In this document: piece by piece, positions 1-64,000 of the stretch
How positions within the stretch are numbered: the stretch's first letter is position 1
Layout of the letters: each line of letters begins with the position of its first letter
DNA from: an uncultured candidatus Porisulfidus sp.
Lineage (GTDB): Bacteria > Pseudomonadota > Gammaproteobacteria > Poriferisulfidales > Oxydemutatoraceae
Assembly (NCBI GenBank): GCA_963693105.1
Contig: OY843752.1
Span: 1,577,222 to 1,641,221, forward strand
Reading direction: 5' to 3'
Length of the DNA stretch: 64,000 bases
Program-made: the position numbers and the translations under genes
The notes under the pieces: model-generated
The model's database searches: none
What the model was told of the DNA's origin: nothing
Seen by the model: only the letters and a program-made list of their open reading frames with translations

Positions 1-564
1 GACGGTGAAACGCCTCATGCGCGGAATGATGCCGGCGGGCGTCACCGCGGACTGCGGACTGACGACGGTCACGCGGTCGCCGGGCGAGACGCGCAGGTGG
101 TGCGCCAGCGCATGGCCGAGTATGGCCTGAAAGCCGCCGGCTTCGAGCAGCTCCAGCGAACCCGATTCCATGTGTCCGGCAACGTTCGACACCCGCGCCT
201 CCTGCTCGGGTTGCACGCCGTGCATGTAGGCGCCGCTGACCTTGTCGCCGTTCAGCAGCATGCCCTGCATCTCGATGAAGGGCGCCGCGGCGACGACGTC
301 GTCCTCGCTTTCCAGTTCCGCCTTCAACTCCCGCCAGTTTTCGACGCGGCTGTCGGCGCCGACCAGCGTGGCGTGCGAGACCATGTCGAGCATGCGCTCG
401 CGTATCTCCTCCTTGAAGCCGTTCATAACCGACAGCACGGTGATGATGACGGTGGCGCCGACGGCGATGCCGAGAATCGAGATCAGCGAGACAAACGAGA
501 TGAAATGGTTCTGTTTCTTGCCGCGCGTGTAACGCCAGCCGATGAGGTACTCGATTCCGGACAC
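1..564 (-). CDS. Lipoprotein-releasing system permease LolC/LolE family (N-terminal part; the 3' end runs off the window)
   Basis: Reverse-strand translation reads VSGIEYLIGWRYTRGKKQNHFISFVSLISILGIAVGATVIITVLSVMNGFKEEIRERML..., which matches the LolC/E N-terminus (E. coli: [32 protein letters not shown]...VLSVMNGFEREL). A GTG start at 564..562 is in frame with the window edge. It is absent from the ORF track because no stop lies inside the window. Confidence 0.55.
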   Translation of the reverse strand, partial: MSGIEYLIGWRYTRGKKQNHFISFVSLISILGIAVGATVIITVLSVMNGFKEEIRERMLDMVSHATLVGADSRVENWRELKAELESEDDVVAAAPFIEMQGMLLNGDKVSGAYMHGVQPEQEARVSNVAGHMESGSLELLEAGGFQAILGHALAHHLRVSPGDRVTVVSPQSAVTPAGIIPRMRRFTV

Positions 565-568
565 CGCG

Positions 569-1762
569 TTACTCCCCGGCGACGTTGCCGATGTGCACTT
601 CGACGGCGTCGCCGGCGCCCGGCGGCAGCGCGCTCTCGCCGATGAAATCCCCGGCCTGCACAGCCGCCAGCCCCGACTTCGACACGCGGGCGATGACGCG
701 CAGCGAGTCAAAATCGTCGAGCGTCATTGAAGGCGTCATCGAGTTTTCCCTGCCGAGGTACGCCTCGAGCGGCAAATCCGCGGCCCGGAAACGCCGGATT
801 GCAAGAGGCATCGGCGGCCCGGACACGGCTTTGGCGTAAACAAAAACCGTGTCGTCGGGCGCGGCCTGCTCCAGCAGTTCGGGGGCGATGGAAACCATCA
901 CGGCGATGCGGCGTCCGGCTTCGCCGGGCGCCGGCTTGTCGCCGCCGCCCGCCATCCGGCTGCGCGCCGCGGCGATTTGCTCGCCGATTGCCTCGTGAAT
1001 CTCGGCGTTGTTTTCAATGCCGCTTTGCAAACGGCCCCAGTAACGAATCGCCTCCGGATAATTTTCGGACTGGAAATTTGCCATGCCGAGCAGCCACAAT
1101 CCCTTTTCATTGTCGGCGTCGGTGACCAGCGCCTGCTCCAGCAACTCCAGCGTGTCCGGTTCGAAACGCCCGCCGGCGTCCAGGAACAACGCCTCGGCGT
1201 ACTCCACCTTGATCCAGTCATCCAGCTCGATGCGCCCGGCCGCCTGCCGGTAGGCATACACCGCCTGCGCGTATTCGCCGAGCATTTTCTGCGAGCCCGC
1301 GAGCAGCACCCAGCCGGCGGCGTCCTCCGGATCGTTTTCGAGTTTTCCGGCGAGGCGCTCCACCATCTCCCCGAAGGCCTGCGGCGACGACATCTCGCCC
1401 ACCGTTTCCGGGTAGCCGCTCGACCAGTGCAGATAGAGGCCGGCGCTGGCGCCGATTACAAAAAGAGACAACAGCGCGGCGCCCGCCCCGCGCCACCGCC
1501 AATCCGGCGCGTGCGACGCGGCGGCGGTCTTGTCCTCGTCAACGCTTTCGCCGTCGGCGCGCTCAAGATCGCGCAACGCGCTTTCATATTCGGATGAATC
1601 CAGCAGGCCGCTTTCGACATCGCGGCGCAACTCCTCCAACTGCGCGGGCAATACGGATGCGCCCGTGGCGCGCGCGGCGCGCGCGCGCGCCAGCAGCGGC
1701 CACAGCAGCCACAACAGCGCGACCGCCCACAACAACGCGACCGCAATCCAGAACAGCGCCAC
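569..1762 (-). CDS. ccmI: Cytochrome c-type biogenesis protein CcmI (CycH), TPR-containing
   Basis: N-terminal membrane anchor (VALFWIAVALLWAVALLWLLWPLL) followed by TPR-like repeats. It is the last gene of the ccm operon. A GTG start at 1762 overlaps the ccmH stop; the ORF track's alternative ATG at 1921 would add an Arg/Cys-rich extension that is unlikely to be real. Confidence 0.7.
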   Translation of the reverse strand: MALFWIAVALLWAVALLWLLWPLLARARAARATGASVLPAQLEELRRDVESGLLDSSEYESALRDLERADGESVDEDKTAAASHAPDWRWRGAGAALLSLFVIGASAGLYLHWSSGYPETVGEMSSPQAFGEMVERLAGKLENDPEDAAGWVLLAGSQKMLGEYAQAVYAYRQAAGRIELDDWIKVEYAEALFLDAGGRFEPDTLELLEQALVTDADNEKGLWLLGMANFQSENYPEAIRYWGRLQSGIENNAEIHEAIGEQIAAARSRMAGGGDKPAPGEAGRRIAVMVSIAPELLEQAAPDDTVFVYAKAVSGPPMPLAIRRFRAADLPLEAYLGRENSMTPSMTLDDFDSLRVIARVSKSGLAAVQAGDFIGESALPPGAGDAVEVHIGNVAGE

Positions 1763-1766
1763 CGAC

Positions 1767-2168
1767 TTACTCCACCTGCTCCGGCTCGTCCGAGCGGCGC
1801 CGGCGCACGACCTGCCACCGGAAAAGCCAGAACAGCCCGCCCGCCAGCAACACCGCCGGCGCCAGCCACAGAATATAGGTCGCGGGCTTGAAGCGCGGCC
1901 TGAAAAGGACGAAATCACCATAGCGCGCGGTCATAAAATCAACAATCTCCCGGTCGTTTTTGCCGTCCGCGACCATCGTTCGCACTTCGTCGCGCAAATC
2001 GCCCGCAAGCTCGGCGCTGGAATCCGACAGCGACTGGTTCTGGCACACCAGACAACGCAGTTCCTTCAGCAACTCGTAATAACGCCGCTCCTGTTCGACG
2101 GATGCGAACGGCGCCGCGCCCGCCACCGCCAGCGACAGTAAAACCGTCTGAATGAAAGCGGCCGTCAT
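1767..2168 (-). CDS. ccmH: Cytochrome c-type biogenesis protein CcmH (CXXC thiol-disulfide component)
   Basis: Protein MTAAFIQTVLLSLAVAGAAPFASVEQERRYYELLKELRCLVCQNQSL... carries the LRCxxC motif. The start is internal Met195 of the 327-aa track ORF, and its ATG overlaps the ccmG stop as ATGA. Confidence 0.85.
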   Translation of the reverse strand: MTAAFIQTVLLSLAVAGAAPFASVEQERRYYELLKELRCLVCQNQSLSDSSAELAGDLRDEVRTMVADGKNDREIVDFMTARYGDFVLFRPRFKPATYILWLAPAVLLAGGLFWLFRWQVVRRRRSDEPEQVE

Positions 2169-2698
2169 CGCGCCCGTCCCTCCTCCAGCTCCGCCAGCAA
2201 GGGCAACAGCACTTCCTCGACGTCGTCGTGGTCCAGCGGACCGATGTGCTTGTAGCGTATGACGCCGGCGCCGTCTATGACGAAGGTTTCGGGCACGCCA
2301 TAGACCCCCCAGTCTATGCCGATGCGCCCGCTCTGGTCGAACACGCTGAACACATACGGATTGCCCAGCCGCTCCAGCCAGGCAACGGCGTCTTCGCGCC
2401 GGTCTTTGTAATTCATTCCGTAAATCGGCACGCGCCAGTCCCCGGCAAGCGCCAGCAGCACCGGGTGTTCCTGATGACAGGCGACGCACCAGCTGGCCCA
2501 GACATTGACCAGCGCCGGCCCCGGCAGTTGCTTCTCGCCGACGACGCGCCCGGGTCTGTGCACGGTGGCGGCGGTGAACGGCGGCATCGGCTTGCCGACC
2601 AGCGGCGACGGTACGCGCGACGGATCCAGGCGCAGCCCCGCCGCCAGCAGCGCGACCAGCAGCACGAACGCGGCGACAATCCAGATGTGGCGGCTCAT
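2165..2698 (-). CDS. ccmG: Thiol:disulfide interchange protein CcmG/DsbE
   Basis: 177 aa with a thioredoxin fold and the WCVAC motif. ATGA overlaps on both sides link it to ccmF and ccmH. Confidence 0.9.
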   Translation of the reverse strand: MSRHIWIVAAFVLLVALLAAGLRLDPSRVPSPLVGKPMPPFTAATVHRPGRVVGEKQLPGPALVNVWASWCVACHQEHPVLLALAGDWRVPIYGMNYKDRREDAVAWLERLGNPYVFSVFDQSGRIGIDWGVYGVPETFVIDGAGVIRYKHIGPLDHDDVEEVLLPLLAELEEGRAR

Positions 2699-4668
2699 GC
2701 CGCCTCACCCGCTTTCGACGCATCGCCGCGCGCGATACGGTAGCGCGCATCCGACGCCGACAAGACGCCGCCCAGCGCCATCAGAAACGCGCCCAGCCAG
2801 ATCCAGCGTATCAGGGGCTTGTAATAAACGCGCACCTCCCAGCGCCCGCCGTCCACCACCTCGCCCATCGCCACATACAAATCGCGCAGCAAAGTACCAT
2901 CCACCGCCGCCTCGGTCATCGCGTCGCTCTGCACCCGGTACACCCGCCTTTCAGGGTGCAGCACCGCGACCGGCGCATCGCCGCGAAACACGCCGACCCG
3001 GCCTTCTTTCGAGTCGTAATTGGGGCCTTCTTTCTCCGCCACGCCCTCCAGCACAAAGCGGTAACCGGCGAGTTCGACCGACTGCCCGTCTTGCAGCAGC
3101 ACCATTTTCTCTTCGCTGTAAACGCTGCTGAAAGTCACTCCGAAAATGAAAAGCGCAAGGCCGGCATGGGCGACGCTCATGCCATAAAAGGAAAGCGGCA
3201 ACGTGCGCAATACGGCGCGCGCCGGGCCGCCGTCCGGCCTGCCGCGCCGCAGGCGCCGCCCCACGTTGAGGACCGTCGTCAGCAGCACCCAGGCGCCGGC
3301 GGCGGCGCCGATCAGGACGCCGACGGAAATCCCGTCGCCGAAAACCGCGGACAACACCAGTCCGGTTGCGAGCGCGAGCGCCAGCGGCACGCGCAGCCGC
3401 CGGTAGAGCGGGCGCGGATTGGAGCGTTTCCACTGCACCGCCGGGCCGACGCCCGCCGCCAGCGCCGCCAGCAGCATCAGCGGCACGAACACCGCCGAGA
3501 AATACGGCGCGCCGACCGAGATTTTATCGAGACCCAGCGCGTCGAGCGCCAGCGGGTAGAGCGTCCCGATCAGGATGGAGAACATCGTCACCACCAGGAT
3601 GACATTGTTGATCAGCAGAAAATTCTCGCGCGACAGGAAATCGAACATCCCGGTGCTGCGGATGCGCGGCGCGCGCAACGCGTACAACAACAGCGAACCG
3701 CCGACGACGACCACCAGAAACAGCAGGATAAAGACGCCGCGCTCCGGGTCGGACGCAAAAGCGTGCACCGACACCAGCACGCCGGAGCGCACCAGAAAGG
3801 TGCCGAGCAGGCTCAGCGAAAACGCCAGAATCGCGAGCAGCACGGTCCAGCCCTTGAAGGCGTTGCGCTTCTCGGTCACCGCCAGCGAATGCAGCAGTGC
3901 GGTGCCGACCAGCCACGGCATGAACGACGCATTCTCGACCGGATCCCAGAACCACCAGCCGCCCCATCCCAGCTCGTGGTACGCCCACCAGCTGCCGAGC
4001 GTAATGCCGACGGTCAGAAACACCCACGCCGCCAGCACCCACGGCCTCGACCAGCGCGCCCAGCGGCCGTCGAGGCGGCCGTCCAGCAGCGCCGACACCG
4101 CGAAGGCGAACGCCACCGAGAAGCCGACGTAACCCATGTACAGCATCGGCGGATGAATGGTCATCCCCGGATCCTGCAGCAGCGGATTGAGGTCGCGCCC
4201 CGACGACGGCGCCGGGAACAGTCTCTCGAACGGATTGGACGTCGCCAGCGTGAACAGCATGAAACCCGCCGCCACCAGTCCCATCACCGCCAGCACCCGC
4301 GCCAGGAAAACATCGCTGAGGCCGCGGTTGAACAGCGTGACCGCAAAAGTCCAGGCGCCGAGTATCAGCATCCACAACAGCAGCGAGCCTTCGTGCGCGC
4401 CCCACACGGCGGCCAGTTTGTAATAGGTCGGCAGCGCCGCGCTCGAATGTTGGGCGATGTAGCGCACCGAGAAATCGTCTTTGAGAAAAGCGGCGCTCAA
4501 CGCGGCATAGGACAAAACCAGCAGCAGAAACTGCAAACGCGCGGCGGGCTTCGCCAGATGAAGCAACGGCGCGACCCTGAAGTGCGCGCCCGCCAGCGGC
4601 AACGTGCCTTGCACGATGGCGACGACAAACGCCAGCACCAGCGCGAAATGGCCGAGTTCGACGATCAC
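2695..4668 (-). CDS. ccmF: Cytochrome c-type biogenesis haem lyase subunit CcmF
   Basis: 657-aa polytopic membrane protein with WWxWD-like haem-handling motifs, in its canonical position between ccmE and ccmG. Confidence 0.92.
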   Translation of the reverse strand: MIVELGHFALVLAFVVAIVQGTLPLAGAHFRVAPLLHLAKPAARLQFLLLVLSYAALSAAFLKDDFSVRYIAQHSSAALPTYYKLAAVWGAHEGSLLLWMLILGAWTFAVTLFNRGLSDVFLARVLAVMGLVAAGFMLFTLATSNPFERLFPAPSSGRDLNPLLQDPGMTIHPPMLYMGYVGFSVAFAFAVSALLDGRLDGRWARWSRPWVLAAWVFLTVGITLGSWWAYHELGWGGWWFWDPVENASFMPWLVGTALLHSLAVTEKRNAFKGWTVLLAILAFSLSLLGTFLVRSGVLVSVHAFASDPERGVFILLFLVVVVGGSLLLYALRAPRIRSTGMFDFLSRENFLLINNVILVVTMFSILIGTLYPLALDALGLDKISVGAPYFSAVFVPLMLLAALAAGVGPAVQWKRSNPRPLYRRLRVPLALALATGLVLSAVFGDGISVGVLIGAAAGAWVLLTTVLNVGRRLRRGRPDGGPARAVLRTLPLSFYGMSVAHAGLALFIFGVTFSSVYSEEKMVLLQDGQSVELAGYRFVLEGVAEKEGPNYDSKEGRVGVFRGDAPVAVLHPERRVYRVQSDAMTEAAVDGTLLRDLYVAMGEVVDGGRWEVRVYYKPLIRWIWLGAFLMALGGVLSASDARYRIARGDASKAGEAA

Positions 4669-5117
4669 TGCGCGGCGCCGGCCTGCGGCCTGGCGATGCC
4701 GACCGGGTCCTGGCCGAGGGATTCGGCGACACCGGGCGGCATGTAATTCTCGTCGTGTTTGGCGAGCACCGTATCGGCGGCGAACACGCCGTCGTCGCGC
4801 AGCCGTCCGGTGGCAACGGCGCCCTGGCCGTCGCCGAACAGGTCGGGCAGCAGGCCGTGATAAACGACGCGGGTGGTTGACTCGCTGTCAGACAGCTCGA
4901 AATGCACACGTTCGCCGCGCCGGATGCTGCCGGGCACGACCATGCCGCCCAGGTTGAAGGTCCTGTCAACCGGCGGCATTTCCCGGGCGACCTGGGTCGG
5001 CGTGTAAAAGTACAGCAGATTTTTCTCGAGCGAGTACAACACCAGTGCCGCGGCGACGGAGAAACCGGCCAGCAGGATGACGATGAAAGCAAGCCGCTGC
5101 TTGCGCCTGGGTGTCAT
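4665..5117 (-). CDS. ccmE: Cytochrome c-type biogenesis haem chaperone CcmE
   Basis: Protein MTPRRKQRLAFIVILLAGFSVAAALVLYSLEKNLLYFYTPTQV..., with the start at internal Met38 of the track ORF. About 150 aa with a single N-terminal TM helix, typical of CcmE. Confidence 0.88.
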   Translation of the reverse strand: MTPRRKQRLAFIVILLAGFSVAAALVLYSLEKNLLYFYTPTQVAREMPPVDRTFNLGGMVVPGSIRRGERVHFELSDSESTTRVVYHGLLPDLFGDGQGAVATGRLRDDGVFAADTVLAKHDENYMPPGVAESLGQDPVGIARPQAGAAQ

Positions 5118-5284
5118 TGGCCGCCCTCTTTTGCAGCGGCGCCGCGGCGCAACAGGCGGCGGTGGCGCATCAGCGGCAGGTAGAGATTGGCGGCGAGCAC
5201 CACCAGACCCAGCGCGTAGGAAGGCCACACGAACCAGGCGTAACCGCCCATCGAAAGCCAGTCGAGAAAGCCGGCGTCAGGCAC
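5114..5284 (-). CDS. ccmD: Haem exporter protein CcmD (small membrane protein)
   Basis: Hand translation gives (V/M)PDAGFLDWLSMGGYAWFVWPSYALGLVVLAANLYLPLMRHRRLLRRG..., which aligns with E. coli CcmD MTPAFASWNEFFAMGGYAFFVW. The stop TGA overlaps the ccmE ATG as ATGA. The GTG start overlaps the ccmC 3' end and is not in the ORF track (<60 aa). Confidence 0.5.
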   Translation of the reverse strand: MPDAGFLDWLSMGGYAWFVWPSYALGLVVLAANLYLPLMRHRRLLRRGAAAKEGGQ

Positions 5285-6014
5285 GAATCCCGGCCTCGCC
5301 CCTGAACCATTGCTGCTCGCGGCAGTGTTCGGCGATGGAACTGCGCAGCCGCGCCAGCAGCGCGGTGACGAAATACAGATTGAAGACGGCCGCCATGAAC
5401 AACAGCGGCGCCAACATGCTGATGTGCGCCGCCGGCTCGTCGAAACGGGTCACCGTCGGCCCCTGGTGCAAGGTGTTCCACCACAGAACCGAGTAATGTA
5501 TGACGGGAATATTGACGACGCCGACTATCGCCAGCACCGAGGTCGCCCTCGCGGCCTTGCGGCGGTCGGGAATCGCCGAGTACAACGCGATGACGCCGAG
5601 ATACAAAAACAGCAGAATCAACTCCGATGTCAGGCGCGCGTCCCACACCCAGAAAGCGCCCCACATCGGCTTGCCCCACAACATGCCGGTCAGCAGCGTC
5701 AGCGCCGTGAACGACGCGCCGATGGGCGCGCACTCGATGTGGATGAGTTCGGCGAGTTTGACCCGCCACACCAGCGCCACCGCACCCGCCAGCGCCATCA
5801 CCATATAAACGAACAGCGACATCCAGGCCGACGGCACGTGAATGAACATGATGCGGTAGGCCTCGCCCTGCTTGTAGTCGGTCGGCGCCAGGTACAGCCC
5901 CCAATACAGGCCCGCCGCGAGCAACACGACGGTGGCGGGCAGCAGCCACGGAAACAACCGTCCGCACAGGCGGTAGAAAGACGGCAGCGAGGCATAGCGT
6001 TTCGCGTCAAGCAT
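5277..6014 (-). CDS. ccmC: Haem exporter protein CcmC
   Basis: 245-aa membrane protein carrying the WGxxWxWD tryptophan-rich motif (GKPMWGAFWVWDARL). Confidence 0.92.
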   Translation of the reverse strand: MLDAKRYASLPSFYRLCGRLFPWLLPATVVLLAAGLYWGLYLAPTDYKQGEAYRIMFIHVPSAWMSLFVYMVMALAGAVALVWRVKLAELIHIECAPIGASFTALTLLTGMLWGKPMWGAFWVWDARLTSELILLFLYLGVIALYSAIPDRRKAARATSVLAIVGVVNIPVIHYSVLWWNTLHQGPTVTRFDEPAAHISMLAPLLFMAAVFNLYFVTALLARLRSSIAEHCREQQWFRGEAGIRA

Positions 6015-6015
6015 G

Positions 6016-6676
6016 TCAGTCGAGCATTACTCTGAGGGAGGCGCCAACGGCGAGCGGCGCCAGAAGCAATGTCACTATAAGTATCGCGCCTGAAATTGCA
6101 AGCGCCGCCTCCGCCGGCAGGCCGGCCGCGGCCAGGTCCATCGCGTTGGCGCCGAACACCAGCAACGGAACGTAAAACGGCAACACTAGCAACACCATCA
6201 ACATCTCGCCGCGGCGCAAACAGCCGGTCAGCGCCGCGCCGACCGCGCCGAGCGCGCTCAACACCGGCGTGCCCAGCGCCAGGCTGAAAACCACCACCGG
6301 CAAACTGTGCACGGGCATGCCGAGCAGGTAACCGTAGAAAGGCGCCAGCAGCATGAACGGCAGGCCGGTGATGCACCAGTGCGCGAAGATGCGCGCAAGC
6401 GCAAACGGATAAACGCCGTGCGGCGTAATCAGCCATTGTTCAAGCGAGCCGTTCTCGAAGTCGTCCTTGAACGCGCGTTCAAGCGACAGCAGTCCCGCCA
6501 GCAGCGCCGCGATCCAGATGATGCCGGGCGCGAGCCGTCGCAGCACCGCCGGGTCGGCGTCCACTCCCAGCGGAAACAGGCTGACGACGACGGTGAAAAA
6601 CGCGACCGGCATCAGCCAGTTGGAATGGATGTTCACGGCGGCGGACAAATCGCGGCGCACCAGCGATACAAATGCG

Positions 6677-6684
<8 letters not shown>
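6016..6684 (-). CDS. ccmB: Haem exporter permease CcmB
   Basis: Protein MFDAFVSLVRRDLSAAVNIHSNWLMPVAFFTVVVSLFPLG..., starting at internal Met92 of the track ORF. The N-terminal 91 aa of the track ORF are Arg/Cys-rich junk that overlaps ccmA. Confidence 0.85.
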
Positions 6685-7336
<652 letters not shown>

Positions 7337-7381
7337 CCGCCTATTCTAACGCCCACGCCGCAAACCCGCGCGGCGCAGTGC

Positions 7382-7387
7382 TATAAT
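7382..7387 (+). promoter_or_regulatory. Putative -10 hexamer (TATAAT) about 11 nt upstream of the NapC-like start, in the ccmA/napC-like divergent region
   Basis: A perfect TATAAT lies inside the 62-bp divergent intergenic region. The short distance to the ATG would imply a nearly leaderless transcript. Confidence 0.25.
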
Positions 7388-7398
7388 GCGTACGCGAC

Positions 7399-7941
7399 AT
7401 GCAAGCCAAGCACAAAGCCATTCTTTCCGCCACCGCCCTGGTCGTCGCCGGCATCGCCGCCGCCGGCGGATTTTCCGCCACGCTGGAGGCGACCAACACG
7501 ACCGAATTCTGCACCTCGTGCCACTCCATGCAGTGGGTCAAGGCGGAATGGGAAGACTCGCTCCACTTCTCCAACGCAAGCGGCGCGCGCGCCCAGTGCC
7601 AGGACTGCCATGTGCCGAATCCGCTGTTTCCCAAAATGCACGCCAAGGTGATGGCGGCGAAAGACGTATGGCATGAAATTCTCGGCACGATAGACAACGA
7701 GGAAAAGTTCGAGGCGCACCGCTGGACCATGGCCAACCGCGTGTGGCGAAAGATGGAGGCGAGCCAATCCAGGGAGTGCAAGACATGCCACCTGTTCGAG
7801 GCGATGGACCTGGACGAACAGGACAAAACCGCGCGCAAGAAACACAAGCGCGCTCACGCCCGCGGCGACAGTTGCATTGAATGTCACAAGGGCGTGGCCC
7901 ACAAACGCCCGAGAAAACCCCGCGACACCGCCGCGCGTTAA
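7399..7941 (+). CDS. NapC/NirT-family membrane-anchored tetrahaem cytochrome c
   Basis: N-terminal TM anchor plus four CXXCH motifs (CTSCH, CQDCH, CKTCH, CIECH). At 180 aa it is the typical NapC/NirT/CymA size. Confidence 0.85.
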   Translation: MQAKHKAILSATALVVAGIAAAGGFSATLEATNTTEFCTSCHSMQWVKAEWEDSLHFSNASGARAQCQDCHVPNPLFPKMHAKVMAAKDVWHEILGTIDNEEKFEAHRWTMANRVWRKMEASQSRECKTCHLFEAMDLDEQDKTARKKHKRAHARGDSCIECHKGVAHKRPRKPRDTAAR

Positions 7942-8045
7942 TGCTTCGCCCGCCCGCGGCGGCATGCGCGCCGTGCAAAGGCCAATCCCGTGCGACAGAC
8001 CGGCTGTATGATTCGGCTGTACAGCATTTGTCCTGGACATCGGGC

Positions 8046-8074
8046 TTGAAATACACCGGCGCCGCTTATATACT
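8046..8074 (+). promoter_or_regulatory. Putative sigma70 promoter for fccAB (TTGAAA - 17 nt - TATACT)
   Basis: Near-consensus -35/-10 hexamers with 17-nt spacing lie about 28 nt upstream of the GAGGAGG ribosome-binding site at 8091-8097. Confidence 0.35.
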
Positions 8075-8101
8075 CGCCTTTCTACCCCTTGAGGAGGAAC
8101 C

Positions 8102-8773
8102 ATGTTCAAGCGATTGTTCATACACGCCGTTGCGCTGTTCGCAGTGGCTGTCTGCCTGTCTCCCGCCCAGGCCGAGATGGCGACGGAGGAAATGCTGACC
8201 AACACCTGCGTGGCCTGCCACGGCGCCGGTGGCGTCAGCGCGGGACCGGCGATTCCGTCGTTGTCCGGCATGACCAGAAACTATTTTGCAACAGCCATGC
8301 TGTCCTATAAATACGACGACGACCCCGAGGGCCTGGAAAAAGCCATGGCCGAGCTCGAGAAAGACAAGATGTACGAGGACGCCGAGATGTTCACGCGTGA
8401 AAGCACCATCATGGGGCGCCTCGCCAAGGGCTACACCCTGGATGAAATCAAGCGGATGGCCGAAGTGTTCGCCGCCGGCGAGCCTTCCATCGTCAAGCAG
8501 TCCTACGACCGCTCGAAAGTCGGCCTGGGCGAAGAACTGCACGAGGAATACTGTGACAAGTGCCACGCCGACGGCGGCCTGTCGCCGGAGGACGATGTCG
8601 GCCTGCTGGCCGGGCAGTGGACCCACTACCTGGAATTCACGCTGTCGGATTACCTTGAAGGACGGCGTCAGGCGCCGAAGAAAATGCGGACGAAACTGAA
8701 AGAAATGCACGAAGAACACGGCATGGCGGGAATGCAGAGTCTGTTGCACTACTACGCCAGCGTCAAGAAGTAA
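8102..8773 (+). CDS. fccA: Flavocytochrome c sulfide dehydrogenase, dihaem cytochrome c subunit (FccA)
   Basis: Signal peptide plus two haem motifs (CVACH, CDKCH). Sits immediately upstream of the FccB flavoprotein gene. Confidence 0.8.
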   Translation: MFKRLFIHAVALFAVAVCLSPAQAEMATEEMLTNTCVACHGAGGVSAGPAIPSLSGMTRNYFATAMLSYKYDDDPEGLEKAMAELEKDKMYEDAEMFTRESTIMGRLAKGYTLDEIKRMAEVFAAGEPSIVKQSYDRSKVGLGEELHEEYCDKCHADGGLSPEDDVGLLAGQWTHYLEFTLSDYLEGRRQAPKKMRTKLKEMHEEHGMAGMQSLLHYYASVKK

Positions 8774-8788
8774 GCGAGGACCCATAAC

Positions 8789-10078
8789 ATGATTCAATTC
8801 AACCGAAGAAACTTTATCAAGAGCGCAGGCGCCGCGACCGCGGTGACGGGCGCCGCCGCCGGCCTGGGCTTTCCGCTGATCGCCTCCGGCGCGGCCAGCA
8901 AAGTGGTTGTGGTCGGCGGCGGCGCCGCCGGCGCCATTGCCGCCCGCTACGTCAAGAAGATGAACAAGGCGATAGACGTCACGCTGATTGAAGCCAACGA
9001 GCACTACCACACCTGCTTTATGAGCAACGAGGTCCTCGGCGGAGAGCGGCAGTTCAAGACCCTGCGGTTCGGCTACAAGGGCCTTGCCAGGCACGGCGTC
9101 AATGTCGTCAAGGCGAAGGCCACCGGAGTCGATCACAAGAAAAAGATGGTGACGACCGACGCCGGGCGCAAATACAAGTTCGACCGGCTGGTGCTGGCCC
9201 CCGGCATCGACTTTCTCTGGAACAAGATCGAGAACTACGACGAGGCCGCCAGCCAGCGCATGCCGCACGCCTGGAAAGCCGGCCCGCAGACGACGCTGCT
9301 GAAAAAGCAGATCGAAAGCATGTCCGACGGCGGCACCGTCATCATCGCGCCGCCGGCCAATCCTTTCCGCTGTCCGCCGGGGCCGTACGAGCGCGCCTGC
9401 CAGATTGCGCACTACCTGAAAAAACACAAGCCGAAGTCGAAGGTGCTGGTCATAGACGCCAAGGACAAGTTCTCCAAGAAGGGCCTGTTCACCCAGGGCT
9501 GGAAAGACCGCTACGACGGCATGATCGAATGGATGGCGGGTTCGGAAACCGGCGGCGGCGTGGTCGCGGTCCATTCGTCGAAGAACACCGTTTCCACCGA
9601 ACTGGACGACTTTCCGGCTGAAGTCATCAACGTCATTCCGCCGCAAAAGGCCGGACACATCGCGCAAGTCTCCGGCTGCGCCGACGATTCCGGCTGGTGC
9701 CCGGTGCATCTCGACACCTTCGAGTCCACCAGACACCCCGGCGTGCACGTCATCGGCGATGCCAGCATCGCCACCGGCATGCCGAAGTCCGGCTACGCCG
9801 CCAACTCGCAAGCCAAGGTGTGCGCCGCGGCGGTCGTCGCCTCTCTCGGCGGCAAATCCATGGGCACGCCCTCCTACGTCAACACCTGCTACAGCATTGT
9901 CGCGCCCGACTACGGTATTTCGGTCGCAGCCGTTTACCGCCTCGCCGCCGACAAGAGCAAAATCAGCAAGGTGGCGGGCGGGCTGACGCCGATGGACGCC
10001 TCCGACGAGGCAAGGCGCAGAGAAGTGCTCTACGCCCACAGCTGGTTTGAAAATATCGTGGTGGACACTTTCGGTTGA
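8789..10078 (+). CDS. fccB: Flavocytochrome c sulfide dehydrogenase, FAD-binding flavoprotein subunit (FccB)
   Basis: Tat signal ([19 protein letters not shown]), a Rossmann GGGxAG motif ([13 protein letters not shown]) and SQR/FCSD-family features. Confidence 0.85.
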
Positions 10079-10120
10079 TCCGGCCGATTGATTCGGCTGC
10101 TGTCGGCGGGTAATATGCAA

Positions 10121-10146
10121 GCGGGGTCGAAAGACCCCGCTTTTTT
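10121..10146 (+). terminator. Rho-independent terminator downstream of fccB
   Basis: Stem GCGGGGTC, loop GAAA, stem GACCCCGC, then TTTTTT, 43 nt after the fccB stop. It lies inside the ORF track's upstream extension of mfd, which supports the later mfd start at 10160. Confidence 0.75.
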
Positions 10147-10159
10147 GTTACCCGACACC

Positions 10160-13100
10160 ATGCTGCAACCCCCGCGAAACCATCTGCCGGACGGCTCATC
10201 CGGCATCGTGCGCTGGGGGCGGCTGCACGGCTGCGCGGCGGCCCGCGCCGTCGCCGACACGCTCAAAAGCCGCCGCCGCCCGATTCTGCTGATCGCGCCC
10301 GATGTGGCGGCGGCGCTGCAATTCGAGACCGAGTTGCGCTTCTTTCTGGGCGCCGGCGAAAACATCATGCTCTTCCCCGACTGGGAAACGCTTCCCTACG
10401 ACCGTTTCTCTCCCCACTCGGACATCTCGGCGGCGCGCATGGCGGCGCTCTCGCGCCTGCCGCGGCTTGAATCCGCTATCTGCATCGCCACTTGCGGCGC
10501 GGCGATGCAGCGGGTCGCGCCCGTCTCGTTCATCGACACGCAGACCTTTGCACTGAAACGCGGCGGCCGGCTCGACATCGGCGAATTTCGCGGGCGGCTG
10601 AACGAAGGCGGTTACTCGGCGGCGCCGCAAGTCTCGCACCACGGCGATTACAGCGTGCGCGGAGGCATTGTTGATTTCTATCCGCCATCCTCCGAACACC
10701 CAATCCGCATTGACCTGCTCGACGACGAGATCAACAGCCTGCGGCGGTTCGACCCGCAAACCCAGATGTCAGAGGAGACCGTCGGCGAGGCCGTCATTCT
10801 GCCGGCGCGCGAGTTCCCGATGAACAACGCCGCCATCGAGAATTTCCGCCGCCGCTTCCGCGTCGAGTTCAGCAATCCCCCGGACGAGTGCCCGGTTTAC
10901 CGCGACATCAGCGAGCACGTCGTTCCCGGCGGCGTCGAATACTACCTGCCGCTGTTCTTCGACGGCCTTTCGACCTTGTTCGATTACCTGCCGGAAGACA
11001 CGCTGCTGGTGCTGCCCGAGCCGCTCGACGACCACGCCGCCGAACACTGGAATTACATTGACGGGCGCTACCGGCAGTTGCGCGACGACCCTGAACATCC
11101 GCTGCTTGCGCCGCAAAAACTGCATCTGGAGCCGCCTGAACTGGCGGCGCGGATGCAAGATTTTCAGCGCGTCGAAATGCAGCCGTTCCGGCACGGCACG
11201 CGGCGGGACGACACGGTGGATTTTGCCACCCGCCTGCCGCCGCCGCTGGCCTTCGACCTGCAACAGCAAGACCCCGCCGCCCGCTTGCGCGAGTTCATCG
11301 GCGGCTTTGACGGGCGCATCCTGATTGCCGCGCAGTCGCCCGGCTACCGCGAACAACTGTCGGAACTGCTCGCCGATTTCGGGCTGCGCGCAAAAATCGT
11401 CGAGGGCTGGAACGACTTTGCCTCCGGCGGCGACTCCCCGTGCCTGTGCGTCGGGCCGGTGCATCAGGGAGCCGTCTTCGAGAGCGAGAAACTGGCGTTG
11501 ATTACCGACCATCAGATTCTCGGGCAACGCGCCGCGACGCGGAACCGCCATGCCAGACGCACCCGCGACGCCGAGGCGCTGATCGAGAATCTCGACAGTC
11601 TGGAAATCGGCTGCCCCATTGTCCACGAGGAACACGGCATCGGGCGTTTTCGCGGCCTCGAAGTGCTCGAGCTCGCCGGCTACCCGTCGGAGTTCTGCGT
11701 GCTGGAATACGCCGAGGAGAACAAACTGTACGTGCCGGTCGCGTCGCTGCATCTGCTCAACCGCTACATCGGCGGCGACGCCGAAACCGCGCCGCTGCAC
11801 AAACTGGGCAGCGGCCAATGGAAGAAGACCCGGCGCAAGGCGGCGCAAAAAGCCCATGATGTCGCCGCCGAACTGCTCGACACCCAGGCGCGGCGCGACG
11901 CGCGCAAGGGCTTCGCGCTCGATCTCGACAAGGCCGACCACCGCGCTTTCGCCGCCGCCTTCCCCTATGAGGAAACGCCCGACCAGAGCAAGGCGATCGC
12001 CGAGATCATCAACGACCTGTGCTCGGAAAAACCGATGGACCGGGTGGTTTGCGGCGATGTCGGTTTCGGCAAGACCGAGATTGCGATGCAGGCCGCGTTC
12101 ATCGCCGCGCAAAACGGCCGCCAGACCGTGGTGCTGGTGCCGACGACGTTGCTGGCAAGACAACATGACGAAACCTTCCGGGACCGTTTTTCCGCGTGGC
12201 CGGTGCGAATCGAGATGCTGTCGAGATTCCGCAGCCGCGGCGAACTGAAAAAAAGCGTTGCGGCGATCGAGGACGGCGCCGCGGACATCGTCATCGGCAC
12301 CCACAAACTGCTGTACGAGAAAATCCGTTTCAAGCGGCTGGGGCTGATTGTCATTGACGAAGAGCACCGTTTCGGCGTCAAGGACAAGGAGAAACTGAAG
12401 GCGCTGCGCACCCGCTGCGACATCCTGACGCTGACGGCGACCCCGATTCCGCGCACCTTGAGCATGAGCCTGATCCGGTTGCGCGACCTTTCCATTGTCG
12501 CCACGCCGCCGCCCGGCCGCCACGCCGTCAAGACCTTCATCAAGCAATGGGACGACGCGCTGATTCGCGAGGCCTGCCAGCGCGAATTGAAACGCGGCGG
12601 CCAGATTTATTTTCTGCACAACGACATCCGCACAATCGAGGAAATGGCCGGGCGCGTGCGCGAACTGGCGCCGCAGGCGCGCGTCGCCGTCGCCCATGGC
12701 GCCATGCCGGAAAGAGCCCTGGAAAACACGATGGTTGATTTCTACCACCAGCGCCACAACATCCTGGTGTGCACGACCATCATCGAAAGCGGCCTCGACA
12801 TTCCGAGCGCCAACACCATCATCATCCACCGCGCCGACCGCTTCGGCCTCGCCCAGTTGCACCAGTTGCGCGGGCGCGTCGGGCGCTCCCACCATTCCGC
12901 CTACGCCTATTTTCTGGTGCCGCCGAAGGCGCAGATGACGGGCGATGCGATGAAACGGCTGGAGGCGCTTGAATCGCTCGAAGAACTCGGAATCGGTTTT
13001 ACGCTGGCGGTGCACGACCTCGAAATTCGCGGCGCCGGCGAGCTGCTCGGCGAGGAACAAAGCGGGCACATCCAGGAAGTCGGCTTCACGATGTACAACA

Positions 13101-13621
13101 AGTTGCTGAAACGCGCGGTCGAGGCGTTGCAGTCCGACGGCGAAGTGGATCTGGACGCGCCGCTCGACACCGTCACCGACGTCAACCTCGGCGCGCCCGC
13201 GCTGATTCCCGACAGTTACGTGCCGGACATCGGCCTGCGCCTGGTGCTCTACCGGCGCATTGCCGGCGCCGCCGACAAAGACGACCTCGACGAACTGAAA
13301 ATCGAGATGGCCGACCGCTTTGGCCCGCGGCCCGAATACACCGACAACCTGTTCCTCGGCGCGGCGCTGCGGTTGCGCTGCCGCCACCTGGGCATCACCC
13401 GGATCGAGGCGGACCACGACGGCTTTCGTGTCCATTTCGACAAAGAACCGGCATTCGACACCGGCAAACTGCTTGAACTGGTGCGCAACCAACCCTCGCT
13501 GCACCGTTTCGACGGCCCGAACAAACTGGCCGTCACCGAACCGCTGGAGACCGTGGCCGACCGCAATCGGCAAATCCGGGGTTTTTTTGATAACATCACT
13601 ACGCAGGCCAACTGTTCATGA
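10160..13621 (+). CDS. mfd: Transcription-repair coupling factor Mfd
   Basis: 1153 aa. The N-terminus aligns with E. coli Mfd (LLIAPDVAAALQFETEL vs VLIAPDMQNALRLHDEI). Also has a UvrB-homology domain, a DEAD/DEAH helicase core (VIDEEHRFG) and a TRG motif. The start is the internal ATG 72 nt into the track ORF. Confidence 0.93.
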   Translation: MLQPPRNHLPDGSSGIVRWGRLHGCAAARAVADTLKSRRRPILLIAPDVAAALQFETELRFFLGAGENIMLFPDWETLPYDRFSPHSDISAARMAALSRLPRLESAICIATCGAAMQRVAPVSFIDTQTFALKRGGRLDIGEFRGRLNEGGYSAAPQVSHHGDYSVRGGIVDFYPPSSEHPIRIDLLDDEINSLRRFDPQTQMSEETVGEAVILPAREFPMNNAAIENFRRRFRVEFSNPPDECPVYRDISEHVVPGGVEYYLPLFFDGLSTLFDYLPEDTLLVLPEPLDDHAAEHWNYIDGRYRQLRDDPEHPLLAPQKLHLEPPELAARMQDFQRVEMQPFRHGTRRDDTVDFATRLPPPLAFDLQQQDPAARLREFIGGFDGRILIAAQSPGYREQLSELLADFGLRAKIVEGWNDFASGGDSPCLCVGPVHQGAVFESEKLALITDHQILGQRAATRNRHARRTRDAEALIENLDSLEIGCPIVHEEHGIGRFRGLEVLELAGYPSEFCVLEYAEENKLYVPVASLHLLNRYIGGDAETAPLHKLGSGQWKKTRRKAAQKAHDVAAELLDTQARRDARKGFALDLDKADHRAFAAAFPYEETPDQSKAIAEIINDLCSEKPMDRVVCGDVGFGKTEIAMQAAFIAAQNGRQTVVLVPTTLLARQHDETFRDRFSAWPVRIEMLSRFRSRGELKKSVAAIEDGAADIVIGTHKLLYEKIRFKRLGLIVIDEEHRFGVKDKEKLKALRTRCDILTLTATPIPRTLSMSLIRLRDLSIVATPPPGRHAVKTFIKQWDDALIREACQRELKRGGQIYFLHNDIRTIEEMAGRVRELAPQARVAVAHGAMPERALENTMVDFYHQRHNILVCTTIIESGLDIPSANTIIIHRADRFGLAQLHQLRGRVGRSHHSAYAYFLVPPKAQMTGDAMKRLEALESLEELGIGFTLAVHDLEIRGAGELLGEEQSGHIQEVGFTMYNKLLKRAVEALQSDGEVDLDAPLDTVTDVNLGAPALIPDSYVPDIGLRLVLYRRIAGAADKDDLDELKIEMADRFGPRPEYTDNLFLGAALRLRCRHLGITRIEADHDGFRVHFDKEPAFDTGKLLELVRNQPSLHRFDGPNKLAVTEPLETVADRNRQIRGFFDNITTQANCS

Positions 13622-14220
13622 AAAAAACCGCCGCTTCCCTGATGATTTGGGCGCTGCTGCTCGCGGCGCCGTGCGCATACGCGCAATCAAGCGATGAACT
13701 CTACCAGATCGAACTGCTCATCCTGAAACACGGCGACGGCGCGGCGGAGCAGTTGCGCAATGTCGTCAAGCCCGAACTGGTGCACCGGCTGAGGCAGCCG
13801 GCGCTGGACCTTACACAGGCCGCGCCCGGCGACCGGATTCTGCCGGTCACCGACCGCTCGCAATACCGACTGGCCCGACAGGCCGAAAAAATCGAGGCCG
13901 ACGGCTCGTTCAAAATCCTGCGCCACATCGCCTGGCGACAACCGGCCTTCAACCGCGAACAGGCGCGTTACATCAACCTCCCCGGAGAGCCGGCGGCGGG
14001 GCTGCTGAAAGGCATCGCCTGGCTCAGCCACGAGCAGTATTTTCAACTGCGCCTGGACTTTCAATACGACCCGGATTACGCCGCCGAACCGACCGTCGCG
14101 AAAAAACCGACAACGACGCTGATTCCGATTCACATGAAGAAAGTCCTGCTGCCCGGCGAACTCCACTACCTCGACCACCCCATCATCAGCGTCCTCGCAA
14201 AGATCACCGAGGTGAAGTGA
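13618..14220 (+). CDS. csiV: Secreted CsiV-family-like protein (periplasmic, signal peptide)
   Basis: Signal peptide MKKTAASLMIWALLLAAPCAYA followed by an ELYQIELLILKH motif. Its position directly downstream of mfd with an ATGA overlap matches the conserved mfd-csiV neighbourhood. The family call is from memory of the motif and is uncertain. Confidence 0.4.
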   Translation: MKKTAASLMIWALLLAAPCAYAQSSDELYQIELLILKHGDGAAEQLRNVVKPELVHRLRQPALDLTQAAPGDRILPVTDRSQYRLARQAEKIEADGSFKILRHIAWRQPAFNREQARYINLPGEPAAGLLKGIAWLSHEQYFQLRLDFQYDPDYAAEPTVAKKPTTTLIPIHMKKVLLPGELHYLDHPIISVLAKITEVK

Positions 14221-14225
14221 TGAAA

Positions 14226-17200
14226 TTATCCGCCGACACTTTCGCCCCGGTGTTGAATCATCTCGTTATAGGTGAGCTTGAACATGCTGTCCGAAAGCCA
14301 CTTCTTGAAAGACTCATTGTCGCTGAACTGTTTGTGTAGATCCGTATAATCTGGAAGCGCTTCGAGCATAATGTGGTTCAGAGCTTCGTTATGCTCAATG
14401 CGTGCATTTTGTTTGTCGGAGTTTTGGCATGCGTTGCGGAAAGCGGGGTTCGCTTTTATCTTTTCAGGTAGTTCTCTGATGAACTGCCGATCCCTATCAT
14501 CGCCACCAAACTGGTTGTTGAAATCCCGGATGATGCTGGACAATGGATCCATCTCAATCTCCGGCTTTCGCATATCACCACCGGTCGGTATCGGGTCAAT
14601 CTCGGCATCATCGTCTTGCAGTGCAATCTGCGTCTTGGCTTTCACCTCAGCCCGGTAACTGGCCATGTCTATGGCTTCCAGGATGCCTCTGGACAAATCT
14701 TCTTCTTTGGGGGCGGGCAACTTCGGGATTAAAAAATTGAGAAAGATGGTGCGCTTCTCCCACTCGGAATTACTGTATGGAAGCAACGCCGAAAGAAATT
14801 CGTAAGTGCGGGTAAATGCCTTGGCCTTGCCCTTGAAAGCAATCTGGCCGTCTTCATCCAGTTCGTCCAAATATACTTTGACGCATTGATCCAGAACAGG
14901 GTCAAGTTGGTCGCGCTCAACGCCGTCCAGATACTGCCGAACAAAGCTGTCTATTTGTTCCGGCGAATAAACCTGATAACCGTCAAGGTCTGCCTGAATA
15001 TCATGCAGTTTGTTGGGGTCGGTCTCGTCAGCCAGAATGGTGCCACGGTAGTAGGGATTAAACGCTTCCCGAATGCCGTCAACGTCATTCATAAAGTCCA
15101 GCACAAAAGTATCGTGCTTTTTCGGATAGGAACGGTTGAGGCGCGATAACGTTTGCACAGCCTTGATGCCTGACAATTTTTTGTCAACATACATCGTGTG
15201 CAGAAGCGGCTCATCGTAGCCGGTCTGAAACTTGTCGGCGCAGATGAGAAACCGGTACGGCTCTTCCTGAATCTTGTCCTCAATAAGCCTTGATGGGAAT
15301 TCATTGAGCAACGCCTCGCTGACCCTCGCGCCGTTGTAGTCGTGCTCGCCCGAGAAAGCCACAATAGCCTTATATTGGCTCTTGCGTTCAAGCAAATAGG
15401 CGCGGATGGCATTGTAGTATTCGATTGCGCGCTGAATGCCGCCAGTCACCACCATCGCGCGCGCCTGTTCGCCGATTTTTTCCTGGCCAATGACTTGCTC
15501 GTGGAAGTGGTCAACCATGATTTCGGCCTTGAGCCGAATCGCATGACTGTGACCTTCGACATAGCGGCGAAGCTTTTTTCTGGCTTTCTTTGCATCGAAC
15601 TCGGGATCCGCCTCAATGGTCTTGGCCAGTCTGTAGTAACTCTTTATCGGCGTGTAGTGCTGAAGCACATCCAGAATAAAGCCTTCCTGAATAGCCTGCT
15701 TCATTGTGTAGATGTGGAAAGAACGGTGTTTGGTCGTGCCGTCCGCTTGCGGGTTCGGGTTGCCGAATATCTCCAGCGTCTTGTTCTTCGGAGTGGCTGT
15801 AAAAGCAAAGTAACTGGCGTTGGATAGCAGCCTACGCGATTCCATCAGCCGGTTAATCTGGTCCTCGAAAGTTTCCCCTTCCTCTTCCCTGCCCGCCTCG
15901 GCGAGTGCCCGCGCCACAGACGCACCAGCCTTGCCGCCCTGACTGGAATGTGCCTCGTCAATGATGAGGGCGAAACACCGTTTTCTCTGTTCATTTCCAA
16001 TCTCGTTGAGGATATACGGGAATTTCTGCAACGTTGTGATGATGATCTTTTTGCCTTCTTCAATGAATTTCCGCAGGTCGCCCGAATCCTTAGCGTGTCC
16101 CACCGTTGCTCCGACCTGGGCAAATTGTTTAATAGTGTCTCGAATTTGCTTGTCGAGGATGCGTCGGTCGGTAATCACAATAATCGAGTCAAACACGGGC
16201 TTGTTGTTTTTCGCCAACCCGATTAACTGATGAGCCAGCCAGGCGATGGAGTTGGATTTTCCACTCCCCGCCGAGTGCTGAATCAAGTAGCGCTTACCCA
16301 CACCCTCTGCCCCGGCGTCGGCCAGAAGTTGGCGCACAACATCAAGCTGATGATAGCGAGGCCATATCTGCGCTTTCTTCTTGCGTCCGGTCTTTTCGTC
16401 CTTCGACTCCACCACTTGGGCGTAGTTCTCAAGGATGTTGGTAAGACTCGTTCGAGTCAGCACTTCGCGCCACAAGTAATCAGTCTTGATGCCGTTGGGA
16501 TTCGGCGGGTTGCCGGCGCCGCCTTCCCAACCTTTGTTGAAAGGCAGAAACCATGATGCCTTGCCCTTCAAGTGCGTACAAAAACGCACCTCTTGTTCAT
16601 CCACCGCAAAGTGCGCCACGCAACGGCCAAACTCAAAGAGTTTCTCGCTCGGGTCGCGGTCTGTCTTGTACTGCCGGACCGCATCATCCACCGTCTGCCT
16701 GGTGAGGCTGTTCTTCAATTCAAAAGTGGCAACCGGCAGACCGTTTATAAAGAGCCCCATGTCCAACGCAAGTTTCGGATTGGTGCGGCTGTAACCCAAC
16801 TGTCGCGTGATTGAGAAGCGGTTTGCCTCGAACAATGTCTGGGCTTTTTCGTTCCCCGGCGATGGTGTGCCGTAGAAAAGGTTGAGGTTATGGGCGCCGT
16901 GTTTGATTCCACGGCGCAGCACGTCAATGGTGCCGCGCTTGCTAATCCCACTTCGTAGTCGTGCCAGAAACTTTCGCCGTGCAGGGCAATCATTATCTAA
17001 CCCCAGCGATTCGGCCACCTCCGGTTGCGTAGCGACCAGAAAGGCTGAAAGTTGCGCCAAATCCACGCAGTACTCACGGTCGTAGTCATGCCGGTTGCCG
17101 CAAATCCAGCCCACTCCGCCATAACTAACCGGCAGTTCGGACACCGAACCCTCCTTAGGCGGGTCACAGGGCTGGCCGGCCAAAACCATGCAGATATGGC

Positions 17201-17243
17201 GTTCAAGACCACGTTCAGAGGTGTCAGTGACGCTACTGGACAT
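14226..17243 (-). CDS. hsdR: Type I restriction enzyme R subunit HsdR
   Basis: 1005 aa with a helicase core (DEAH box LIIDEAHSSQ, GSGKS Walker A) and an N-terminal nuclease region, in Type I R-M context. Local GC is clearly lower than the flanks. Confidence 0.9.
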   Translation of the reverse strand: MSSSVTDTSERGLERHICMVLAGQPCDPPKEGSVSELPVSYGGVGWICGNRHDYDREYCVDLAQLSAFLVATQPEVAESLGLDNDCPARRKFLARLRSGISKRGTIDVLRRGIKHGAHNLNLFYGTPSPGNEKAQTLFEANRFSITRQLGYSRTNPKLALDMGLFINGLPVATFELKNSLTRQTVDDAVRQYKTDRDPSEKLFEFGRCVAHFAVDEQEVRFCTHLKGKASWFLPFNKGWEGGAGNPPNPNGIKTDYLWREVLTRTSLTNILENYAQVVESKDEKTGRKKKAQIWPRYHQLDVVRQLLADAGAEGVGKRYLIQHSAGSGKSNSIAWLAHQLIGLAKNNKPVFDSIIVITDRRILDKQIRDTIKQFAQVGATVGHAKDSGDLRKFIEEGKKIIITTLQKFPYILNEIGNEQRKRCFALIIDEAHSSQGGKAGASVARALAEAGREEEGETFEDQINRLMESRRLLSNASYFAFTATPKNKTLEIFGNPNPQADGTTKHRSFHIYTMKQAIQEGFILDVLQHYTPIKSYYRLAKTIEADPEFDAKKARKKLRRYVEGHSHAIRLKAEIMVDHFHEQVIGQEKIGEQARAMVVTGGIQRAIEYYNAIRAYLLERKSQYKAIVAFSGEHDYNGARVSEALLNEFPSRLIEDKIQEEPYRFLICADKFQTGYDEPLLHTMYVDKKLSGIKAVQTLSRLNRSYPKKHDTFVLDFMNDVDGIREAFNPYYRGTILADETDPNKLHDIQADLDGYQVYSPEQIDSFVRQYLDGVERDQLDPVLDQCVKVYLDELDEDGQIAFKGKAKAFTRTYEFLSALLPYSNSEWEKRTIFLNFLIPKLPAPKEEDLSRGILEAIDMASYRAEVKAKTQIALQDDDAEIDPIPTGGDMRKPEIEMDPLSSIIRDFNNQFGGDDRDRQFIRELPEKIKANPAFRNACQNSDKQNARIEHNEALNHIMLEALPDYTDLHKQFSDNESFKKWLSDSMFKLTYNEMIQHRGESVGG

Positions 17244-17368
17244 AACTCAGGCACTCTTTGTCAAATGACAGTCAGTTAAGAAAATCTGCATATTCCAAAG
17301 GACTGGAGATTTAGTCATTAAAATCGAGCACCTTCATCAATTACCCGTCAACATGCCGAGCCCGATTA

Positions 17369-18349
17369 TTACTGCCGGGTGATTTTTCGGCCAATGTAAA
17401 GGACTTTAAGCCGGACTTGTCCAAGTGGAACCGGCCATTCAAAATGAATTCGAAAAGTTTCCCGACTAATCTTCCCATGCCAAGGGCAGAACAATGATTC
17501 GGAAGGGTCTGAAGGATCCTTGAAGGTCAATTTCTGTTTAAATTTTCTCTTGTTGCTTTCAGATTCATCACTAAACCATGCTTTGCGGCCTTGGCTATGT
17601 TTCTTCCATAGCTCATTAGCGGCATCCGTCATTCCCCCGTCAGAAACACGGCGGTCCGACATGATTTCTTGCAAGACGTTCAAACGACTTTCGATTCTGT
17701 TTGAGATAATTCCAGAAAATGTTTCTCGGGAAAGTGCGGTCTTCAAAATATCATCCGAAATTTCCAGATGATTGAAGCGCTCTTGACAGAATTCTATTAA
17801 TTCTTCCCAACTCTGTGGGGCACGCCTTTCATTCAGGCAAGATTCGAGTTTCTGTACATCCCAAGTGTTGGGGATACTGATTTTACCGAACGGGTCTTCG
17901 GGGAGGCCATGCAAGACCGTTAAAGGGGTTCGCTCGAAATTGATCCGACCACCGGTGAAACTAAAGACTCCGGACGGGTCGTGCACACGCACTCTTCTGG
18001 CTGCCTCCCCAAGGCCGCTATATGTAACGTCCTCACCCTCAAATTCGAAATAGTTATCTGGTTCGTCCTGCTTATCATTTTCTACGAATGAGCTAGCTTT
18101 AGAAACCCATCCAAAGAACAATCTTTTCATATCGGGCTTGCTTTGCTCCACAGCCTCGGAAGCATTCATCCAGGCTGTAACCGGTCGATGTTTGAGTTCA
18201 TCGGTACAGAAAAGCTGATACGTTTTCCCTTTCAATTTCCAACGAATCGAAGCTACTTTCAGGAAATCATTGAGAAACGCTTTTCCCGTCTCAAACTGTC
18301 CTTGAAGTGATAACTCGTTGATGTACCACTTCACGCGGATTGGTCCCAC
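17369..18349 (-). CDS. Uncharacterised 326-aa protein, third gene of the DUF262/ATPase cassette
   Basis: No recognisable family from reading. Its start overlaps the upstream ATPase gene by 19 nt. Low GC. Contains a C-terminal R-x5-H (RETFRIH) that could be a HEPN-like motif; this is weak. Confidence 0.5.
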   Translation of the reverse strand: MGPIRVKWYINELSLQGQFETGKAFLNDFLKVASIRWKLKGKTYQLFCTDELKHRPVTAWMNASEAVEQSKPDMKRLFFGWVSKASSFVENDKQDEPDNYFEFEGEDVTYSGLGEAARRVRVHDPSGVFSFTGGRINFERTPLTVLHGLPEDPFGKISIPNTWDVQKLESCLNERRAPQSWEELIEFCQERFNHLEISDDILKTALSRETFSGIISNRIESRLNVLQEIMSDRRVSDGGMTDAANELWKKHSQGRKAWFSDESESNKRKFKQKLTFKDPSDPSESLFCPWHGKISRETFRIHFEWPVPLGQVRLKVLYIGRKITRQ

Positions 18350-19560
18350 CCTATCAGCGTTGCAAGATCTAATTCACTCTGATCGAAAAAGCCCTCGGGC
18401 CAAATGTCAAAAGCGCCCTCTGCATCAATAGCTGGCGAAATCACACCATGGCCAGCCTTAGAATCCACCCCGGAAAAGAAGTGAACCGCCACATCCGAAT
18501 GTGAGAGAACTCTCTTTTTCACGGCCAAACGAATCCCGTTCAGGACATGATCGCTGTGACTTTCAATCAATATCTGAACACCAGTGGTCGCAATACGAGC
18601 GAGTATCTCCCCCATGCGGGACTGTGCGCGTGGATGGAGATGAGCTTCCGGGCTCTCGATAATCAAAACTTGGTCTTCCCGAGCCAAAAGAATTGCCGCG
18701 AGAATCGGAAACACATACGTAAGCCCATATCCCACGTTGGCCGGGAGGCACCAGTCATTCTCTGTCCCAATGCCAAACAACAGCCGTATGAGAGAAGTCT
18801 TTTCTACTTTATTTGCCGTAACTCGCGTACCGGGGAAAAGATCATTTAAATAAGCATCCATCTGCCGGCGCAGACTTCCTGCATCCTCATTGGGATGCCA
18901 CCGGAATGAGTCAACTTCCTCATCTGCTGCCCATTCGTACCACCACGGCGCATATTGTCCTTCGCAACCGACATCTGCATAAATAATGTTTGCATTGTCT
19001 GGAGACGGATATACATCGGATATTTCGCCGCGCTCTGAATTCAAGAATATAATATTCCTGAGTGCATGAATTAAATCGCTTGAGGAAGCGCCAGTATCTG
19101 GATTGTCCCACATTTTCCCGGCCCACTTTTGCGGTTCCGTATTCCGCCGCTGATATGTCACCCTCTCAATATGGAACAAGTCTTTTCTAGGTTCAGATAA
19201 ACGCATTTGAGGGTCCACAGGACTGAAACTCCATGAAGCATGCTCATTCCCGGTAGCAACTGAAATTCCAATCCGGCGCTCTTCCGCTTGGCTTGACAAC
19301 ACATCGCTCGGTCGCCCAAGTCGAATAATTGGCCCATTAGGCGGCAAATATGCCGAGTCAGAATCCAGACTGAGGCCTTGTGTCAATAGAAGGAGAGAAT
19401 GTAATGCTGTGGATTTCCCTGCCGAGTTGAAGCCGGTGAACAGCGTAAGCGGCGCCAATGCAAGACGCAGAGCCGAGAAACACTTTAGATTGGAAAATTC
19501 AAGCGAGCGCAGTGCCATGGCTTCAGTTCCTGATTCCGAATGCTTTTGTGGCAAGTTCAA
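18331..19560 (-). CDS. AAA_21/ABC-type ATPase with C-terminal DUF3696-like region (OLD/AbiEii-like ATPase architecture)
   Basis: Walker A motif LFTGFNSAGKST, Walker B-like VLIIESPEAHLHP, then ILIESHSDHVLNGIRL (DUF3696-like). Its start overlaps the DUF262 gene by 38 nt, or is adjacent if Met15 is the true start. Confidence 0.7.
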   Translation of the reverse strand: MNLPQKHSESGTEAMALRSLEFSNLKCFSALRLALAPLTLFTGFNSAGKSTALHSLLLLTQGLSLDSDSAYLPPNGPIIRLGRPSDVLSSQAEERRIGISVATGNEHASWSFSPVDPQMRLSEPRKDLFHIERVTYQRRNTEPQKWAGKMWDNPDTGASSSDLIHALRNIIFLNSERGEISDVYPSPDNANIIYADVGCEGQYAPWWYEWAADEEVDSFRWHPNEDAGSLRRQMDAYLNDLFPGTRVTANKVEKTSLIRLLFGIGTENDWCLPANVGYGLTYVFPILAAILLAREDQVLIIESPEAHLHPRAQSRMGEILARIATTGVQILIESHSDHVLNGIRLAVKKRVLSHSDVAVHFFSGVDSKAGHGVISPAIDAEGAFDIWPEGFFDQSELDLATLIGWDQSA

Positions 19561-20656
19561 ATCTGGTTCTTACAGACTTGGTATTATTGGTAAAGTAGCT
19601 GATAGCACTGTTGAACTGCTCATCATCAATTAGATTGACCATCGCTTCGCGGATTTTATGTCCCAATTCTGATTCAAGGGAGATTTCTTCCGGGAACTCT
19701 GCCAACAACACTGTGCAAACATCGAAAAGAGAAATATTGAGCTTACCACGTTTAATGCCGGGCCCTTCAAAAACAAGTGATTTGCGGAATGCATGTCTCT
19801 TAAAGAGTTGTCGATTAGATTGTAATGACCGATTAAATTTCTTCATGAGGTCATTCAAACACGCCTCATTATCGGGGTCATTCATATAACGCAGAGCTTT
19901 AGCCAGAAATTCGTCCATGTCTCCGCGGTATTCATCTACCCCGAGAATGCTAAACGCGCAGAAGCGATTCACCGCCTCCCGGTCTCTCATGATTTCAGGT
20001 TTCAGTGCATATCCTGTTGCCGCATGGAACAGTTCGCTTTCCACTGCTTTTTTGAGCCAACGCGTTGCAGGACCATTGTATACCGCATTGCGCATTTGCT
20101 GGCGACTCAAAGCGATACCGCTGTTTACGCGCTCAAAAATATCGAGTCGAGCACGTTCCGGCGCATTGGCATCAAGTATATACATAATAAGCTGTGTATC
20201 GAGAATTCGCTCTTGTAATTTCAGAGGCAATTGACTGAACTTCTTCCCTTCAATGGAGCTTTCTCGATTACCCCCGTCATTTAAACCGGTACCCCGTATC
20301 TTGAATTCGTCATTTACATAGTTCAGAAAAGTAGTGATTCTCTGTAGCCCGTCCACAATGATAATTTCCCCTCCCAGCCCTTCCGCAACATAAAAAACCG
20401 GAAGCGGGATGCGCATAATGCAACTTTCGATAAGCTTTGACTGTTTATCATGCGGCCATACGAAATCGCGCTGGAAATCCGGGTCGAGTATCCAGCGGTT
20501 GTTCTTGACTCGACCAAGAACTTCTGAAACCGACCTTGTTTCTTGACGAATGAAGAGAGAATCTAGAGGGTATCCCGTACTGCCATCGCCAGCTGTTTTG
20601 TCGTGGCCCTCAATCTCCTCTTTGGGTGGCTTTTGTTCGGTCGCTATTTCTGCCAT
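19523..20656 (-). CDS. DUF262 domain protein (ParB/Srx-like nuclease fold; DndB/GmrS-N-like)
   Basis: FQRDFVW followed by IIIVDGLQRITTF, matching the DUF262 signature (classically DGQQR). 377 aa with no DUF1524/HNH half. There is a promoter-like AT-rich stretch upstream at 20657-20803. Confidence 0.7.
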   Translation of the reverse strand: MAEIATEQKPPKEEIEGHDKTAGDGSTGYPLDSLFIRQETRSVSEVLGRVKNNRWILDPDFQRDFVWPHDKQSKLIESCIMRIPLPVFYVAEGLGGEIIIVDGLQRITTFLNYVNDEFKIRGTGLNDGGNRESSIEGKKFSQLPLKLQERILDTQLIMYILDANAPERARLDIFERVNSGIALSRQQMRNAVYNGPATRWLKKAVESELFHAATGYALKPEIMRDREAVNRFCAFSILGVDEYRGDMDEFLAKALRYMNDPDNEACLNDLMKKFNRSLQSNRQLFKRHAFRKSLVFEGPGIKRGKLNISLFDVCTVLLAEFPEEISLESELGHKIREAMVNLIDDEQFNSAISYFTNNTKSVRTRFELATKAFGIRN

Positions 20657-20803
20657 TTCTTCACCACGTGCCCTTGATTACTGCGAGTACAAAAAACATG
20701 GTTTCTTATGCCTTGAATTGATTGGTTCGTAACCGTCTGTAATAGTGCGGATACCCAATGTGATTAATATAACAAACTTTTCGGGCTGACAAGGGGAAAA
20801 TGG

Positions 20804-22192
20804 TCAACCTTCCAGTCTCTCCATCCTTTCAGTTTCTTCGCCTATGTCGCTCAAAGCGTTTCTCTCGCCTATCGGCTCCGAATCACCAAATTCGTCAGGC
20901 AGACTGTTTGCCACCCCACGCACGTCAACCTTGCCGGTGACTACATCGGCAATCAGGCGGGTGCGGTATTCTTGCAGGAGTTCAATCTCGCGGCGGGCGC
21001 GTGCAATGGTAGTATCAATGTCGGCGGTGGTGCGGTCAAGGTATTCGACAATAGCGGTTTGTTCAAGCAGAGGAGGAATAGGTAATCTTGAGCGGCTTAA
21101 CTTTTCATAGTCGATGTTCTGGCCTTGCCTGATTCCAGTCACAAAGAACCTAAGATTTTCGATGTATGGCATCGATTTGAACAAGTGCGCGAGATACCTG
21201 TGGTTTTCTGTATTTTTTACAACGAGGATTGTGTATGCAGGGCTGATAATCCCTTGCTCATGCGCATATTCAATACCTCCTTGAAACGATCTAAGACTGA
21301 TAACAAAGTCACCAACACACACCAACTTCAATAAGTGAAGATCTTTCAGTGCCAGAACTGTCCTGCTTTCATATTGCTCTTTGCGAACAACTCCCTTCGT
21401 TTGGGTCGCTGCAAGTAAAGGTTCATTAGGGTACCCTTTTTCGCTTCGCTCATTAAATAGAATTTTTGTTCGCCGAACATCCCAATGTTCCGGCACCTCC
21501 CCCAGCCATTTAATGCCAGAGTCTTTTAGGGGAACATTGGGGTCGAGGCCGCGGGTGATGGCGCGGGTGATGATGGCCTGTTTTTGTTCTTTCAGTAATT
21601 CAACCAGCTTCTGCTTCGCTCGAACAAACCGCCACACCCGTTGCTCCACATAATCCAGATAGTGAACAATCGCGACTTGTTCCGAGAGAGGTGGAAAGCA
21701 TGAGTGGATGGTCTTAAAGTGTTCAGGACGCAGGCTCCACATATCTGATGCAATGCCATAGGACCAGCGCTCGGCTTCTTTTGCAAATGACGGAATTCGA
21801 AAAAGCTGATGGAAGTAATTAGGATTGCTACAATTATGTGGCCGCTGCACTACATACGCGGGACTAATGATGCCTCTGTAATTTGAAACACCAATCGCCC
21901 CCTGCCATGCACGCATTTTGTTGTATGCTATATCTCCGGGCTGTACAACCTTGTAATTTGACTTATCCAAATTTGAGCTATCCTTCTTAGATGTAGTCTC
22001 AAGAAGCGCTGATTGGCGAATCACCCCTTTTTTTATGGTAACGGACAGCATTTGCTCGTCAGGATATCCGCGGTCTTTAACCTCATCAAACATAGCCCGG
22101 TTTGGCAGCACTTCCCAATGCTCCGGCACATCTCCCAGCCACTCGACACCAGAGTCCTTCATTGCGGGATAAGGTTTGAGGTTGGAAATCAT
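20804..22192 (-). CDS. hsdS: Type I restriction-modification specificity subunit HsdS
   Basis: 462 aa with two target-recognition domains and repeated conserved elements (DSGVEWLGDVPEHWEV... / DSGIKWLGEVPEHWDV...). Confidence 0.88.
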   Translation of the reverse strand: MISNLKPYPAMKDSGVEWLGDVPEHWEVLPNRAMFDEVKDRGYPDEQMLSVTIKKGVIRQSALLETTSKKDSSNLDKSNYKVVQPGDIAYNKMRAWQGAIGVSNYRGIISPAYVVQRPHNCSNPNYFHQLFRIPSFAKEAERWSYGIASDMWSLRPEHFKTIHSCFPPLSEQVAIVHYLDYVEQRVWRFVRAKQKLVELLKEQKQAIITRAITRGLDPNVPLKDSGIKWLGEVPEHWDVRRTKILFNERSEKGYPNEPLLAATQTKGVVRKEQYESRTVLALKDLHLLKLVCVGDFVISLRSFQGGIEYAHEQGIISPAYTILVVKNTENHRYLAHLFKSMPYIENLRFFVTGIRQGQNIDYEKLSRSRLPIPPLLEQTAIVEYLDRTTADIDTTIARARREIELLQEYRTRLIADVVTGKVDVRGVANSLPDEFGDSEPIGERNALSDIGEETERMERLEG

Positions 22193-22225
22193 TACAGTAC
22201 TTTCCCTCCCCTATTCATAGTGCCA

Positions 22226-23453
22226 CTAATTGGTTTCCCCAACGATTTCGCCCAACAACCCTTCCGTCTCCTTCTCCAATGCCAGAATATCAGTGCGAAT
22301 TTCCCCCAGTGTGCGCATCGGCTGAGGTTTATAGAAATAGCGGGTGAAACTGATTTCGTAGCCAATCTTGACGCTGTTCTCGACATACCAGGCATCGGAA
22401 ACATGCGGCAACACTTCACGCTTCAGGAATGCCTCAATGCCGCCTTTTTCCGGTAGCGGTATCTGTTCGGTGTCGCGCAGGTCGGTGTCCGGTTCGTATT
22501 CCACTACGGCGGGCTTGCCGTTGATGGCGGTCTCGAAAAGACCTCGCAATGGGTCGGGGACTGTCCCTTTCTTGTGGATTTTCTTGATGATGGGCGGAGC
22601 CTCCTCGCTTCGCTTACCATTTTCTTTCATGTCCTTGATTTCTTTTGCTTTGTAAGCGCGATTCGGGTCGGCGCCTTCAATGCGAAGCGGGCGTTCAACG
22701 GTGATTTTCCAGTAGCCGAAAGCCTCGTTGTCAAAAATCTTGCTCTGCTCTGACTCCTCAAACGCAAGAAAGGTATCGCAAATGCGCTTGATGTCATTCT
22801 CTCCGAGTTCGCAGTTCTTCTTGCCCAGATTCTTGCGTAGCGACTGATACCACCCGGTGGCGTCAATGAGTTGCACCTTGCCCTTGCGGTGTTCAGGCTT
22901 GCGGTTGCTGAGTACCCAGATATAAGTGGCGATGCCAGTGTTATAAAACAGGTTCAACGGCAACGCGATAATAGCCTCCAGCCAATCGTTTTCAATAACC
23001 CATCGGCGGATATTGCTCTCGCCCTGCCCGGCGTCACCCGTGAATAGTGAACTCCCGTTGTGTACTTCAGCAATGCGGCTGCCGAGTTTCGTGCGCCGCT
23101 TCATTTTGCTCAGCATGTTCGCCAGGAAAAGCATCTGGCCGTCGCTGGAGCGGGTTACCAGAGAGTAGTCGGGAACATCAGCGTGACTAATCGAAAAACG
23201 CGTGTCGCTTATTTCGCCTTTCCCGCCCATGCGGTCCAAATCGCTTTTCCAACTCTTGCCATAGGGGGGATTGGAGAGCATGAAATCAAATTCGGTGGAC
23301 GGGAAGGCATCGTTAGAAAGAGTTGAATATTCAGCACCACCGACGATGTTATCCGCCGCTTCGCCTTCACCTTTGAGTAGCATATCCGCCTTACAGATGG
23401 CGTAGGTCTCGGCGTTAATCTCCTGGCCATAGAGGTGTGTCTTAACTTCTTTA
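22226..23453 (-). pseudogene. hsdM: hsdM C-terminal fragment (Type I DNA methyltransferase, catalytic NPPYG region), separated from its 5' part by an IS
   Basis: The fragment carries the NPPYG motif. Hand translation just above the track ORF start gives KEVKTHLYGQEINAETYAICKADM. Joining this to the N-terminal fragment across the IS, minus one TSD copy, restores one open frame. Confidence 0.85.
23446..23453. repeat. Target-site duplication CTTCTTTA (left copy)
   Basis: An identical 8-mer directly flanks both ends of the IS. 8 bp is the usual TSD length for IS1595-family elements. Confidence 0.75.
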
Positions 23454-23585
23454 GGGAATTATATACCAAAATGCACCAAAAACGGGGGAAAGCCTTATAG
23501 GGTAAAGGTTTTTAGTGATTGACATTTGCGCTGAAATATGCAATAATAAACGGGTTGTTAATCACTGATATAGGAGTATATCAAA

Positions 23586-24509
23586 ATGAAAAAGAGAGTA
23601 GCCAAAACCCTATCCACATTTGACTTTATGGCCATGTTTCCGACAGAGAAGAGAGCGCGTAAGTATGTAGAGCGTTTGCTTTGGAAGGGCAAGCCAGTAT
23701 GTCCGCATTGCAAGCATGGCAAGGTAATGACACTGAAAAGAGAAGGTCATTACAAGTGCCATAGTTGCCGCAAGGTATTTACTGTTCGGGTAGGTACCAT
23801 CATGGAGAGTAGCAAGGTGCCGTTTCGCAAGTGGTTGTATGCGATGTATCTGATTGCTACTTCCCGCAAAAGCATTAGCAGTTTGCAGTTGAGTAAAGAG
23901 ATTGGCGTTACTCAAAAGACTGCATGGTTTCTTGGTCATAGAATCCGTGAAGCCTTTAAGAGCGGTGATGTATTGCTTTCAGATATTGTGGAAGTGGATG
24001 AAACCTACATCGGCGGCAAGGAACGCAACAAGCATAGCAACAAGAAGTTGAGGGCTGGTCGTGGAGCAGTGGGTAAGGCGGCTGTAATGGGTATGCGAGA
24101 GCGCACTGGTAAAGTAAAGGCCATGTCGGTAGAGAGTGCGGACAAGCCTACGCTACAAGGTGCAATTCATAAGCACATTGAAAAGGGTTCGGTTGTTTAT
24201 ACCGACGACCACAGGGCTTACTTGGGGTTGGAAGGATACGACCATAGCAAGGTCAATCATTCAGCAAAGGAATATGTAAATGGAATGGCACATACTAACG
24301 GCATTGAGTCGGTATGGGCTGTGCTCAAGCGTGGATATGTAGGCACCTTCCACAATTTCAGCGAGAAGCATTTACAGCGATATGTAGATGAGTTTGCTTT
24401 CAGGTTGAATGAGGGTAACTGTGAAGTGGATACGGAAGACAGGATTGTCGCGCTTTGTAATGGAATGCAAGGCAAGCGTATCAAGTACAAAGATTTGACA
24501 GGGAAGTAA
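23586..24509 (+). CDS. IS1595-family (ISXO2-like) DDE transposase
   Basis: 307 aa with an N-terminal zinc finger (CPHCKHG...CHSCRK), a DDE core and a typical IS1595 C-terminus (YVDEFAFRLNEG). Confidence 0.85.
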   Translation: MKKRVAKTLSTFDFMAMFPTEKRARKYVERLLWKGKPVCPHCKHGKVMTLKREGHYKCHSCRKVFTVRVGTIMESSKVPFRKWLYAMYLIATSRKSISSLQLSKEIGVTQKTAWFLGHRIREAFKSGDVLLSDIVEVDETYIGGKERNKHSNKKLRAGRGAVGKAAVMGMRERTGKVKAMSVESADKPTLQGAIHKHIEKGSVVYTDDHRAYLGLEGYDHSKVNHSAKEYVNGMAHTNGIESVWAVLKRGYVGTFHNFSEKHLQRYVDEFAFRLNEGNCEVDTEDRIVALCNGMQGKRIKYKDLTGK

Positions 24510-24605
24510 CAGGACGGGGCAATGGTGCAGTTTGTGATTAACAACAATACTCTCGGCTGTGCTGTTGCCCTTTATTGTGTGCTGGAGTTAATCAAGTGAA
24601 GGCTG

Positions 24606-24614
24606 CCCCCCCCC
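24606..24614 (+). repeat. C9 homopolymeric tract upstream of the MTase-HNH gene
   Basis: GGCTG-CCCCCCCCC-AAATGG lies 23 nt upstream of the TTG start, or about 59 nt upstream of the first in-frame ATG at 24673. It is a candidate slipped-strand phase-variation tract. Confidence 0.5.
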
Positions 24615-24636
24615 AAATGGTATATGCCAGAACACT

Positions 24637-25842
24637 TTGTACACGGGTGATAACTTGTACATCTTGAACGGCATGAACAGTGAGTCGGTGGACTTGATTT
24701 ACCTTGACCCGCCGTTTAATTCCAAGCGGTTTTATTCGGCACCTGTAGGGAGTAAATCAGCAGGGGCAAGTTTCAAGGATATGTGGACTTGGCAGGATGT
24801 AGATGAAGCCTGCCTTGAGCGGCTGGTGAGTAACTATCCGTACCTTGTTCAGTTTATAGAGGCAGTGGAAGGGATACACGGCAAACCGATGATGTCATAC
24901 ATAACCTACATGACGCAAAGGGTAATAGAATTGCACAGAGTGTTAAAGAGTACTGGAAGTTTGTATCTACATTGCGACCCTACCGCGAGTCACTATCTGA
25001 AAGTGCTACTTGATAGAGTGTTCGGAAAGGGGAACTTTCTGAATGAGATTATCTGGCATTATTACAACGGTTCAAATAGAGCAAAAACAAACTTCGGTAG
25101 AAAGCACGATGTTATATTCTTCTACGCCAAGAAGCGCGATAAGCATTTGTATAACTGGAATGATATGCGAGAGCCGTATGTTAAAGGCAGTTCGTACGCC
25201 AAAGGAACGAATTACGGCAAGAAGGGTTTTTTACAGGGAGATGAACGCGGGAAACTTATGCACGATGTATGGCGTATTCCCTCAATCAATAACATGGCGA
25301 AAGAGCGCACCGGATACCCTACACAGAAACCGCTTGCATTACTCAATCGCATTATCAAAGCCAGTAGTAAAAAGGGGGATGTAGTGTTTGACCCGTTTTG
25401 CGGATGTGCTACGACAATGGTAGCGGCACAACAGTTACAGCGCGGGTGGGTAGGAATAGACATTGAAAGCAAAGCGGCAGAGTTGGTGGTGGATAGATTG
25501 TCAGATGAAGCAGGATTATTCGATGAGTTTATCCATAGAAAGGATGTGCCAGTACGAACGGATGTAAAGATTGAGTCGGAAAAGAGTAAGAGTGTGAAAG
25601 ACAGATTGTTCAATGAGCAAAAAGGGGCATGTAACGGCTGTCGTGATGAGTTTGAGATACGACACTTTGAGGTTGACCATATTATTCCGAGGTCAAAAGG
25701 TGGTGGGAATTACTACGAGAATTATCAGTTGCTTTGTGGAAGTTGCAATCGTACAAAAGGCAATCGGCCTATGGAATACCTACACAAGAAAATAACGGCG
25801 CGTGAGAAACACATGCAGCATAGAATTACTTTCGGAGCATGA
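24637..25842 (+). CDS. Beta-class DNA amino-methyltransferase (N6-adenine or N4-cytosine) fused to a C-terminal HNH endonuclease domain; IS passenger gene
   Basis: Motif IV (LIYLDPPFNS) lies near the N-terminus and motif I (VFDPFCGCATTMVAA) is distal, which is the beta-class order. The C-terminus has HNH signatures (HFEVDHIIPRSKGG...NYQLLCGSCNRTKGN). The track start is TTG; an in-frame ATG at 24673 (MNSESVDLIYLDPPF) is an alternative. Confidence 0.8.
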   Translation: MYTGDNLYILNGMNSESVDLIYLDPPFNSKRFYSAPVGSKSAGASFKDMWTWQDVDEACLERLVSNYPYLVQFIEAVEGIHGKPMMSYITYMTQRVIELHRVLKSTGSLYLHCDPTASHYLKVLLDRVFGKGNFLNEIIWHYYNGSNRAKTNFGRKHDVIFFYAKKRDKHLYNWNDMREPYVKGSSYAKGTNYGKKGFLQGDERGKLMHDVWRIPSINNMAKERTGYPTQKPLALLNRIIKASSKKGDVVFDPFCGCATTMVAAQQLQRGWVGIDIESKAAELVVDRLSDEAGLFDEFIHRKDVPVRTDVKIESEKSKSVKDRLFNEQKGACNGCRDEFEIRHFEVDHIIPRSKGGGNYYENYQLLCGSCNRTKGNRPMEYLHKKITAREKHMQHRITFGA

Positions 25843-25961
25843 ACAAGTCAAAGCCAACAACGCGGAAGGTCAAGAGGGAAAGAAGGCGACCGCCTGCATG
25901 GTTTGATGATGTCGTAAGGAAGGCTTTGTTGTCTGGTGAAGGCAAGAAGAATGCTAAATAG

Positions 25962-25987
25962 TTGGTGCATTTTTGTATATAATTCCC
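25962..25987. repeat. Right inverted repeat of the IS1595-family element
   Basis: TTGGTGCATTTTTGTATATAATTCCC is the reverse complement of the left inverted repeat at 23454-23479, with one mismatch. Confidence 0.75.
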
Positions 25988-25995
25988 CTTCTTTA
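25988..25995. repeat. Target-site duplication CTTCTTTA (right copy)
   Basis: Identical to the 8-mer at 23446-23453. Confidence 0.75.
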
Positions 25996-26756
25996 CCTTG
26001 CTCCTTGGCTAGTTCCCGCAATGTTTCTTCGGCGACCGTCAGCATCCCGCCGGTACCGCAGGCGCCGTCGTAGAGCAGGTAGGTGCTGGACTTGATCTTG
26101 TCGGCAACGGGAAGGAAGATGAGTTTTGCCATCAACTTGACCGCATCGCGCGGCGTCCAGTGTTCACCGGCTTCTTCGTTATTCTTTTCGTTGAAACGGC
26201 GCACCAATTCCTCAAAGATTGTGCCCATGCCGTGGTTGTCCAGACCGGGATGCTTGATCGATCCGTCTTTATTCTTTATCGGGTAGGGGCTGAGATTGAT
26301 ATCGGGTGATGTGAGTTTTTCAATCAATGTGCCCAACGCATCAGCTTTCGAGAGGTCCGGAATCTGGTTGCGAAACTTGAAGTTGTCGAGAATATCCTGC
26401 ACGTTGGGCGAAAAGCCGTCGAGATATGCTTCAAAGTCAGCGCGAAGTTGCTGTTGATTGGCACAGGCTTTCAGGTCCCGTAGGGTGAATTTGGAAACAT
26501 TGTAGAACGCATGCCCGGCGGCCATACGTAAAGTCCCGTCCTGTTCGACCACTTTGGCTTTATCCAGTCGGCTCATCGCATCCAAGACGGCTTGCTTGCT
26601 GTTCTCCAGTACCGCGTCCAGGCGACGAAGAAGGGTCATGGGAAGAATCACATCGCGGTATTTCCCTCGCACGTACAAATCGCGTAGCACATCGTCTGCG
26701 ATGCCCCAGATAAAAGCGACAATTCTTCCGTGTTGGTCGTTGTTCATGTCGGTCAA
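25988..26756 (-). pseudogene. hsdM: hsdM N-terminal fragment (HsdM_N domain plus AdoMet-binding motif I)
   Basis: HsdM N-terminal domain plus motif I (LYDGACGTGGML). The authentic sequence ends ...LRELAKEQGKE at the IS junction. The last 45 aa of the track ORF (ELYTKMHQ...) are read-through into the IS inverted repeat. Confidence 0.85.
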
Positions 26757-26777
26757 CTCACAGACAAGCCTGAGATT

Positions 26778-28169
26778 TTACTCCACCGGAAGCGCACGGC
26801 GTATCCGCGCGAGACAGCGTTCCTTCCCCAGCCATTCCATCACCCGGCTGAGGTCGGGGCTGGGTGCGCCGCCGGTCAGCGCGAAGCGCAGCGGTTTGCC
26901 GAGTTTTCCCATCGGGATGTTCAATTCTTTCAGCACGCCGGACAAGGTCTGTTTCAGCACTTCATCGCGCCATTCCCCGACCGACTCCAGCGCCGCGAGC
27001 AGGCGGTTCAGGTATGAACCCACCTCGGCGGTCGCGTGTTTGCGCGCCGTGGCGGTGTCGTAGTCTATTTCTTCTTTGTACAGAAAAACCGCGCCCTGCG
27101 CCATTGCCTGCAACGTCGGATGACGCGACTTCATCGCATCCATCACGTCTTCAAGCGCGGGGCCTTGCGCGGGGTCGCATCCGAGCAGCCGCAGGCGCGC
27201 GGCAAAATCATCCGCCAACGAGGCCGACGGCGTTTGCGCCAGATAGTGCCCGTTCAGCCAGTCGAGTTTGTCGGGATCGAACGCCGCGGCGGAGGCATTC
27301 AGGCCGTCGAGGTCGAAATACCGCACCATCTCATCGAGCGAAAACACTTCCTGGTCGCCATGCGCCCAGCCGAGACGCACCAGGCAGTTGAGCAGCGCCG
27401 CGGGCAGATAGCCCTGCTCGCGGTAGTGCGCGACACCGGGCGCCCCGGTGCGCTTCGACAGCCTCGCGCCGTGGCGGTCGAGAATCAGCGGCACGTGCGC
27501 GTAGTCCGGCGGCGACGCATCGAGCGCGCGGAAAATATTGAACTGGCGCGGCGTGTTGCTCAAGTGATCGTCGCCGCGAATCACGTGTGTAATCTCCATG
27601 TCCATGTCGTCCACGACGACCGTCAGGTTGTAAGTCGGCGTTCCGTCGGCGCGCGCGATTACCAGATCGTCGAGCTCGCTGTTGGCGGTCTCGACCTCGC
27701 CGTGTACATGGTCGCGAAAGACCACCGCGCCTTGTTGCGGATTCATAAAGCGCACCACCGGCGCAACGCCCGCGCGCGGCGCGCGGCCATCGCGGCAGCG
27801 CCCGTTGTAACGCGGTTTGTCGCCCTTCGCGAGTTGTTCGCGGCGCAGTTCCTCGAGTTCCTCGCGGGTGCAGTAGCAATGATAGGCTTTGCCTTCGTCG
27901 AGCAGGCGCGCGATGACTTCGCGGTAACGCGCCATTCTGTGGCTCTGGTAGAAGGGGCCTTCGTCCCAATCCAGCCCAAGCCACGCCAGCCCGTCCTGAA
28001 TCGCGTTCGCCGACTCTTCGCTGGAACGTTCGCGGTCGGTGTCCTCGATACGCAGCACAAAACAGCCGTCGTGACGACGCGCGTACAGCCACGAAAACAA
28101 CGCGGTGCGCATGCTGCCCGCGTGCAGCACGCCGGTCGGGCTCGGTGCGAAACGCGTGCGGACTTTCAT
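26778..28169 (-). CDS. gltX: Glutamate--tRNA ligase GltX
   Basis: Protein MKVRTRFAPSPTGVLHAGSMRTALFSWLYARRH... carries the HIGH-type motif. A KMSKS-equivalent region is present. Start is internal Met37 of the track ORF; 463 aa. Confidence 0.92.
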   Translation of the reverse strand: MKVRTRFAPSPTGVLHAGSMRTALFSWLYARRHDGCFVLRIEDTDRERSSEESANAIQDGLAWLGLDWDEGPFYQSHRMARYREVIARLLDEGKAYHCYCTREELEELRREQLAKGDKPRYNGRCRDGRAPRAGVAPVVRFMNPQQGAVVFRDHVHGEVETANSELDDLVIARADGTPTYNLTVVVDDMDMEITHVIRGDDHLSNTPRQFNIFRALDASPPDYAHVPLILDRHGARLSKRTGAPGVAHYREQGYLPAALLNCLVRLGWAHGDQEVFSLDEMVRYFDLDGLNASAAAFDPDKLDWLNGHYLAQTPSASLADDFAARLRLLGCDPAQGPALEDVMDAMKSRHPTLQAMAQGAVFLYKEEIDYDTATARKHATAEVGSYLNRLLAALESVGEWRDEVLKQTLSGVLKELNIPMGKLGKPLRFALTGGAPSPDLSRVMEWLGKERCLARIRRALPVE

Positions 28170-28660
28170 GCGCCGATAATCAACAACAGCGCCTGCATCC
28201 CGACGAGGGTGAAAAGGCCGGCGAGCAGGTCGTCGAGCATGATCCCGAAACCGCCGGTAACATGGCGGTCCACCCAATCAATCGGCCACGGCTTGAGCAC
28301 GTCGAGAACGCGAAACAGCAGGAAGGCGAGAACCAGCCAGGCACAGTCGCCGGGCAAATGAGCGGGCAGATAAAAAAGGCCGAGCAACATGCCGGCAATC
28401 TCATCAATCACAATGGCCCGATGGTCGTGCGCGCCCAGTGCCGCGCTCGTGTAACCGGCGGCGGCCGTGCCGACCGCGAACAACGCCGCGACCACCGCCA
28501 GATAAGCCCACGCCGGCAGCCCGACAATCAGAAAATACACCGGAAACGCCAGCAACGTGCCGAGCGTGCCGGGGGCGACCGGCGCCAGACCGGCGCCGAA
28601 ACCCAGCGACAGAACATGCACCGGATTCCGGGACATGAAGCGGAAATCGGGCTTCTTCAT
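28166..28660 (-). CDS. pgpA: Phosphatidylglycerophosphatase A (PgpA)
   Basis: Protein MKKPDFRFMSRNPVHVLSLGFGAGLAPVAPGTLGTLLAFP... is the typical PgpA membrane protein, 164 aa. Start is internal Met79 of the track ORF. Its stop overlaps the gltX start as ATGA. Confidence 0.85.
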   Translation of the reverse strand: MKKPDFRFMSRNPVHVLSLGFGAGLAPVAPGTLGTLLAFPVYFLIVGLPAWAYLAVVAALFAVGTAAAGYTSAALGAHDHRAIVIDEIAGMLLGLFYLPAHLPGDCAWLVLAFLLFRVLDVLKPWPIDWVDRHVTGGFGIMLDDLLAGLFTLVGMQALLLIIGA

Positions 28661-30036
28661 CACTGAAAATGGTCGTGGCCGGGCGAACGCGGCAAGTCCA
28701 CCGCATCCCCGTTCCAGGTGCAGCGCAATCCCGGCGCGGCGGTGATATGCCCGATGCGAGTGATGCCGCACAGTCCCGCGGATTTCAAAGACTCCTGCAA
28801 CTCGTCGAAATGACGGTCGTCCATCGTGAACAGCAACTCGTAATCTTCGCCGTAGGTCAGCGCCGACAGCCAGTCCGCGGCGGTGTCGCAGCAACGGCGA
28901 AACGTCCGCGAGACCGGGGCGCGGTCCATTTCAACTTCGCCGCCGACGCCGCCGGCGTCGAGCAGGCGCAACAAATCCCTGAAAACGCCGTCCGAGACGT
29001 CCAGCGCGGCACTCGCGTGCTGCACGATGAGCCGCCCCTCCTCGACACGCGGCGAAGGCCGCGCCGCCTTGCGGCGGCAGGCGTTGGCGGCGGCGGCGCC
29101 GCAATGGTTCAGGCGCCCGGCGCGCCGCGCCGTCAGTCCGACGTCGCCGACCGCGCCGGTCAGGTAAATGCCGTCGCCGTCGCGCGCACCGCCGCGAGTC
29201 ATGCAGTCGTCGGGGGCGACGCCGATCAACTGCACCGTGGCCGACAGCGGGCCGCGCGCGGTGTCGCCTCCGACCAGGCTGATTTTGTGCGAATCGGCAA
29301 GCGCGAAAAACCCTTTTGCAAAGTGCGACACCCAGTCTTCGTCGGCGCGCGGCAGTGTCAGCACCAGCAACGCCCAGCGAGGCACGGCGCCCATCGCCGC
29401 AAAGTCGCTCAGATTGACCGCCAGCGACTTGTGGCCGACATCGCCGGCGTCGGCGTCGGCGGCGAAATGCGTGCCGGCCACCAGCGTGTCGGCGGCCACC
29501 ACCAGCTGCTCCGCAACCGGGCCGAGCACCGCGGCATCGTCGCCGATGCCGACGACCACCCCGGCGTCGCCGGACGGGCGCGCCAGATAGGTCTGCACCA
29601 GTTGCTCCTCGCTCATGGTTTCTCCGGAACAGCGCTTTGCAAGGCGGTCGAGAACGCCGTTGACAAAGCGGTAGCCCTGCTCGGCGCCGTATTTCTTCGC
29701 CAGATGCACGGCCTCGGTAATCGCCACGGCGGCGTCAATGTCGTCACGGCACAAAATTTCGTAGCCCGCGTTGCGGACAATCGCGCGCTCAATCGGGTCC
29801 ACGTCTTCGAGCGGCATGTCCATGCATTGCTGGAGATCACCGTCCGCCGTCCGGTCGATGGCGGCACGCAGCAATTCGGTGAAATAACCGGCATCCACCT
29901 TGTCGTAGCCGTCGCCGCCGACAAACTGCGCCTCGATTTCGTCGAAATCCTGGCCGGTCATCTGCCACTGGTAAACGGCCTGTATCGCCAGCCGCCGGGC
30001 GCGGCTGCGGGCATGGAACAACAAATGATCGCCCAT
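28660..30036 (-). CDS. nusB-thiL: NusB (transcription antitermination factor) and ThiL (thiamine-monophosphate kinase) encoded as one continuous ORF with no stop codon between them
   Basis: N-terminal about 150 aa is NusB (MGDHLLFHARSRARRLAIQAVYQWQMTG...FVNGVLDRLAKR). It runs in frame into ThiL (MSEEQLVQTYLARPSGDAGVVVGIGDDAAVL...). Start is internal Met108 of the 565-aa track ORF. Confidence 0.75.
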   Translation of the reverse strand: MGDHLLFHARSRARRLAIQAVYQWQMTGQDFDEIEAQFVGGDGYDKVDAGYFTELLRAAIDRTADGDLQQCMDMPLEDVDPIERAIVRNAGYEILCRDDIDAAVAITEAVHLAKKYGAEQGYRFVNGVLDRLAKRCSGETMSEEQLVQTYLARPSGDAGVVVGIGDDAAVLGPVAEQLVVAADTLVAGTHFAADADAGDVGHKSLAVNLSDFAAMGAVPRWALLVLTLPRADEDWVSHFAKGFFALADSHKISLVGGDTARGPLSATVQLIGVAPDDCMTRGGARDGDGIYLTGAVGDVGLTARRAGRLNHCGAAAANACRRKAARPSPRVEEGRLIVQHASAALDVSDGVFRDLLRLLDAGGVGGEVEMDRAPVSRTFRRCCDTAADWLSALTYGEDYELLFTMDDRHFDELQESLKSAGLCGITRIGHITAAPGLRCTWNGDAVDLPRSPGHDHFQ

Positions 30037-30049
30037 CAATCCGTTCCCG

Positions 30050-30520
30050 TCAGCCCAGTTGCCGGAGAAGACCGGCCATTTCCAGCGTCGCCAGCGCCGC
30101 CTCGGCGCCGCGGTTTTTTTCGGCGCCGGCGCGTGCCCTCGCCTGTTCCGCGTTGTCCGCCGCGAGCACGCCGAACCCAATCGGCACGCCGGTATCGAGG
30201 ATGACGCGGGCGACACCGCGGCTGCATTCGCGCACGACGTGCTCAAAATGCGGAGTCTCCCCGCGGATGACGCAGCCCACGGCGATGATCCCGGCGTAAC
30301 GGCCGGCGTCGGCGCAACGGCACGCGGCCAGCGGAATTTCAAACGCACCCGGCACATGCACGATGTCCACGCCTTGCGCGTTGTGCTCGCGCAAGGTCCG
30401 CAGCGCGCCCTCGGCCAGCGCGGCCACGATTTTCCGGTTGTAACGGGAAGCGACGATGCAAAACCTCGCGCCGCGGCCGTCGGCTTTCGCCTCGATTCGC
30501 CGGATCTCAGTCATCGGCAC
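30050..30520 (-). CDS. ribH: 6,7-dimethyl-8-ribityllumazine synthase RibH
   Basis: 156 aa aligning with E. coli RibH ([13 protein letters not shown]..., GETPHFEHV..., [11 protein letters not shown]). Confidence 0.9.
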
Positions 30521-31139
30521 GCGCCCCGTGTTCGGTGCGGTAGCGAATCAAGTCCTCCACCGTGCCGATTTTCAGGCGGTGGTGGCGCGCGAAGGCCTCG
30601 AGATCGGGGCGCCGCGCCATGGAACCGTCCTCTTTCAGAATCTCGACGATGACCGCCGCCGGTTCGGCGGCGCCGGCAAGCCGCGCCAGATCGCACCCGG
30701 CCTCGGTGTGCCCGGCGCGGGTCAGCACGCCGCCCGGTTGCGCCATCAGCGGAAAAATATGTCCGGGCCGGTTCACATCGCCGGGCGAGACGCCCGGCGC
30801 GACCGCGGTTTGGACGGTATGCGCCCTGTCGTGCGCCGATATGCCGGTGCTGACGCCGGTGCGCGCATCAATCGAGACGGTGAAGTTCGTTGCCAGACAG
30901 TCGGCGGGGCTGTCAACCATCAACGGCAGTTCAAGACGTGTGCAATGCTCGCGCGTCAGCGTCAGACAGACCAGCCCGCGGCCGTGGGTAATCATGAAAT
31001 TAATCGCCCGCGGCGTGACCCGCTCCGCCGCCATCACCAGGTCACCCTCATTTTCGCGGTCTTCACCATCCATGATAATGACCATCCGCCCGTTGCGAAT
31101 GTCCGCGACCAGCTCTTCGATGGTTGCGCTCGGCATCAC
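30507..31139 (-). CDS. ribB: 3,4-dihydroxy-2-butanone 4-phosphate synthase RibB (monofunctional)
   Basis: 210 aa with DHBP synthase motifs ([22 protein letters not shown]). There is no GTP cyclohydrolase II half. Confidence 0.88.
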
Positions 31140-31154
31140 ATCCGGCGGACGGGC

Positions 31155-32450
31155 TCACGCCCGCCGAGGCGACAAAAACCGTTCAAAGGCCGCGCGTCCG
31201 GCAAACCCGGCGTCCCGCCCCAGTTCTTCTTCAATGCGAATCAACTGGTTGTATTTGGCGACGCGGTCGGTGCGGCACAGCGACCCGGTCTTGATCTGGC
31301 CGACGCCGGTCGCCACCGCGAGGTCGGCGATGGTCACGTCCTCGGTCTCACCCGAACGGTGCGACAGGACGCAGCTGTAACCGGCGTTTTGCGCGAGATC
31401 AACCGCCGCCAGCGTCTCCGTCAAGGTGCCGATCTGGTTCGGCTTGATCAACACCGAGTTGGCGACGCCCGTCTCGATGCCCTTTTTGATGATTTCCGTG
31501 TTGGTCACGAACAAATCGTCCCCCACCAGCTGAATCCTGTCGTCCAGCTTGCGGGTCATCGCGCGCCAGCCGTCCCAGTCGTCCTCCGCCATGCCGTCCT
31601 CGATTGAAATAATCGGATATTTTTCGACCCATTCCGCCAGGCACTCGATAAAGGCGGCACTGTCGTAGTGGCGCTGTTCCGATGACAGCTCGTAGAAACC
31701 GCCATTGAACAATTCCGAACTCGCGACATCGAGCGCGAGAAAAATATCCTGCCCCGGCTTGTAGCCGCTGACCTCGATGGCCTCCAGGATGATTTCGATG
31801 GCGGCCTCGTTCGACTCCAGATCGGGCGCCACGCCGCCTTCGTCGCCGACGGTCGTGCTGAATCCCCGTTTCTCCAGCACCCGGTTCAGCGAATAAAAAA
31901 TCTCGGCGCCGACCCGGATGGTCTCGCGCACATCGTCGGCGCCGAGCGGCACAATCATAAATTCCTGGATGTCCACGTTGTTGCTCGCGTGAGAGCCGCC
32001 GTTCAGGATATTGATCATCGGCACCGGCAACACCGGCACGCTGCCGGCGGCGAGGTAGCGGTACAACGGAACGCCCTCGAGGGCGGCGCCCGCCTTCGCC
32101 GCCGCCAGCGAGACCGCCAGAATCGCGTTGGCGCCGAGACGACTTTTGTTCTCGGTGCCGTCGAGTTCAATCATCACATTGTCTATGTCCCGCCACTCCT
32201 GCGCGCTCATGCCAATCAGCGTCTCGCGGATTTCGGTGTTGACATTGGTGACGGCGTTGCGAACACCACGGCCGTGAAAACGCTTCTTGTCGCCGTCGCG
32301 CAGTTCGGCGGCTTCGAGTGAACCGGTGGACGCGCCGGACGGAACCGAAGCGCGCCCGGTCACGCCGCCGACGACGACCTCGGCCTCGACCGTAGGGTTG
32401 CCGCGTGAATCAATAATTTCGCGCCCGCGAATATCGGTTATTTTCTTCAT
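31155..32450 (-). CDS. eno: Enolase
   Basis: Protein [25 protein letters not shown]..., starting at internal Met94 of the track ORF. 431 aa. Confidence 0.93.
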
Positions 32451-32473
32451 GGCATTGGGGTCGCGGACAGCGC

Positions 32474-33285
32474 TCAGGCCGCCTTGACAACGGTGTCGAT
32501 CGCCTTGAGTTCTTCCAGCAAACCACGCATCTCGCCGAGAGGCCAGGCGTTGGGGCCGTCGCTCAGCGCCTGCGCGGGGTCGGGATGGGACTCCATGAAC
32601 AGGCCCGCAACGCCGACGCCGACGGCCGCGCGCGACAGCGCCGGCACGAACTCGCGCTGGCCGCCGGATTCGCCGCCACGGGCGCCCGGCAACTGCACCG
32701 AATGAGTCGCGTCGAAGACAACGGGACAATCCGTTTCACGCATGATGACCAGAGAACGCATATCAGACACCAGATTATTGTAGCCGAAACTGCACCCTCT
32801 TTCACAAACCATCAACTGCCGGTTGCCGGCGGCGCGGCCTTTTTCAACGACGTTTTTCATCTCCCACGGCGACAGAAACTGTCCTTTCTTCAAATTAACG
32901 GGCCGCCCCGCGCGCGCGACGCTCTGTATGAAATTCGTCTGGCGGCACAGGAAAGCGGGCGTTTGCAAAACGTCAACGACCTGCGCCACTTCGTCCAGCG
33001 GCGTGTTCTCGTGCACGTCGGTCAGCACCGGCACGCCGACCTCTTTGCCGACCCGCTCCAGTATGCGCAACCCCTGCTCAAAGCCGACGCCGCGGAAACT
33101 GTCGTGCGAGGAACGGTTGGCCTTGTCAAAAGACGACTTGTAGATGAACGGGATGCCGAGTTCATCGGTGACGGCTTTCAGTTGCGCCGCGGTTTCAAGC
33201 GCGAGTTTCTCGCTCTCGATGACGCAAGGCCCCGAGATCAGAAAAAACGGACGATCCGCCCCGACCTGCCAGCCGCACAATTCCA

Positions 33286-33286
<1 letters not shown>
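32474..33286 (-). CDS. kdsA: 2-dehydro-3-deoxyphosphooctonate aldolase KdsA
   Basis: 270 aa of the KDO8P synthase family, in the pyrG-kdsA-eno arrangement common in non-enteric gammaproteobacteria. Confidence 0.9.
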
Positions 33287-34947
<1,661 letters not shown>

Positions 34948-35039
34948 CTATCCAACAACATGAATGGCCATTTTAGAAGCAAACCGCTCCGCTGTTAATC
35001 ATAAAATTCACCGCACCGGCGCCCGCAAAGCCTTACCCG

Positions 35040-36338
35040 TCAATCGCAGGCTGTCAGGCCCCAAACCAGGCGCAGGCGGCCGTCCGCATGGACCAGCGGC
35101 ACCCGGTTGCGCTCCCACGGCGGCACGCCGCGCGCCTGGAAGATTTTTTTCAAATCCTGATGAAAGCAATCGTCGCCGTTGCGGCGCGCGCAACGCTCGC
35201 CGCCGCGGCGAAAACCGACATGCAGGCGCGCGGCGTCGCCGAGCGCCGGCGCCTGGCGCAACAGTTCCCGCCAGCGCAACGTCCGCTTCAACTCCGGCAG
35301 TTCCAGGTCGGCCCCGCAAGGCCAGGCTCTTTCCATCGGCGACACCGCCGGCGCACGCGCCCGTGCATAAAGCCTGTCGCGGTAAAAACCAATCTCCGAA
35401 CCCGGCCACGCGATGACGCTGCCGCTGCGCGGGCGCGATGAAATCAGCGCATCGCGCAGGTACTCCAGTTGGCGCTCGCCAGGCGTGCGCAACCCGCATG
35501 TCTGGAGCCAGCACCGCAGCACAATCTTCTGCCGTGCCGCCGACAGCGCCGAGCATGCTTTTACCAGCAGCGTCCGCCCGTCCGGCGTACTGCAGCGCGC
35601 GAGCAGGCGCGCGGCCTCGGCATCGAGCAGTTCGCACGCCTCGCTCTGGTGGCGCGCGGCACGCGCGGTCGTCGCCTCCCATTCCGGCCAGCGCGCCCTC
35701 AGCAGCGGCACGACGCGATGGCGCAGGTAGTTGCGGTCATAACGCACGTCCTCGTTGCCCGGATCCTCGACCCAGCGCAGCCGCCGCCGGACCGCGTAAT
35801 CGCGAATCGCCGCGCGCGGAAAAGACAGCATGGGCCGCGCCAGCCAGCCGCCGCCGAAAGACGCGCATTCCGGCATCGCCGACAACCCGGCGGGGCCCGC
35901 GCCGCGCATCAACTGGAGCAGCACGGTCTCGGCCTGGTCGTCGCGGTGGTGCGCGGTCAGCAGCAACGTGCCGGAACCTGCGAAGCGGCACAGCGCATCG
36001 TAGCGCGCGCGCCTCGCCGCCGCTTCGGGACTCGCGCCGCGCGCGGCCCGCGCCTGCACCTTCATCGCGGTCATTTCAACGCCCAGCTCCCGCGCCTGCC
36101 GACGGCAATGCCGCTCCCATGCATCGGCCTCATCGTGCAAGCCGTGGTTGATGTGCACCGCGAGCAACGCCACCGCGGGCGGTCTTTCAAAGCGCTGCAG
36201 CAAGTGCAGCAAGACGCTGGAATCGCAGCCGCCGCTCCAGGCCAGCACCATCCGCGACGGATTCAGGCGCGCCAGCAAACCCGACAGTTCCGCAAAAACG
36301 CCACGGGCCAGATCCCGGCCATGCGCCGGCTCAGACAC
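35040..36338 (-). CDS. tilS: tRNA(Ile)-lysidine synthetase TilS
   Basis: PP-loop motif [13 protein letters not shown]; 432 aa. Confidence 0.85.
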
Positions 36339-37290
36339 GTTTGAAATGCCCGACTTCGGTCAATCTGCGGTAGCGGTTGTCCAGCATTTGCTTCACCGGC
36401 AGGCTTCCGAGTTCATCGAATTGCACTTTCAGGCTGTCGCGCAAGCGCGCCGCCACCGCCTCAAAGTCCCTGTGGGCGCCGCCGAGCGGTTCGGGAACAA
36501 TTTCGTCCACCAGCGAAAGTTCGTCCAGGCGTTGCGGCGTAATCCCGAGCGCTTTCGCCGCTTCCGACGCCTTGTCCGCGTCCTTCCACAGGATGGAGGC
36601 GCAGCCTTCCGGGGAAATCACCGAGTAAATGCTGTATTGCAACATCAACAGGCGGTCGCCGACGCCGATGGCAAGCGCGCCGCCGGAGCCGCCCTCGCCG
36701 ATGACGACGCTGACGATGGGCGTCTCCATCAGCGACATCAACTGCAGGTTGGCGGCAATCGCCTCGCTCTGGTTGCGCTCCTCGGCGCCCACCCCGGGGT
36801 AGGCGCCGGGGGTGTCAATCAACGTCAACACCGGCATCCGGAACCGCTCGGCGAGACGGAACAGGCGCGCCGCCTTGCGGTAGCCCTCCGGCCGCGGCAT
36901 GCCGAAATTGCGCCGCACTTTCTCTTCCGTGTCGCGCCCCTTCTGGTGGCCGACCACGGCAATCGGCCGTTCGCAAAAACGTCCGATGCCGGCGACAATC
37001 GCGGGGTCGTCGAGGTAGTGGCGGTCGCCGTGCAACTCCTCAAAATCAGTCAGCAGCGCGCCGATGTAGTCGAGCGTGTACGGACGCCGCGGATGCCGCG
37101 CCAGCTGGGCGGTCTGCCACGGCGTCAGACCGTCGTAGATCTGCTTCGTCAACCTCCGGCATTTCTGCTCGAGTTGCTCGATTTCCGGGTTCAGATCGAC
37201 CTCGCCGCGACTGATGAGACGGCGCAGTTCTTCAAGTTTTTGCTCGAGTTCGACTATGGGCTGCTCGAAATCGAGATGTTCGGAGTGCAT
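36331..37290 (-). CDS. accA: Acetyl-CoA carboxylase carboxyltransferase alpha subunit AccA
   Basis: 319 aa. Reads [25 protein letters not shown] at the N-terminus, with the conserved [13 protein letters not shown] region. Confidence 0.92.
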
Positions 37291-37395
37291 TGCAAAATTT
37301 ACCTGTTCAATGAACGGATTTTAACACGCCGCGCATTTCCCCCCTCCAGCCGCGCACTTTTCTATATACTGATGCGCTGAATCTTCCGTCCCGCC

Positions 37396-38526
37396 ATGAC
37401 CGAACCGCCGCACACAACGACCGCCGCCAGGCTCGGCGATCTCTACCGGTGCAGCCTGGCGGAGCACGGTTACGAACCCGACCCCGCCCAGATTGAGGTC
37501 GTCGGGCAGTTGCAGCGGTTGGCGGATGAAATCATCGCCGATTCGAATCACGCCGCCTGGCGGCGATGGCTGAAGCGCGCCGCCGGACGGCCGGCGCCGC
37601 CGCCGCGGGGGCTGTACCTGTGGGGCGGCGTCGGCGTCGGCAAAACCTTTTTGATGGATCTGTTCTTTGACGCCCTGCCCGTCAGGCGCAAGCAGCGTCT
37701 TCACTTCTACCGCTTCATGCAGGAGATACACGCTCTGCTGAAGCGCGAGCGCAACCGCCGCAACCCTCTCGAAGCGGTTGCAAACCGGCTGACGCAGCAA
37801 ACAAAGGTGCTGTGCCTGGACGAGTTCTTCGTGTCCGACATCACCGACGCGATGATTCTTCACCACCTGCTGCGCGCGCTGTTCGACAAAAAACTGGTGC
37901 TGGTGACCACTTCCAACATTCCGCCGCCGAAACTCTACCGCGACGGCCTGCAGCGCGAACGTTTCCTGCCGGCGATTTCGCTGATCGAACGGCACACCCG
38001 GGTCGTACGGCTGGATGCGCGCACCGACTACCGCCTGCGGATGCTGGAAGCGGGCGAGGTCTATCACCACCCGTGCGGGCGTGACGCCGAGAACGCGATG
38101 GCGCAAAATTTTTGCGCCATCGACGGGTGTGCCGATGGCGCAAACCCGGGCGCCGGTGAAACCATCGAGGTCAACGGGCGCGATGTGCCCGTCGTACGAC
38201 ATTCGTGCAACACCGCCTGGTTCGACTTCAAGGCCATCTGCGAAGGCCCGCGTTCGCCCGCCGACTACATCCTGATCGCGCACCTCTACCACACCGTGCT
38301 GATTTCCAACGTCCCCCTGTTCGACCAGCGCGACGACATGGCGCGGCGCTTCATCCAGCTGGTGGACGAGTTTTACGACCGAAACGTCAAGTTGATCGTG
38401 TCGGCGGCGGCGGCGCCCGCCGATCTGTACTGCGGCGGACGCCTCGGCCCCGAGTTCAACCGCACCGCAAGCCGGCTCAGCGAAATGCAGAGCCGGCGCT
38501 ACCTGTCGCAAGCGCACCGCGGATGA
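37396..38526 (+). CDS. zapE: Cell division protein ZapE (AFG1-like ATPase)
   Basis: 376 aa with a Walker A motif (GGVGVGKTFLMD) and AFG1-family features. Confidence 0.85.
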   Translation: MTEPPHTTTAARLGDLYRCSLAEHGYEPDPAQIEVVGQLQRLADEIIADSNHAAWRRWLKRAAGRPAPPPRGLYLWGGVGVGKTFLMDLFFDALPVRRKQRLHFYRFMQEIHALLKRERNRRNPLEAVANRLTQQTKVLCLDEFFVSDITDAMILHHLLRALFDKKLVLVTTSNIPPPKLYRDGLQRERFLPAISLIERHTRVVRLDARTDYRLRMLEAGEVYHHPCGRDAENAMAQNFCAIDGCADGANPGAGETIEVNGRDVPVVRHSCNTAWFDFKAICEGPRSPADYILIAHLYHTVLISNVPLFDQRDDMARRFIQLVDEFYDRNVKLIVSAAAAPADLYCGGRLGPEFNRTASRLSEMQSRRYLSQAHRG

Positions 38527-39419
38527 AACGCACGATGGACGCCGTCTTCGAATCCGCCGTCGCATCCCTGCCGCTGCTGAACCAGGGCAAGGTCAGGGAC
38601 GTCTATGAAGTGGACGCCAATCACCTGCTCATCGTCACGACCGACCGCATTTCGGCATTCGACGTCGTTTTGCCGAACGCGATTCCGGGCAAGGGGCGGG
38701 TCCTTACCGCGCTCAGCAATTTCTGGTTTGACCGCACCGCGGCGCTGATGCCGAATCACAAAAGCGGCCTCGACCCGCTGCAGATGGTGCCTGAACTGCG
38801 TGCGCGGCGTGAACTCCACGGGCGCAGCGTCATCGTCAAAAAGGCCAGGCCGCTGCCCATCGAGGCGATTGTGCGCGGCTACCTGCTGGGGTCCGGCTGG
38901 CGCGACTATCGCGAGACCGGCGCCATCTGCGGCCTCGCGCTGCCCGCCGGACTGAAGCTGGCCGAAGCATTGCCGCAGCCGGTCTTCACGCCCTCGACCA
39001 AGGCCGCCGCCGGGCGGCACGATGTCAACGTCTCCTTCGAAGATGTCGCCGCGCAAATCGGGCGGGATGTCGCCGGACGGGTGCGCGATGCGGCGCTCGC
39101 AATCTACCGCGCCGGCGCCGATTACGCCCTCGAGCGCGGCATCATCATCGCCGACACCAAGTTCGAATTCGGATTGGACGGCGACGGCGAACTGCTGTTG
39201 ATCGACGAGGCGCTGACGCCCGACTCGTCGCGTTTCTGGGACAGGCGCGGTTACCGCCCGGGCGCAAGCCCGCCCAACTTCGACAAGCAGTTCGTCAGGG
39301 ACTATCTCGAAGGACTTGACTGGGACAAAACCGCCCCGGCGCCGCCGCTGCCCGCCGAGGTCATCCGCAAAACCTCGGAGCGCTACCGCCGCGCACGCGA
39401 CCTGCTGCTGGCGACCTGA
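38523..39419 (+). CDS. purC: Phosphoribosylaminoimidazole-succinocarboxamide synthase PurC
   Basis: Protein MKRTMDAVFESAVASLPLLNQGKVRDVYEVD...; 298 aa. Its start overlaps the zapE stop as ATGA. The 106-codon upstream extension in the ORF track overlaps zapE and is rejected. Confidence 0.88.
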   Translation: MKRTMDAVFESAVASLPLLNQGKVRDVYEVDANHLLIVTTDRISAFDVVLPNAIPGKGRVLTALSNFWFDRTAALMPNHKSGLDPLQMVPELRARRELHGRSVIVKKARPLPIEAIVRGYLLGSGWRDYRETGAICGLALPAGLKLAEALPQPVFTPSTKAAAGRHDVNVSFEDVAAQIGRDVAGRVRDAALAIYRAGADYALERGIIIADTKFEFGLDGDGELLLIDEALTPDSSRFWDRRGYRPGASPPNFDKQFVRDYLEGLDWDKTAPAPPLPAEVIRKTSERYRRARDLLLAT

Positions 39420-40102
39420 TGGCGGGCGACGCGCGCGGCGTTTTCATCACCGGCACCGACACCGGCGTCGGCAAGACCGTCATCGCCTGCCGGCTGATTC
39501 GCGCGCTCGAAAGCGGCGGGCTGGATACGGCGGTGTTCAAACCGGTGGAGAGCGGCTGCCGACCGGACGCCGGCGGGCCGGTGCCGCAAGACGCCGTGCA
39601 ATTGTCGCGCGCCTCGAAACACAAACCGGCGCTCGACTCCGTCTGCCGCTACCGCTTCACGGACGCCGTATCGCCGGCGCGCGCGGCGCGACTGGCGGGC
39701 GTTGATTTGCGCATCGCCGACCTGGCCGCGACCTGCCAAAGCGAGCCACCGCACATTGCCATCGTCGAGGGCGCGGGCGGCCTGCTGTCGCCGATTGCGG
39801 GCGACGGCGTCAACGCCGATCTCGCCGCGGCGCTCGGCTTTGCGGTCATCGTCGTCGCCGCCGACCGGCTCGGCTGCATCAACCACGTGCTGCTGACGCT
39901 GGAGGCGCTGGCCGCAAGAAACCTGGACGTCATCGCTGTCGCACTCAACCGCGGCGGCGCGGCGACGCCTGATTCGGCTGCCGTGCTCGACAACGCGCGC
40001 GAACTCACGGCGCACACGCCGGCGCCGATCGTGGAAATAGACCGCGGCGACGCCGGCATCGGCCGTCTGGCGGAGATGGTGAAACGGGCGGTCGGGATTT
40101 GA
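39419..40102 (+). CDS. bioD: ATP-dependent dethiobiotin synthetase BioD
   Basis: 227 aa with a P-loop (GTDTGVGKT) and the BioD fold. Confidence 0.85.
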   Translation: MAGDARGVFITGTDTGVGKTVIACRLIRALESGGLDTAVFKPVESGCRPDAGGPVPQDAVQLSRASKHKPALDSVCRYRFTDAVSPARAARLAGVDLRIADLAATCQSEPPHIAIVEGAGGLLSPIAGDGVNADLAAALGFAVIVVAADRLGCINHVLLTLEALAARNLDVIAVALNRGGAATPDSAAVLDNARELTAHTPAPIVEIDRGDAGIGRLAEMVKRAVGI

Positions 40103-40109
40103 CGGGCCG

Positions 40110-40862
40110 TCAGCCCTGGTCGTGCGCTTCGCACAACCGCTCGGAACCGGGCGGCATGTTGTCCGGGCACTGGCCGCAGCGCTCGTTGCCCGGCACTGCG
40201 AACTGCATCTTGGCCGGATTCGGAAAATCAAAATGGTCCATCATCCGGATGAATTCATCGCGGGTAACGCCGGTATGCAACCGCGGGTTGCGCTTTTTCT
40301 CCTGGCCGACCGTCGTCAGCATGCGGTCTTCGTAATCGTGTGCGGGATACACCAGCGTGTCGTCCGGCAATGTGTAAAACTTGCCGTGGATGCTGTCGTA
40401 GAGTACGCCGGCGTCGCCTGACTGGAAATCGGTGCGCCCGCAGGCGTCAATCAGCAGCGCGTCGCCCGAGAACAGCATCTTCTGGGTGCCGTTGTCCATC
40501 AGGTAGGCGTGGTGAGCGCCGGTGTGTCCCGGCGTGTACAACGGATGCAGTTCGAGCCGGCCAACGCGGAAGGCTTCACCCTCCCGGATGCCGATGTCGC
40601 GGCACGGCAGCTCATCCATCGCCGGGCCCGCAATTTTGCAGTCGGTCAGCGCGCGGAGTTTGAAGCCGCCGCTGACGTGGTCGGCGTGAATGTGCGTCTC
40701 GACCGTGTAGGACAGTTTGAGGCCGAGTTCCTGCACGGCGAGCATGTCGCGGTCAAAGGTCTCGATGACCGGGTCTATCAACGCCGTTTCGCCGGTGTCG
40801 GGACAGCCAATCAAATAAGTGTAGGAACTCGAGGACGGCTCGAACAGTTGCCTGAAAATCAT
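40110..40862 (-). CDS. Persulfide dioxygenase (ETHE1-like metallo-beta-lactamase fold sulfur dioxygenase)
   Basis: Protein MIFRQLFEPSSSSYTYLIG...THIHADHVSGG...FAVPGNERCG aligns along its whole length with human ETHE1 (LFRQLFEPVSCTFTYLLG...THCHADHITG...FAVPANMRCG). The start is placed at Met16, which avoids a divergent overlap with bolA. Confidence 0.8.
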   Translation of the reverse strand: MIFRQLFEPSSSSYTYLIGCPDTGETALIDPVIETFDRDMLAVQELGLKLSYTVETHIHADHVSGGFKLRALTDCKIAGPAMDELPCRDIGIREGEAFRVGRLELHPLYTPGHTGAHHAYLMDNGTQKMLFSGDALLIDACGRTDFQSGDAGVLYDSIHGKFYTLPDDTLVYPAHDYEDRMLTTVGQEKKRNPRLHTGVTRDEFIRMMDHFDFPNPAKMQFAVPGNERCGQCPDNMPPGSERLCEAHDQG

Positions 40863-40888
40863 GGGATGGTCCGGTTGCTGAAGTATAA

Positions 40889-41137
40889 TTGTATCAAATG
40901 GAAACAACGCAGATTAAAAACCTGATTGAGTCGGGCATTCCCGGCGCCCGCGCCGAAGTCAGCGGCGGCGACGGCAAGTACGAAACCACCGTCGTCAGCG
41001 AGCATTTCAGGGACCTGCCGGCGGTCAAGCGCCACCAGGCCGTTTACGCGACGGTCGCCGAGTACATTTCGGGCGGCATGCTGCACGCGCTGACCATCCG
41101 CGCCTACACGCCGGACGAAGCGTCCGCAAAAACCTGA
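40889..41137 (+). CDS. BolA-family protein
   Basis: 82-aa BolA-like fold. The start may be Met4. Confidence 0.7.
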   Translation: MYQMETTQIKNLIESGIPGARAEVSGGDGKYETTVVSEHFRDLPAVKRHQAVYATVAEYISGGMLHALTIRAYTPDEASAKT

Positions 41138-41144
41138 GCGTCTT

Positions 41145-41762
41145 TCAAGGGGTAACCATGTTGCCGATGTCGGTGACACCGAGGCCCTTGTGCTTCGAGA
41201 AATAGGCCGAGAACACTTCCATATCGTGTTCGTCGAGCAGCCCGATCATGCCGAGCATGACCGCGTTTTTGCGGCGCCCGCCCTTGTAGTCGAGCAACGT
41301 CTGATGAAGATAGTCGCGGTACTGGCCGGCGATTCTCGGATTTTCCGGCAACGGGCTGTTGCCGTCCTCGCCGTGGCAGCCGGCGCACACTTGCAGTTTC
41401 TGCTGTTGCTCTTCGGACAACGCGATGGTTCCGGACTGCCGCCCCGCTGCCGTCTCCGCCGGCAGCGACGCGAAGAAAGCGGCGATGTCCGCCATGTCCC
41501 GCTCGCTCAGACGATGCGTCTGCGCCCTCATCGTCTGGTGGCTGCGCTCGCCCGACTGGTAGCCTTTCAGCGCGGCGATGATGTACGCGGCGTGCTGACC
41601 GGCAAGTTTCGGCACGTGGTAACTCGGATAGACGTTGGTGTAAGTAGGAATGCCGTGACAACCGAGACAGGCGTCCGCCTTGTGCCTGCCCGCCTCGCGG
41701 TCGGCCGCGCTCGCGCTCGCGGTCAGAAAAACAAGCATCAGCGTGAAAAATCTGTATTTCAT
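41145..41762 (-). CDS. Dihaem cytochrome c4
   Basis: Signal peptide plus two CXXCH motifs (CLGCH, CAGCH) in two c-type domains; 205 aa. Start is internal Met33 ([19 protein letters not shown]). Confidence 0.82.
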
Positions 41763-41872
41763 CAGGGCTCCTTCAGGGTTTGCGTTCAACAACCGCAGGA
41801 TTCTACAACAAAACCGGGGCGGAATGGGAAGGTTGCGCGCGCGCCGCATTTCCCGCAAAATACCGTCCAGTC

Positions 41873-42853
41873 ATGACGACCACGAAGCAACCGCTCAGAA
41901 TCGCAGTCACCGGCACCGCCGGGAACATCGGTTACGCCCTGATTTTCCGCATTGCGTCCGGGCGAATGACCGGGGGCCGCCCCGTCATCCTGCATTTAAT
42001 CGAGATTGAGCCGATGCGGAAGGTGCTCGACGCCGTCGCGATGGAACTGGAAGACTGCGCTTTTCCGACGCTTGCGGACTGCGTTCTGGCGACCGACCCG
42101 AACCGGGGCTTTCGCGATATAGACGTCGCGCTGCTGGTCGGCTCGAAACCGCGCGGCAAGGGAATGGAGCGCAAGGATTTGCTGCGCAGCAACGGAGAAA
42201 TTTTCCGCGTACAGGGGCGCGCCTTGAACGAAAACGCGTCGAAGGACGTCAAAGTCCTGGTCGTCGGCAATCCGGCCAATACCAACGCGCTAATCGCGGC
42301 GGCCAACGCGCCCGACCTCGACGCGAGGCAATTCACCTGCATGACGCGGCTCGACCACAATCGCGGAATCGCAATGCTCGCGGGCCGCCTCGGCCATGCG
42401 CCCGCCGACATCAGGAAAATGGTCGTCTGGGGCAACCACTCCTCGACGCAATTCCCGGACCCGCTGCATTGCGAGGTCGGCGGCCGGCCCGTGAAGGCCG
42501 ACATGGAATGGATTGAGAAAACTTTCGTGCCCGAGGTGCAACAACGTGGCGCGCGCATCATCGAGGCGCGCGGCGCATCGTCGGCGGCGTCGGCGGCATC
42601 CGCCGTCATAGACCACATGTGCAGCTGGATGGACGGAACGCCGCCGGGAGACTGGACCAGCATGGGCGTTCCCGCCGACGGCAGTTACGGCGTCAAACCC
42701 GGAGTCATGTTCTCCCACCCGGTGACCGCCGCCGGCGGCGACTGGCGCATCGTGCAGGAACTCGAATTGAACGAGTTCGAGCGCTCCATGATTGCGCTGA
42801 CCGACAAGGAATTGCGCGAGGAGCGCGACGCGGTCGCCAATTTACTGCCGTAG
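41873..42853 (+). CDS. mdh: Malate dehydrogenase (LDH-like MDH type)
   Basis: Protein [30 protein letters not shown]...; 326 aa. Start is internal Met32. Confidence 0.9.
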
Positions 42854-42894
42854 CGCCCTAAACAGAGACCCCCTCCCACTCGGTTACAAAGTCA

Positions 42895-43362
42895 TCAACG
42901 TGTCTGCCCGTGAAAATAAGACAGCACATTGGTTAGAAAATAGTTGAAGCGCCATTTCACGCTCAACCAGCCGGGATGCCGGCGACGGCGGGTATCCACG
43001 GCCACGCTCAGGTCCGGCTGAATCACCTCGGCCTGGCGGGTGTCGTGGTACGCCCGTATGCGAAAACGCAGTATCGGCGTCAGCGGCGCGCTCCTGACGT
43101 CGCTGAAAAAACTGTAAACCAGGTGTATCGTCGTCGTGTAGCGGGTCGTGCACTCGACACTCAACGCCAGCAGGTAATCGCCCCGGGCGATGACGCGGCC
43201 GCTGCCCGGTTCAAAATCGAACTCTCTGCACAAGCGGTCAAGCAACTGGTAGTTGCATCCGTACAAACTCATCAGGCCCGCAAAGTCCGCGGTCACGCCA
43301 GCGGCGCGGGTGTCCTCCGCTACGCGGGCGCCGGAGAAATTTTCCGGTGTCGTTTCACTCAT
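42895..43362 (-). CDS. DUF1249 family protein (YqiB-like)
   Basis: 155-aa conserved hypothetical protein. The family was assigned from memory and is uncertain. Confidence 0.45.
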   Translation of the reverse strand: MSETTPENFSGARVAEDTRAAGVTADFAGLMSLYGCNYQLLDRLCREFDFEPGSGRVIARGDYLLALSVECTTRYTTTIHLVYSFFSDVRSAPLTPILRFRIRAYHDTRQAEVIQPDLSVAVDTRRRRHPGWLSVKWRFNYFLTNVLSYFHGQTR

Positions 43363-43828
43363 CTTTCAATCGCGGGTTCGCCTGAATCCAGCCTGCCCGC
43401 CGGTAACCGGCGGTGCATAAGCAAAGGTGTTGGAAATCCTCTGGTCGGACTCTATCACCAAAGATACAAAGTCTGCAACCACAGCCATCGGTGAATCGTA
43501 TGCTCATTTGCAGATAATAGCAAAAAACATGCTCGACCCGAAACGCGGCGACCGGCGACGCATTGCAGGCAATCACACCGCGTCCCGGTTCGACATCGAG
43601 TGTCGAAATTCGCGGGCGGCGGGCGGCGCAGCGGCGGCGCAGCACGACGTGGACGAACACCGCAAGAGCCATTGCGAGTTTCACCGCAGTCTCCACCTGC
43701 AACAGGCCGACAGCACACAGCGCCAGGCCATGGATGACAACCAGCGACACCCCGGCGATGCGCGACGGCGCCAACTCAATCCGGGCCGCTTTGCACGATG
43801 CGCCGGATGACCCGGTTGATTGCGTCAT
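43355..43828 (-). CDS. ygfX: YgfX/CptA-like inner-membrane protein (partner of SdhE; putative toxin of the CptAB pair)
   Basis: Downstream of sdhE, as in E. coli. Two TM helices, and the pattern resembles CptA (RIELAPSRIAGVSLVVIHGLALCAV vs DLRVSWRAQWLSLLIHGLVAAV). The start codon is uncertain and the chosen ATG overlaps the sdhE 3' end. Confidence 0.4.
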   Translation of the reverse strand: MTQSTGSSGASCKAARIELAPSRIAGVSLVVIHGLALCAVGLLQVETAVKLAMALAVFVHVVLRRRCAARRPRISTLDVEPGRGVIACNASPVAAFRVEHVFCYYLQMSIRFTDGCGCRLCIFGDRVRPEDFQHLCLCTAGYRRAGWIQANPRLKDE

Positions 43829-44021
43829 CGTCGCCGGCGCGGCGGTCGGTGAGGAGCCGGTAGAGTTCAGGGTCCGGAAATTGCAATAATTTTTCAAACG
43901 CCGTGCGTTCATCGGCCTCCGCCCCGTCGTAGTAGCGTTCAAGATAACGGAGCATCAGAATATCGAGTTCCCTGGTGCCCCTGCGGCACAACCAGTAAAG
44001 CCGCTTTCTACCGGCGTTCAC
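43776..44021 (-). CDS. sdhE: FAD assembly factor SdhE (YgfY/CptB)
   Basis: 81 aa with the RLxWxxRRGxxELD motif (KRLYWLCRRGTRELD). Confidence 0.85.
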   Translation of the reverse strand: MNAGRKRLYWLCRRGTRELDILMLRYLERYYDGAEADERTAFEKLLQFPDPELYRLLTDRRAGDDDAINRVIRRIVQSGPD

Positions 44022-44070
44022 CGGCGAAAACCGACGAACGCGCGCCGCGCGGCGACGAACGGCCGGACCA

Positions 44071-44868
44071 TCAGAAGCGGCGCGCGACGAGGAGTTTCTT
44101 GATTTCGGCGATGGCCCTGGCCGGATTAAGCCCCTTGGGGCAGGCGTCGGCGCAATTCATAATCGTGTGACAGCGGTACAGTTTGAAGGGATCCTCAATC
44201 TCGTCCAGACGCTCGCCGGTGGCCTCGTCGCGGCTGTCCGAAATCCAGCGATAGGCCTGCAACAGAATCGCCGGCCCCAGATAACGGTCGCTGTTCCACC
44301 AGTAACTCGGGCAACTCGTCGAGCAGCACGCACACAGAATACACTCCTCCAGCCCGTCCAGTTTCTCGCGGTCCTCGACCGACTGCAGCCGCTCCCGGTC
44401 CGGCGGCGGCGGAGTCTGTGTGCGAATCCACGGCTTGATGGACGCGTACTGGGCGTAGAAGTGCGTCAGGTCGGGCACCAGATCCTTGATGACCGGCAGG
44501 TGCGGCAGCGGAAACACCTTGACATCGCCGCGCACGTCGCTGATCGCCCTGGTGCACGCGAGCGTGTTGCGCCCGGAGATGTTCATCGAGCACGACCCGC
44601 AAATCCCCTCGCGGCAGGAACGCCGGAAGGTCAGCGTCGAATCCGTTTCATTCTTGATCTTGATCAGCGCGTCGAGCACCATCGGCCCGCAGTCGTCGAG
44701 ATCCACCTCGTAGGTGTCGGTGCGCGGATTCTCGCCCGTCCCGGAGTCGTAGCGGTAAACGACGAAACGCCTGATGCGCCCGCCGCGGGAGGCGTGTCCG
44801 ACATTCGCGGCGGGATAGTGACGGCCTTTCCTGACGATGGAATTTGCCGGGAGTCTGAATTGAGCCAT
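44071..44868 (-). CDS. sdhB: Succinate dehydrogenase iron-sulfur subunit SdhB
   Basis: 265 aa with cysteine clusters for the 2Fe-2S, 4Fe-4S and 3Fe-4S centres. Confidence 0.93.
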
Positions 44869-44923
44869 TGTGTTCTCCGAATAAAACCTTAAATTCGCCG
44901 CCGCACCGATTGTACAACAGCCA

Positions 44924-46720
44924 TCAGTACACCCTCGCTTTCGGCGGAATGACCTCGACCTCGTCGGTCAACGTGCGCAGATGCACGGGACGGTAATGAA
45001 TCCCGACATCGCCGGACGAGTCGTCAAAGTGAAGCAGCGTGTGTTTCATCCAGTTTTCATCGTCGCGGTCGGGGTAATCGTCGCGCGCATGCGCGCCGCG
45101 GCTCTCCAGCCGGTTGAGGGCGCCCGCCACCGTGCACACCGCCTGCGGCAGCAGGTTGGCGAGTTCGAGCGTTTCCACCAGATCGGTGTTCCAGATCATC
45201 GAGTGGTCGGCCACCCGGACATGCGAGAAGCGTGCGTGAACATCGCGCACCCCGGCCAGCCCTTCCTCCAGATTGCGGCCGGTGCGAAAGACCGCCGCGT
45301 ACGTCTGCATAATCTTCTGCATCTCCAGGCGCAGCACCGCCGTCGGCTGGTCGCCGTCGGCGTGGCGTATGCGGTCGAAACGGTCCAGCACGCGCTCGAC
45401 GGAAGCCGCCGGCGCCGGCGGCGCCTTGTCGCGCCTCGACCCCAGCAGTTCGGCGGCGCGCCTGGCGGCGGCGCGCCCGAACACAATCAGGTCCAGCAGC
45501 GAATTCGATCCCAGGCGGTTGGCGCCATGCACGGACACGCACGCCGCCTCGCCGATGGCCATCAGACCGGGGACGACATCGTCGGGATTGCCGTTTCTCA
45601 ACTGGATGACCTCGCCGTGGTAATTGGTGGGAACGCCGCCCATGTTGTAATGCACCGTCGGCAACACCGGAATCGGCTCCTTCGTCACGTCCACGCCGGC
45701 GAAGATACGCGCCGACTCGGAAATGCCGGGCAGGCGCTTGTCAATGACCTCGGGGCCGAGGTGCTCGAGATGCAGGTGAATGTGGTCATTCTGCGGGCCG
45801 ACGCCGCGTCCTTCGTTGATTTCAATGGTCATCGAGCGGCTGACGACATCGCGCGAGGCGAGGTCCTTCGCATTCGGCGCATAGCGTTCCATAAAACGCT
45901 CGCCCACGGCATTGGTCAGGTAACCGCCCTCGCCACGCACCCCCTCGGTAATCAGACAACCGGCGCCGTAGATGCCGGTCGGGTGAAACTGCACGAATTC
46001 GAGGTCCTGCAACGGCAGCCCCGCTCGCAGCACCATGCCGTTGCCGTCGCCGGTGCAGGTGTGCGCCGAGGTGCATGAAAAATAAGCGCGCCCGTAGCCG
46101 CCGGTCGCAAGCAGCACGATGCGCGCGCGAAACAGGTGCAATTTGCCGGTCGCCAGATCCCACGCGATGACGCCGGTGCAAGCACCCTCCTCGTCCATCA
46201 CCAGGTCCAGCCCGAAGTACTCGATGAAAAACTCGGCGTTGTGCTTCAGCGACTGCTGGTAGAGGGTGTGCAGAATCGCGTGGCCGGTGCGGTCGGCGGC
46301 GGCGCAGGTGCGCTGCGCGATGCCCTTGCCGTAATGCGTCGTCATGCCGCCGAAGGGCCGCTGGTAGATGTGCCCGCTGCCGGTCCTCGAAAACGGCACG
46401 CCGTAATGTTCGAGCTCGACGATGGACGCCGCCGCCTCCTTGCACATGTACTCTATGGCGTCCTGGTCGCCGAGCCAGTCGCTGCCCTTGACGGTGTCGT
46501 ACATATGCCAGCGCCAGTCGTCCTCGCCCATGTTGCCGAGCGCGGCGCTGATGCCGCCTTGCGCGGCGACGGTGTGGCTGCGCGTCGGAAAAACCTTGGT
46601 GATGCAGGCCGTCTTCAGCCCCTCCTGCGCCATGCCGAACACGGCGCGCAGACCGGCACCGCCGGCGCCGACGACGACGACGTCGTAAACGTGCTCTTCC
46701 AGATCGTACGCTTTCGACAT
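44924..46720 (-). CDS. sdhA: Succinate dehydrogenase flavoprotein subunit SdhA
   Basis: 598 aa with an FAD-binding GGGxAG-type motif ([13 protein letters not shown]) and a covalent-FAD His region. Confidence 0.95.
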
Positions 46721-46728
46721 CGCCCCGA

Positions 46729-47112
46729 TTACAACTGCCGGAAGGCGATACCGACGACGGCGGCCACGCCGGCGACGGCAAGCAACAACACGGCGAAGTC
46801 AACCAGCAGGATGGTCGCGACCTTGAGCCACGCCAGGTGAACGTAATCCTCGATGATGATGCGCAGGCCCAGTTCCATGTGCCAGAAGACGACAATCAGC
46901 AACGCAATCAGCAGTACCGAAACCACCGGGCTTTGCAGCCATGCGACCAGGCCGGCGTGGCTGAGATCGGCCAGCATCGCAACCGAAAAAGCGCCCCACA
47001 AAACCAGCGGCACCAGAAACACCGAGGTCAGTCGCTGCGCCCACCAATGGCCGGTTCCGTCCCTGGCCGAGCCGAGCCCGCGCGCTTGCGACAGCGGTGT
47101 GCGCAGGCTCAC
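46729..47112 (-). CDS. sdhD: Succinate dehydrogenase hydrophobic membrane anchor SdhD
   Basis: A GTG start overlaps the sdhC stop as GTGA. The protein begins [31 protein letters not shown]..., which matches the HHWW motif of the SdhD N-terminus. 127 aa. The 68-codon upstream extension in the ORF track overlaps sdhC. Confidence 0.7.
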
Positions 47113-47519
47113 GCCGGCATCCCCCGAATCCAGAACGCGGCGAACCAGGTCAGCGCGGTGAGCGTCAACGTGCCGGCGAGAGTCCACAGCGAGGTTCGAA
47201 ACGCCACCGACACCTCGAAACCGAAGCCCGCGTCCCAGAACAGGTGGCGGATGCCGTTGCACAGATGGAAATACAAGGCGCCCGTCCACAGAATCAGCGC
47301 GACCTGCCCCCACCACGTCGCCAGCAGACCGCGAATCTGTTCGTAGGCCGCGGCGTCGGCGGCGGCGGCCACCAGAACGCCTGTCAGCGGCACCGTGCCG
47401 AACGCAAGAATCACGCCGGTAAAGCGGTGCATAATGGACAACATCGCCGTCAGCGGCAGGCGGTACACCTGCAGGTGCGGCGACAACGGCTTCAAATCGG
47501 GTCGGGACATCAACGGCAC
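47109..47519 (-). CDS. sdhC: Succinate dehydrogenase cytochrome b556 subunit SdhC
   Basis: 136 aa, three TM helices, in the sdhCDAB order. Confidence 0.85.
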   Translation of the reverse strand: MPLMSRPDLKPLSPHLQVYRLPLTAMLSIMHRFTGVILAFGTVPLTGVLVAAAADAAAYEQIRGLLATWWGQVALILWTGALYFHLCNGIRHLFWDAGFGFEVSVAFRTSLWTLAGTLTLTALTWFAAFWIRGMPA

Positions 47520-47570
47520 TTCAGTAAAGCGGGATTCTAACCATCCGCGCCGCGATAGACAACCGTGCCC

Positions 47571-48428
47571 TTAAAAGGCCATCCGCATCCAGCGGCAGAC
47601 ATGCCGAATCAGGGTGGTCTCGTTCAACGTGTAGAAATGAAACCGGGTCACGCCCTCCGCGATCAGGCGCCCAATCTGGTAACTCAATATATTCATCGCC
47701 AGCAGTTTGTGGTCGAGACTTTGCGGCTGGAGGCCCTCGAACATCCGGCGCAGAAACTGCGGCACATCGGCGTTGCATTTGTCGGCGAAGCCGGTCATGC
47801 GCTCGAAGTTCAGTATCGGCAGCAGCCCCGGCACCAGCGGCACCGAGACACCCGCCGCGACGACCCGGTCGCGAAAGCGCAGAAAAACGTCGGGGTCGAA
47901 GAAAAACTGGCTGATTGCGCGGTTCGCGCCGGCGTCCACTTTTTCTTTCAGGTGCGCCAGGTCGGCGGCGGCGGAGGACGCCTCCGGATGCGTCTCCGGA
48001 TAGGCCGCGACGGAAATGTCGAAGTCGGCGATCCGCTTCAGTTGCCGCACCAATTGCACGGCGTGGCGCAGGGGCTCGTTGCCGGAGCCGCGGGCGCCTC
48101 GCGGCGGCGCATCGCCGCGCAACGCGACGATGCGGCTGATCCTGCGGGCGCGATAGCCGGCCGCCAGACGCTCGATTTCGGCCCGGCTCTTGCCGCTGCA
48201 CGTGATATGCGGCGCGACTTTCCCGTATTCCTCGTGCACCAGATTGGAGGTGGCCCACGTGAAATCCGCCACGCTGCGCCTGCTGGCGGACGTGACCGAG
48301 ATAAAAGCGGGCTTCAGCTCATAAAACGTACGCAGCACCTGCTGCAGCCGCGCTTCGCCGACATCGGTCTTCGGCGGAAAAATCTCCAGGCTGAAATCAA
48401 TGTCCGGATGGCTCGGCGCGCCTGACAT
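47571..48428 (-). CDS. metF: 5,10-methylenetetrahydrofolate reductase MetF
   Basis: 285-aa MTHFR. Lies 34 nt downstream of metE on the same strand. Confidence 0.9.
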   Translation of the reverse strand: MSGAPSHPDIDFSLEIFPPKTDVGEARLQQVLRTFYELKPAFISVTSASRRSVADFTWATSNLVHEEYGKVAPHITCSGKSRAEIERLAAGYRARRISRIVALRGDAPPRGARGSGNEPLRHAVQLVRQLKRIADFDISVAAYPETHPEASSAAADLAHLKEKVDAGANRAISQFFFDPDVFLRFRDRVVAAGVSVPLVPGLLPILNFERMTGFADKCNADVPQFLRRMFEGLQPQSLDHKLLAMNILSYQIGRLIAEGVTRFHFYTLNETTLIRHVCRWMRMAF

Positions 48429-48462
48429 CGGAATGGTGCCTGCGTTGCGGGCGCGGGCGGCT

Positions 48463-50748
48463 TCAGCCGCGGCCCCGCGCGTCGCGGCGCAGCCGTTTCG
48501 CAGCCTCGACCATGTTGGCGAGCGCCTGCGACACCTCCTCCCAGCCGCGTGTCTTCAAACCGCAATCGGGATTGACCCAAAGCCTGCGCGCGGCGATCTT
48601 CTCCTTCGCCGCCGCCAGCGACGCCGCCATCTGTTCGGGCGGCGGCACCCGCGGAGAATGGATGTCATAAACTCCGGGGCCGATTTCGCTGGGGTAGTTG
48701 AAATGCTCAAAGGCGTCGAGCAACTCCATGTTGGAGCGCGACGCTTCGATGGAGATGACGTCGGAGTCGAGCGCGGCGATGGCGTCCAGAATGTCGTTGA
48801 ACTCGCTGTAGCACATGTGCGTGTGAACCTGGGTGTCGTCGGCGACGCCGCCGGTGGTGACGTGAAAACTGCGCACCGCGCAATCGAGATAATCCCGCCA
48901 GCCCTGTTTGCGCAGCGGCAGGCCCTCGCGCAGCGCCGGCTCATCCACCTGGATGACGCGGAGGCCGCCTTTCTCCAGATCCGCCACCTCGTCGCGCAGC
49001 GCCAGCGCAATCTGGTAGATGCCCTGCCGCTGGCTGATGTCGTCGCGCGGAAACGACCACCGCAGTATGGTGACGGCGCCGGTCAGCATGCCCTTGACCG
49101 GCTTTTGCGTCAGCGACTGGGCGTAACCCGACCATTCCAGCGTCATCGGCGCCGGGCGGGTGATGTCGCCGAAAATAATCGGCGGTTTGGTGCAGCGCGA
49201 ACCGTAACTCTGCACCCAGCCATTGCCGGTCAGAAGAAAACCTTCAAGCAATTCGCCGAAGTACTCGACCATGTCGTTGCGTTCGGGTTCGCCGTGGACG
49301 AGCACATCGAGGCCGATCTTCTCCTGGAACCCGATGACATCGGCAATCTCGCCGCGCATTTTTTCGGTGTATTGCTCCCGGTCAATGACATTCTTCCTGA
49401 AATCTCGGCGCGCCTCGCGGATACGGGCAGTCTGCGGAAAAGAACCGATGGTCGTCGTCGGAAACATCGGCAGTTTCAATCTGCGCTCCTGCAACACCGC
49501 GCGCCGCCGGTACGGCGTCTTGCGTTTTTGCGGCGATGCCATGATTTCATCCACCCTCGCGCGCAATTCCGGGTTGCAGGTTTGCGGCGAATTTCCGCGC
49601 GACTGCGCCGCTTCTTCAGACTCGGCGACGGCGCTCTCCCAGTCGCCGCCGCCCTCGCCGCGCAGCGCGCGCGCGAGCAACCCGACTTCCGCGACTTTCT
49701 GCCTTGCAAAGGCGAGCCACGACCGGATTTCAATGCCCAGGCCGCTTTCGAGATCAAGATCCACCGGCACGTGCACAAGCGAGCAACTCGGCGCGACCCA
49801 CAGCCGGTCGTGCGCCTCTTGCAATGCGGCGAGGCGCTCGCGGCTCTCCCCCAGACGATTGCGCCAGACATTGCGGCCGTTGACGATGCCGGCGGACAAA
49901 ACCCATTCCGGGTCCAGCCGCCCGGCGATTTCCTCCAGTTCACCGCCGCCCATCATGCCGTCCACGTGCAGGCCGGCAATCGGCAAATCCTTGACACAGT
50001 CGAAGTTCTCCTTCAATTCGCCGAAATAAACAGCCAACAGAATATGGAGACCCTGCGCGCCGAGGCGCCCGTAGGCGGCGCCAAACGCATCGCGCCAGGA
50101 TTGCGGCAAATCCATTGCCAGCACCGGCTCGTCCAACTGCACCCACTCGACCGGAAGCGATGCAATCTGCGCCAGAATCCGCGCGTAGGCATCCACCAGA
50201 TCCGGCAGCAAATCGAGTTTGTCAAAATGCCCGCCGGCGGTCTTGCCGAGCCACAAATAGGTCAGCGGGCCGACCACGACCGGCTTGACCTTGTGCCCCA
50301 GCGAAAGCGCCTCTTCGATTTCACCGAGCAGACGCTGCGCGGCGACATCAAAACACTGCCCGCGTGAGAACTCCGGGACGATGTAGTGATAGTTCGTGTC
50401 GAACCATTTGGTCATCTCGCAGGGACGTGCGTCCGGGCCGGATGGCGCGCGTCCTCGCGCCATCCGGAACATCGTGTCCGTATCCGCCGGCGAGGCATCC
50501 TGAAATCTTTCGGGGATGACGCCGAGCATGACCGACAGGTCGAGCACATGGTCGTACCAGGAAAAATCTCCGACCGGCAGCAGATCCAGCCCGGCATCGG
50601 CCTGCCAGCGCCAGTTGCGGCGGCGCAGCGCCGCGCCCTCGGCCGCGAGCGCCCGGCCGTCGCTGTCTCCGCGCCAATAACTTTCCACGGCCTTTTTCAT
50701 GTCGCGGTGCGGCCCCAGCCGCGGAAACCCCAGGTTGTGTGCGATCAT
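48463..50748 (-). CDS. metE: Cobalamin-independent methionine synthase MetE
   Basis: 761-aa two-domain MetE with C-terminal zinc-ligand His/Cys/Glu motifs. Confidence 0.93.
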   Translation of the reverse strand: MIAHNLGFPRLGPHRDMKKAVESYWRGDSDGRALAAEGAALRRRNWRWQADAGLDLLPVGDFSWYDHVLDLSVMLGVIPERFQDASPADTDTMFRMARGRAPSGPDARPCEMTKWFDTNYHYIVPEFSRGQCFDVAAQRLLGEIEEALSLGHKVKPVVVGPLTYLWLGKTAGGHFDKLDLLPDLVDAYARILAQIASLPVEWVQLDEPVLAMDLPQSWRDAFGAAYGRLGAQGLHILLAVYFGELKENFDCVKDLPIAGLHVDGMMGGGELEEIAGRLDPEWVLSAGIVNGRNVWRNRLGESRERLAALQEAHDRLWVAPSCSLVHVPVDLDLESGLGIEIRSWLAFARQKVAEVGLLARALRGEGGGDWESAVAESEEAAQSRGNSPQTCNPELRARVDEIMASPQKRKTPYRRRAVLQERRLKLPMFPTTTIGSFPQTARIREARRDFRKNVIDREQYTEKMRGEIADVIGFQEKIGLDVLVHGEPERNDMVEYFGELLEGFLLTGNGWVQSYGSRCTKPPIIFGDITRPAPMTLEWSGYAQSLTQKPVKGMLTGAVTILRWSFPRDDISQRQGIYQIALALRDEVADLEKGGLRVIQVDEPALREGLPLRKQGWRDYLDCAVRSFHVTTGGVADDTQVHTHMCYSEFNDILDAIAALDSDVISIEASRSNMELLDAFEHFNYPSEIGPGVYDIHSPRVPPPEQMAASLAAAKEKIAARRLWVNPDCGLKTRGWEEVSQALANMVEAAKRLRRDARGRG

Positions 50749-50802
50749 CGTATCTGCTCCGTTGCGGTTTTGGTTTTCATTCCCGTTTTCACCTTGCGGG
50801 AC

Positions 50803-51699
50803 TCACTTTCGATCCGGCCGGTATTTCTCGACCAGCCGGATGAAATCGGTTGTAAAGCGATTCAGGTAGTGATTGTGCAGGCAGGCGATCTTCGTCGTCG
50901 ATTTCGGAAAAAGTTTCGACAAATCGCGCATCGCCAGATCACCGTCCCTGCCGGGTTCGTAGCACATGCCGGCGATGATGCCGACACCGAAACCGAGCCT
51001 GACATAAGCCTTGATCACATCGGTGTCGGCGGCCTCGAAAGCGATCATCGGATTCAGGCCCGCCTTCTCAAAAATGCGCTGAATCTTGAGACGCCCGGTA
51101 AAACCAAGCACGTACGTCAGAATCGGGTGTTCGGCGATGCGCTTCAACGTAACCTTGTTTTTCGCCAGCGGATGCCGCGGCGGCGTAATCAGGATATGGT
51201 TCCAGTCATAGCAGTTGACGGTGCGCAGTTGCTCGTTTTCCTCCAGTTCCTCGGTGCAAATGGCCACATCCGCCTCTTTTTGAAGAAGCAGGTTGACCAG
51301 TTGAACCGGGTTGCCCTGGTGGAAGATGACCGTCACCTGCGGATACATCTCGCGGAACTCCCTGAGCACGCCGGGCAGAAAATACTTGGCCTGTGCATGC
51401 GTCGTGGCGACGTGCAGTTTGCCCACGTCGCCGAGGCGGTGCTCCTCGGCCACCTTCAGGATCGTCTCCTGCGACTGCTGTATGCACTTTATATGAGGCA
51501 CAATCTCGTCGCATAACTTCGTGGTCCCGGACAGGCGGTTGCCTTCGCGGTCAAACAGCGGCACGCCGAACTCTTCCTCAAGCAGCGACAACTGGCGGCT
51601 CGCAGCGGACTGGACACAATGCAGTTGTCGGGCCGCTTTCGAGATATTGAGCCCGTTGTCAATCAGGGCAATAACCAATTGGAGTTGTCTTGGCGTCAT
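50803..51699 (-). CDS. cysB: LysR-type transcriptional regulator, CysB-like
   Basis: 298 aa. HTH region ISKAARQLHCVQSAASRQLSLLEEEFG. Aligns along its whole length with E. coli CysB (TTHAQAKYFLP vs TTHTQARYALP; YVRLGFGVGIIAGM vs YVRLGLGVGVIASM). Confidence 0.65.
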   Translation of the reverse strand: MTPRQLQLVIALIDNGLNISKAARQLHCVQSAASRQLSLLEEEFGVPLFDREGNRLSGTTKLCDEIVPHIKCIQQSQETILKVAEEHRLGDVGKLHVATTHAQAKYFLPGVLREFREMYPQVTVIFHQGNPVQLVNLLLQKEADVAICTEELEENEQLRTVNCYDWNHILITPPRHPLAKNKVTLKRIAEHPILTYVLGFTGRLKIQRIFEKAGLNPMIAFEAADTDVIKAYVRLGFGVGIIAGMCYEPGRDGDLAMRDLSKLFPKSTTKIACLHNHYLNRFTTDFIRLVEKYRPDRK

Positions 51700-51771
51700 A
51701 TATCTATATTTTAGATGATTAAATTAAAAAATATCATTTTTCATCATATTCAAGACGCGTAATATACCCCT

Positions 51772-52326
51772 ATGCACATGGTTTGTCCATCGTGCGGGAA
51801 ATATTTTGGAACAAAGCCAGACGGGGCTTTTCAAGGAGGCCATTGGATGTCCGCAAACAGGGATCGAAAACTGAAAAGACTCAACCGGGTCTTCCCGCAC
51901 CTTGATCTCGAAGGGCGGCTGCAGCACCTGCAAGAGGTGTTCAATGGAAGCGGCGTCTTTTCTGCCAGTCTGGAACTGGAAAGCCGGGTCATCGCCCACG
52001 CCGTGGAAAGCGCCCGCCTGCCAATCGAAATTTTCACGCTGGACCGGGCCGAGGAACTGGAGCACGCACTGCGCGATGCGTCCGTGTGGCTCAGCGGCAT
52101 TCGCAGGGTGCATCTGCCCTTTCGCACCGGCGTATCCGGCCGGGCTTTCTTTGAATACGATGAAAACTACCGGGTTTTCAGGTTTCACCCGCTACTCGAC
52201 TGGTCGCTTGAAGACCTCAGGAACTATCTCGAAAAGAACGACCTGCCCTGCCCGCCGCCGTCCGGCCCGGCACCAATTCCGGTAATCGGCCATGGCGGGG
52301 ACGACTACGGCTTGTACGCCGCCTGA
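51772..52326 (+). CDS. PAPS-reductase-like (CysH/DUF934-like) hypothetical protein
   Basis: Weak resemblance to the CysH core (HPLLDWSLEDLRNYLEKNDLP vs E. coli IIDWDNRTIYQYLQKHGL), but it lacks the C-terminal ECGLH motif. Divergent from cysB across a very AT-rich 72-bp spacer. The start is uncertain; Met26 at 51847 is an alternative. Confidence 0.3.
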   Translation: MHMVCPSCGKYFGTKPDGAFQGGHWMSANRDRKLKRLNRVFPHLDLEGRLQHLQEVFNGSGVFSASLELESRVIAHAVESARLPIEIFTLDRAEELEHALRDASVWLSGIRRVHLPFRTGVSGRAFFEYDENYRVFRFHPLLDWSLEDLRNYLEKNDLPCPPPSGPAPIPVIGHGGDDYGLYAA

Positions 52327-52362
52327 CCGAACGATGGCGGACCTCAGCCCCGGAGCGATGCG

Positions 52363-53562
52363 ATGGCCCGCAGGAAATTGCATCCGCGCTCCGTCGCCAT
52401 CCGCACGCAGGCCGGCAGAACAGCGCAACATGAGCACTCGGTTCCGCTTTACCTGACGTCGAGTTATCTCTTCGACAGTCTCGAACACGGCCGCGCCCTG
52501 TTTGCGAAAGAAGCAGCGGGCAACATCTACGGCCGCTACCACAACCCGAACGCACGCGAGTTCGCGGACAAGATAACCGCGCTGGAAGGCGCCGAGGCCG
52601 GGCTGGCATTTGCCTCGGGAATGGCGGCGCTGTTCGCGGCGCTGCTGGGGCTGCTTGAGCAGGGGCAGCGCATCGTCGCCTCGTCCTGCCTGTTCGGATC
52701 GACCCTGCAAATTCTGACGCGGCTGCTGCCGAAGTGGGGCATTGAATGCACGCTGGTCAACCCGTCGGCGACGATGGAAACGTGGGAGCGGGCTTTTGCT
52801 CCCGGCACGCGGCTGTGCCTGATTGAAACGCCGTCCAACCCGCTGATGGACATCATTGACATCCGGGCGCTCGCCGATTTGTGCCGTGCCAGGGACGCCG
52901 TCCTGCTGGTGGACAACGCCTACGCGACGCCGGTGCTGCAAAACCCGATTGCGCTCGGCGCGCACCTGGTGATGCACACGGGCACCAAGTACATAGACGG
53001 CCAGGGAAGAGTGCTCGGCGGCGTGCTGGTCGGCGAACAACCGCTGATCGAACCGCTGGAAACCTTCCTGCGCCACACCGGGCCGACGCTGTCGCCCTTC
53101 AACGCCTGGGTGCTCAGCAAAAGCCTCGAAACACTGCACCTGCGCGTGCACGAGCATTGCGCCAACGCGCTGCAACTGGCGCGGTTTCTGGAAGGGCACA
53201 AACAGGTCGAATGGGTGCGTTACCCGCAACTGCCGTCGCACCCGCAACATGAACTGGCGGCGCGGCAGATGCGGCGCGGCGGCGGTATCATCACGTTCCA
53301 CCTGCGCAAACCGGAAATCGCGGCCTTCATTGACGGTCTTGAGATGTGCTCGCGGTCGGCCAACCTCGGCGACACACGCACCATCGTGACCCACCCGCGC
53401 TCGACCACGCACAGTTCGATCACCGAGGAAGAACGCCTCGCCATCGGCATCACCGGGAAGCTGGTGCGGATATCGGCGGGGCTGGAGCACATTGACGACA
53501 TCATCGCCGATGTGGACCAGGCGCTCGCCCGGCTCGATTCACCGACGCGCGTCAGTAGTTGA
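52363..53562 (+). CDS. metZ: O-succinylhomoserine/O-acetylhomoserine sulfhydrylase (MetZ/MetY-type Cys/Met-metabolism PLP enzyme)
   Basis: 399-aa member of the PLP-dependent transsulfuration family, with the TKYIDG PLP-binding lysine region. Confidence 0.8.
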   Translation: MARRKLHPRSVAIRTQAGRTAQHEHSVPLYLTSSYLFDSLEHGRALFAKEAAGNIYGRYHNPNAREFADKITALEGAEAGLAFASGMAALFAALLGLLEQGQRIVASSCLFGSTLQILTRLLPKWGIECTLVNPSATMETWERAFAPGTRLCLIETPSNPLMDIIDIRALADLCRARDAVLLVDNAYATPVLQNPIALGAHLVMHTGTKYIDGQGRVLGGVLVGEQPLIEPLETFLRHTGPTLSPFNAWVLSKSLETLHLRVHEHCANALQLARFLEGHKQVEWVRYPQLPSHPQHELAARQMRRGGGIITFHLRKPEIAAFIDGLEMCSRSANLGDTRTIVTHPRSTTHSSITEEERLAIGITGKLVRISAGLEHIDDIIADVDQALARLDSPTRVSS

Positions 53563-56500
53563 AAGCGACCTGCTCGACGCCGTCAATGCGTTGCAGGCGG
53601 CACAGCATCTCCTCGCACGGCCGCACCTTCCAGTCGTCGCCGAGCCGCAGCCGCGTCGCCGCTTCGGCGGTGCGCAACGAGACAATGACGGGACAGCCGC
53701 CCGGCTCGATGAAAGGCGACAGGGATTCCTCCAGCCGCCCGGGCAGGCGTTCGTCCTCGTCGGCGTCGGCGCGGATGCTGATCTGGACGTTCTTCGAGAA
53801 GCGTTTGCGCGCCTGGTCGAGCGTCAGGATGGTGCGCGTGCGCCAGCGGCTGGTCTCGCGGGTGTTGTCGTAGGCGTTGCGGTACACCTCGACCACGACG
53901 ATGTCGTCGTGTGACAGCATGTCGGCGTAATTGGCGTAATCCTTGTCGAACAGGGCCAATTCGAGGCGCCCGCTGCCGTCGTCCAGCGTAAAGAACGCGG
54001 CCTTGCCCTGGCGCGTGTAACGCACGCGCATGTTCATGATCACACCGGACAGCCACAGCGTTTTGTGTTCGCCCATGTTCTGGACAGACGCATCGCCGGC
54101 GAGCCGCTTGACCTCGTGCAGACTCATGTCGGTCATGCTCGTCAGCTCCTGGCGGTACCACGAGACCGGGTGGTCGGTCAGGTAGAGGCCGAGGCTGTCG
54201 CGTTCCATCTTCAGCAGTTGCTCCCGGCTGATCCGCTCGGCGGTGTCGAGCGGCGGACAGTCGCTCTCCTTCGGCGGTTCGCCAAACAAATCGCTCTGCC
54301 CGGTGTTGCGGTTGTTCGCGCGCTGCTCGGCCAGCGCGTAAATTCTCGGCAGATGATGAAGCATCGCGCCGCGGTCGTGCTCGACGGAATCGAAAGTGCC
54401 CGCCCGAATCAGCGTCTCCAGCAAATTCTTGCTGATGGCCGGCACCAGGCGCGCGCAGAAATCGCGCAACGAGGAATACGCGCCGCCGACGCGGCGGTCC
54501 TCGACGATGGTCTCGATGGCGGCGGCGCCGGCATTGCGAATCGCGCCCATGCCGTAGAGGATGCCGCCGCCGTCCACCTCGGCGAACCCGTATTCCGAAC
54601 GGTTGATGTCGGACGGCTCGACCTCGAGACCCATCAGGCGGCACTCGCCGATCAAATAGACGATCTTGTCGGTGTCGTCCATGTCGGCGGACATCACCGC
54701 CGCCATAAACGCACCCGGGTAGTTGGCCTTGAGCCACGCGGTCTGGTAGGCAAGCAGCGCGTAGGCCACCGAGTGGGACTTGTTGAAACCGTAATCGGCG
54801 AACTTCTCCATCTGGTCGAAAATGTGCGTAGCCGTCCTTTTCTCGACGCCGCGCGCCACCGCGCCCTCGACAAACACCGTGCGCTGCTCCGCCATTTCCT
54901 TCGTGATCTTCTTGCCCATCGCGCGGCGCAGAATGTCGGCGGCGCCGAGTGTATAGCCGGCGAGCACACGTGCAATCTCCATCACCTGCTCCTGGTAGAG
55001 AATGACGCCGTAGGTCGGCTCCAGAATGGATTTCACCTTGGGGTGCGGAAAACGGATGCGCGCGACATCGTGCTTGCGCTCGGCGTACTCATCGCTCATG
55101 CCGGACTGCAGCGGCCCCGGGCGGTAGAGCGCCACCAGCGCGACGATGTCGTCGAAATGGTCCGGCCTCAGATTTTTCATCAAGCGGCGGATGCCCTCGG
55201 ATTCCAGTTGAAATATGGCGGCGGTGTTGCCTTCGCGCAGCAGGTCGTACACTTTCGTGTCGTCGAGCGGAATGCGGCCGATGTCAATGTCGGCGGCGCC
55301 GCGCGCGCGCAGGTGGGCGACCGCCCTGGCGATGACCGTCAGCGTCTTCAGGCCGAGAAAATCAAACTTGACCAGGCCGATTTTCTCGATGTCCTTCATG
55401 TCAAACTGGGTGACCGCGTTGCGGCTGCCGGGTTCGCAATACAGCGCGGTGTAATCCTCCATCGGCGTCGGCGAGATGACGACGCCGCCGGCGTGCTTGC
55501 CCGGGTTGCGCGCAAGGCCCTCGAGTTTTCTCGCGTCGTCCAGAATCTGGCGCACGTCGTTGTCGTTGCGGCACCACTCCGTCAGTTCCTGCGACTGTGT
55601 GAGCGCCTCATTCAGCGTGATGTTGATCTGGTTGGGAATCAACTTGGCGACGCGGTCCACGAAGCCGTAGGAATGTCCCAGCACGCGGCCCACGTCGCGC
55701 ACCGCCGCCTTCGCGCCGAGGCTGCCGAAAGTGATAATCTGGCTGACACGGTCGCGCCCGTAGCGATCGACGACGTACTGGATGACGCGGTCGCGCCCTT
55801 CGATGCAGAAGTCCACGTCGAAATCGGGCATTGAAACCCGCTCCGGGTTCAGGAAGCGCTCGAACAGCAGGTCATAGTGGATCGGGTCGAGTTCGGTGAT
55901 GCCGAGCGCCCAGGCCACCAGCGAACCGGCGCCCGAACCCCGCCCCGGCCCGACCGGAATCCCCTCGCGCTTCGCCCAGGCGATGAAGTCGGCGACGATC
56001 AGAAAGTAACTCTGATAACCCATGTCGCCGATGATCTCGAGCTCGGAAGCCAGCCGCCGGTGGTATTGCTCGTGGCCGGACGAGTCCGTGCCGGCAAGCC
56101 GCTCCTCAAGCCCTTTGCGCGCGCCGGCGGTAATCTTGTCGGCGGCGGTCTCGCCCTCGGGCAGCGGAAAATCCGGCAGCAGCGTCTTGCCGAATTCCAG
56201 TTCGAGCGTGCAGCGCGTCGCGATCTCGACGGTGTTTTGAAGCGCGCCCGGAACGTCTTTGAACAACGCTGCCATTTCCTCGGCGCTCTTCAGATACTGC
56301 TCCGGACTGTAACGCCGCGGGCGGCGCTTGTCGGCCAGGATGTGGCCCTGGCTGATACAGACCTTGGCCTCGTGCGACTCGAAATCCTCGCGCCTGAGGA
56401 AGCGAACGTCGTTCGTCGCGACGACCGGCAACGCCGATTTCGAGGCCAGCGCCAGCGCGCGTTCGAGATACGCCTTCTCGCCCTCGCGCCCGGTGTTGTG

Positions 56501-57010
56501 CAACTCGATGTAATAGCGGTCGGCGAACAGTCCGGTCCAGAAAGACAGCGCCCGGTCGAGCCGCTTGCTCTCACCGCTCGCCAGCGCCTTGCCGATGTCG
56601 CCGCGCGGACCGCCCGACAACGCAATCAGCCCCTCGTTGCAGTCCTCAAGCCAGTCGCGGAGGATGTGCGGCGTGTCGTGCTCCTGGCCCTCGACATAGG
56701 CGCGGCTGACCAGCCGCGTCAGATTGTGATAACCGCGCTCGTCGCCGCACAGCAGCACAATCTCGTCGGCGGCCTCGTTGGTGTTGTCGGCGCGGATGTG
56801 CAACTCGCAGCCGATGACGGGTTTGATGCCGCGCTCCATCGCCGCGCCGTAGAACTTGATCGCGGCGAACAGGTTGTTGAGATCGGTCAGCGCCACCGCC
56901 GGCGTGCCGCGGCGCGCCGTTTCTTCCATCAACTCGGGGATGCGAAGCAGACCGTCGTTGATGGAGTAGCCGGTGTGCAGGTGCAGGTGAACAAACGGCG
57001 GCGTCTTCAT
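53552..57010 (-). CDS. dnaE: DNA polymerase III alpha subunit DnaE
   Basis: Protein [24 protein letters not shown]... with an N-terminal PHP domain; 1152 aa. Start is internal Met92 of the track ORF. Its start overlaps the rnhB stop as ATGA. Confidence 0.95.
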
Positions 57011-57657
57011 GGTTCGAGCCGATAGTCCTGCACGAGCGTTTCCCTGACCCCGCGGTAACTTTTGCGGTGAATCTCGCAGGCGCCGTGGGTCTGCAACGCG
57101 CGCAGGTGCTCGCGCGTGCCGTAGCCCTTGTGCGCGGCGAAATTGTAGGCCGGGTAGTCTGAGTGCAGGTTCACCATGCGGCGGTCGCGCTCGGTCTTCG
57201 CCAGAATGGAGGCCGCCGAAATGCAGCCGACGCGGGCGTCGCCGCCGACGACGGCGCAACACGCCACGGCGGTGTCGGGGCACCGGTTACCGTCAATCAG
57301 CGCCAGTTGCGGCGCCACCGCCAGCCCCCGCAGGGCGCGCGTCATCGCGAGCAATGTCGCGTTCAGGATGTTCAGTTCGAAGATCTCGCCGACATCGGCG
57401 CACGCCACCGACCACGCCAGCGCATCGCGCTTGATGACTCCGGCAAGCGTTTGTCTTTGCTCCGCGCTCAGGGTCTTGGAATCGGCACAGCCATCCACCG
57501 GGCGCAGAGGATCGAAAACCACCGCCGCCGCGACCACCGGCCCGGCCAGCGCCCCCCGGCCCGCCTCGTCCACGCCGGCGACGAGGCGCCGCCCGAAGTC
57601 CGGCAGGCGCGCGCCGGCGGCAACGAGTTTCGGCAATATCGGGTCGGCGGCTGTCAT
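57007..57657 (-). CDS. rnhB: Ribonuclease HII RnhB
   Basis: Has the [15 protein letters not shown] catalytic motif; 216 aa. Start is internal Met128 of the track ORF. Confidence 0.88.
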
Positions 57658-57745
57658 GGTCAGGCATGATTTTACACCCGACCCTATATAATGCCGCGCC
57701 GACGCCGCAAAAAGGCGGCAACGACACACGGCACGGGAGGCTGGC

Positions 57746-58171
57746 ATGAACAATCGGGAAATTATCAAACGCTTCGAGCAGATGTGGTGCGAAGGAAACC
57801 ACGCAATCGCATCCGAGATTATTGACGAGAATGTCACATTCAGAAGTTCTCTGGGCGTGAAAAACTCGGGACTGAGCCCTTTCATTGAATACCTTGACGG
57901 AGTTCTCAAGGCGCTGGGCGATTTTCGGTGCGAACTCGACGACATGATTTCGGAAGGAGACAAGATCGCGGCGAAAATGCTTTTCCACGGCAAACACAGA
58001 GACGTGTTTTTCGGCGTCGAGGCGACGAACAAAATCATTCAATGGGATGCCATCGCCTTCTTTGAGATCAGGGACGGGAAGATTCAGTCGCTGTGGTTTC
58101 TGGGAGATGTGGACGGCATCAGAAGGCAATTGTCGCCGGAGGGGGGTGTGCAGGCCTCGTGGAAGGGGTAA
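57746..58171 (+). CDS. SnoaL-like/NTF2-fold protein (ester cyclase family)
   Basis: 141-aa NTF2-like fold protein ([13 protein letters not shown]...). Low GC. Followed by about 330 bp of AT-rich non-coding sequence. Confidence 0.55.
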
Positions 58172-58497
58172 TGCTTTCGTTTCCAGAGCGAAGGCAGTGC
58201 GTATAACAGAATTTTGGGCCGCCAATCGAAAGTTGGCGAAAATGTACCCGGAAAGCAAGGAGCCAAAAAAGCGGATTTGGACTCTTGCATAAGGGAAGTT
58301 GCCTTCAAAACAAACCCCATGGAATGGTCGGCATTTTGATGTCGTGAATCGTCCAACAATGCCGCCTCAATAACAGAGCTTTTGTAGTCGTGCCACACAT
58401 GAGCGTTACAATACAGATTACGCAGGAGTCCTTTCACTTGCTTCGAGGGGATAATTACCATATTTTAAACTTCGTCAAGTTGTTGGAGGATTAACCA

Positions 58498-59664
58498 GTG
58501 CCCACCCCCACCCGCCGTATCATGCTGGTTGCCGGCGAGGCGTCCGGTGATCAGCATGCGGCCAGGTTGATTCGCCGGCTGCACGAGGTCGGCGGTTTCG
58601 AGTGTTGCGGCATGGGCGGCGACGCCATGAAAGAGGCGGGGGCGAACCTGCTGGTGGATTCCACCCATCTGGCGGTGGTCGGCCTCGTCGAGGCCGTGCG
58701 TTACTACCCGGCGTTGCGGCGCGCGTTTGGCACATTGAAGCGCGCGCTGAAACGCGAACCTCCCGATTTGCTGGTGCTGGTGGATTACCCGGAATTCAAC
58801 CTCAAACTGGCGAACATCGCGGCCAGACGCGGCATCCCGGTCCTGTTCTACATCGCGCCGCAGGTGTGGGCGTGGCGCAGCGGGCGCGTCAAAAAGATTT
58901 ACCGCAACGTCTGCCGGCTCGCGGTCATCCTGCCGTTCGAGGAGACGTTCTTCGCATCGCACGGGGTGCCGGCGGACTACATCGGCCATCCGCTGATCGA
59001 GGACATCGAACACTGGGAACACACCCGTCCGGCCGCCGACACCGCCAGCCCACCACGCAAGAAAAAAACCGTGCTGCTGCTGCCCGGCAGCCGGCGCAGC
59101 GAAATCGAGCGGCTGCTGCCCACACTTTGCGCCGCCGCCGCGAAGTTGACGAAACGCCTGGGCGGCCGGGTCGCTTTCCGGCTGCTGCGCGCGCCCGGCA
59201 TTGACGAGCGCCTGCTGGCGCCGTGTCTGCAACAGAATACTTTCGACTGCGAACTCGCGTACGGGGAAACCTATCTGGAGATGAAGCGCGCCGACGTCGC
59301 CATCAGCGCCACCGGCACGACCATCCTGCAACTCGCGTTATGCGGCACGCCGACGGTCGGCATCTACAAACTGTCGCCGGCAACCTGGTTCGTGGCCCGG
59401 CGCCTCGTCAAAATTCCCTACGTGAGCCTCGTCAACATCATCAGCAGCAAGCCGGTCATCCCCGAGTTGCTGCAAGACGAGGCCACGCCGCAGGAGATTT
59501 GCGGGCAAGCCTACGATTTGCTGACCAACGTCAAGCGCCGCCGGGAAATGCAGCAGGACTTTGCCGATGTGCGCAAACAGCTCGGCACCCACCGCTCTTC
59601 CGAAAGACTCGCGGAAATCGTGCGCGAGATGACGCAGGCCGCACCCGCCGGCACACACGCTTAA
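58498..59664 (+). CDS. lpxB: Lipid-A-disaccharide synthase LpxB
   Basis: 388-aa GT19-family protein (MLVAGEASGDQHAARLI...). It is on the opposite strand to rnhB-dnaE. Confidence 0.9.
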   Translation: MPTPTRRIMLVAGEASGDQHAARLIRRLHEVGGFECCGMGGDAMKEAGANLLVDSTHLAVVGLVEAVRYYPALRRAFGTLKRALKREPPDLLVLVDYPEFNLKLANIAARRGIPVLFYIAPQVWAWRSGRVKKIYRNVCRLAVILPFEETFFASHGVPADYIGHPLIEDIEHWEHTRPAADTASPPRKKKTVLLLPGSRRSEIERLLPTLCAAAAKLTKRLGGRVAFRLLRAPGIDERLLAPCLQQNTFDCELAYGETYLEMKRADVAISATGTTILQLALCGTPTVGIYKLSPATWFVARRLVKIPYVSLVNIISSKPVIPELLQDEATPQEICGQAYDLLTNVKRRREMQQDFADVRKQLGTHRSSERLAEIVREMTQAAPAGTHA

Positions 59665-59670
59665 GCCGCC

Positions 59671-60771
59671 TCATTCTTCCCACGGCAGCCCCGCGTTGGC
59701 AACGTGCATCGTAGTCGTCGGGAATGCGATCTCAGCGTTCTGCCCGGCGACGATGTCGTGCACCTTCAGCAGCACCGACTGCTTGACCTCGTGAAACTCG
59801 GCCCAGTCGGTCGTCTTCGTGTAGGTATAAATCAGAATGTCCGCCGAGGAGGCGGAAAACTCGTTCAGATTCACGATCAGGGTCTTGCCCGTGTCAATCG
59901 CCGGGTGCGTCTGCAGCATCCGCTTGACGCCGTCCACAATCGCGGGCACGACGGCGATGTCGTCGTAGCGCACGCCGATGGCCTCGTTAATCCTGCGGTG
60001 ACTCATGCGTGACGGGTTCTCGACCGCGATGTTGGCAAACGCCGAGTTGGGCACATACAGCGGGCGCTGGTCGAACGTGCGAATGCGCGTCAGCCGCCAG
60101 CCGATATACTCGACGGTGCCCTCGATTTCACGGTCGGGCGAGCGAATCCAGTCGCCCTCGGTAAAGGGCCGGTCGAGGTAAATCATCAGCCCGCCGAAAA
60201 AGTTGGCCAGCATGTCCCTGGCGGCGAAGCCGGCGATGACGCCGCCGATGCCGCCGAACGTGAGCAGTCCGGCGATGCTGTAACCCATCGTCTGCAACAT
60301 CATCAACCCGGCGGTGACGGCGACGGACGCCCGCAGCAGTTTGTTCAGCGCGCGCGCGCCGGCGCGGTCGAGTATCCTGCCCTTGCCCTCTTTCTCAAGC
60401 AGCCGCTGCTCGAAACCTTTCAGAAAGCGCAGCACAAACCACACCAGCGTCAGGATGATCAGCAGTTTCCTGGCGGTGCCGATGAGTCCGGCCAGATAAG
60501 CGTCGGCATCGTGCCACGCAAACTCCGCGGCGTAGGAAATGCCGACGGTCCAGATGAACACCGTCAGCGGCCTCTTCAGGCTGGTCAGCAATATGTCGTC
60601 CCAGGTCGTGGCCGTGCGGCCGGCGCGCTGAATCAACTTGCGCACAAACAGGTTGACCAGCCAACTGGCGGCCATCACCCCGAAAACAATCATGAACAGC
60701 GCCAGCACAAACCACAGCGGCGAATCCGGGCCGATGCCCAGATAATTCGATTGACGTAAAAATTCCTGCAT
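59671..60771 (-). CDS. Mechanosensitive ion channel, MscS family
   Basis: 366 aa with TM helices and the conserved MscS beta-domain region (GTVEYIGWRLTRIRTFDQRPLYVPNSAF). Confidence 0.85.
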   Translation of the reverse strand: MQEFLRQSNYLGIGPDSPLWFVLALFMIVFGVMAASWLVNLFVRKLIQRAGRTATTWDDILLTSLKRPLTVFIWTVGISYAAEFAWHDADAYLAGLIGTARKLLIILTLVWFVLRFLKGFEQRLLEKEGKGRILDRAGARALNKLLRASVAVTAGLMMLQTMGYSIAGLLTFGGIGGVIAGFAARDMLANFFGGLMIYLDRPFTEGDWIRSPDREIEGTVEYIGWRLTRIRTFDQRPLYVPNSAFANIAVENPSRMSHRRINEAIGVRYDDIAVVPAIVDGVKRMLQTHPAIDTGKTLIVNLNEFSASSADILIYTYTKTTDWAEFHEVKQSVLLKVHDIVAGQNAEIAFPTTTMHVANAGLPWEE

Positions 60772-60778
60772 GATTTCG

Positions 60779-61810
60779 TTACCTGTGCCGCTTCAGCAAA
60801 TCAACGGCCTGCCCGTAATCAAACGGTTCGCGCGCGGCGGCTTGCAGCGTGCGGCGCGCCGAGTCCCAACGTCGCGCCGCCGCTGCATTGTATTGCTCAA
60901 TCTCGCTATCGGCAAAACCCGCCATCAGATTCCGCGCCATGGCTCGATTATTGCAGACCAACGCGATGTCGCAACCGGCGTCAAGCGCCCGCTTGAGCGC
61001 CGCCGCGTCCAGGTCGAGGCAGCCGGCCATGCCGAGGTCATCGCTGAAGACCGGCCCGCGAAACCCCAGCCGTCCGCGCAAGACATCGCGCAGCCAGTAG
61101 CGCGACAGGCTCGCCGGAACGGCGTCCGCCTCAGAGTAGATTACGTGCGAGAGCATCACCGCGTCGAGCAGCCCCGCCGACGCCAGCGCCTCGAAGGGCC
61201 GCAAGTCGGCCGCGGCAATGGCGTCGAAACTTCGCCCGTCGCGGACGGCCTGTTCGTGGGTGTCGCCAACCGCCGAACCGTGTCCGGGGAAATGCTTGCC
61301 GACCGCGATCATGCCGGCGTCGTGCAGCCCTTCGATAAAAGCGCGCCCCAGCGCGGTGACGACACGCGGGTCGGAGTGAAAAGCGCGCTCGCCGATGACG
61401 CCGCTTTTGCCGGTGTTGATGTCGAGCACCGGCGCAAAACTGAAATCAATACCGACATCGCGCAACTCATGCGCGATGACGCGGCCAAAGGCGCGCGCGA
61501 CGCGCAGGGCGCGGTCGCGGTCGCGGTCGTACAGCCGTCCGACGGAAGCGGGCGCCGGCAGCGCGGTGAAATGTTCGCGCAACCGCTGCACACCGGCGCT
61601 TTCCTGGTCCACCGCGATCTGCAGTCCGCGCTTCACCGCCCGCACCTCGTCCGTCAGGCCGCGCAACTGCTCCGGGTCGCGGTAGTTGCGCGTGAACAGA
61701 ACAACGCCGCCGACCAGCGGGTGGGCGAGCAGGCTTTTTTCTTCGGGCGCGAGCGCCGGGCCGTCCAGCCCGACCATAAAGACGCCGCAATCGCTCGTTG
61801 TATTGCTCAT
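60779..61810 (-). CDS. nagZ: Beta-N-acetylhexosaminidase NagZ
   Basis: Aligns with E. coli NagZ (HPLVGGVVLFTRNY, KHFPGHG); 343 aa. Start is internal Met67 of the track ORF. Its start overlaps the coaX stop by 4 nt. Confidence 0.88.
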   Translation of the reverse strand: MSNTTSDCGVFMVGLDGPALAPEEKSLLAHPLVGGVVLFTRNYRDPEQLRGLTDEVRAVKRGLQIAVDQESAGVQRLREHFTALPAPASVGRLYDRDRDRALRVARAFGRVIAHELRDVGIDFSFAPVLDINTGKSGVIGERAFHSDPRVVTALGRAFIEGLHDAGMIAVGKHFPGHGSAVGDTHEQAVRDGRSFDAIAAADLRPFEALASAGLLDAVMLSHVIYSEADAVPASLSRYWLRDVLRGRLGFRGPVFSDDLGMAGCLDLDAAALKRALDAGCDIALVCNNRAMARNLMAGFADSEIEQYNAAAARRWDSARRTLQAAAREPFDYGQAVDLLKRHR

Positions 61811-62556
61811 TCGCGCCACCCGCGCGACTCGCCGACAAGAATCATGCCCTCGAACACCAGATTCGGCGCCGACAGAAAACTCTGCCCCGGCACTTCGGCC
61901 AGCACCTGCACACCGCCGCCGGTGGCGACGATCTGCGCATCGTCGTCGCCCCGCGCGCGCAAGTCGCCGACGATGCCGTCGAGCGCCGCGTGAAGCATGC
62001 GCCGGCAACCGGCGCCAATGGCGCTTCCGGTATCGGTGGCGAGCACATTCCCGGCATCGGGGTTCACTTCTTCCAGGCGGTGCGTGCCGCGCCGCAGCGC
62101 ATCATGCAGCAGGCCGGGTCCGGGCAGAATCACGCCGCCATGGTGCAGGCCGTGCGCGTCGAGATAATCCAGCGTCACCGCGGTGCCGCAATCAACGACG
62201 ATGCACGAGCAGGCGACGCGATGCCACGCCGCGACCAGCGCGAGACAGCGGTCCACCCCCAACTGCTCCGGCCGGTAGCGCGTGGCCACCCCGCAAACCG
62301 GCAGCATCGGCGACAACACGACCGGCTCGATCGCAAAGACCGTGCGCACCACTTCCGCAAAGCGGGCGTTGTGCTCGTCGCCGGCGACACTTGCGACGTG
62401 CACCGATTGCGGCGCCTGCCGCAGGTGCTTTTCAAACGAGCCGCGCAAGCCGCCGTCCATGCTGCCAACCGGCACGGCGTCGCAAAAAGTGATAGCGTCT
62501 TTTTCATAGCGCGCGTATTTGCAGCGGCTGCTGCCAATGTCCACAAGCAGCCTCAC
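61807..62556 (-). CDS. coaX: Type III pantothenate kinase CoaX
   Basis: 249 aa with an N-terminal MRLLVDIGSSRCKYA motif (DxGxT-like ASKHA fold). Confidence 0.88.
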   Translation of the reverse strand: MRLLVDIGSSRCKYARYEKDAITFCDAVPVGSMDGGLRGSFEKHLRQAPQSVHVASVAGDEHNARFAEVVRTVFAIEPVVLSPMLPVCGVATRYRPEQLGVDRCLALVAAWHRVACSCIVVDCGTAVTLDYLDAHGLHHGGVILPGPGLLHDALRRGTHRLEEVNPDAGNVLATDTGSAIGAGCRRMLHAALDGIVGDLRARGDDDAQIVATGGGVQVLAEVPGQSFLSAPNLVFEGMILVGESRGWRE

Positions 62557-63374
62557 AGACGCACACTCACTTCTTCGCAGCGGCAGATCTTCATGCCGCC
62601 TTGCGCCTGCACGCGCAAACAGGCCTCGCGGTTGACGCCCCTGGCCACGCCGCTGAAAGAGCCTTTGGCCGAGACCACTTCAACCGGCCTGCCGTGCAGA
62701 AAATCAAGCGGCGCGAAACGCTCGACCATGGCCCCGGCGCCGACCGACGACACGCAGTCGGCGGCCTCGACGACGGCCTCGACCACCAGCGCCGCCAGAC
62801 GACCGGGAGCCGCCGACATCAGCCCGGCCTCGGCCAACGTCGCCCATGGCCGGTCAATCGCGGCACCCGCGCGCGCCGGCACGGCCACGTTGATACCGGC
62901 GCCGGCCACGCACAGCGAGCCGCGCCGCTCAATCAGAACACCGCCGAGCTTGGCGCCGGGCACGCCGCCGCAATACAGATCGTTCGGCCACTTGACACCG
63001 ACTTCGCGCGCGCCCGCCTCGCGCAAACGCCGCGCCAGCGCCACCGCCGTCATCAGGCCGAGCCAGTCGGCCCGCGTGTTTTTGACAGACGCGCGCCACG
63101 CCGCCGAGAGATACACGTTGCCGCCCGGAGGCGAAACCCAGACGTTGCCGAAGCGCCCGCGCCCCGCCGTCTGCGATTGCGCCAGACACAAATCGAATCG
63201 TTTATTCGCGGGGCTGCCCGCGGCTTCATCCGCGGAATCGGCCCGCGACAGCAGGTAATCGCTGGTCGAGTCCACGGTGTCGAGCACGCAAAGCGAGGCG
63301 ATGCGGCGCCTGGTTTTTACCGGCAGGTGTTCAAGCAGGCAGGCGGATTCAAACGGGGACGCGGGGGGTTGCAC
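62553..63374 (-). CDS. birA: Biotin--[acetyl-CoA-carboxylase] ligase BirA (class I, no HTH)
   Basis: Has the QTAGRGRFGNVWVSPPGGNVYLS and KWPNDLY motifs. The start is uncertain; the GTG at 63374 is picked by hand. The track ORF's 5' extension to 63827 overlaps the divergent yceI gene and promoter and is rejected. Confidence 0.7.
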   Translation of the reverse strand: MQPPASPFESACLLEHLPVKTRRRIASLCVLDTVDSTSDYLLSRADSADEAAGSPANKRFDLCLAQSQTAGRGRFGNVWVSPPGGNVYLSAAWRASVKNTRADWLGLMTAVALARRLREAGAREVGVKWPNDLYCGGVPGAKLGGVLIERRGSLCVAGAGINVAVPARAGAAIDRPWATLAEAGLMSAAPGRLAALVVEAVVEAADCVSSVGAGAMVERFAPLDFLHGRPVEVVSAKGSFSGVARGVNREACLRVQAQGGMKICRCEEVSVRL

Positions 63375-63434
63375 GGGCCGTATTTTACATGGCCGCGCCG
63401 CCAATGCGATAGAATACGCCAAACCGGAGTCGCC

Positions 63435-64000
63435 ATGACAAACAAAACACAAAAAGCCGTCCTCAATATCTGCATCGCCGCCGCTCTCGCGCTGCCCGCG
63501 CCCTTTGCCTTCGCCGCCGATTACGACATTGACCCGGCGCATTCCTTTATTCAGTTCCGCGTCAAGCATCTCGGCTACAGTTGGCTGGTCGGAAGGTTCA
63601 ACCGCTTTTCCGGCTCTTTCCACTACGACGCCGACCACCCCGAGATGGGCAGCATCGAGATCGAGATCGAGACCGCGAGTGTTGACAGCAACCACGCCGA
63701 ACGCGACAAGCACCTGCGCAACGAGGATTTTCTCGACGTGACCAAACACCCGCAGGCGGTTTTCAAGAGCACGCGCTATGAAGGCGACGCCGGCGGCGGC
63801 AAAATGCACGGCACACTGACGCTGCACGGGCGCAGCAAGCCGATTGCCGTCGCCATCAGCAAGATCGGCGAAGGCGACGACCCGTGGGGCGGCTACCGCG
63901 CCGGCTTCGAGGGCTGGGTCACTTTTGCGCGCGCCGATTTCGGCATGGATTTCGACCTGGGGCCGTCGGCGAAAAACGTCGAGATGGACCTCTACATTGA
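63435..64000 (+). CDS. yceI: YceI-family periplasmic protein (partial; the 3' end runs off the window)
   Basis: Protein MTNKTQKAVLNICIAAALALPAPFAFAADYDIDPAHSFIQFRVKHLGYSWLVGRFNRFSGSF... with the classic YceI signature. It is absent from the ORF track because no stop lies inside the window. Confidence 0.75.
   Translation, partial: MTNKTQKAVLNICIAAALALPAPFAFAADYDIDPAHSFIQFRVKHLGYSWLVGRFNRFSGSFHYDADHPEMGSIEIEIETASVDSNHAERDKHLRNEDFLDVTKHPQAVFKSTRYEGDAGGGKMHGTLTLHGRSKPIAVAISKIGEGDDPWGGYRAGFEGWVTFARADFGMDFDLGPSAKNVEMDLYI

Follow-up and report, generated by a model that had tools for sequence, protein, structure and literature searches.

Interruption of hsdM by an IS1595-family transporter insertion sequence with a methyltransferase-HNH passenger gene

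In the window (the whole 64-kb stretch of DNA that was analysed), the hsdM gene of a Type I restriction-modification (R-M) locus is divided in two by an element of 2,534 bp, and is a pseudogene in this genome. That arrangement is very probably explained by the transposition of a previously unrecorded transporter insertion sequence (IS) of the IS1595 family into the hsdM gene of a horizontally acquired Type I island. The insertion is real, recent and ordinary in kind, and the element is a new IS whose cargo is of moderate interest.

The divided gene and its repair in silico

The amino-terminal part of hsdM (positions 25988..26756, minus strand) encodes residues 1-256, with the HsdM_N domain and the AdoMet-binding motif I (DGACGTGGML, 26040-26069, minus strand), and the carboxy-terminal part (22226..23453, minus strand) encodes residues 254/257-662, with motif II (LYGQEIN, 23414-23434, just past the break), the catalytic motif IV (NPPYG, 23258-23272, minus strand) and the stop codon. 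The reading frame is interrupted within codon 257 by the 2,534 bp of the element together with an 8-bp duplication, leaving motif I on one side and motifs II and IV on the other; these coordinates agree with an earlier, sequence-only reading of the locus, which had placed the break between motifs I and IV. In its present state, the truncated reading frame (25848..26756, minus strand) comprises 256 native residues, after which it runs on for 46 residues into the right end of the element, and is identical to a public gene call, P0243 (299 residues). The gene may start at TTG 26756 or, as is likelier because both the closest homologues and that gene call begin there, at ATG 26747 (MNNDQ..., 659 codons).

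Removal of positions 23454-25995 produced a frame of 1,989 nt (662 codons and a stop) with no internal stop codons, bearing out the earlier claim that excision restores an intact 662-codon hsdM. The rejoined protein matched the Pfam profiles HsdM_N (4.5e-21) and N6_Mtase (8.9e-53; gamma-class, with motif I and NPPY present), and aligned with intact homologues of 659-662 residues at 81-92% identity and 100% coverage, gap-free through the junction. An alignment of the fragments with intact homologues had been proposed at the outset as a check on the view that both belong to one gene, and a single gene without a junction gap is what it returned. The same reading had raised, as an a priori possibility, that the fragments might derive from two different hsdM paralogues placed side by side; the chance of this is vanishingly small, given that the rejoined protein spans its homologues completely with neither gap nor overlap at the junction and with similar identity on both sides, and it is already refuted by the DNA, where the two halves, aligned to an intact orthologue as reference, abut on the same 8 bp and overlap by exactly those duplicated bases. 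In keeping with the earlier judgement that the insertion is the only lesion in the gene, no other is visible: hsdM carries nine private substitutions at otherwise invariant columns, inside the range of 1-15 found in intact homologues.

Boundaries of the element

The element occupies positions 23454..25987 on the plus strand, with its genes antisense to hsdM. A left inverted repeat of 26 nt (GGGAATTATATACCAAAATGCACCAA, 23454..23479, plus strand) is matched at 25 of 26 positions (96% complementary) by the right inverted repeat (25962..25987, minus strand), and the whole is flanked by two copies of an 8-bp target-site duplication, CTTCTTTA (23446..23453 and 25988..25995), that are identical at all eight positions; the imperfect 26-bp inverted repeats and 8-bp direct repeat reported earlier were both recovered. 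The inverted-repeat pattern occurs at only two sites in the window, against an expectation of 0.00 from 100 shuffles, and a search of the element for relevant RNA families found none. That the transposase is intact, the duplication perfect, and hsdM free of any excess of private substitutions upholds the view that the insertion is recent.

The assembly behind the window is of metagenome type and is also the sole public source of the fragment proteins; a repeat-induced chimeric join might therefore be suspected of having placed the element in an hsdM gene that is truly intact. Such an artefact is nevertheless highly improbable. A perfect single-target 8-bp duplication exactly flanking 26-bp inverted repeats is not something that a mis-join would produce, the same duplication geometry is displayed by 14 relatives, and the element is present as a single copy within the window, so that there is no repeat to collapse.

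The transposase and its family

The transposase (307 residues; 23586..24509, plus strand) comprises a zinc ribbon (C39/C42/C58/C61) and a DDE_Tnp_IS1595 domain, and its ATG lies 38 bp downstream of the end of a promoter-like site (TTGACA-17-AATAAT, 23519..23547, plus strand), which is a consensus match only, at 11 of 12 positions with a TG extension. The protein matched PF12762, the ISXO2-like DDE domain, across the full profile (2.6e-45), and the NCBIfam model NF033547 at 215 bits (cut-off 75), while its zinc ribbon, with CPHC at residues 39-42 and CHSC at 58-61, matched PF12760 (1.1e-11). Residues D138, D207, N238, E241 and K248 are invariant in 12 homologues (58-68% identity), and D138, D207, N238 and K248 are probably the catalytic residues. 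The transposase profiles, the inverted repeats and the 8-bp duplication all sustain the earlier assignment to the IS1595 family, within which the element presumably lies close to the DDNK, ISPna2-type subgroup of passenger-gene carriers.

Among 5.8 billion proteins the transposase was found on one public contig only, with the next best match 68% identical. As nothing beyond its own record exceeds that value, the element represents a new IS; for the same reason, there is no second copy to prove it active. A pattern scan of JGI metagenomes and IMG/VR with the inverted repeats found no other copies, and the element's DNA had no match among the PLSDB plasmids.

Members of the IS1595 family that carry passenger genes have been termed 'transporter IS' (Siguier, Gagnevin and Chandler 2009, as cited in PMC3129680). 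The present element resembles them in its ISXO2-like DDE transposase, which has D-D-N-K residues and a zinc ribbon at the N terminus, in its short inverted repeats and 8-bp duplication, and in the placement of a passenger downstream of the transposase and inside the repeats; it differs in its cargo, a methyltransferase-HNH gene with a homopolymer tract. With two full genes inside 2,534 bp it is not a plain IS, and the methyltransferase-HNH frame is enclosed by its ends, lying after the transposase and before the right inverted repeat, as is the mark of a transporter IS.

The methyltransferase-HNH passenger

The passenger reading frame (24637..25842, plus strand, open from 24592) encodes an N6_N4_Mtase domain fused to an HNH nuclease, and its product is a predicted beta-class, N6-adenine-type DNA methyltransferase-HNH fusion. 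The methyltransferase motifs DPPF (24706-24717) and FDPFCGCATT (25387-25416) and the HNH domain (CxxC...DH...N...CxxC, 25630-25749), all on the plus strand, are intact, giving the layout of a single-chain R-M protein. The methyltransferase core is matched by M.RsrI, M.MboIIA and CcrM (PDB 1eg2, 1g60 and 6pbd; 3e-20 to 9e-16), and the HNH domain by those of Cas9 and IscB (2e-8 and weaker), but none of these proteins, unlike the passenger, is a methyltransferase-HNH fusion. This cargo, the C9 tract that shifts its frame, and the NsnABC genes embedded in the neighbouring operon had all been overlooked in the sequence-only reading.

The fusion family has more than 8,000 database relatives. Curated collections of phages and plasmids do not contain it: none of the matches there covered at least 80% of the passenger, and a search of IMG/VR with the protein returned nothing. 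The literature search yielded no paper on the fusion family, no characterised member of it, and nothing specific on methyltransferase genes as cargo of an IS1595 element. A small basic frame of 40 codons (25839..25961, plus strand), whose start overlaps the passenger stop (ATGA), is a putative gene; the idea of a conserved third gene was unsupported, as the small frames that follow the methyltransferase-HNH gene gave poor alignments among four elements.

The passenger's native start is probably GTG 24596, which follows a GGAG ribosome-binding site and an 8-nt spacer (24584..24598, plus strand). Between that codon and the methyltransferase frame lies a tract of nine cytosines (24606..24614, plus strand), the sole single-base run in the 64-kb window that reaches 8 nt, which in this assembly disconnects the passenger from the ribosome-site-linked GTG: translation from GTG 24596 ends after 23 codons, and a tract of ten or seven cytosines would connect the two frames. 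Homologous tracts, all of them in frame, are found in related loci as C14 (L086), C9 (L088 and L089) and G8 (L004); the tract-bearing homologues are 62-69% identical and come from different strains (P0161 and P0168 differ by one proline), and 107 of 120 members of the methyltransferase-HNH family have no tract. 'Short' gene calls beginning MNSxSV were considered as off-phase alleles and rejected, as L087 has an in-frame upstream ATG and no tract, and a pattern spanning the C tract found nothing in the JGI metagenomes.

In phasevarions, DNA methyltransferases vary in phase through simple-sequence tracts within the mod or hsd genes. The passenger is like them in that a homopolymer in its 5' coding region sets the reading frame; it is unlike them in being beta-class and Type II-like, HNH-fused and IS-borne. 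Tract length differs among the homologous copies from separate elements (C9 out of frame; C9, C14 and G8 in frame). The C9 tract could be explained by phase variation or by an error in sequencing the homopolymer. On the first reading, which is the one preferred, it would act as a slippage-prone on/off switch that is now in the off position; on the second, C9 in place of C10 could be an error of long-read assembly. Initiation at TTG 24637 or ATG 24673 could still allow some methyltransferase to be made.

Related elements and the choice of target

Among 80 related loci, inverted repeats of the GGGAATTATATA type were found at 21 (spanning 1.4-4.2 kb), perfect AT-rich 8-bp duplications at 14, and a methyltransferase homologue adjoining the transposase at 10. 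The relatives share with the window element the termini GGGAATTATATAC. One of them, L004, has the same layout of transposase and methyltransferase-HNH gene, with inverted repeats matching at 26 of 26 positions and a duplication; in L088 the methyltransferase-HNH gene directly follows the transposase, and inverted repeats were looked for there and none found. In L085 a methyltransferase-HNH homologue lies between GGGAATTATATAC-type ends without a transposase and without a target duplication, and L086 retains only 72 residues of its transposase. These two loci, which are relatives and not the window element itself, resemble mobile insertion cassettes, in which IS ends flank a cargo and the transposase is absent (De Palmenaer et al. 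2004, as cited in PMC3129680).

A bolder and rather improbable proposal is that the element belongs to a family of IS1595-type transporter ISs and transposase-less cassettes which disseminate a single-chain methyltransferase-HNH protein, its expression toggled by a hypermutable poly-C or poly-G tract near the beginning of the gene; in this genome the resident Type I system would have been displaced by such a module, itself now off phase.

Targeting of R-M genes by the family was rejected, as the rebuilt empty sites of the relatives fall in unrelated genes; with those sites and the AT-rich 8-bp duplications, the insertion in hsdM looks untargeted. The low-GC island has a 3.4-fold higher density of AT-rich 8-mers, and the position of the element is best explained without specific targeting of R-M genes: on the preferred account of ordinary transposition, the 2,534-bp element would have entered the AT-rich 8-bp target within hsdM through its preference for such sites and the low GC content of the island, with IS activity in the genome group contributing.

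In a sister genome, L083, the orthologous hsdM has been interrupted some 35 codons upstream by another kind of IS (DDE_Tnp_1_4), with a duplication of roughly 12 bp, and of the eight HsdM proteins that cluster at 90% identity four are truncated or fused. Such repeated damage, and the arrival of a complete methyltransferase-nuclease gene with the element, might suggest that the interrupted gene is under selection or can be restored, either because loss of restriction was favoured (for instance in letting foreign DNA in, or in symbiont-style genome decay) or because the methyltransferase-HNH protein now replaces the resident system as the source of methylation or restriction in the cell. That explanation is unlikely: site preference and the low-GC island account for the insertion without selection, relatives insert in unrelated genes, and the passenger's own start codon is not in frame with it here. 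Precise excision is rare for ISs of the DDE type, which counts further against reversibility.

The Type I island and the predicted consequences of insertion

The island has the gene order hsdM-hsdS-nsnABC-hsdR, all on the minus strand. The hsdS gene (20804..22192; 462 residues, Methylase_S) and hsdR gene (14226..17243; 1005 residues; HSDR_N, SWI2_SNF2 and T1R_D3) are intact, as originally reported, and neither is shortened relative to its counterpart in the intact sister locus L001, which has the identical operon order and an uninterrupted hsdM; hsdR matched TIGR00348 at 3.3e-63 and 214.3 bits, under the curated cut-off of 284.55. Embedded between them (17369..20656) are three adjacent genes of a candidate defence system identified by PADLOC, NsnABC, each intact: nsnA (19523-20656; 5.7e-111), nsnB (18331-19560; 5.1e-98) and nsnC (17369-18349; 9.1e-98).

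Type I enzymes have the architecture R2M2S1. With its frame broken, hsdM would yield at most a 256-residue N-terminal stub bearing the 46-residue foreign tail, and is almost certainly switched off; an M2S1 core would then be unable to form, and without it both modification and restriction by this Type I system would be lost. Silencing of the system is predicted from that architecture, and with the hsdS, hsdR and NsnABC genes intact an r-/m- phenotype is the expected outcome. Expression of hsdS is probably poor, and a second hsdM may exist elsewhere on the 1.83-Mb chromosome, outside the window.

Both pieces of hsdM are still open reading frames, and might in principle be made separately and reassemble into a functional protein. 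This is extremely improbable, because the protein is interrupted within its Rossmann fold, between motifs I and II, because the C-terminal piece has its first ATG (M278) beyond motif II, and because no promoter-like site reads outward from the element toward that piece; a search of the minus strand at the element's left end found no sigma-70-like promoter facing it.

Loss of hsdM has a precedent in Type B strains of Francisella tularensis (PMC2682660). There, as here, the gene for the M subunit was lost and neighbouring hsd genes were kept; the lesion in the window differs in being a single, clean and apparently recent insertion that is reversible on paper.

Implications

As P0243 is the front half of a broken hsdM, the Type I system of this genome should be scored as inactive in predictions of defence or methylome. 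The independent IS insertion in L083, together with damage to half of the closest HsdM proteins, points to ongoing erosion of the defence island in the host lineage. The window element itself, whose two ends and target duplication are all defined, serves as a clean instance of an IS carrying a methyltransferase-nuclease fusion gene and, if the proposal of a tract-toggled cargo is true, it would constitute an epigenetic or restriction module that is both mobile and phase-variable.

An insertion within a single hsdM gene

All features that the sequence-only reading had described are present in the sequence, and both the insertion in hsdM and the interpretation given to it are real and hold. The terminal inverted repeats of the element occupy positions 23454-23479 and 25962-25987 (26 nucleotides each, 96% complementary), in a pattern with no further occurrence in the window and a chance expectation of none. 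The 8-bp direct repeat CTTCTTTA lies outside both arms, at 23446-23453 and 25988-25995, and removal of positions 23454-25995 yields a 1,989-nucleotide open reading frame on the minus strand, of 662 codons, as had been claimed, plus a stop. A small correction concerns the start: the native protein is more likely to comprise 659 residues beginning at ATG 26747 (MNNDQ...), because that codon is the start both in the public gene call and in the closest homologues. A mis-join during assembly is a very unlikely source of this arrangement, since it would not produce a single-target duplication positioned exactly outside the inverted repeats.

Motif I of HsdM (DGACGTGGML, 26040-26069, minus strand) is encoded before the break, and motifs II (LYGQEIN, 23414-23434, minus strand) and IV (NPPYG, 23258-23272, minus strand) after it, while the HsdM_N and N6_Mtase domains are both found on the rejoined protein. 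Thousands of HsdM proteins of approximately 660 residues match that product, the best 120 of them at 81-92% identity over 97-100% of its length, and an alignment with eight intact homologues is free of gaps at the junction where AKEQGKE meets VKTHLYGQEIN. At the DNA level, the two halves overlap on the intact orthologue of a related locus (L001) by exactly the 8 duplicated bases; the operon at L001 has the same order as that of the window (hsdM-hsdS-GmrSD_N-AAA/DUF3696-unknown-hsdR), with hsdM uninterrupted, and is found at a different chromosomal site. The possibility that the fragments derive from two different hsdM paralogues is excluded, because the protein and DNA alignments both describe one gene.

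Age and cause of the insertion

The perfect duplication, a difference of only one base between the inverted repeats, an intact transposase, and a number of private changes in the rejoined hsdM that falls within the normal range (nine at otherwise invariant columns, as against 1-15 in intact homologues) are together consistent with a recent event. The surrounding island (14226-26756) has a GC content of 44-55%, as compared to about 64% outside, and fits tightly between csiV/mfd and gltX (csiV stop 14220, gltX stop 26778); neither an integrase nor a tRNA gene nor a flanking repeat was seen. Target composition is enough to explain the insertion in hsdM, because the island has a 3.4-fold higher density of AT-rich 8-mers (39% of sites in 16% of the length) and the rebuilt empty sites of related elements lie in unrelated genes. 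Elsewhere in the window, in a high-GC housekeeping region, a borderline match to the Rfam family V_AS9, a Vibrio antisense RNA (30936-31039, plus strand; 51.6 bits, with the gathering score set at 50), is probably not meaningful.

The element and its cargo

The element is more than an insertion sequence. Its first gene (23586-24509, plus strand), preceded by a strong promoter-like site (TTGACA-17-AATAAT, 23519-23547), encodes an IS1595-family transposase of 307 residues that matches DDE_Tnp_IS1595 (2.6e-45), Zn_ribbon_IS1595 (1.1e-11) and the NCBIfam model transpos_IS1595 (215 bits, cut-off 75), and in which D138, D207, N238, E241 and K248 are invariant across 12 homologues. Its second gene, a passenger on the plus strand whose frame is open from 24592 and ends at 25842, codes for a fusion of an N6_N4_Mtase domain (1.2e-51) and an HNH nuclease (3.1e-14). 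The methyltransferase part is of the beta class, with DPPF followed by FxGxG, and its nearest solved structures are M.RsrI, M.MboIIA and CcrM; the HNH part resembles those of Cas9 and IscB, with its Cys and DH/N residues in place. A basic frame of 40 codons (25839-25961, plus strand), at most a candidate gene, overlaps the passenger stop codon in the sequence ATGA; short basic frames occupy the same place in four relatives (L088/L089, L059 and L004), but these are weakly similar and align poorly.

The only contig on which the window transposase is recorded is its own, 1.83 Mb in length; the best match among other proteins shares 68% identity. A survey of 80 related loci from reference genomes (transposase identity 46-63%, many from sponge- or invertebrate-associated MAGs) revealed GGGAATTATATA-type ends in 21, with elements spanning 1.37 to 4.2 kb, perfect AT-rich 8-bp duplications around 14 of the related elements, and a homologue of the window methyltransferase adjoining the transposase at 10 of the 80. 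The clearest parallel, L004, is 2,616 bp in length, with inverted repeats matching at 26/26 positions and the duplication TTTCTGAT; its transposase and methyltransferase-HNH protein are respectively 59% and 62% identical to those of the window.

In L088 the cargo directly follows a full transposase, its start overlapping the transposase stop codon. In a decayed relative (L086, 3628-5197), which keeps the left inverted repeat and only the last 72 residues of the transposase, an intact methyltransferase-HNH gene stands in frame behind the stump; the cargo has outlived its transposase. On a 198-kb circular contig that carries tandem methyltransferase and methyltransferase-HNH genes (L085), one methyltransferase-HNH gene lies at 3951-5381 between GGGAATTATATACATAAATGCACCAA, which is identical to the left inverted repeat of the window at 24/26 positions, and a matching right end; with neither transposase nor target duplication, it looks like a cassette-like relic. 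L084 and L087 carry the cargo without any IS.

That IS1595 members can carry passenger genes is well established (Siguier et al. 2009, as cited in PMC3129680). No description of a methyltransferase-HNH cargo in IS1595 elements was found in the literature, and the curated phage and plasmid collections hold no record of the fusion. Three things are new here: the element itself, as a transporter IS of the IS1595 family with no earlier record; the methyltransferase-HNH cargo that it carries; and a frame-setting C tract.

A homopolymer tract at the passenger start

A GGAG ribosome-binding site (24584-24587, plus strand) lies 8 nucleotides before GTG 24596, and a run of nine C residues (24606-24614, plus strand) separates that codon from the methyltransferase frame. 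In the present assembly the passenger is one base out of frame with GTG 24596, from which translation stops after 23 codons; with C10 in place of C9 the product would be VKAAPPPNGICQNTLYTGDNLY..., joined to the methyltransferase. The leader is homologous to those of the database proteins P0134, P0161 and P0168 and of L004: that of P0134 (encoded at L086) reads MKATPPPPNSNTLYTGD and shares the GGAGTTAATC..GTGAAGGCT context, in which an in-frame C14 is found; that of P0161 (L088/L089) reads MTTRRPPPKGIDQNTLF, with an in-frame C9, and P0168 differs from it by one Pro; and that of L004 is GTG-C-G8, also in frame. C9 is the only homopolymer of at least 8 nucleotides in the 64-kb window, whereas G/C runs of 9 or more turn up in 88% of shuffled windows. 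The tract thus appears to be conserved, with variable length, in one branch of the passenger family; 107 of 120 close passenger homologues lack it. Two readings of C9 remain, namely a slippage switch in its off phase and a one-base homopolymer error.

Expected consequences for the Type I system

Type I enzymes need the M2S1 core both for methylation and for target recognition by HsdR. The remaining hsdM product is a stub of 256 residues with a foreign tail of 46 (the public protein P0243), and the first ATG of the C-terminal piece corresponds to M278, after motif II. The left end of the element has no promoter-like site directed outward, so that expression of hsdS is probably reduced too. The genes hsdS (462 residues) and hsdR (1005 residues, 88% identical to L001 hsdR over its whole length) are themselves full length, as are the three intact genes between them (17369-20656, minus strand), which match PADLOC NsnA, NsnB and NsnC (approximately 1e-98 to 1e-111), correspond in Pfam to GmrSD_N, AAA_21 with DUF3696, and no family, and also occur in the intact sister locus L001. 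An r-/m- phenotype would be expected; loss of M is not self-toxic, unlike loss of R alone.

In two related loci with the same hsdM/hsdR backbone as the window (L082 and L083), the interval between those genes holds PRTase-CE, a NADAR-HsdS fusion, a Dam-like MethyltransfD12 and two unknown genes, with no NsnABC, and a swap site appears to occupy the middle of the Type I locus. Among proteins of the HsdM cluster, P0245 is an HsdM-HsdS fusion with a deletion across the gene boundary, and P0247 ends at residue 521.

Disruption of hsdM by insertion sequences is a well-known type of event, as exemplified by hsdM loss in Francisella Type B strains (PMC2682660). A sister genome from sample ERZ22155170 (L083, 5487-9281) has a different IS (DDE_Tnp_1_4) inserted in its orthologous hsdM at codons ~219-223, flanked by a duplication of about 12 bp, AAGATCAAGTCC; 2 kb upstream lies another copy of that transposase. 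Four of the eight proteins in the 90%-identity HsdM cluster (that of P0001) are damaged, and erosion of hsdM is recurrent in this group of genomes.

Follow-up and report, generated by a model that had tools for sequence, protein, structure and literature searches.

A 2.5-kb IS1595-family element carrying a methyltransferase-HNH fusion gene interrupts a Type I hsdM gene in a candidatus Porisulfidus genome

The window, the whole 64-kb stretch of DNA that was analysed, contains a complete IS1595-family element of 2,534 bp at positions 23454-25987. Between its inverted repeats lie a transposase gene, an open reading frame (ORF) of 401 amino acids (aa) and a 40-aa basic ORF, and the element stands between two parts of a Type I hsdM gene. 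The features are listed below by their positions in the window.

22226..23453, minus strand: C-terminal part of the interrupted Type I hsdM (PF02384), which fuses with the N-terminal part after removal of the IS
23446..23453: left target-site duplication, 8 bp, CTTCTTTA, identical to 25988-25995
23454..23479, plus strand: left terminal inverted repeat, GGGAATTATATACCAAAATGCACCAA, 26 nt, 96% complementary to 25962-25987
23519..23547, plus strand: promoter-like site TTGACA-17-AATAAT (11/12 with TG), a consensus match only, upstream of the transposase gene
23586..24509, plus strand: IS1595-family DDE transposase, 307 aa, with an N-terminal zinc ribbon (PF12762, 2.6e-45; PF12760, 1.1e-11; NF033547, transpos_IS1595, 8.5e-64)
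24606..24614, plus strand: C9 homopolymer tract, located after the transposase gene and before the start of the cargo, that could serve as an on/off switch through slipped-strand mispairing
24637..25842, plus strand: passenger gene for a 401-aa methyltransferase-HNH fusion with a TTG start (ORF and domain matches)
24688..25488, plus strand: beta-class N6/N4 DNA methyltransferase domain, residues 18-284 (PF01555 N6_N4_Mtase, 1.2e-51)
25057..25272, plus strand: hypervariable block, residues 141-212, the presumed target-recognition domain (alignment of 87 family members)
25630..25767, plus strand: HNH nuclease domain, residues 332-377, CxxC...DH...N...CxxCN (PF01844, 3.1e-14; invariant residues; Cas9 HNH alignment)
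25839..25961, plus strand: 40-aa basic ORF, whose start overlaps the cargo stop (ATGA) and whose end lies one base before the right inverted repeat
25962..25987, minus strand: right terminal inverted repeat, 26 nt, pairing with 23454-23479
25988..25995: right target-site duplication, CTTCTTTA, identical to the left copy
25988..26756, minus strand: N-terminal part of the interrupted hsdM (PF12161 HsdM_N and PF02384), with the frame restored on removal of the IS

The two 26-nt terminal inverted repeats match at 25 of 26 positions, and the 8-bp direct repeat CTTCTTTA is perfect on both sides of the element. When the window was searched for GGGAATTATATAC allowing up to two mismatches, the sole occurrences were the two ends of the element; about 0.2 matches would be expected by chance at that tolerance. 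The GGGAATTATAT terminus was also present in related elements. The matches of the transposase to PF12762, PF12760 and NF033547 (NCBIfam) all exceed the curated cut-offs, and D138, D207, E241, K248 and E269 are invariant among 12 related transposases, with R273 four residues past E269 in the window sequence. An ISXO2-like DDE transposase with a zinc ribbon, inverted repeats and an 8-bp duplication thus place the element in the IS1595 family. The transposase profiles and the repeats bear out the proposal, made in a preliminary description of this DNA, that an IS1595-family element carries a passenger inside its inverted repeats.

It was also proposed that the IS had just knocked out the host Type I methyltransferase. 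We found that in-silico deletion of the IS and one copy of the direct repeat leaves one uninterrupted frame of 669 codons (stop to stop) in which both hsdM fragments are joined. The insertion into the methyltransferase gene is therefore real, and the perfect 8-bp duplication agrees with it. The inverted repeats (25/26) and the perfect duplication further argue that the insertion is recent. The part of the proposal that implies rivalry is not required: across the IS clade of the window element, the target duplications are AT-rich (G or C at 25 of 104 bases), and the Type I island has a GC content of about 47 to 52%, compared with roughly 64% for the genome. Since such a target preference in a low-GC island suffices to explain the insertion site, the hit in hsdM need not signal rivalry with the host Type I system.

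We then analyzed the passenger protein. Its ORF (24637..25842, plus strand, 401 aa, TTG start) was confirmed exactly as first described. PF01555 scored 176.2 bits (gathering cut-off 26.7) and PF01844 scored 53.3 bits (cut-off 21.4) within this one ORF, which upholds the claim of a methyltransferase-HNH fusion; PF14279 also matches the HNH region. In the methyltransferase domain, motif IV (DPPF, residues 24-27, 24706-24717) precedes motif I (FDPFCGCATT, residues 251-260, 25387-25416), which is the beta-class order, and the closest solved structures are M.RsrI, M.MboIIA and CcrM. The HNH residues C332, C335, D347, H348, N362, C367, C370 and N371 are invariant across 25 homologues, and the domain can be aligned end to end with the HNH domain of Cas9. 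Degenerate HNH motifs, which the preliminary description had named as a ground for doubt, are ruled out by these intact catalytic and zinc residues. The interdomain linker is also conserved (R287, L288, G293, F295, F298, P305, R307 and D309 invariant in 25 homologues), which argues for functional coupling of the methyltransferase and the HNH nuclease. A search for a solved structure with both domains found none, and an AlphaFold model of the fusion (25-sequence input) averaged a pLDDT of only 66.6 and rendered the HNH domain poorly.

Among 87 family members, the mean pairwise identity was 0.27 in the hypervariable block, 0.62 in the methyltransferase core and 0.54 in the HNH domain, and the length of the block ranged from 53 to 147 aa. 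Several fusion paralogues were found on one contig. A hypervariable, length-variable block between the methyltransferase halves and several paralogues per contig are typical features of restriction-modification (R-M) systems. In PADLOC, the best 25 of 101 matching models were all for Type II, Type III or orphan methyltransferases and all covered the methyltransferase part, with no defence model beyond a generic methyltransferase among those 25.

No promoter-like site comparable to that upstream of the transposase gene was found between the transposase gene and the cargo in the consensus scan, so the two genes are probably co-transcribed, and on this sequence evidence the cargo is probably transcribed from the transposase promoter. 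The total count of promoter-like sites in the region was no higher than in shuffled sequence. The 40-aa ORF that follows the cargo had no Pfam or NCBIfam match. Positional counterparts with a weakly similar motif occur at loci L002, L027, L031, L039, L057, L068 and L086. A profile built from nine positional relatives recovered mainly its own training sequences, and the conservation of this ORF therefore remains weak.

To compare the element with its relatives, we examined whether other copies carry the same passenger, a check that the preliminary description had suggested. In seven further complete elements, the fusion lies within GGGAATTATAT ends. Every one of these elements is flanked by an 8-bp duplication of its own, perfect in six cases and 7/8 in the other, and they were inserted independently in different bacterial lineages. 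Including the window element, eight complete elements hold a transposase gene and the fusion within inverted repeats of about 25 nt, with seven perfect duplications and one of 7/8. A further cassette, at L086, has the IS ends and the fusion and no transposase. Its left end matches the left repeat of the window element at 23 of 26 positions (counted by hand) and its right end retains the same 13-nt terminus, with no target duplication. Other elements with the same termini carry different cargo: a C5 methylase, an ORF with no Pfam match and Vsr (L094); an MT-A70 methylase and a BglII-family endonuclease (L115); an N6_N4 methylase and an MvaI/BcnI-family endonuclease (L106, right end not found); and, as a further unrelated cargo, a KilA-N protein. 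The element at L089 (1,026 bp) holds the transposase alone.

The fusion family as a whole is large: it comprises over 590 loci in genomes and, at 50% identity, 677 clusters. All of the best 120 database matches to the cargo were full-length fusions, as were all 80 loci retained from the more than 590 in species-representative genomes. An IS1595 transposase was the only recurrent neighbour, at 16 of 80 sampled fusion loci; the other 64 had no transposase. When loci were instead centred on the transposase, the fusion was found in none of 80, which contradicts the idea, considered in the preliminary description, that it might be a standard component of this IS. The same description had called the arrangement unusual. 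As an isolated case this does not stand, given the very large family and at least seven other IS1595 elements with the same cargo; since that cargo recurs on related elements in many bacteria, the arrangement is real and only moderately unusual.

It is conceivable that the fusion takes part in transposition itself: it could cut the second strand, as TnsA does for Tn7, or its methylase activity could control when the transposase is expressed or the ends are used. The cargo of the window element is co-oriented and probably co-transcribed with the transposase gene, its HNH domain is intact, and the association with the IS1595 clade is recurrent. However, elements with the same ends do without the fusion, carrying no cargo (L089), Type II R-M pairs or the KilA-N protein, and both the absence of the fusion from the 80 transposase-centred loci and the 64 of 80 fusion loci with no transposase speak against such a role. 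The order and orientation of the cargo relative to the transposase gene also vary among loci. We consider a transposition accessory very improbable. Since the sister elements carry Type II R-M pairs or no cargo, the fusion is most likely a defence or addiction cargo and not a transposition factor. The partnership between transposase and cargo appears to be loose, because no co-variation of their identities, which would have pointed to a stable unit, was found in 14 pairs (Spearman 0.085, p 0.42).

The solo copies of the fusion are isolated among housekeeping genes, and the fusion is independent of any conserved partner gene. The closest relatives of the cargo (about 70% identity) are such single genes between housekeeping genes and have no IS ends; apart from L086, no IS ends were found beside solo copies. 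IS-borne and solo copies are interleaved by similarity, and the family spans phyla at 40 to 70% identity and includes one archaeon. These observations would also fit a mainly selfish, homing-type gene, in which the HNH domain cleaves genomes or alleles without the gene, the methylase shields the carrier and the break favours copying or retention, with the IS as one route of several and phage defence incidental. Free-standing HNH homing endonucleases in phages spread in this way, by cutting gene-less alleles. On the other hand, neither an empty site for comparison nor flanking repeats could be found for the solo copies, and ordinary R-M systems would be just as likely to show a variable block and several paralogues per genome. 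We regard homing as unlikely to be the main function of the fusion, although it overlaps with the addiction version of the defence or addiction cargo and is hard to separate from it by sequence.

On plasmids, we found no DNA match to the element and no full-length fusion among 745 plasmid matches. On viral contigs, the fusion was present in 3 of the 80 best loci and methylase-only genes in the other 77. The methyltransferase half of the cargo is 37 to 47% identical to these methylase-only genes and also matches the phage methyltransferase family phrog_67. Both findings would be expected if the fusion were an orphan protective methylase of the phage or mobile-element type, directed against host restriction, and if the HNH domain had another job (nicking for replication, repair or packaging) with no restriction of unmethylated DNA. 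This explanation seems to us quite improbable, since few viral contigs carry the fusion, strict conservation extends from the methylase to the linker and the catalytic residues of the HNH domain, and sister elements hold complete methylase-endonuclease pairs in the same cargo slot. The fusion family is frequent among the genomes of sponge symbionts. Enrichment of R-M genes and transposases has been reported for this habitat (PMC5099237), and the fusion class may be behind part of it.

Whether the window copy is expressed depends on its start. The public annotation of the cargo starts at M13 (389 aa). In the window copy, the only in-frame start of the full frame is the TTG, which has no obvious ribosome-binding site, and the upstream starts GTG 24596 and TTG 24575 would be joined to the cargo frame (414 to 422 aa) at a tract length of C10 or C7, but not at C9 or C8. 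The cargo may therefore be silent in this copy. A C14 tract lies inside the ORF at L045 and a G8 tract is in frame with an upstream GTG at L002; such tracts were found in only 3 of 14 IS-borne copies examined. As judged from the sequence, the C9 tract upstream of the cargo may act as an on/off switch of translation. A one-base insertion at codon 2 (ATG 24624, extra C, CAG AAC ACT TTG) was suspected as a frameshift after an ancestral ATG. We set it aside because the IS-borne relative at L002 is annotated from a TTG at the aligned equivalent position (P0101), with AAAGGA preceding, and because the C tract accounts for the upstream starts.

The window copy might thus be switched off or decaying and, irrespective of the role of the family, ride along passively without any present function. 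The element and both of its proteins are singletons in a collection of 15 billion proteins, which gives no sign of recent spread and, with the lone TTG, fits such a state. Nevertheless, the 401-codon frame is open and retains all family-invariant residues, the L002 relative is annotated from the equivalent TTG, and the repeats and perfect duplication point to a recent insertion. We judge an inactive copy to be somewhat unlikely.

With modest confidence, we favour as the best overall explanation an autonomous transporter IS with a self-contained, R-M-like defence or addiction cargo that is not needed for transposition. The roles first proposed, a mobile self-contained R-M module or an addiction module, remain the best reading and gain support from the Type II pairs that sister elements hold in the same slot. 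The DDE transposase would move the whole 2.5-kb unit through the GGGAATTATAT-type inverted repeats and duplicate 8 bp of an AT-rich target, which here lay in hsdM, part of a Type I restriction island of low GC content. The beta-class methyltransferase and its variable recognition block would methylate a specific site, presumably at N6-adenine in view of the DPPF motif, and the HNH domain, tied to it by the conserved linker, would nick or cut DNA that lacks the mark. The cargo would be dispensable for transposition and would benefit both element and host through defence or addiction. Transcription would come from the transposase promoter, and the upstream poly-C tract may toggle translation by phase variation. 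One HNH domain cleaves one strand, so the fusion enzyme would have to dimerise to restrict DNA by double-strand breaks, and it might be a nickase only.

More tentatively, the beta-methyltransferase-HNH fusions could form an uncharacterised class of compact (about 400 aa) single-chain R-M or nicking enzymes, in which the variable block would set the specificity and which have repeatedly been partnered with one IS1595 clade as autonomous elements, transposase-less cassettes and candidate phase-variable copies. Should the fusion prove to be an active nuclease sensitive to methylation, it would rank among the smallest self-contained R-M units. It would also show how R-M genes can travel, sharing a 2.5-kb element with one transposase and crossing phyla. 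The family would then offer hundreds of natural variants with differing recognition blocks and possibly new nicking or restriction enzymes, and an IS would be seen to spread defence genes and not merely to disrupt them, the arriving element having here inactivated the resident Type I system. Should it lack such activity, the element is one more passenger-carrying IS. A literature search found no tested activity for any member of the family and no description of a methyltransferase-HNH fusion, whether as IS cargo or otherwise.

Like the Type IIG/IIC enzymes, the cargo combines a nuclease and a methyltransferase in one chain, with a variable recognition module and no partner gene. In MmeI, Eco57I and similar enzymes of this type, a PD-(D/E)XK nuclease stands at the N-terminus, the methyltransferase is of the gamma class and the chain is 900 to 1,100 aa long. 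In contrast, the cargo has 401 aa, a beta-class methyltransferase and a C-terminal HNH domain, and so departs from the canonical build. From its domain composition, it may work like Type IIG/IIC enzymes, yet it stands outside the MmeI/Eco57I lineage. The best structural-sequence relatives of its nuclease are the HNH domains of Cas9 and IscB, which cut one DNA strand and share CxxC...DH...N...CxxCN with residues 320-380. Unlike Cas9 and IscB, the cargo has no RuvC domain and no sign of an RNA guide, and targeting would come from the fused methyltransferase.

Phasevarions depend on phase-variable DNA methyltransferases with simple repeats in or before the gene. Similarly, the length of the 5' homopolymer tract (C9 in the window, C14 at L045, G8 at L002) sets whether the long frame is open or closed. 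Unlike in phasevarions, the tract is confined to the 3 of 14 IS-borne copies noted above, and the window copy has a start codon downstream of it.

Within the IS1595 family, ISfinder recognises an ISNwi1+ subgroup. The ISNwi1 group has the ends ggnnatTAT, a transposase with a DDEK+ER4 motif and passenger-carrying members of 1.75 to 4.75 kb. The ends of the window element (GGGAATTAT) and its residues D138, D207, E241, K248 and E269-x3-R273 may fit this group. Like the transporter IS of the IS1595 family, the element has one DDE transposase with a zinc ribbon, short inverted repeats, an 8-bp duplication and genes unrelated to transposition inside its ends. Its cargo lies between the transposase gene and the right repeat, and seven independent elements have the same cargo; the window element is an autonomous, passenger-carrying ("transporter") IS. 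The discussion of such members of the family goes back to Siguier, Gagnevin and Chandler 2009 (cited in PMC3129680), a paper that Furuta et al. (PMC2853133) list among reports of IS-flanked R-M and solitary methylase genes. Passenger-carrying IS1595 elements are thus already known, and the methyltransferase-HNH fusion would be a new cargo variant.

Furuta, Abe and Kobayashi 2010 described transposon-like R-M units within imperfect inverted repeats with 8-bp target duplications, among them a Neisseria gonorrhoeae unit with 26-bp repeats around a fused Type IIG R-M gene (PMC2853133). These units have no transposase, and mobilisation in trans by a transposase was suggested (PMC2853133). The L086 cassette resembles them apart from its absent target duplication. 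The window element differs from them in being autonomous, with its own transposase, and in carrying a beta-methylase-HNH fusion as its cargo.

The methyltransferase-HNH gene (the cargo) is carried by an autonomous IS1595-type element inserted in the Type I gene hsdM, with the following features in the window:

23446-23453 and 25988-25995: target duplication CTTCTTTA, identical 8-bp direct repeats flanking the inverted repeats
23454-23479 and 25962-25987: inverted repeats, 26 nt, 25/26 matching
23519-23547: promoter-like site before the transposase gene
23586..24509: IS1595-family transposase gene with a zinc ribbon, upstream of the cargo
24637..25842, + strand: cargo ORF, 401 aa, TTG start
25839-25961: 40-aa basic ORF, overlapping the cargo stop codon and ending one base before the right repeat

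When 23454-25995 was removed in silico, both hsdM fragments formed a 669-codon open frame (stop to stop), and the terminal 13-mer of the element did not occur again within the window. Together with the inverted repeats and the duplication, these results showed that the element is 2,534 bp long with the cargo inside, and that the disruption of the Type I methyltransferase gene claimed in the preliminary description is genuine. Since hsdR and hsdS are still long open frames carrying the expected domains, the insertion is probably recent. HsdM is required for Type I restriction, so the insertion should abolish both restriction and modification, and lethality is not expected.

The sequence GTGATT(A/G)ACA, or its reverse complement, occurs three times in the element: at 23515-23524, overlapping the -35 element in the promoter-like site that precedes the transposase gene; at 23556-23565, just before the transposase start; and at 24534-24543, just past its stop. 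An operator is one possible reading of these copies. Within 3 kb, a perfect inverted pair of 12 nt is by itself not beyond chance.

The cargo contains a DNA methylase domain (PF01555, residues 18-284, E 1.2e-51) and an HNH domain (PF01844, residues 332-377, E 3.1e-14; PF14279 also matched). The order of its motifs, DPPF (residues 24-27) followed by FDPFCGCATT (residues 251-260), is that of beta-class amino-methyltransferases, in line with the original reading of the ORF. The HNH motifs are not degenerate: among 25 aligned members, the zinc and catalytic residues C332, C335, D347, H348, N362, C367, C370 and N371 were invariant, as were linker residues R287, L288, G293, F295, F298, P305, R307 and D309. 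The HNH domain could be aligned with that of a Cas9 protein over its whole length. Residues 141-212 are hypervariable (mean pairwise identity 0.27 vs 0.62 in the methylase core) and resemble a target-recognition domain; in the fusion family this block is 53-147 aa long. No solved structure has both domains, PADLOC recognised the methylase part alone, and our literature search found no paper on the methyltransferase-HNH fusion itself.

Both domains are intact. We propose that the methylase would mark one specific site, probably at N6-adenine because of the DPPF motif, and that the tethered HNH would nick or cut DNA without the mark. Such a module would defend the host, stabilise itself through addiction, or both. 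A protective orphan methylase appears improbable: although methylase-only genes at 77 of the best 80 viral-contig loci (L167-L246) shared 37-47% identity with the methylase half of the cargo, this reading leaves the strictly conserved nuclease unexplained. Full fusions were scarce in viral contigs (3 of the best 80 loci); one of the three, L169, adjoins an IS1595 transposase.

The preliminary description called the arrangement unusual; it is not an isolated one. A scan with one genome per species returned at least 590 loci, with the HNH part covered in all 80 retained. The best 120 matches in a 5.8-billion-protein database were all full-length fusions (~370-480 aa, 53-71% identity), and the linker-plus-HNH tail as sole query gave 677 clusters (50% identity) at E <= 1e-10. 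Sponge-associated lineages, among them Poribacteria, Chloroflexota and Poriferihabitaceae, contributed many of the loci from the genome scan, and a Nitrosopumilus archaeon contributed one.

The IS1595 transposase was the sole recurrent neighbour of the fusion, within ~1 kb at 16 of 80 loci. Gene order varied at these loci: the transposase gene may precede the fusion in the same orientation, follow it in convergent orientation, or diverge from it. Seven of the 16 (L002, L027, L031, L037, L039, L058 and L068) are further complete elements of 2.4-3.3 kb, which enclose the fusion between ~25-nt inverted repeats starting GGG(A/G)ATTAT, each with its own 8-bp duplication (six perfect, one at 7/8). 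At locus L086, the fusion lies between IS1595-type ends, the left resembling the window left repeat (23/26 by hand count) and the right having the same 13-nt terminus, with neither transposase nor target duplication; it looks like a non-autonomous cassette. L086 (2480-5381, on a contig of 197,681 nt) holds two methyltransferase-HNH paralogues in tandem, the second being the IS-ended one, and three more paralogues (P0016, P0054 and P0058) likewise mapped to a 197,681-nt contig.

The remaining 64 of the 80 loci were solo genes, at which, L086 apart, we saw no IS ends, and which had no partner gene. The three closest relatives of the cargo (~70% identity) are solo copies flanked by housekeeping genes, and the nearest relatives of IS-borne fusions are frequently solo. 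Cargo similarity did not track transposase similarity (Spearman 0.085, p 0.42). Because of the varied gene order, the mostly solo loci and this lack of co-similarity, the association, although repeated, is loose. Solo copies between housekeeping genes would also fit a homing-type selfish gene, a reading that we consider unlikely and that shares ground with the proposed module in its addiction form.

In a transposase-centred scan, none of 80 metagenome loci (38-57% identity) carried the fusion, which is therefore not a standard component of this IS. Five of the clade sharing the window element's termini are:

L089: 1,026 bp; nothing besides the transposase; target duplication match just 5/8
L094: 3893-7032, 3,140 bp; C5 methylase, an ORF without Pfam match, and Vsr; perfect 8-bp duplication TTTCAAAA
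L106: from ~3924, without a recognised right end; N6_N4 methylase and MvaI/BcnI-family endonuclease
L113: 2,236 bp; KilA-N protein; target duplication match just 6/8
L115: 3879-6502, 2,624 bp; MT-A70 methylase and BglII-family endonuclease; perfect 8-bp duplication AAAAATTT

Since sister elements carry no cargo or varied cargo, the transposase is predicted to suffice for movement, and the cargo slot often holds restriction-modification genes. The window's fusion sits where sisters have a methylase and an endonuclease. The absent or different sister cargo and the mostly solo fusion genes also make it unlikely that the fusion is an accessory factor for transposition. Among annotated plasmids, the transposase has its closest relative in L081 (Entomospira plasmid NZ_CP118183.1, 2986-5988, 46.5% identity); the gene after it encodes an AAA-family ATPase and may be another kind of passenger.

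No promoter-like site was found directly before the cargo gene. Its sole in-frame start is TTG 24637, the position from which the L002 relative is also annotated. The stretch from the transposase stop to this start contains a C9 tract (24606-24614); C10 or C7 would place GTG 24596 and TTG 24575 in the cargo frame, giving a 414-422-aa protein. Since tract length sets the frame of these upstream starts, and tracts also occur in L045 (C14, within the ORF) and L002 (G8, in frame with a GTG), slipped-strand (phase-variation) switching is possible. A silent window copy would agree with the weak start context and with the cargo protein and transposase both being singletons in a 15-billion-protein collection; we hold this to be doubtful, though worth serious consideration.

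The 40-aa basic ORF matched no known family. Small basic ORFs also lie beside the cargo and end at the IS end in L002 (7281-7460), L027 (7245-7433), L068 (7258-7434), L086 (3770-3928) and L039 (5678-5989, - strand), the last keeping its orientation relative to the IS end and not to the cargo. They share a weak motif in which a basic or GRP stretch precedes xPE(E/N)hA(R/K)AhF/L and KKP comes last.

In 13 elements (that of the window and L002, L027, L031, L037, L039, L058, L068, L088, L094, L103, L109 and L115), just 25 of the 104 duplicated target bases were G or C, though many hosts are high-GC, which suggests that the clade prefers AT-rich targets. The interrupted hsdM lies in a 12.5-kb low-GC island (14200-26750, ~47-52% GC vs ~64% for the genome) between mfd/CsiV and gltX, together with hsdR, an unknown 326-aa ORF, an AAA_15/AAA_21/DUF3696 ATPase gene adjoining a GmrSD_N (DUF262) gene, and hsdS. 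An AT-rich preference would account for insertion into this island, and rivalry between systems is not needed.

The termini and the transposase DDEK+ER4 motif make the element a candidate member of the ISNwi1 subgroup. The cargo protein differs from known single-chain Type IIG enzymes in nuclease type, methylase class and size. Passenger-carrying IS1595 members were introduced as transporter IS by Siguier et al. 2009, as cited in PMC3129680; PMC9330008 gives a definition of the term. Among reports of IS-flanked restriction-modification systems and solitary methylase genes, Furuta et al. 2010 (PMC2853133) list Siguier et al. 2009; they also describe restriction-modification units between inverted repeats, with 8-bp duplications.
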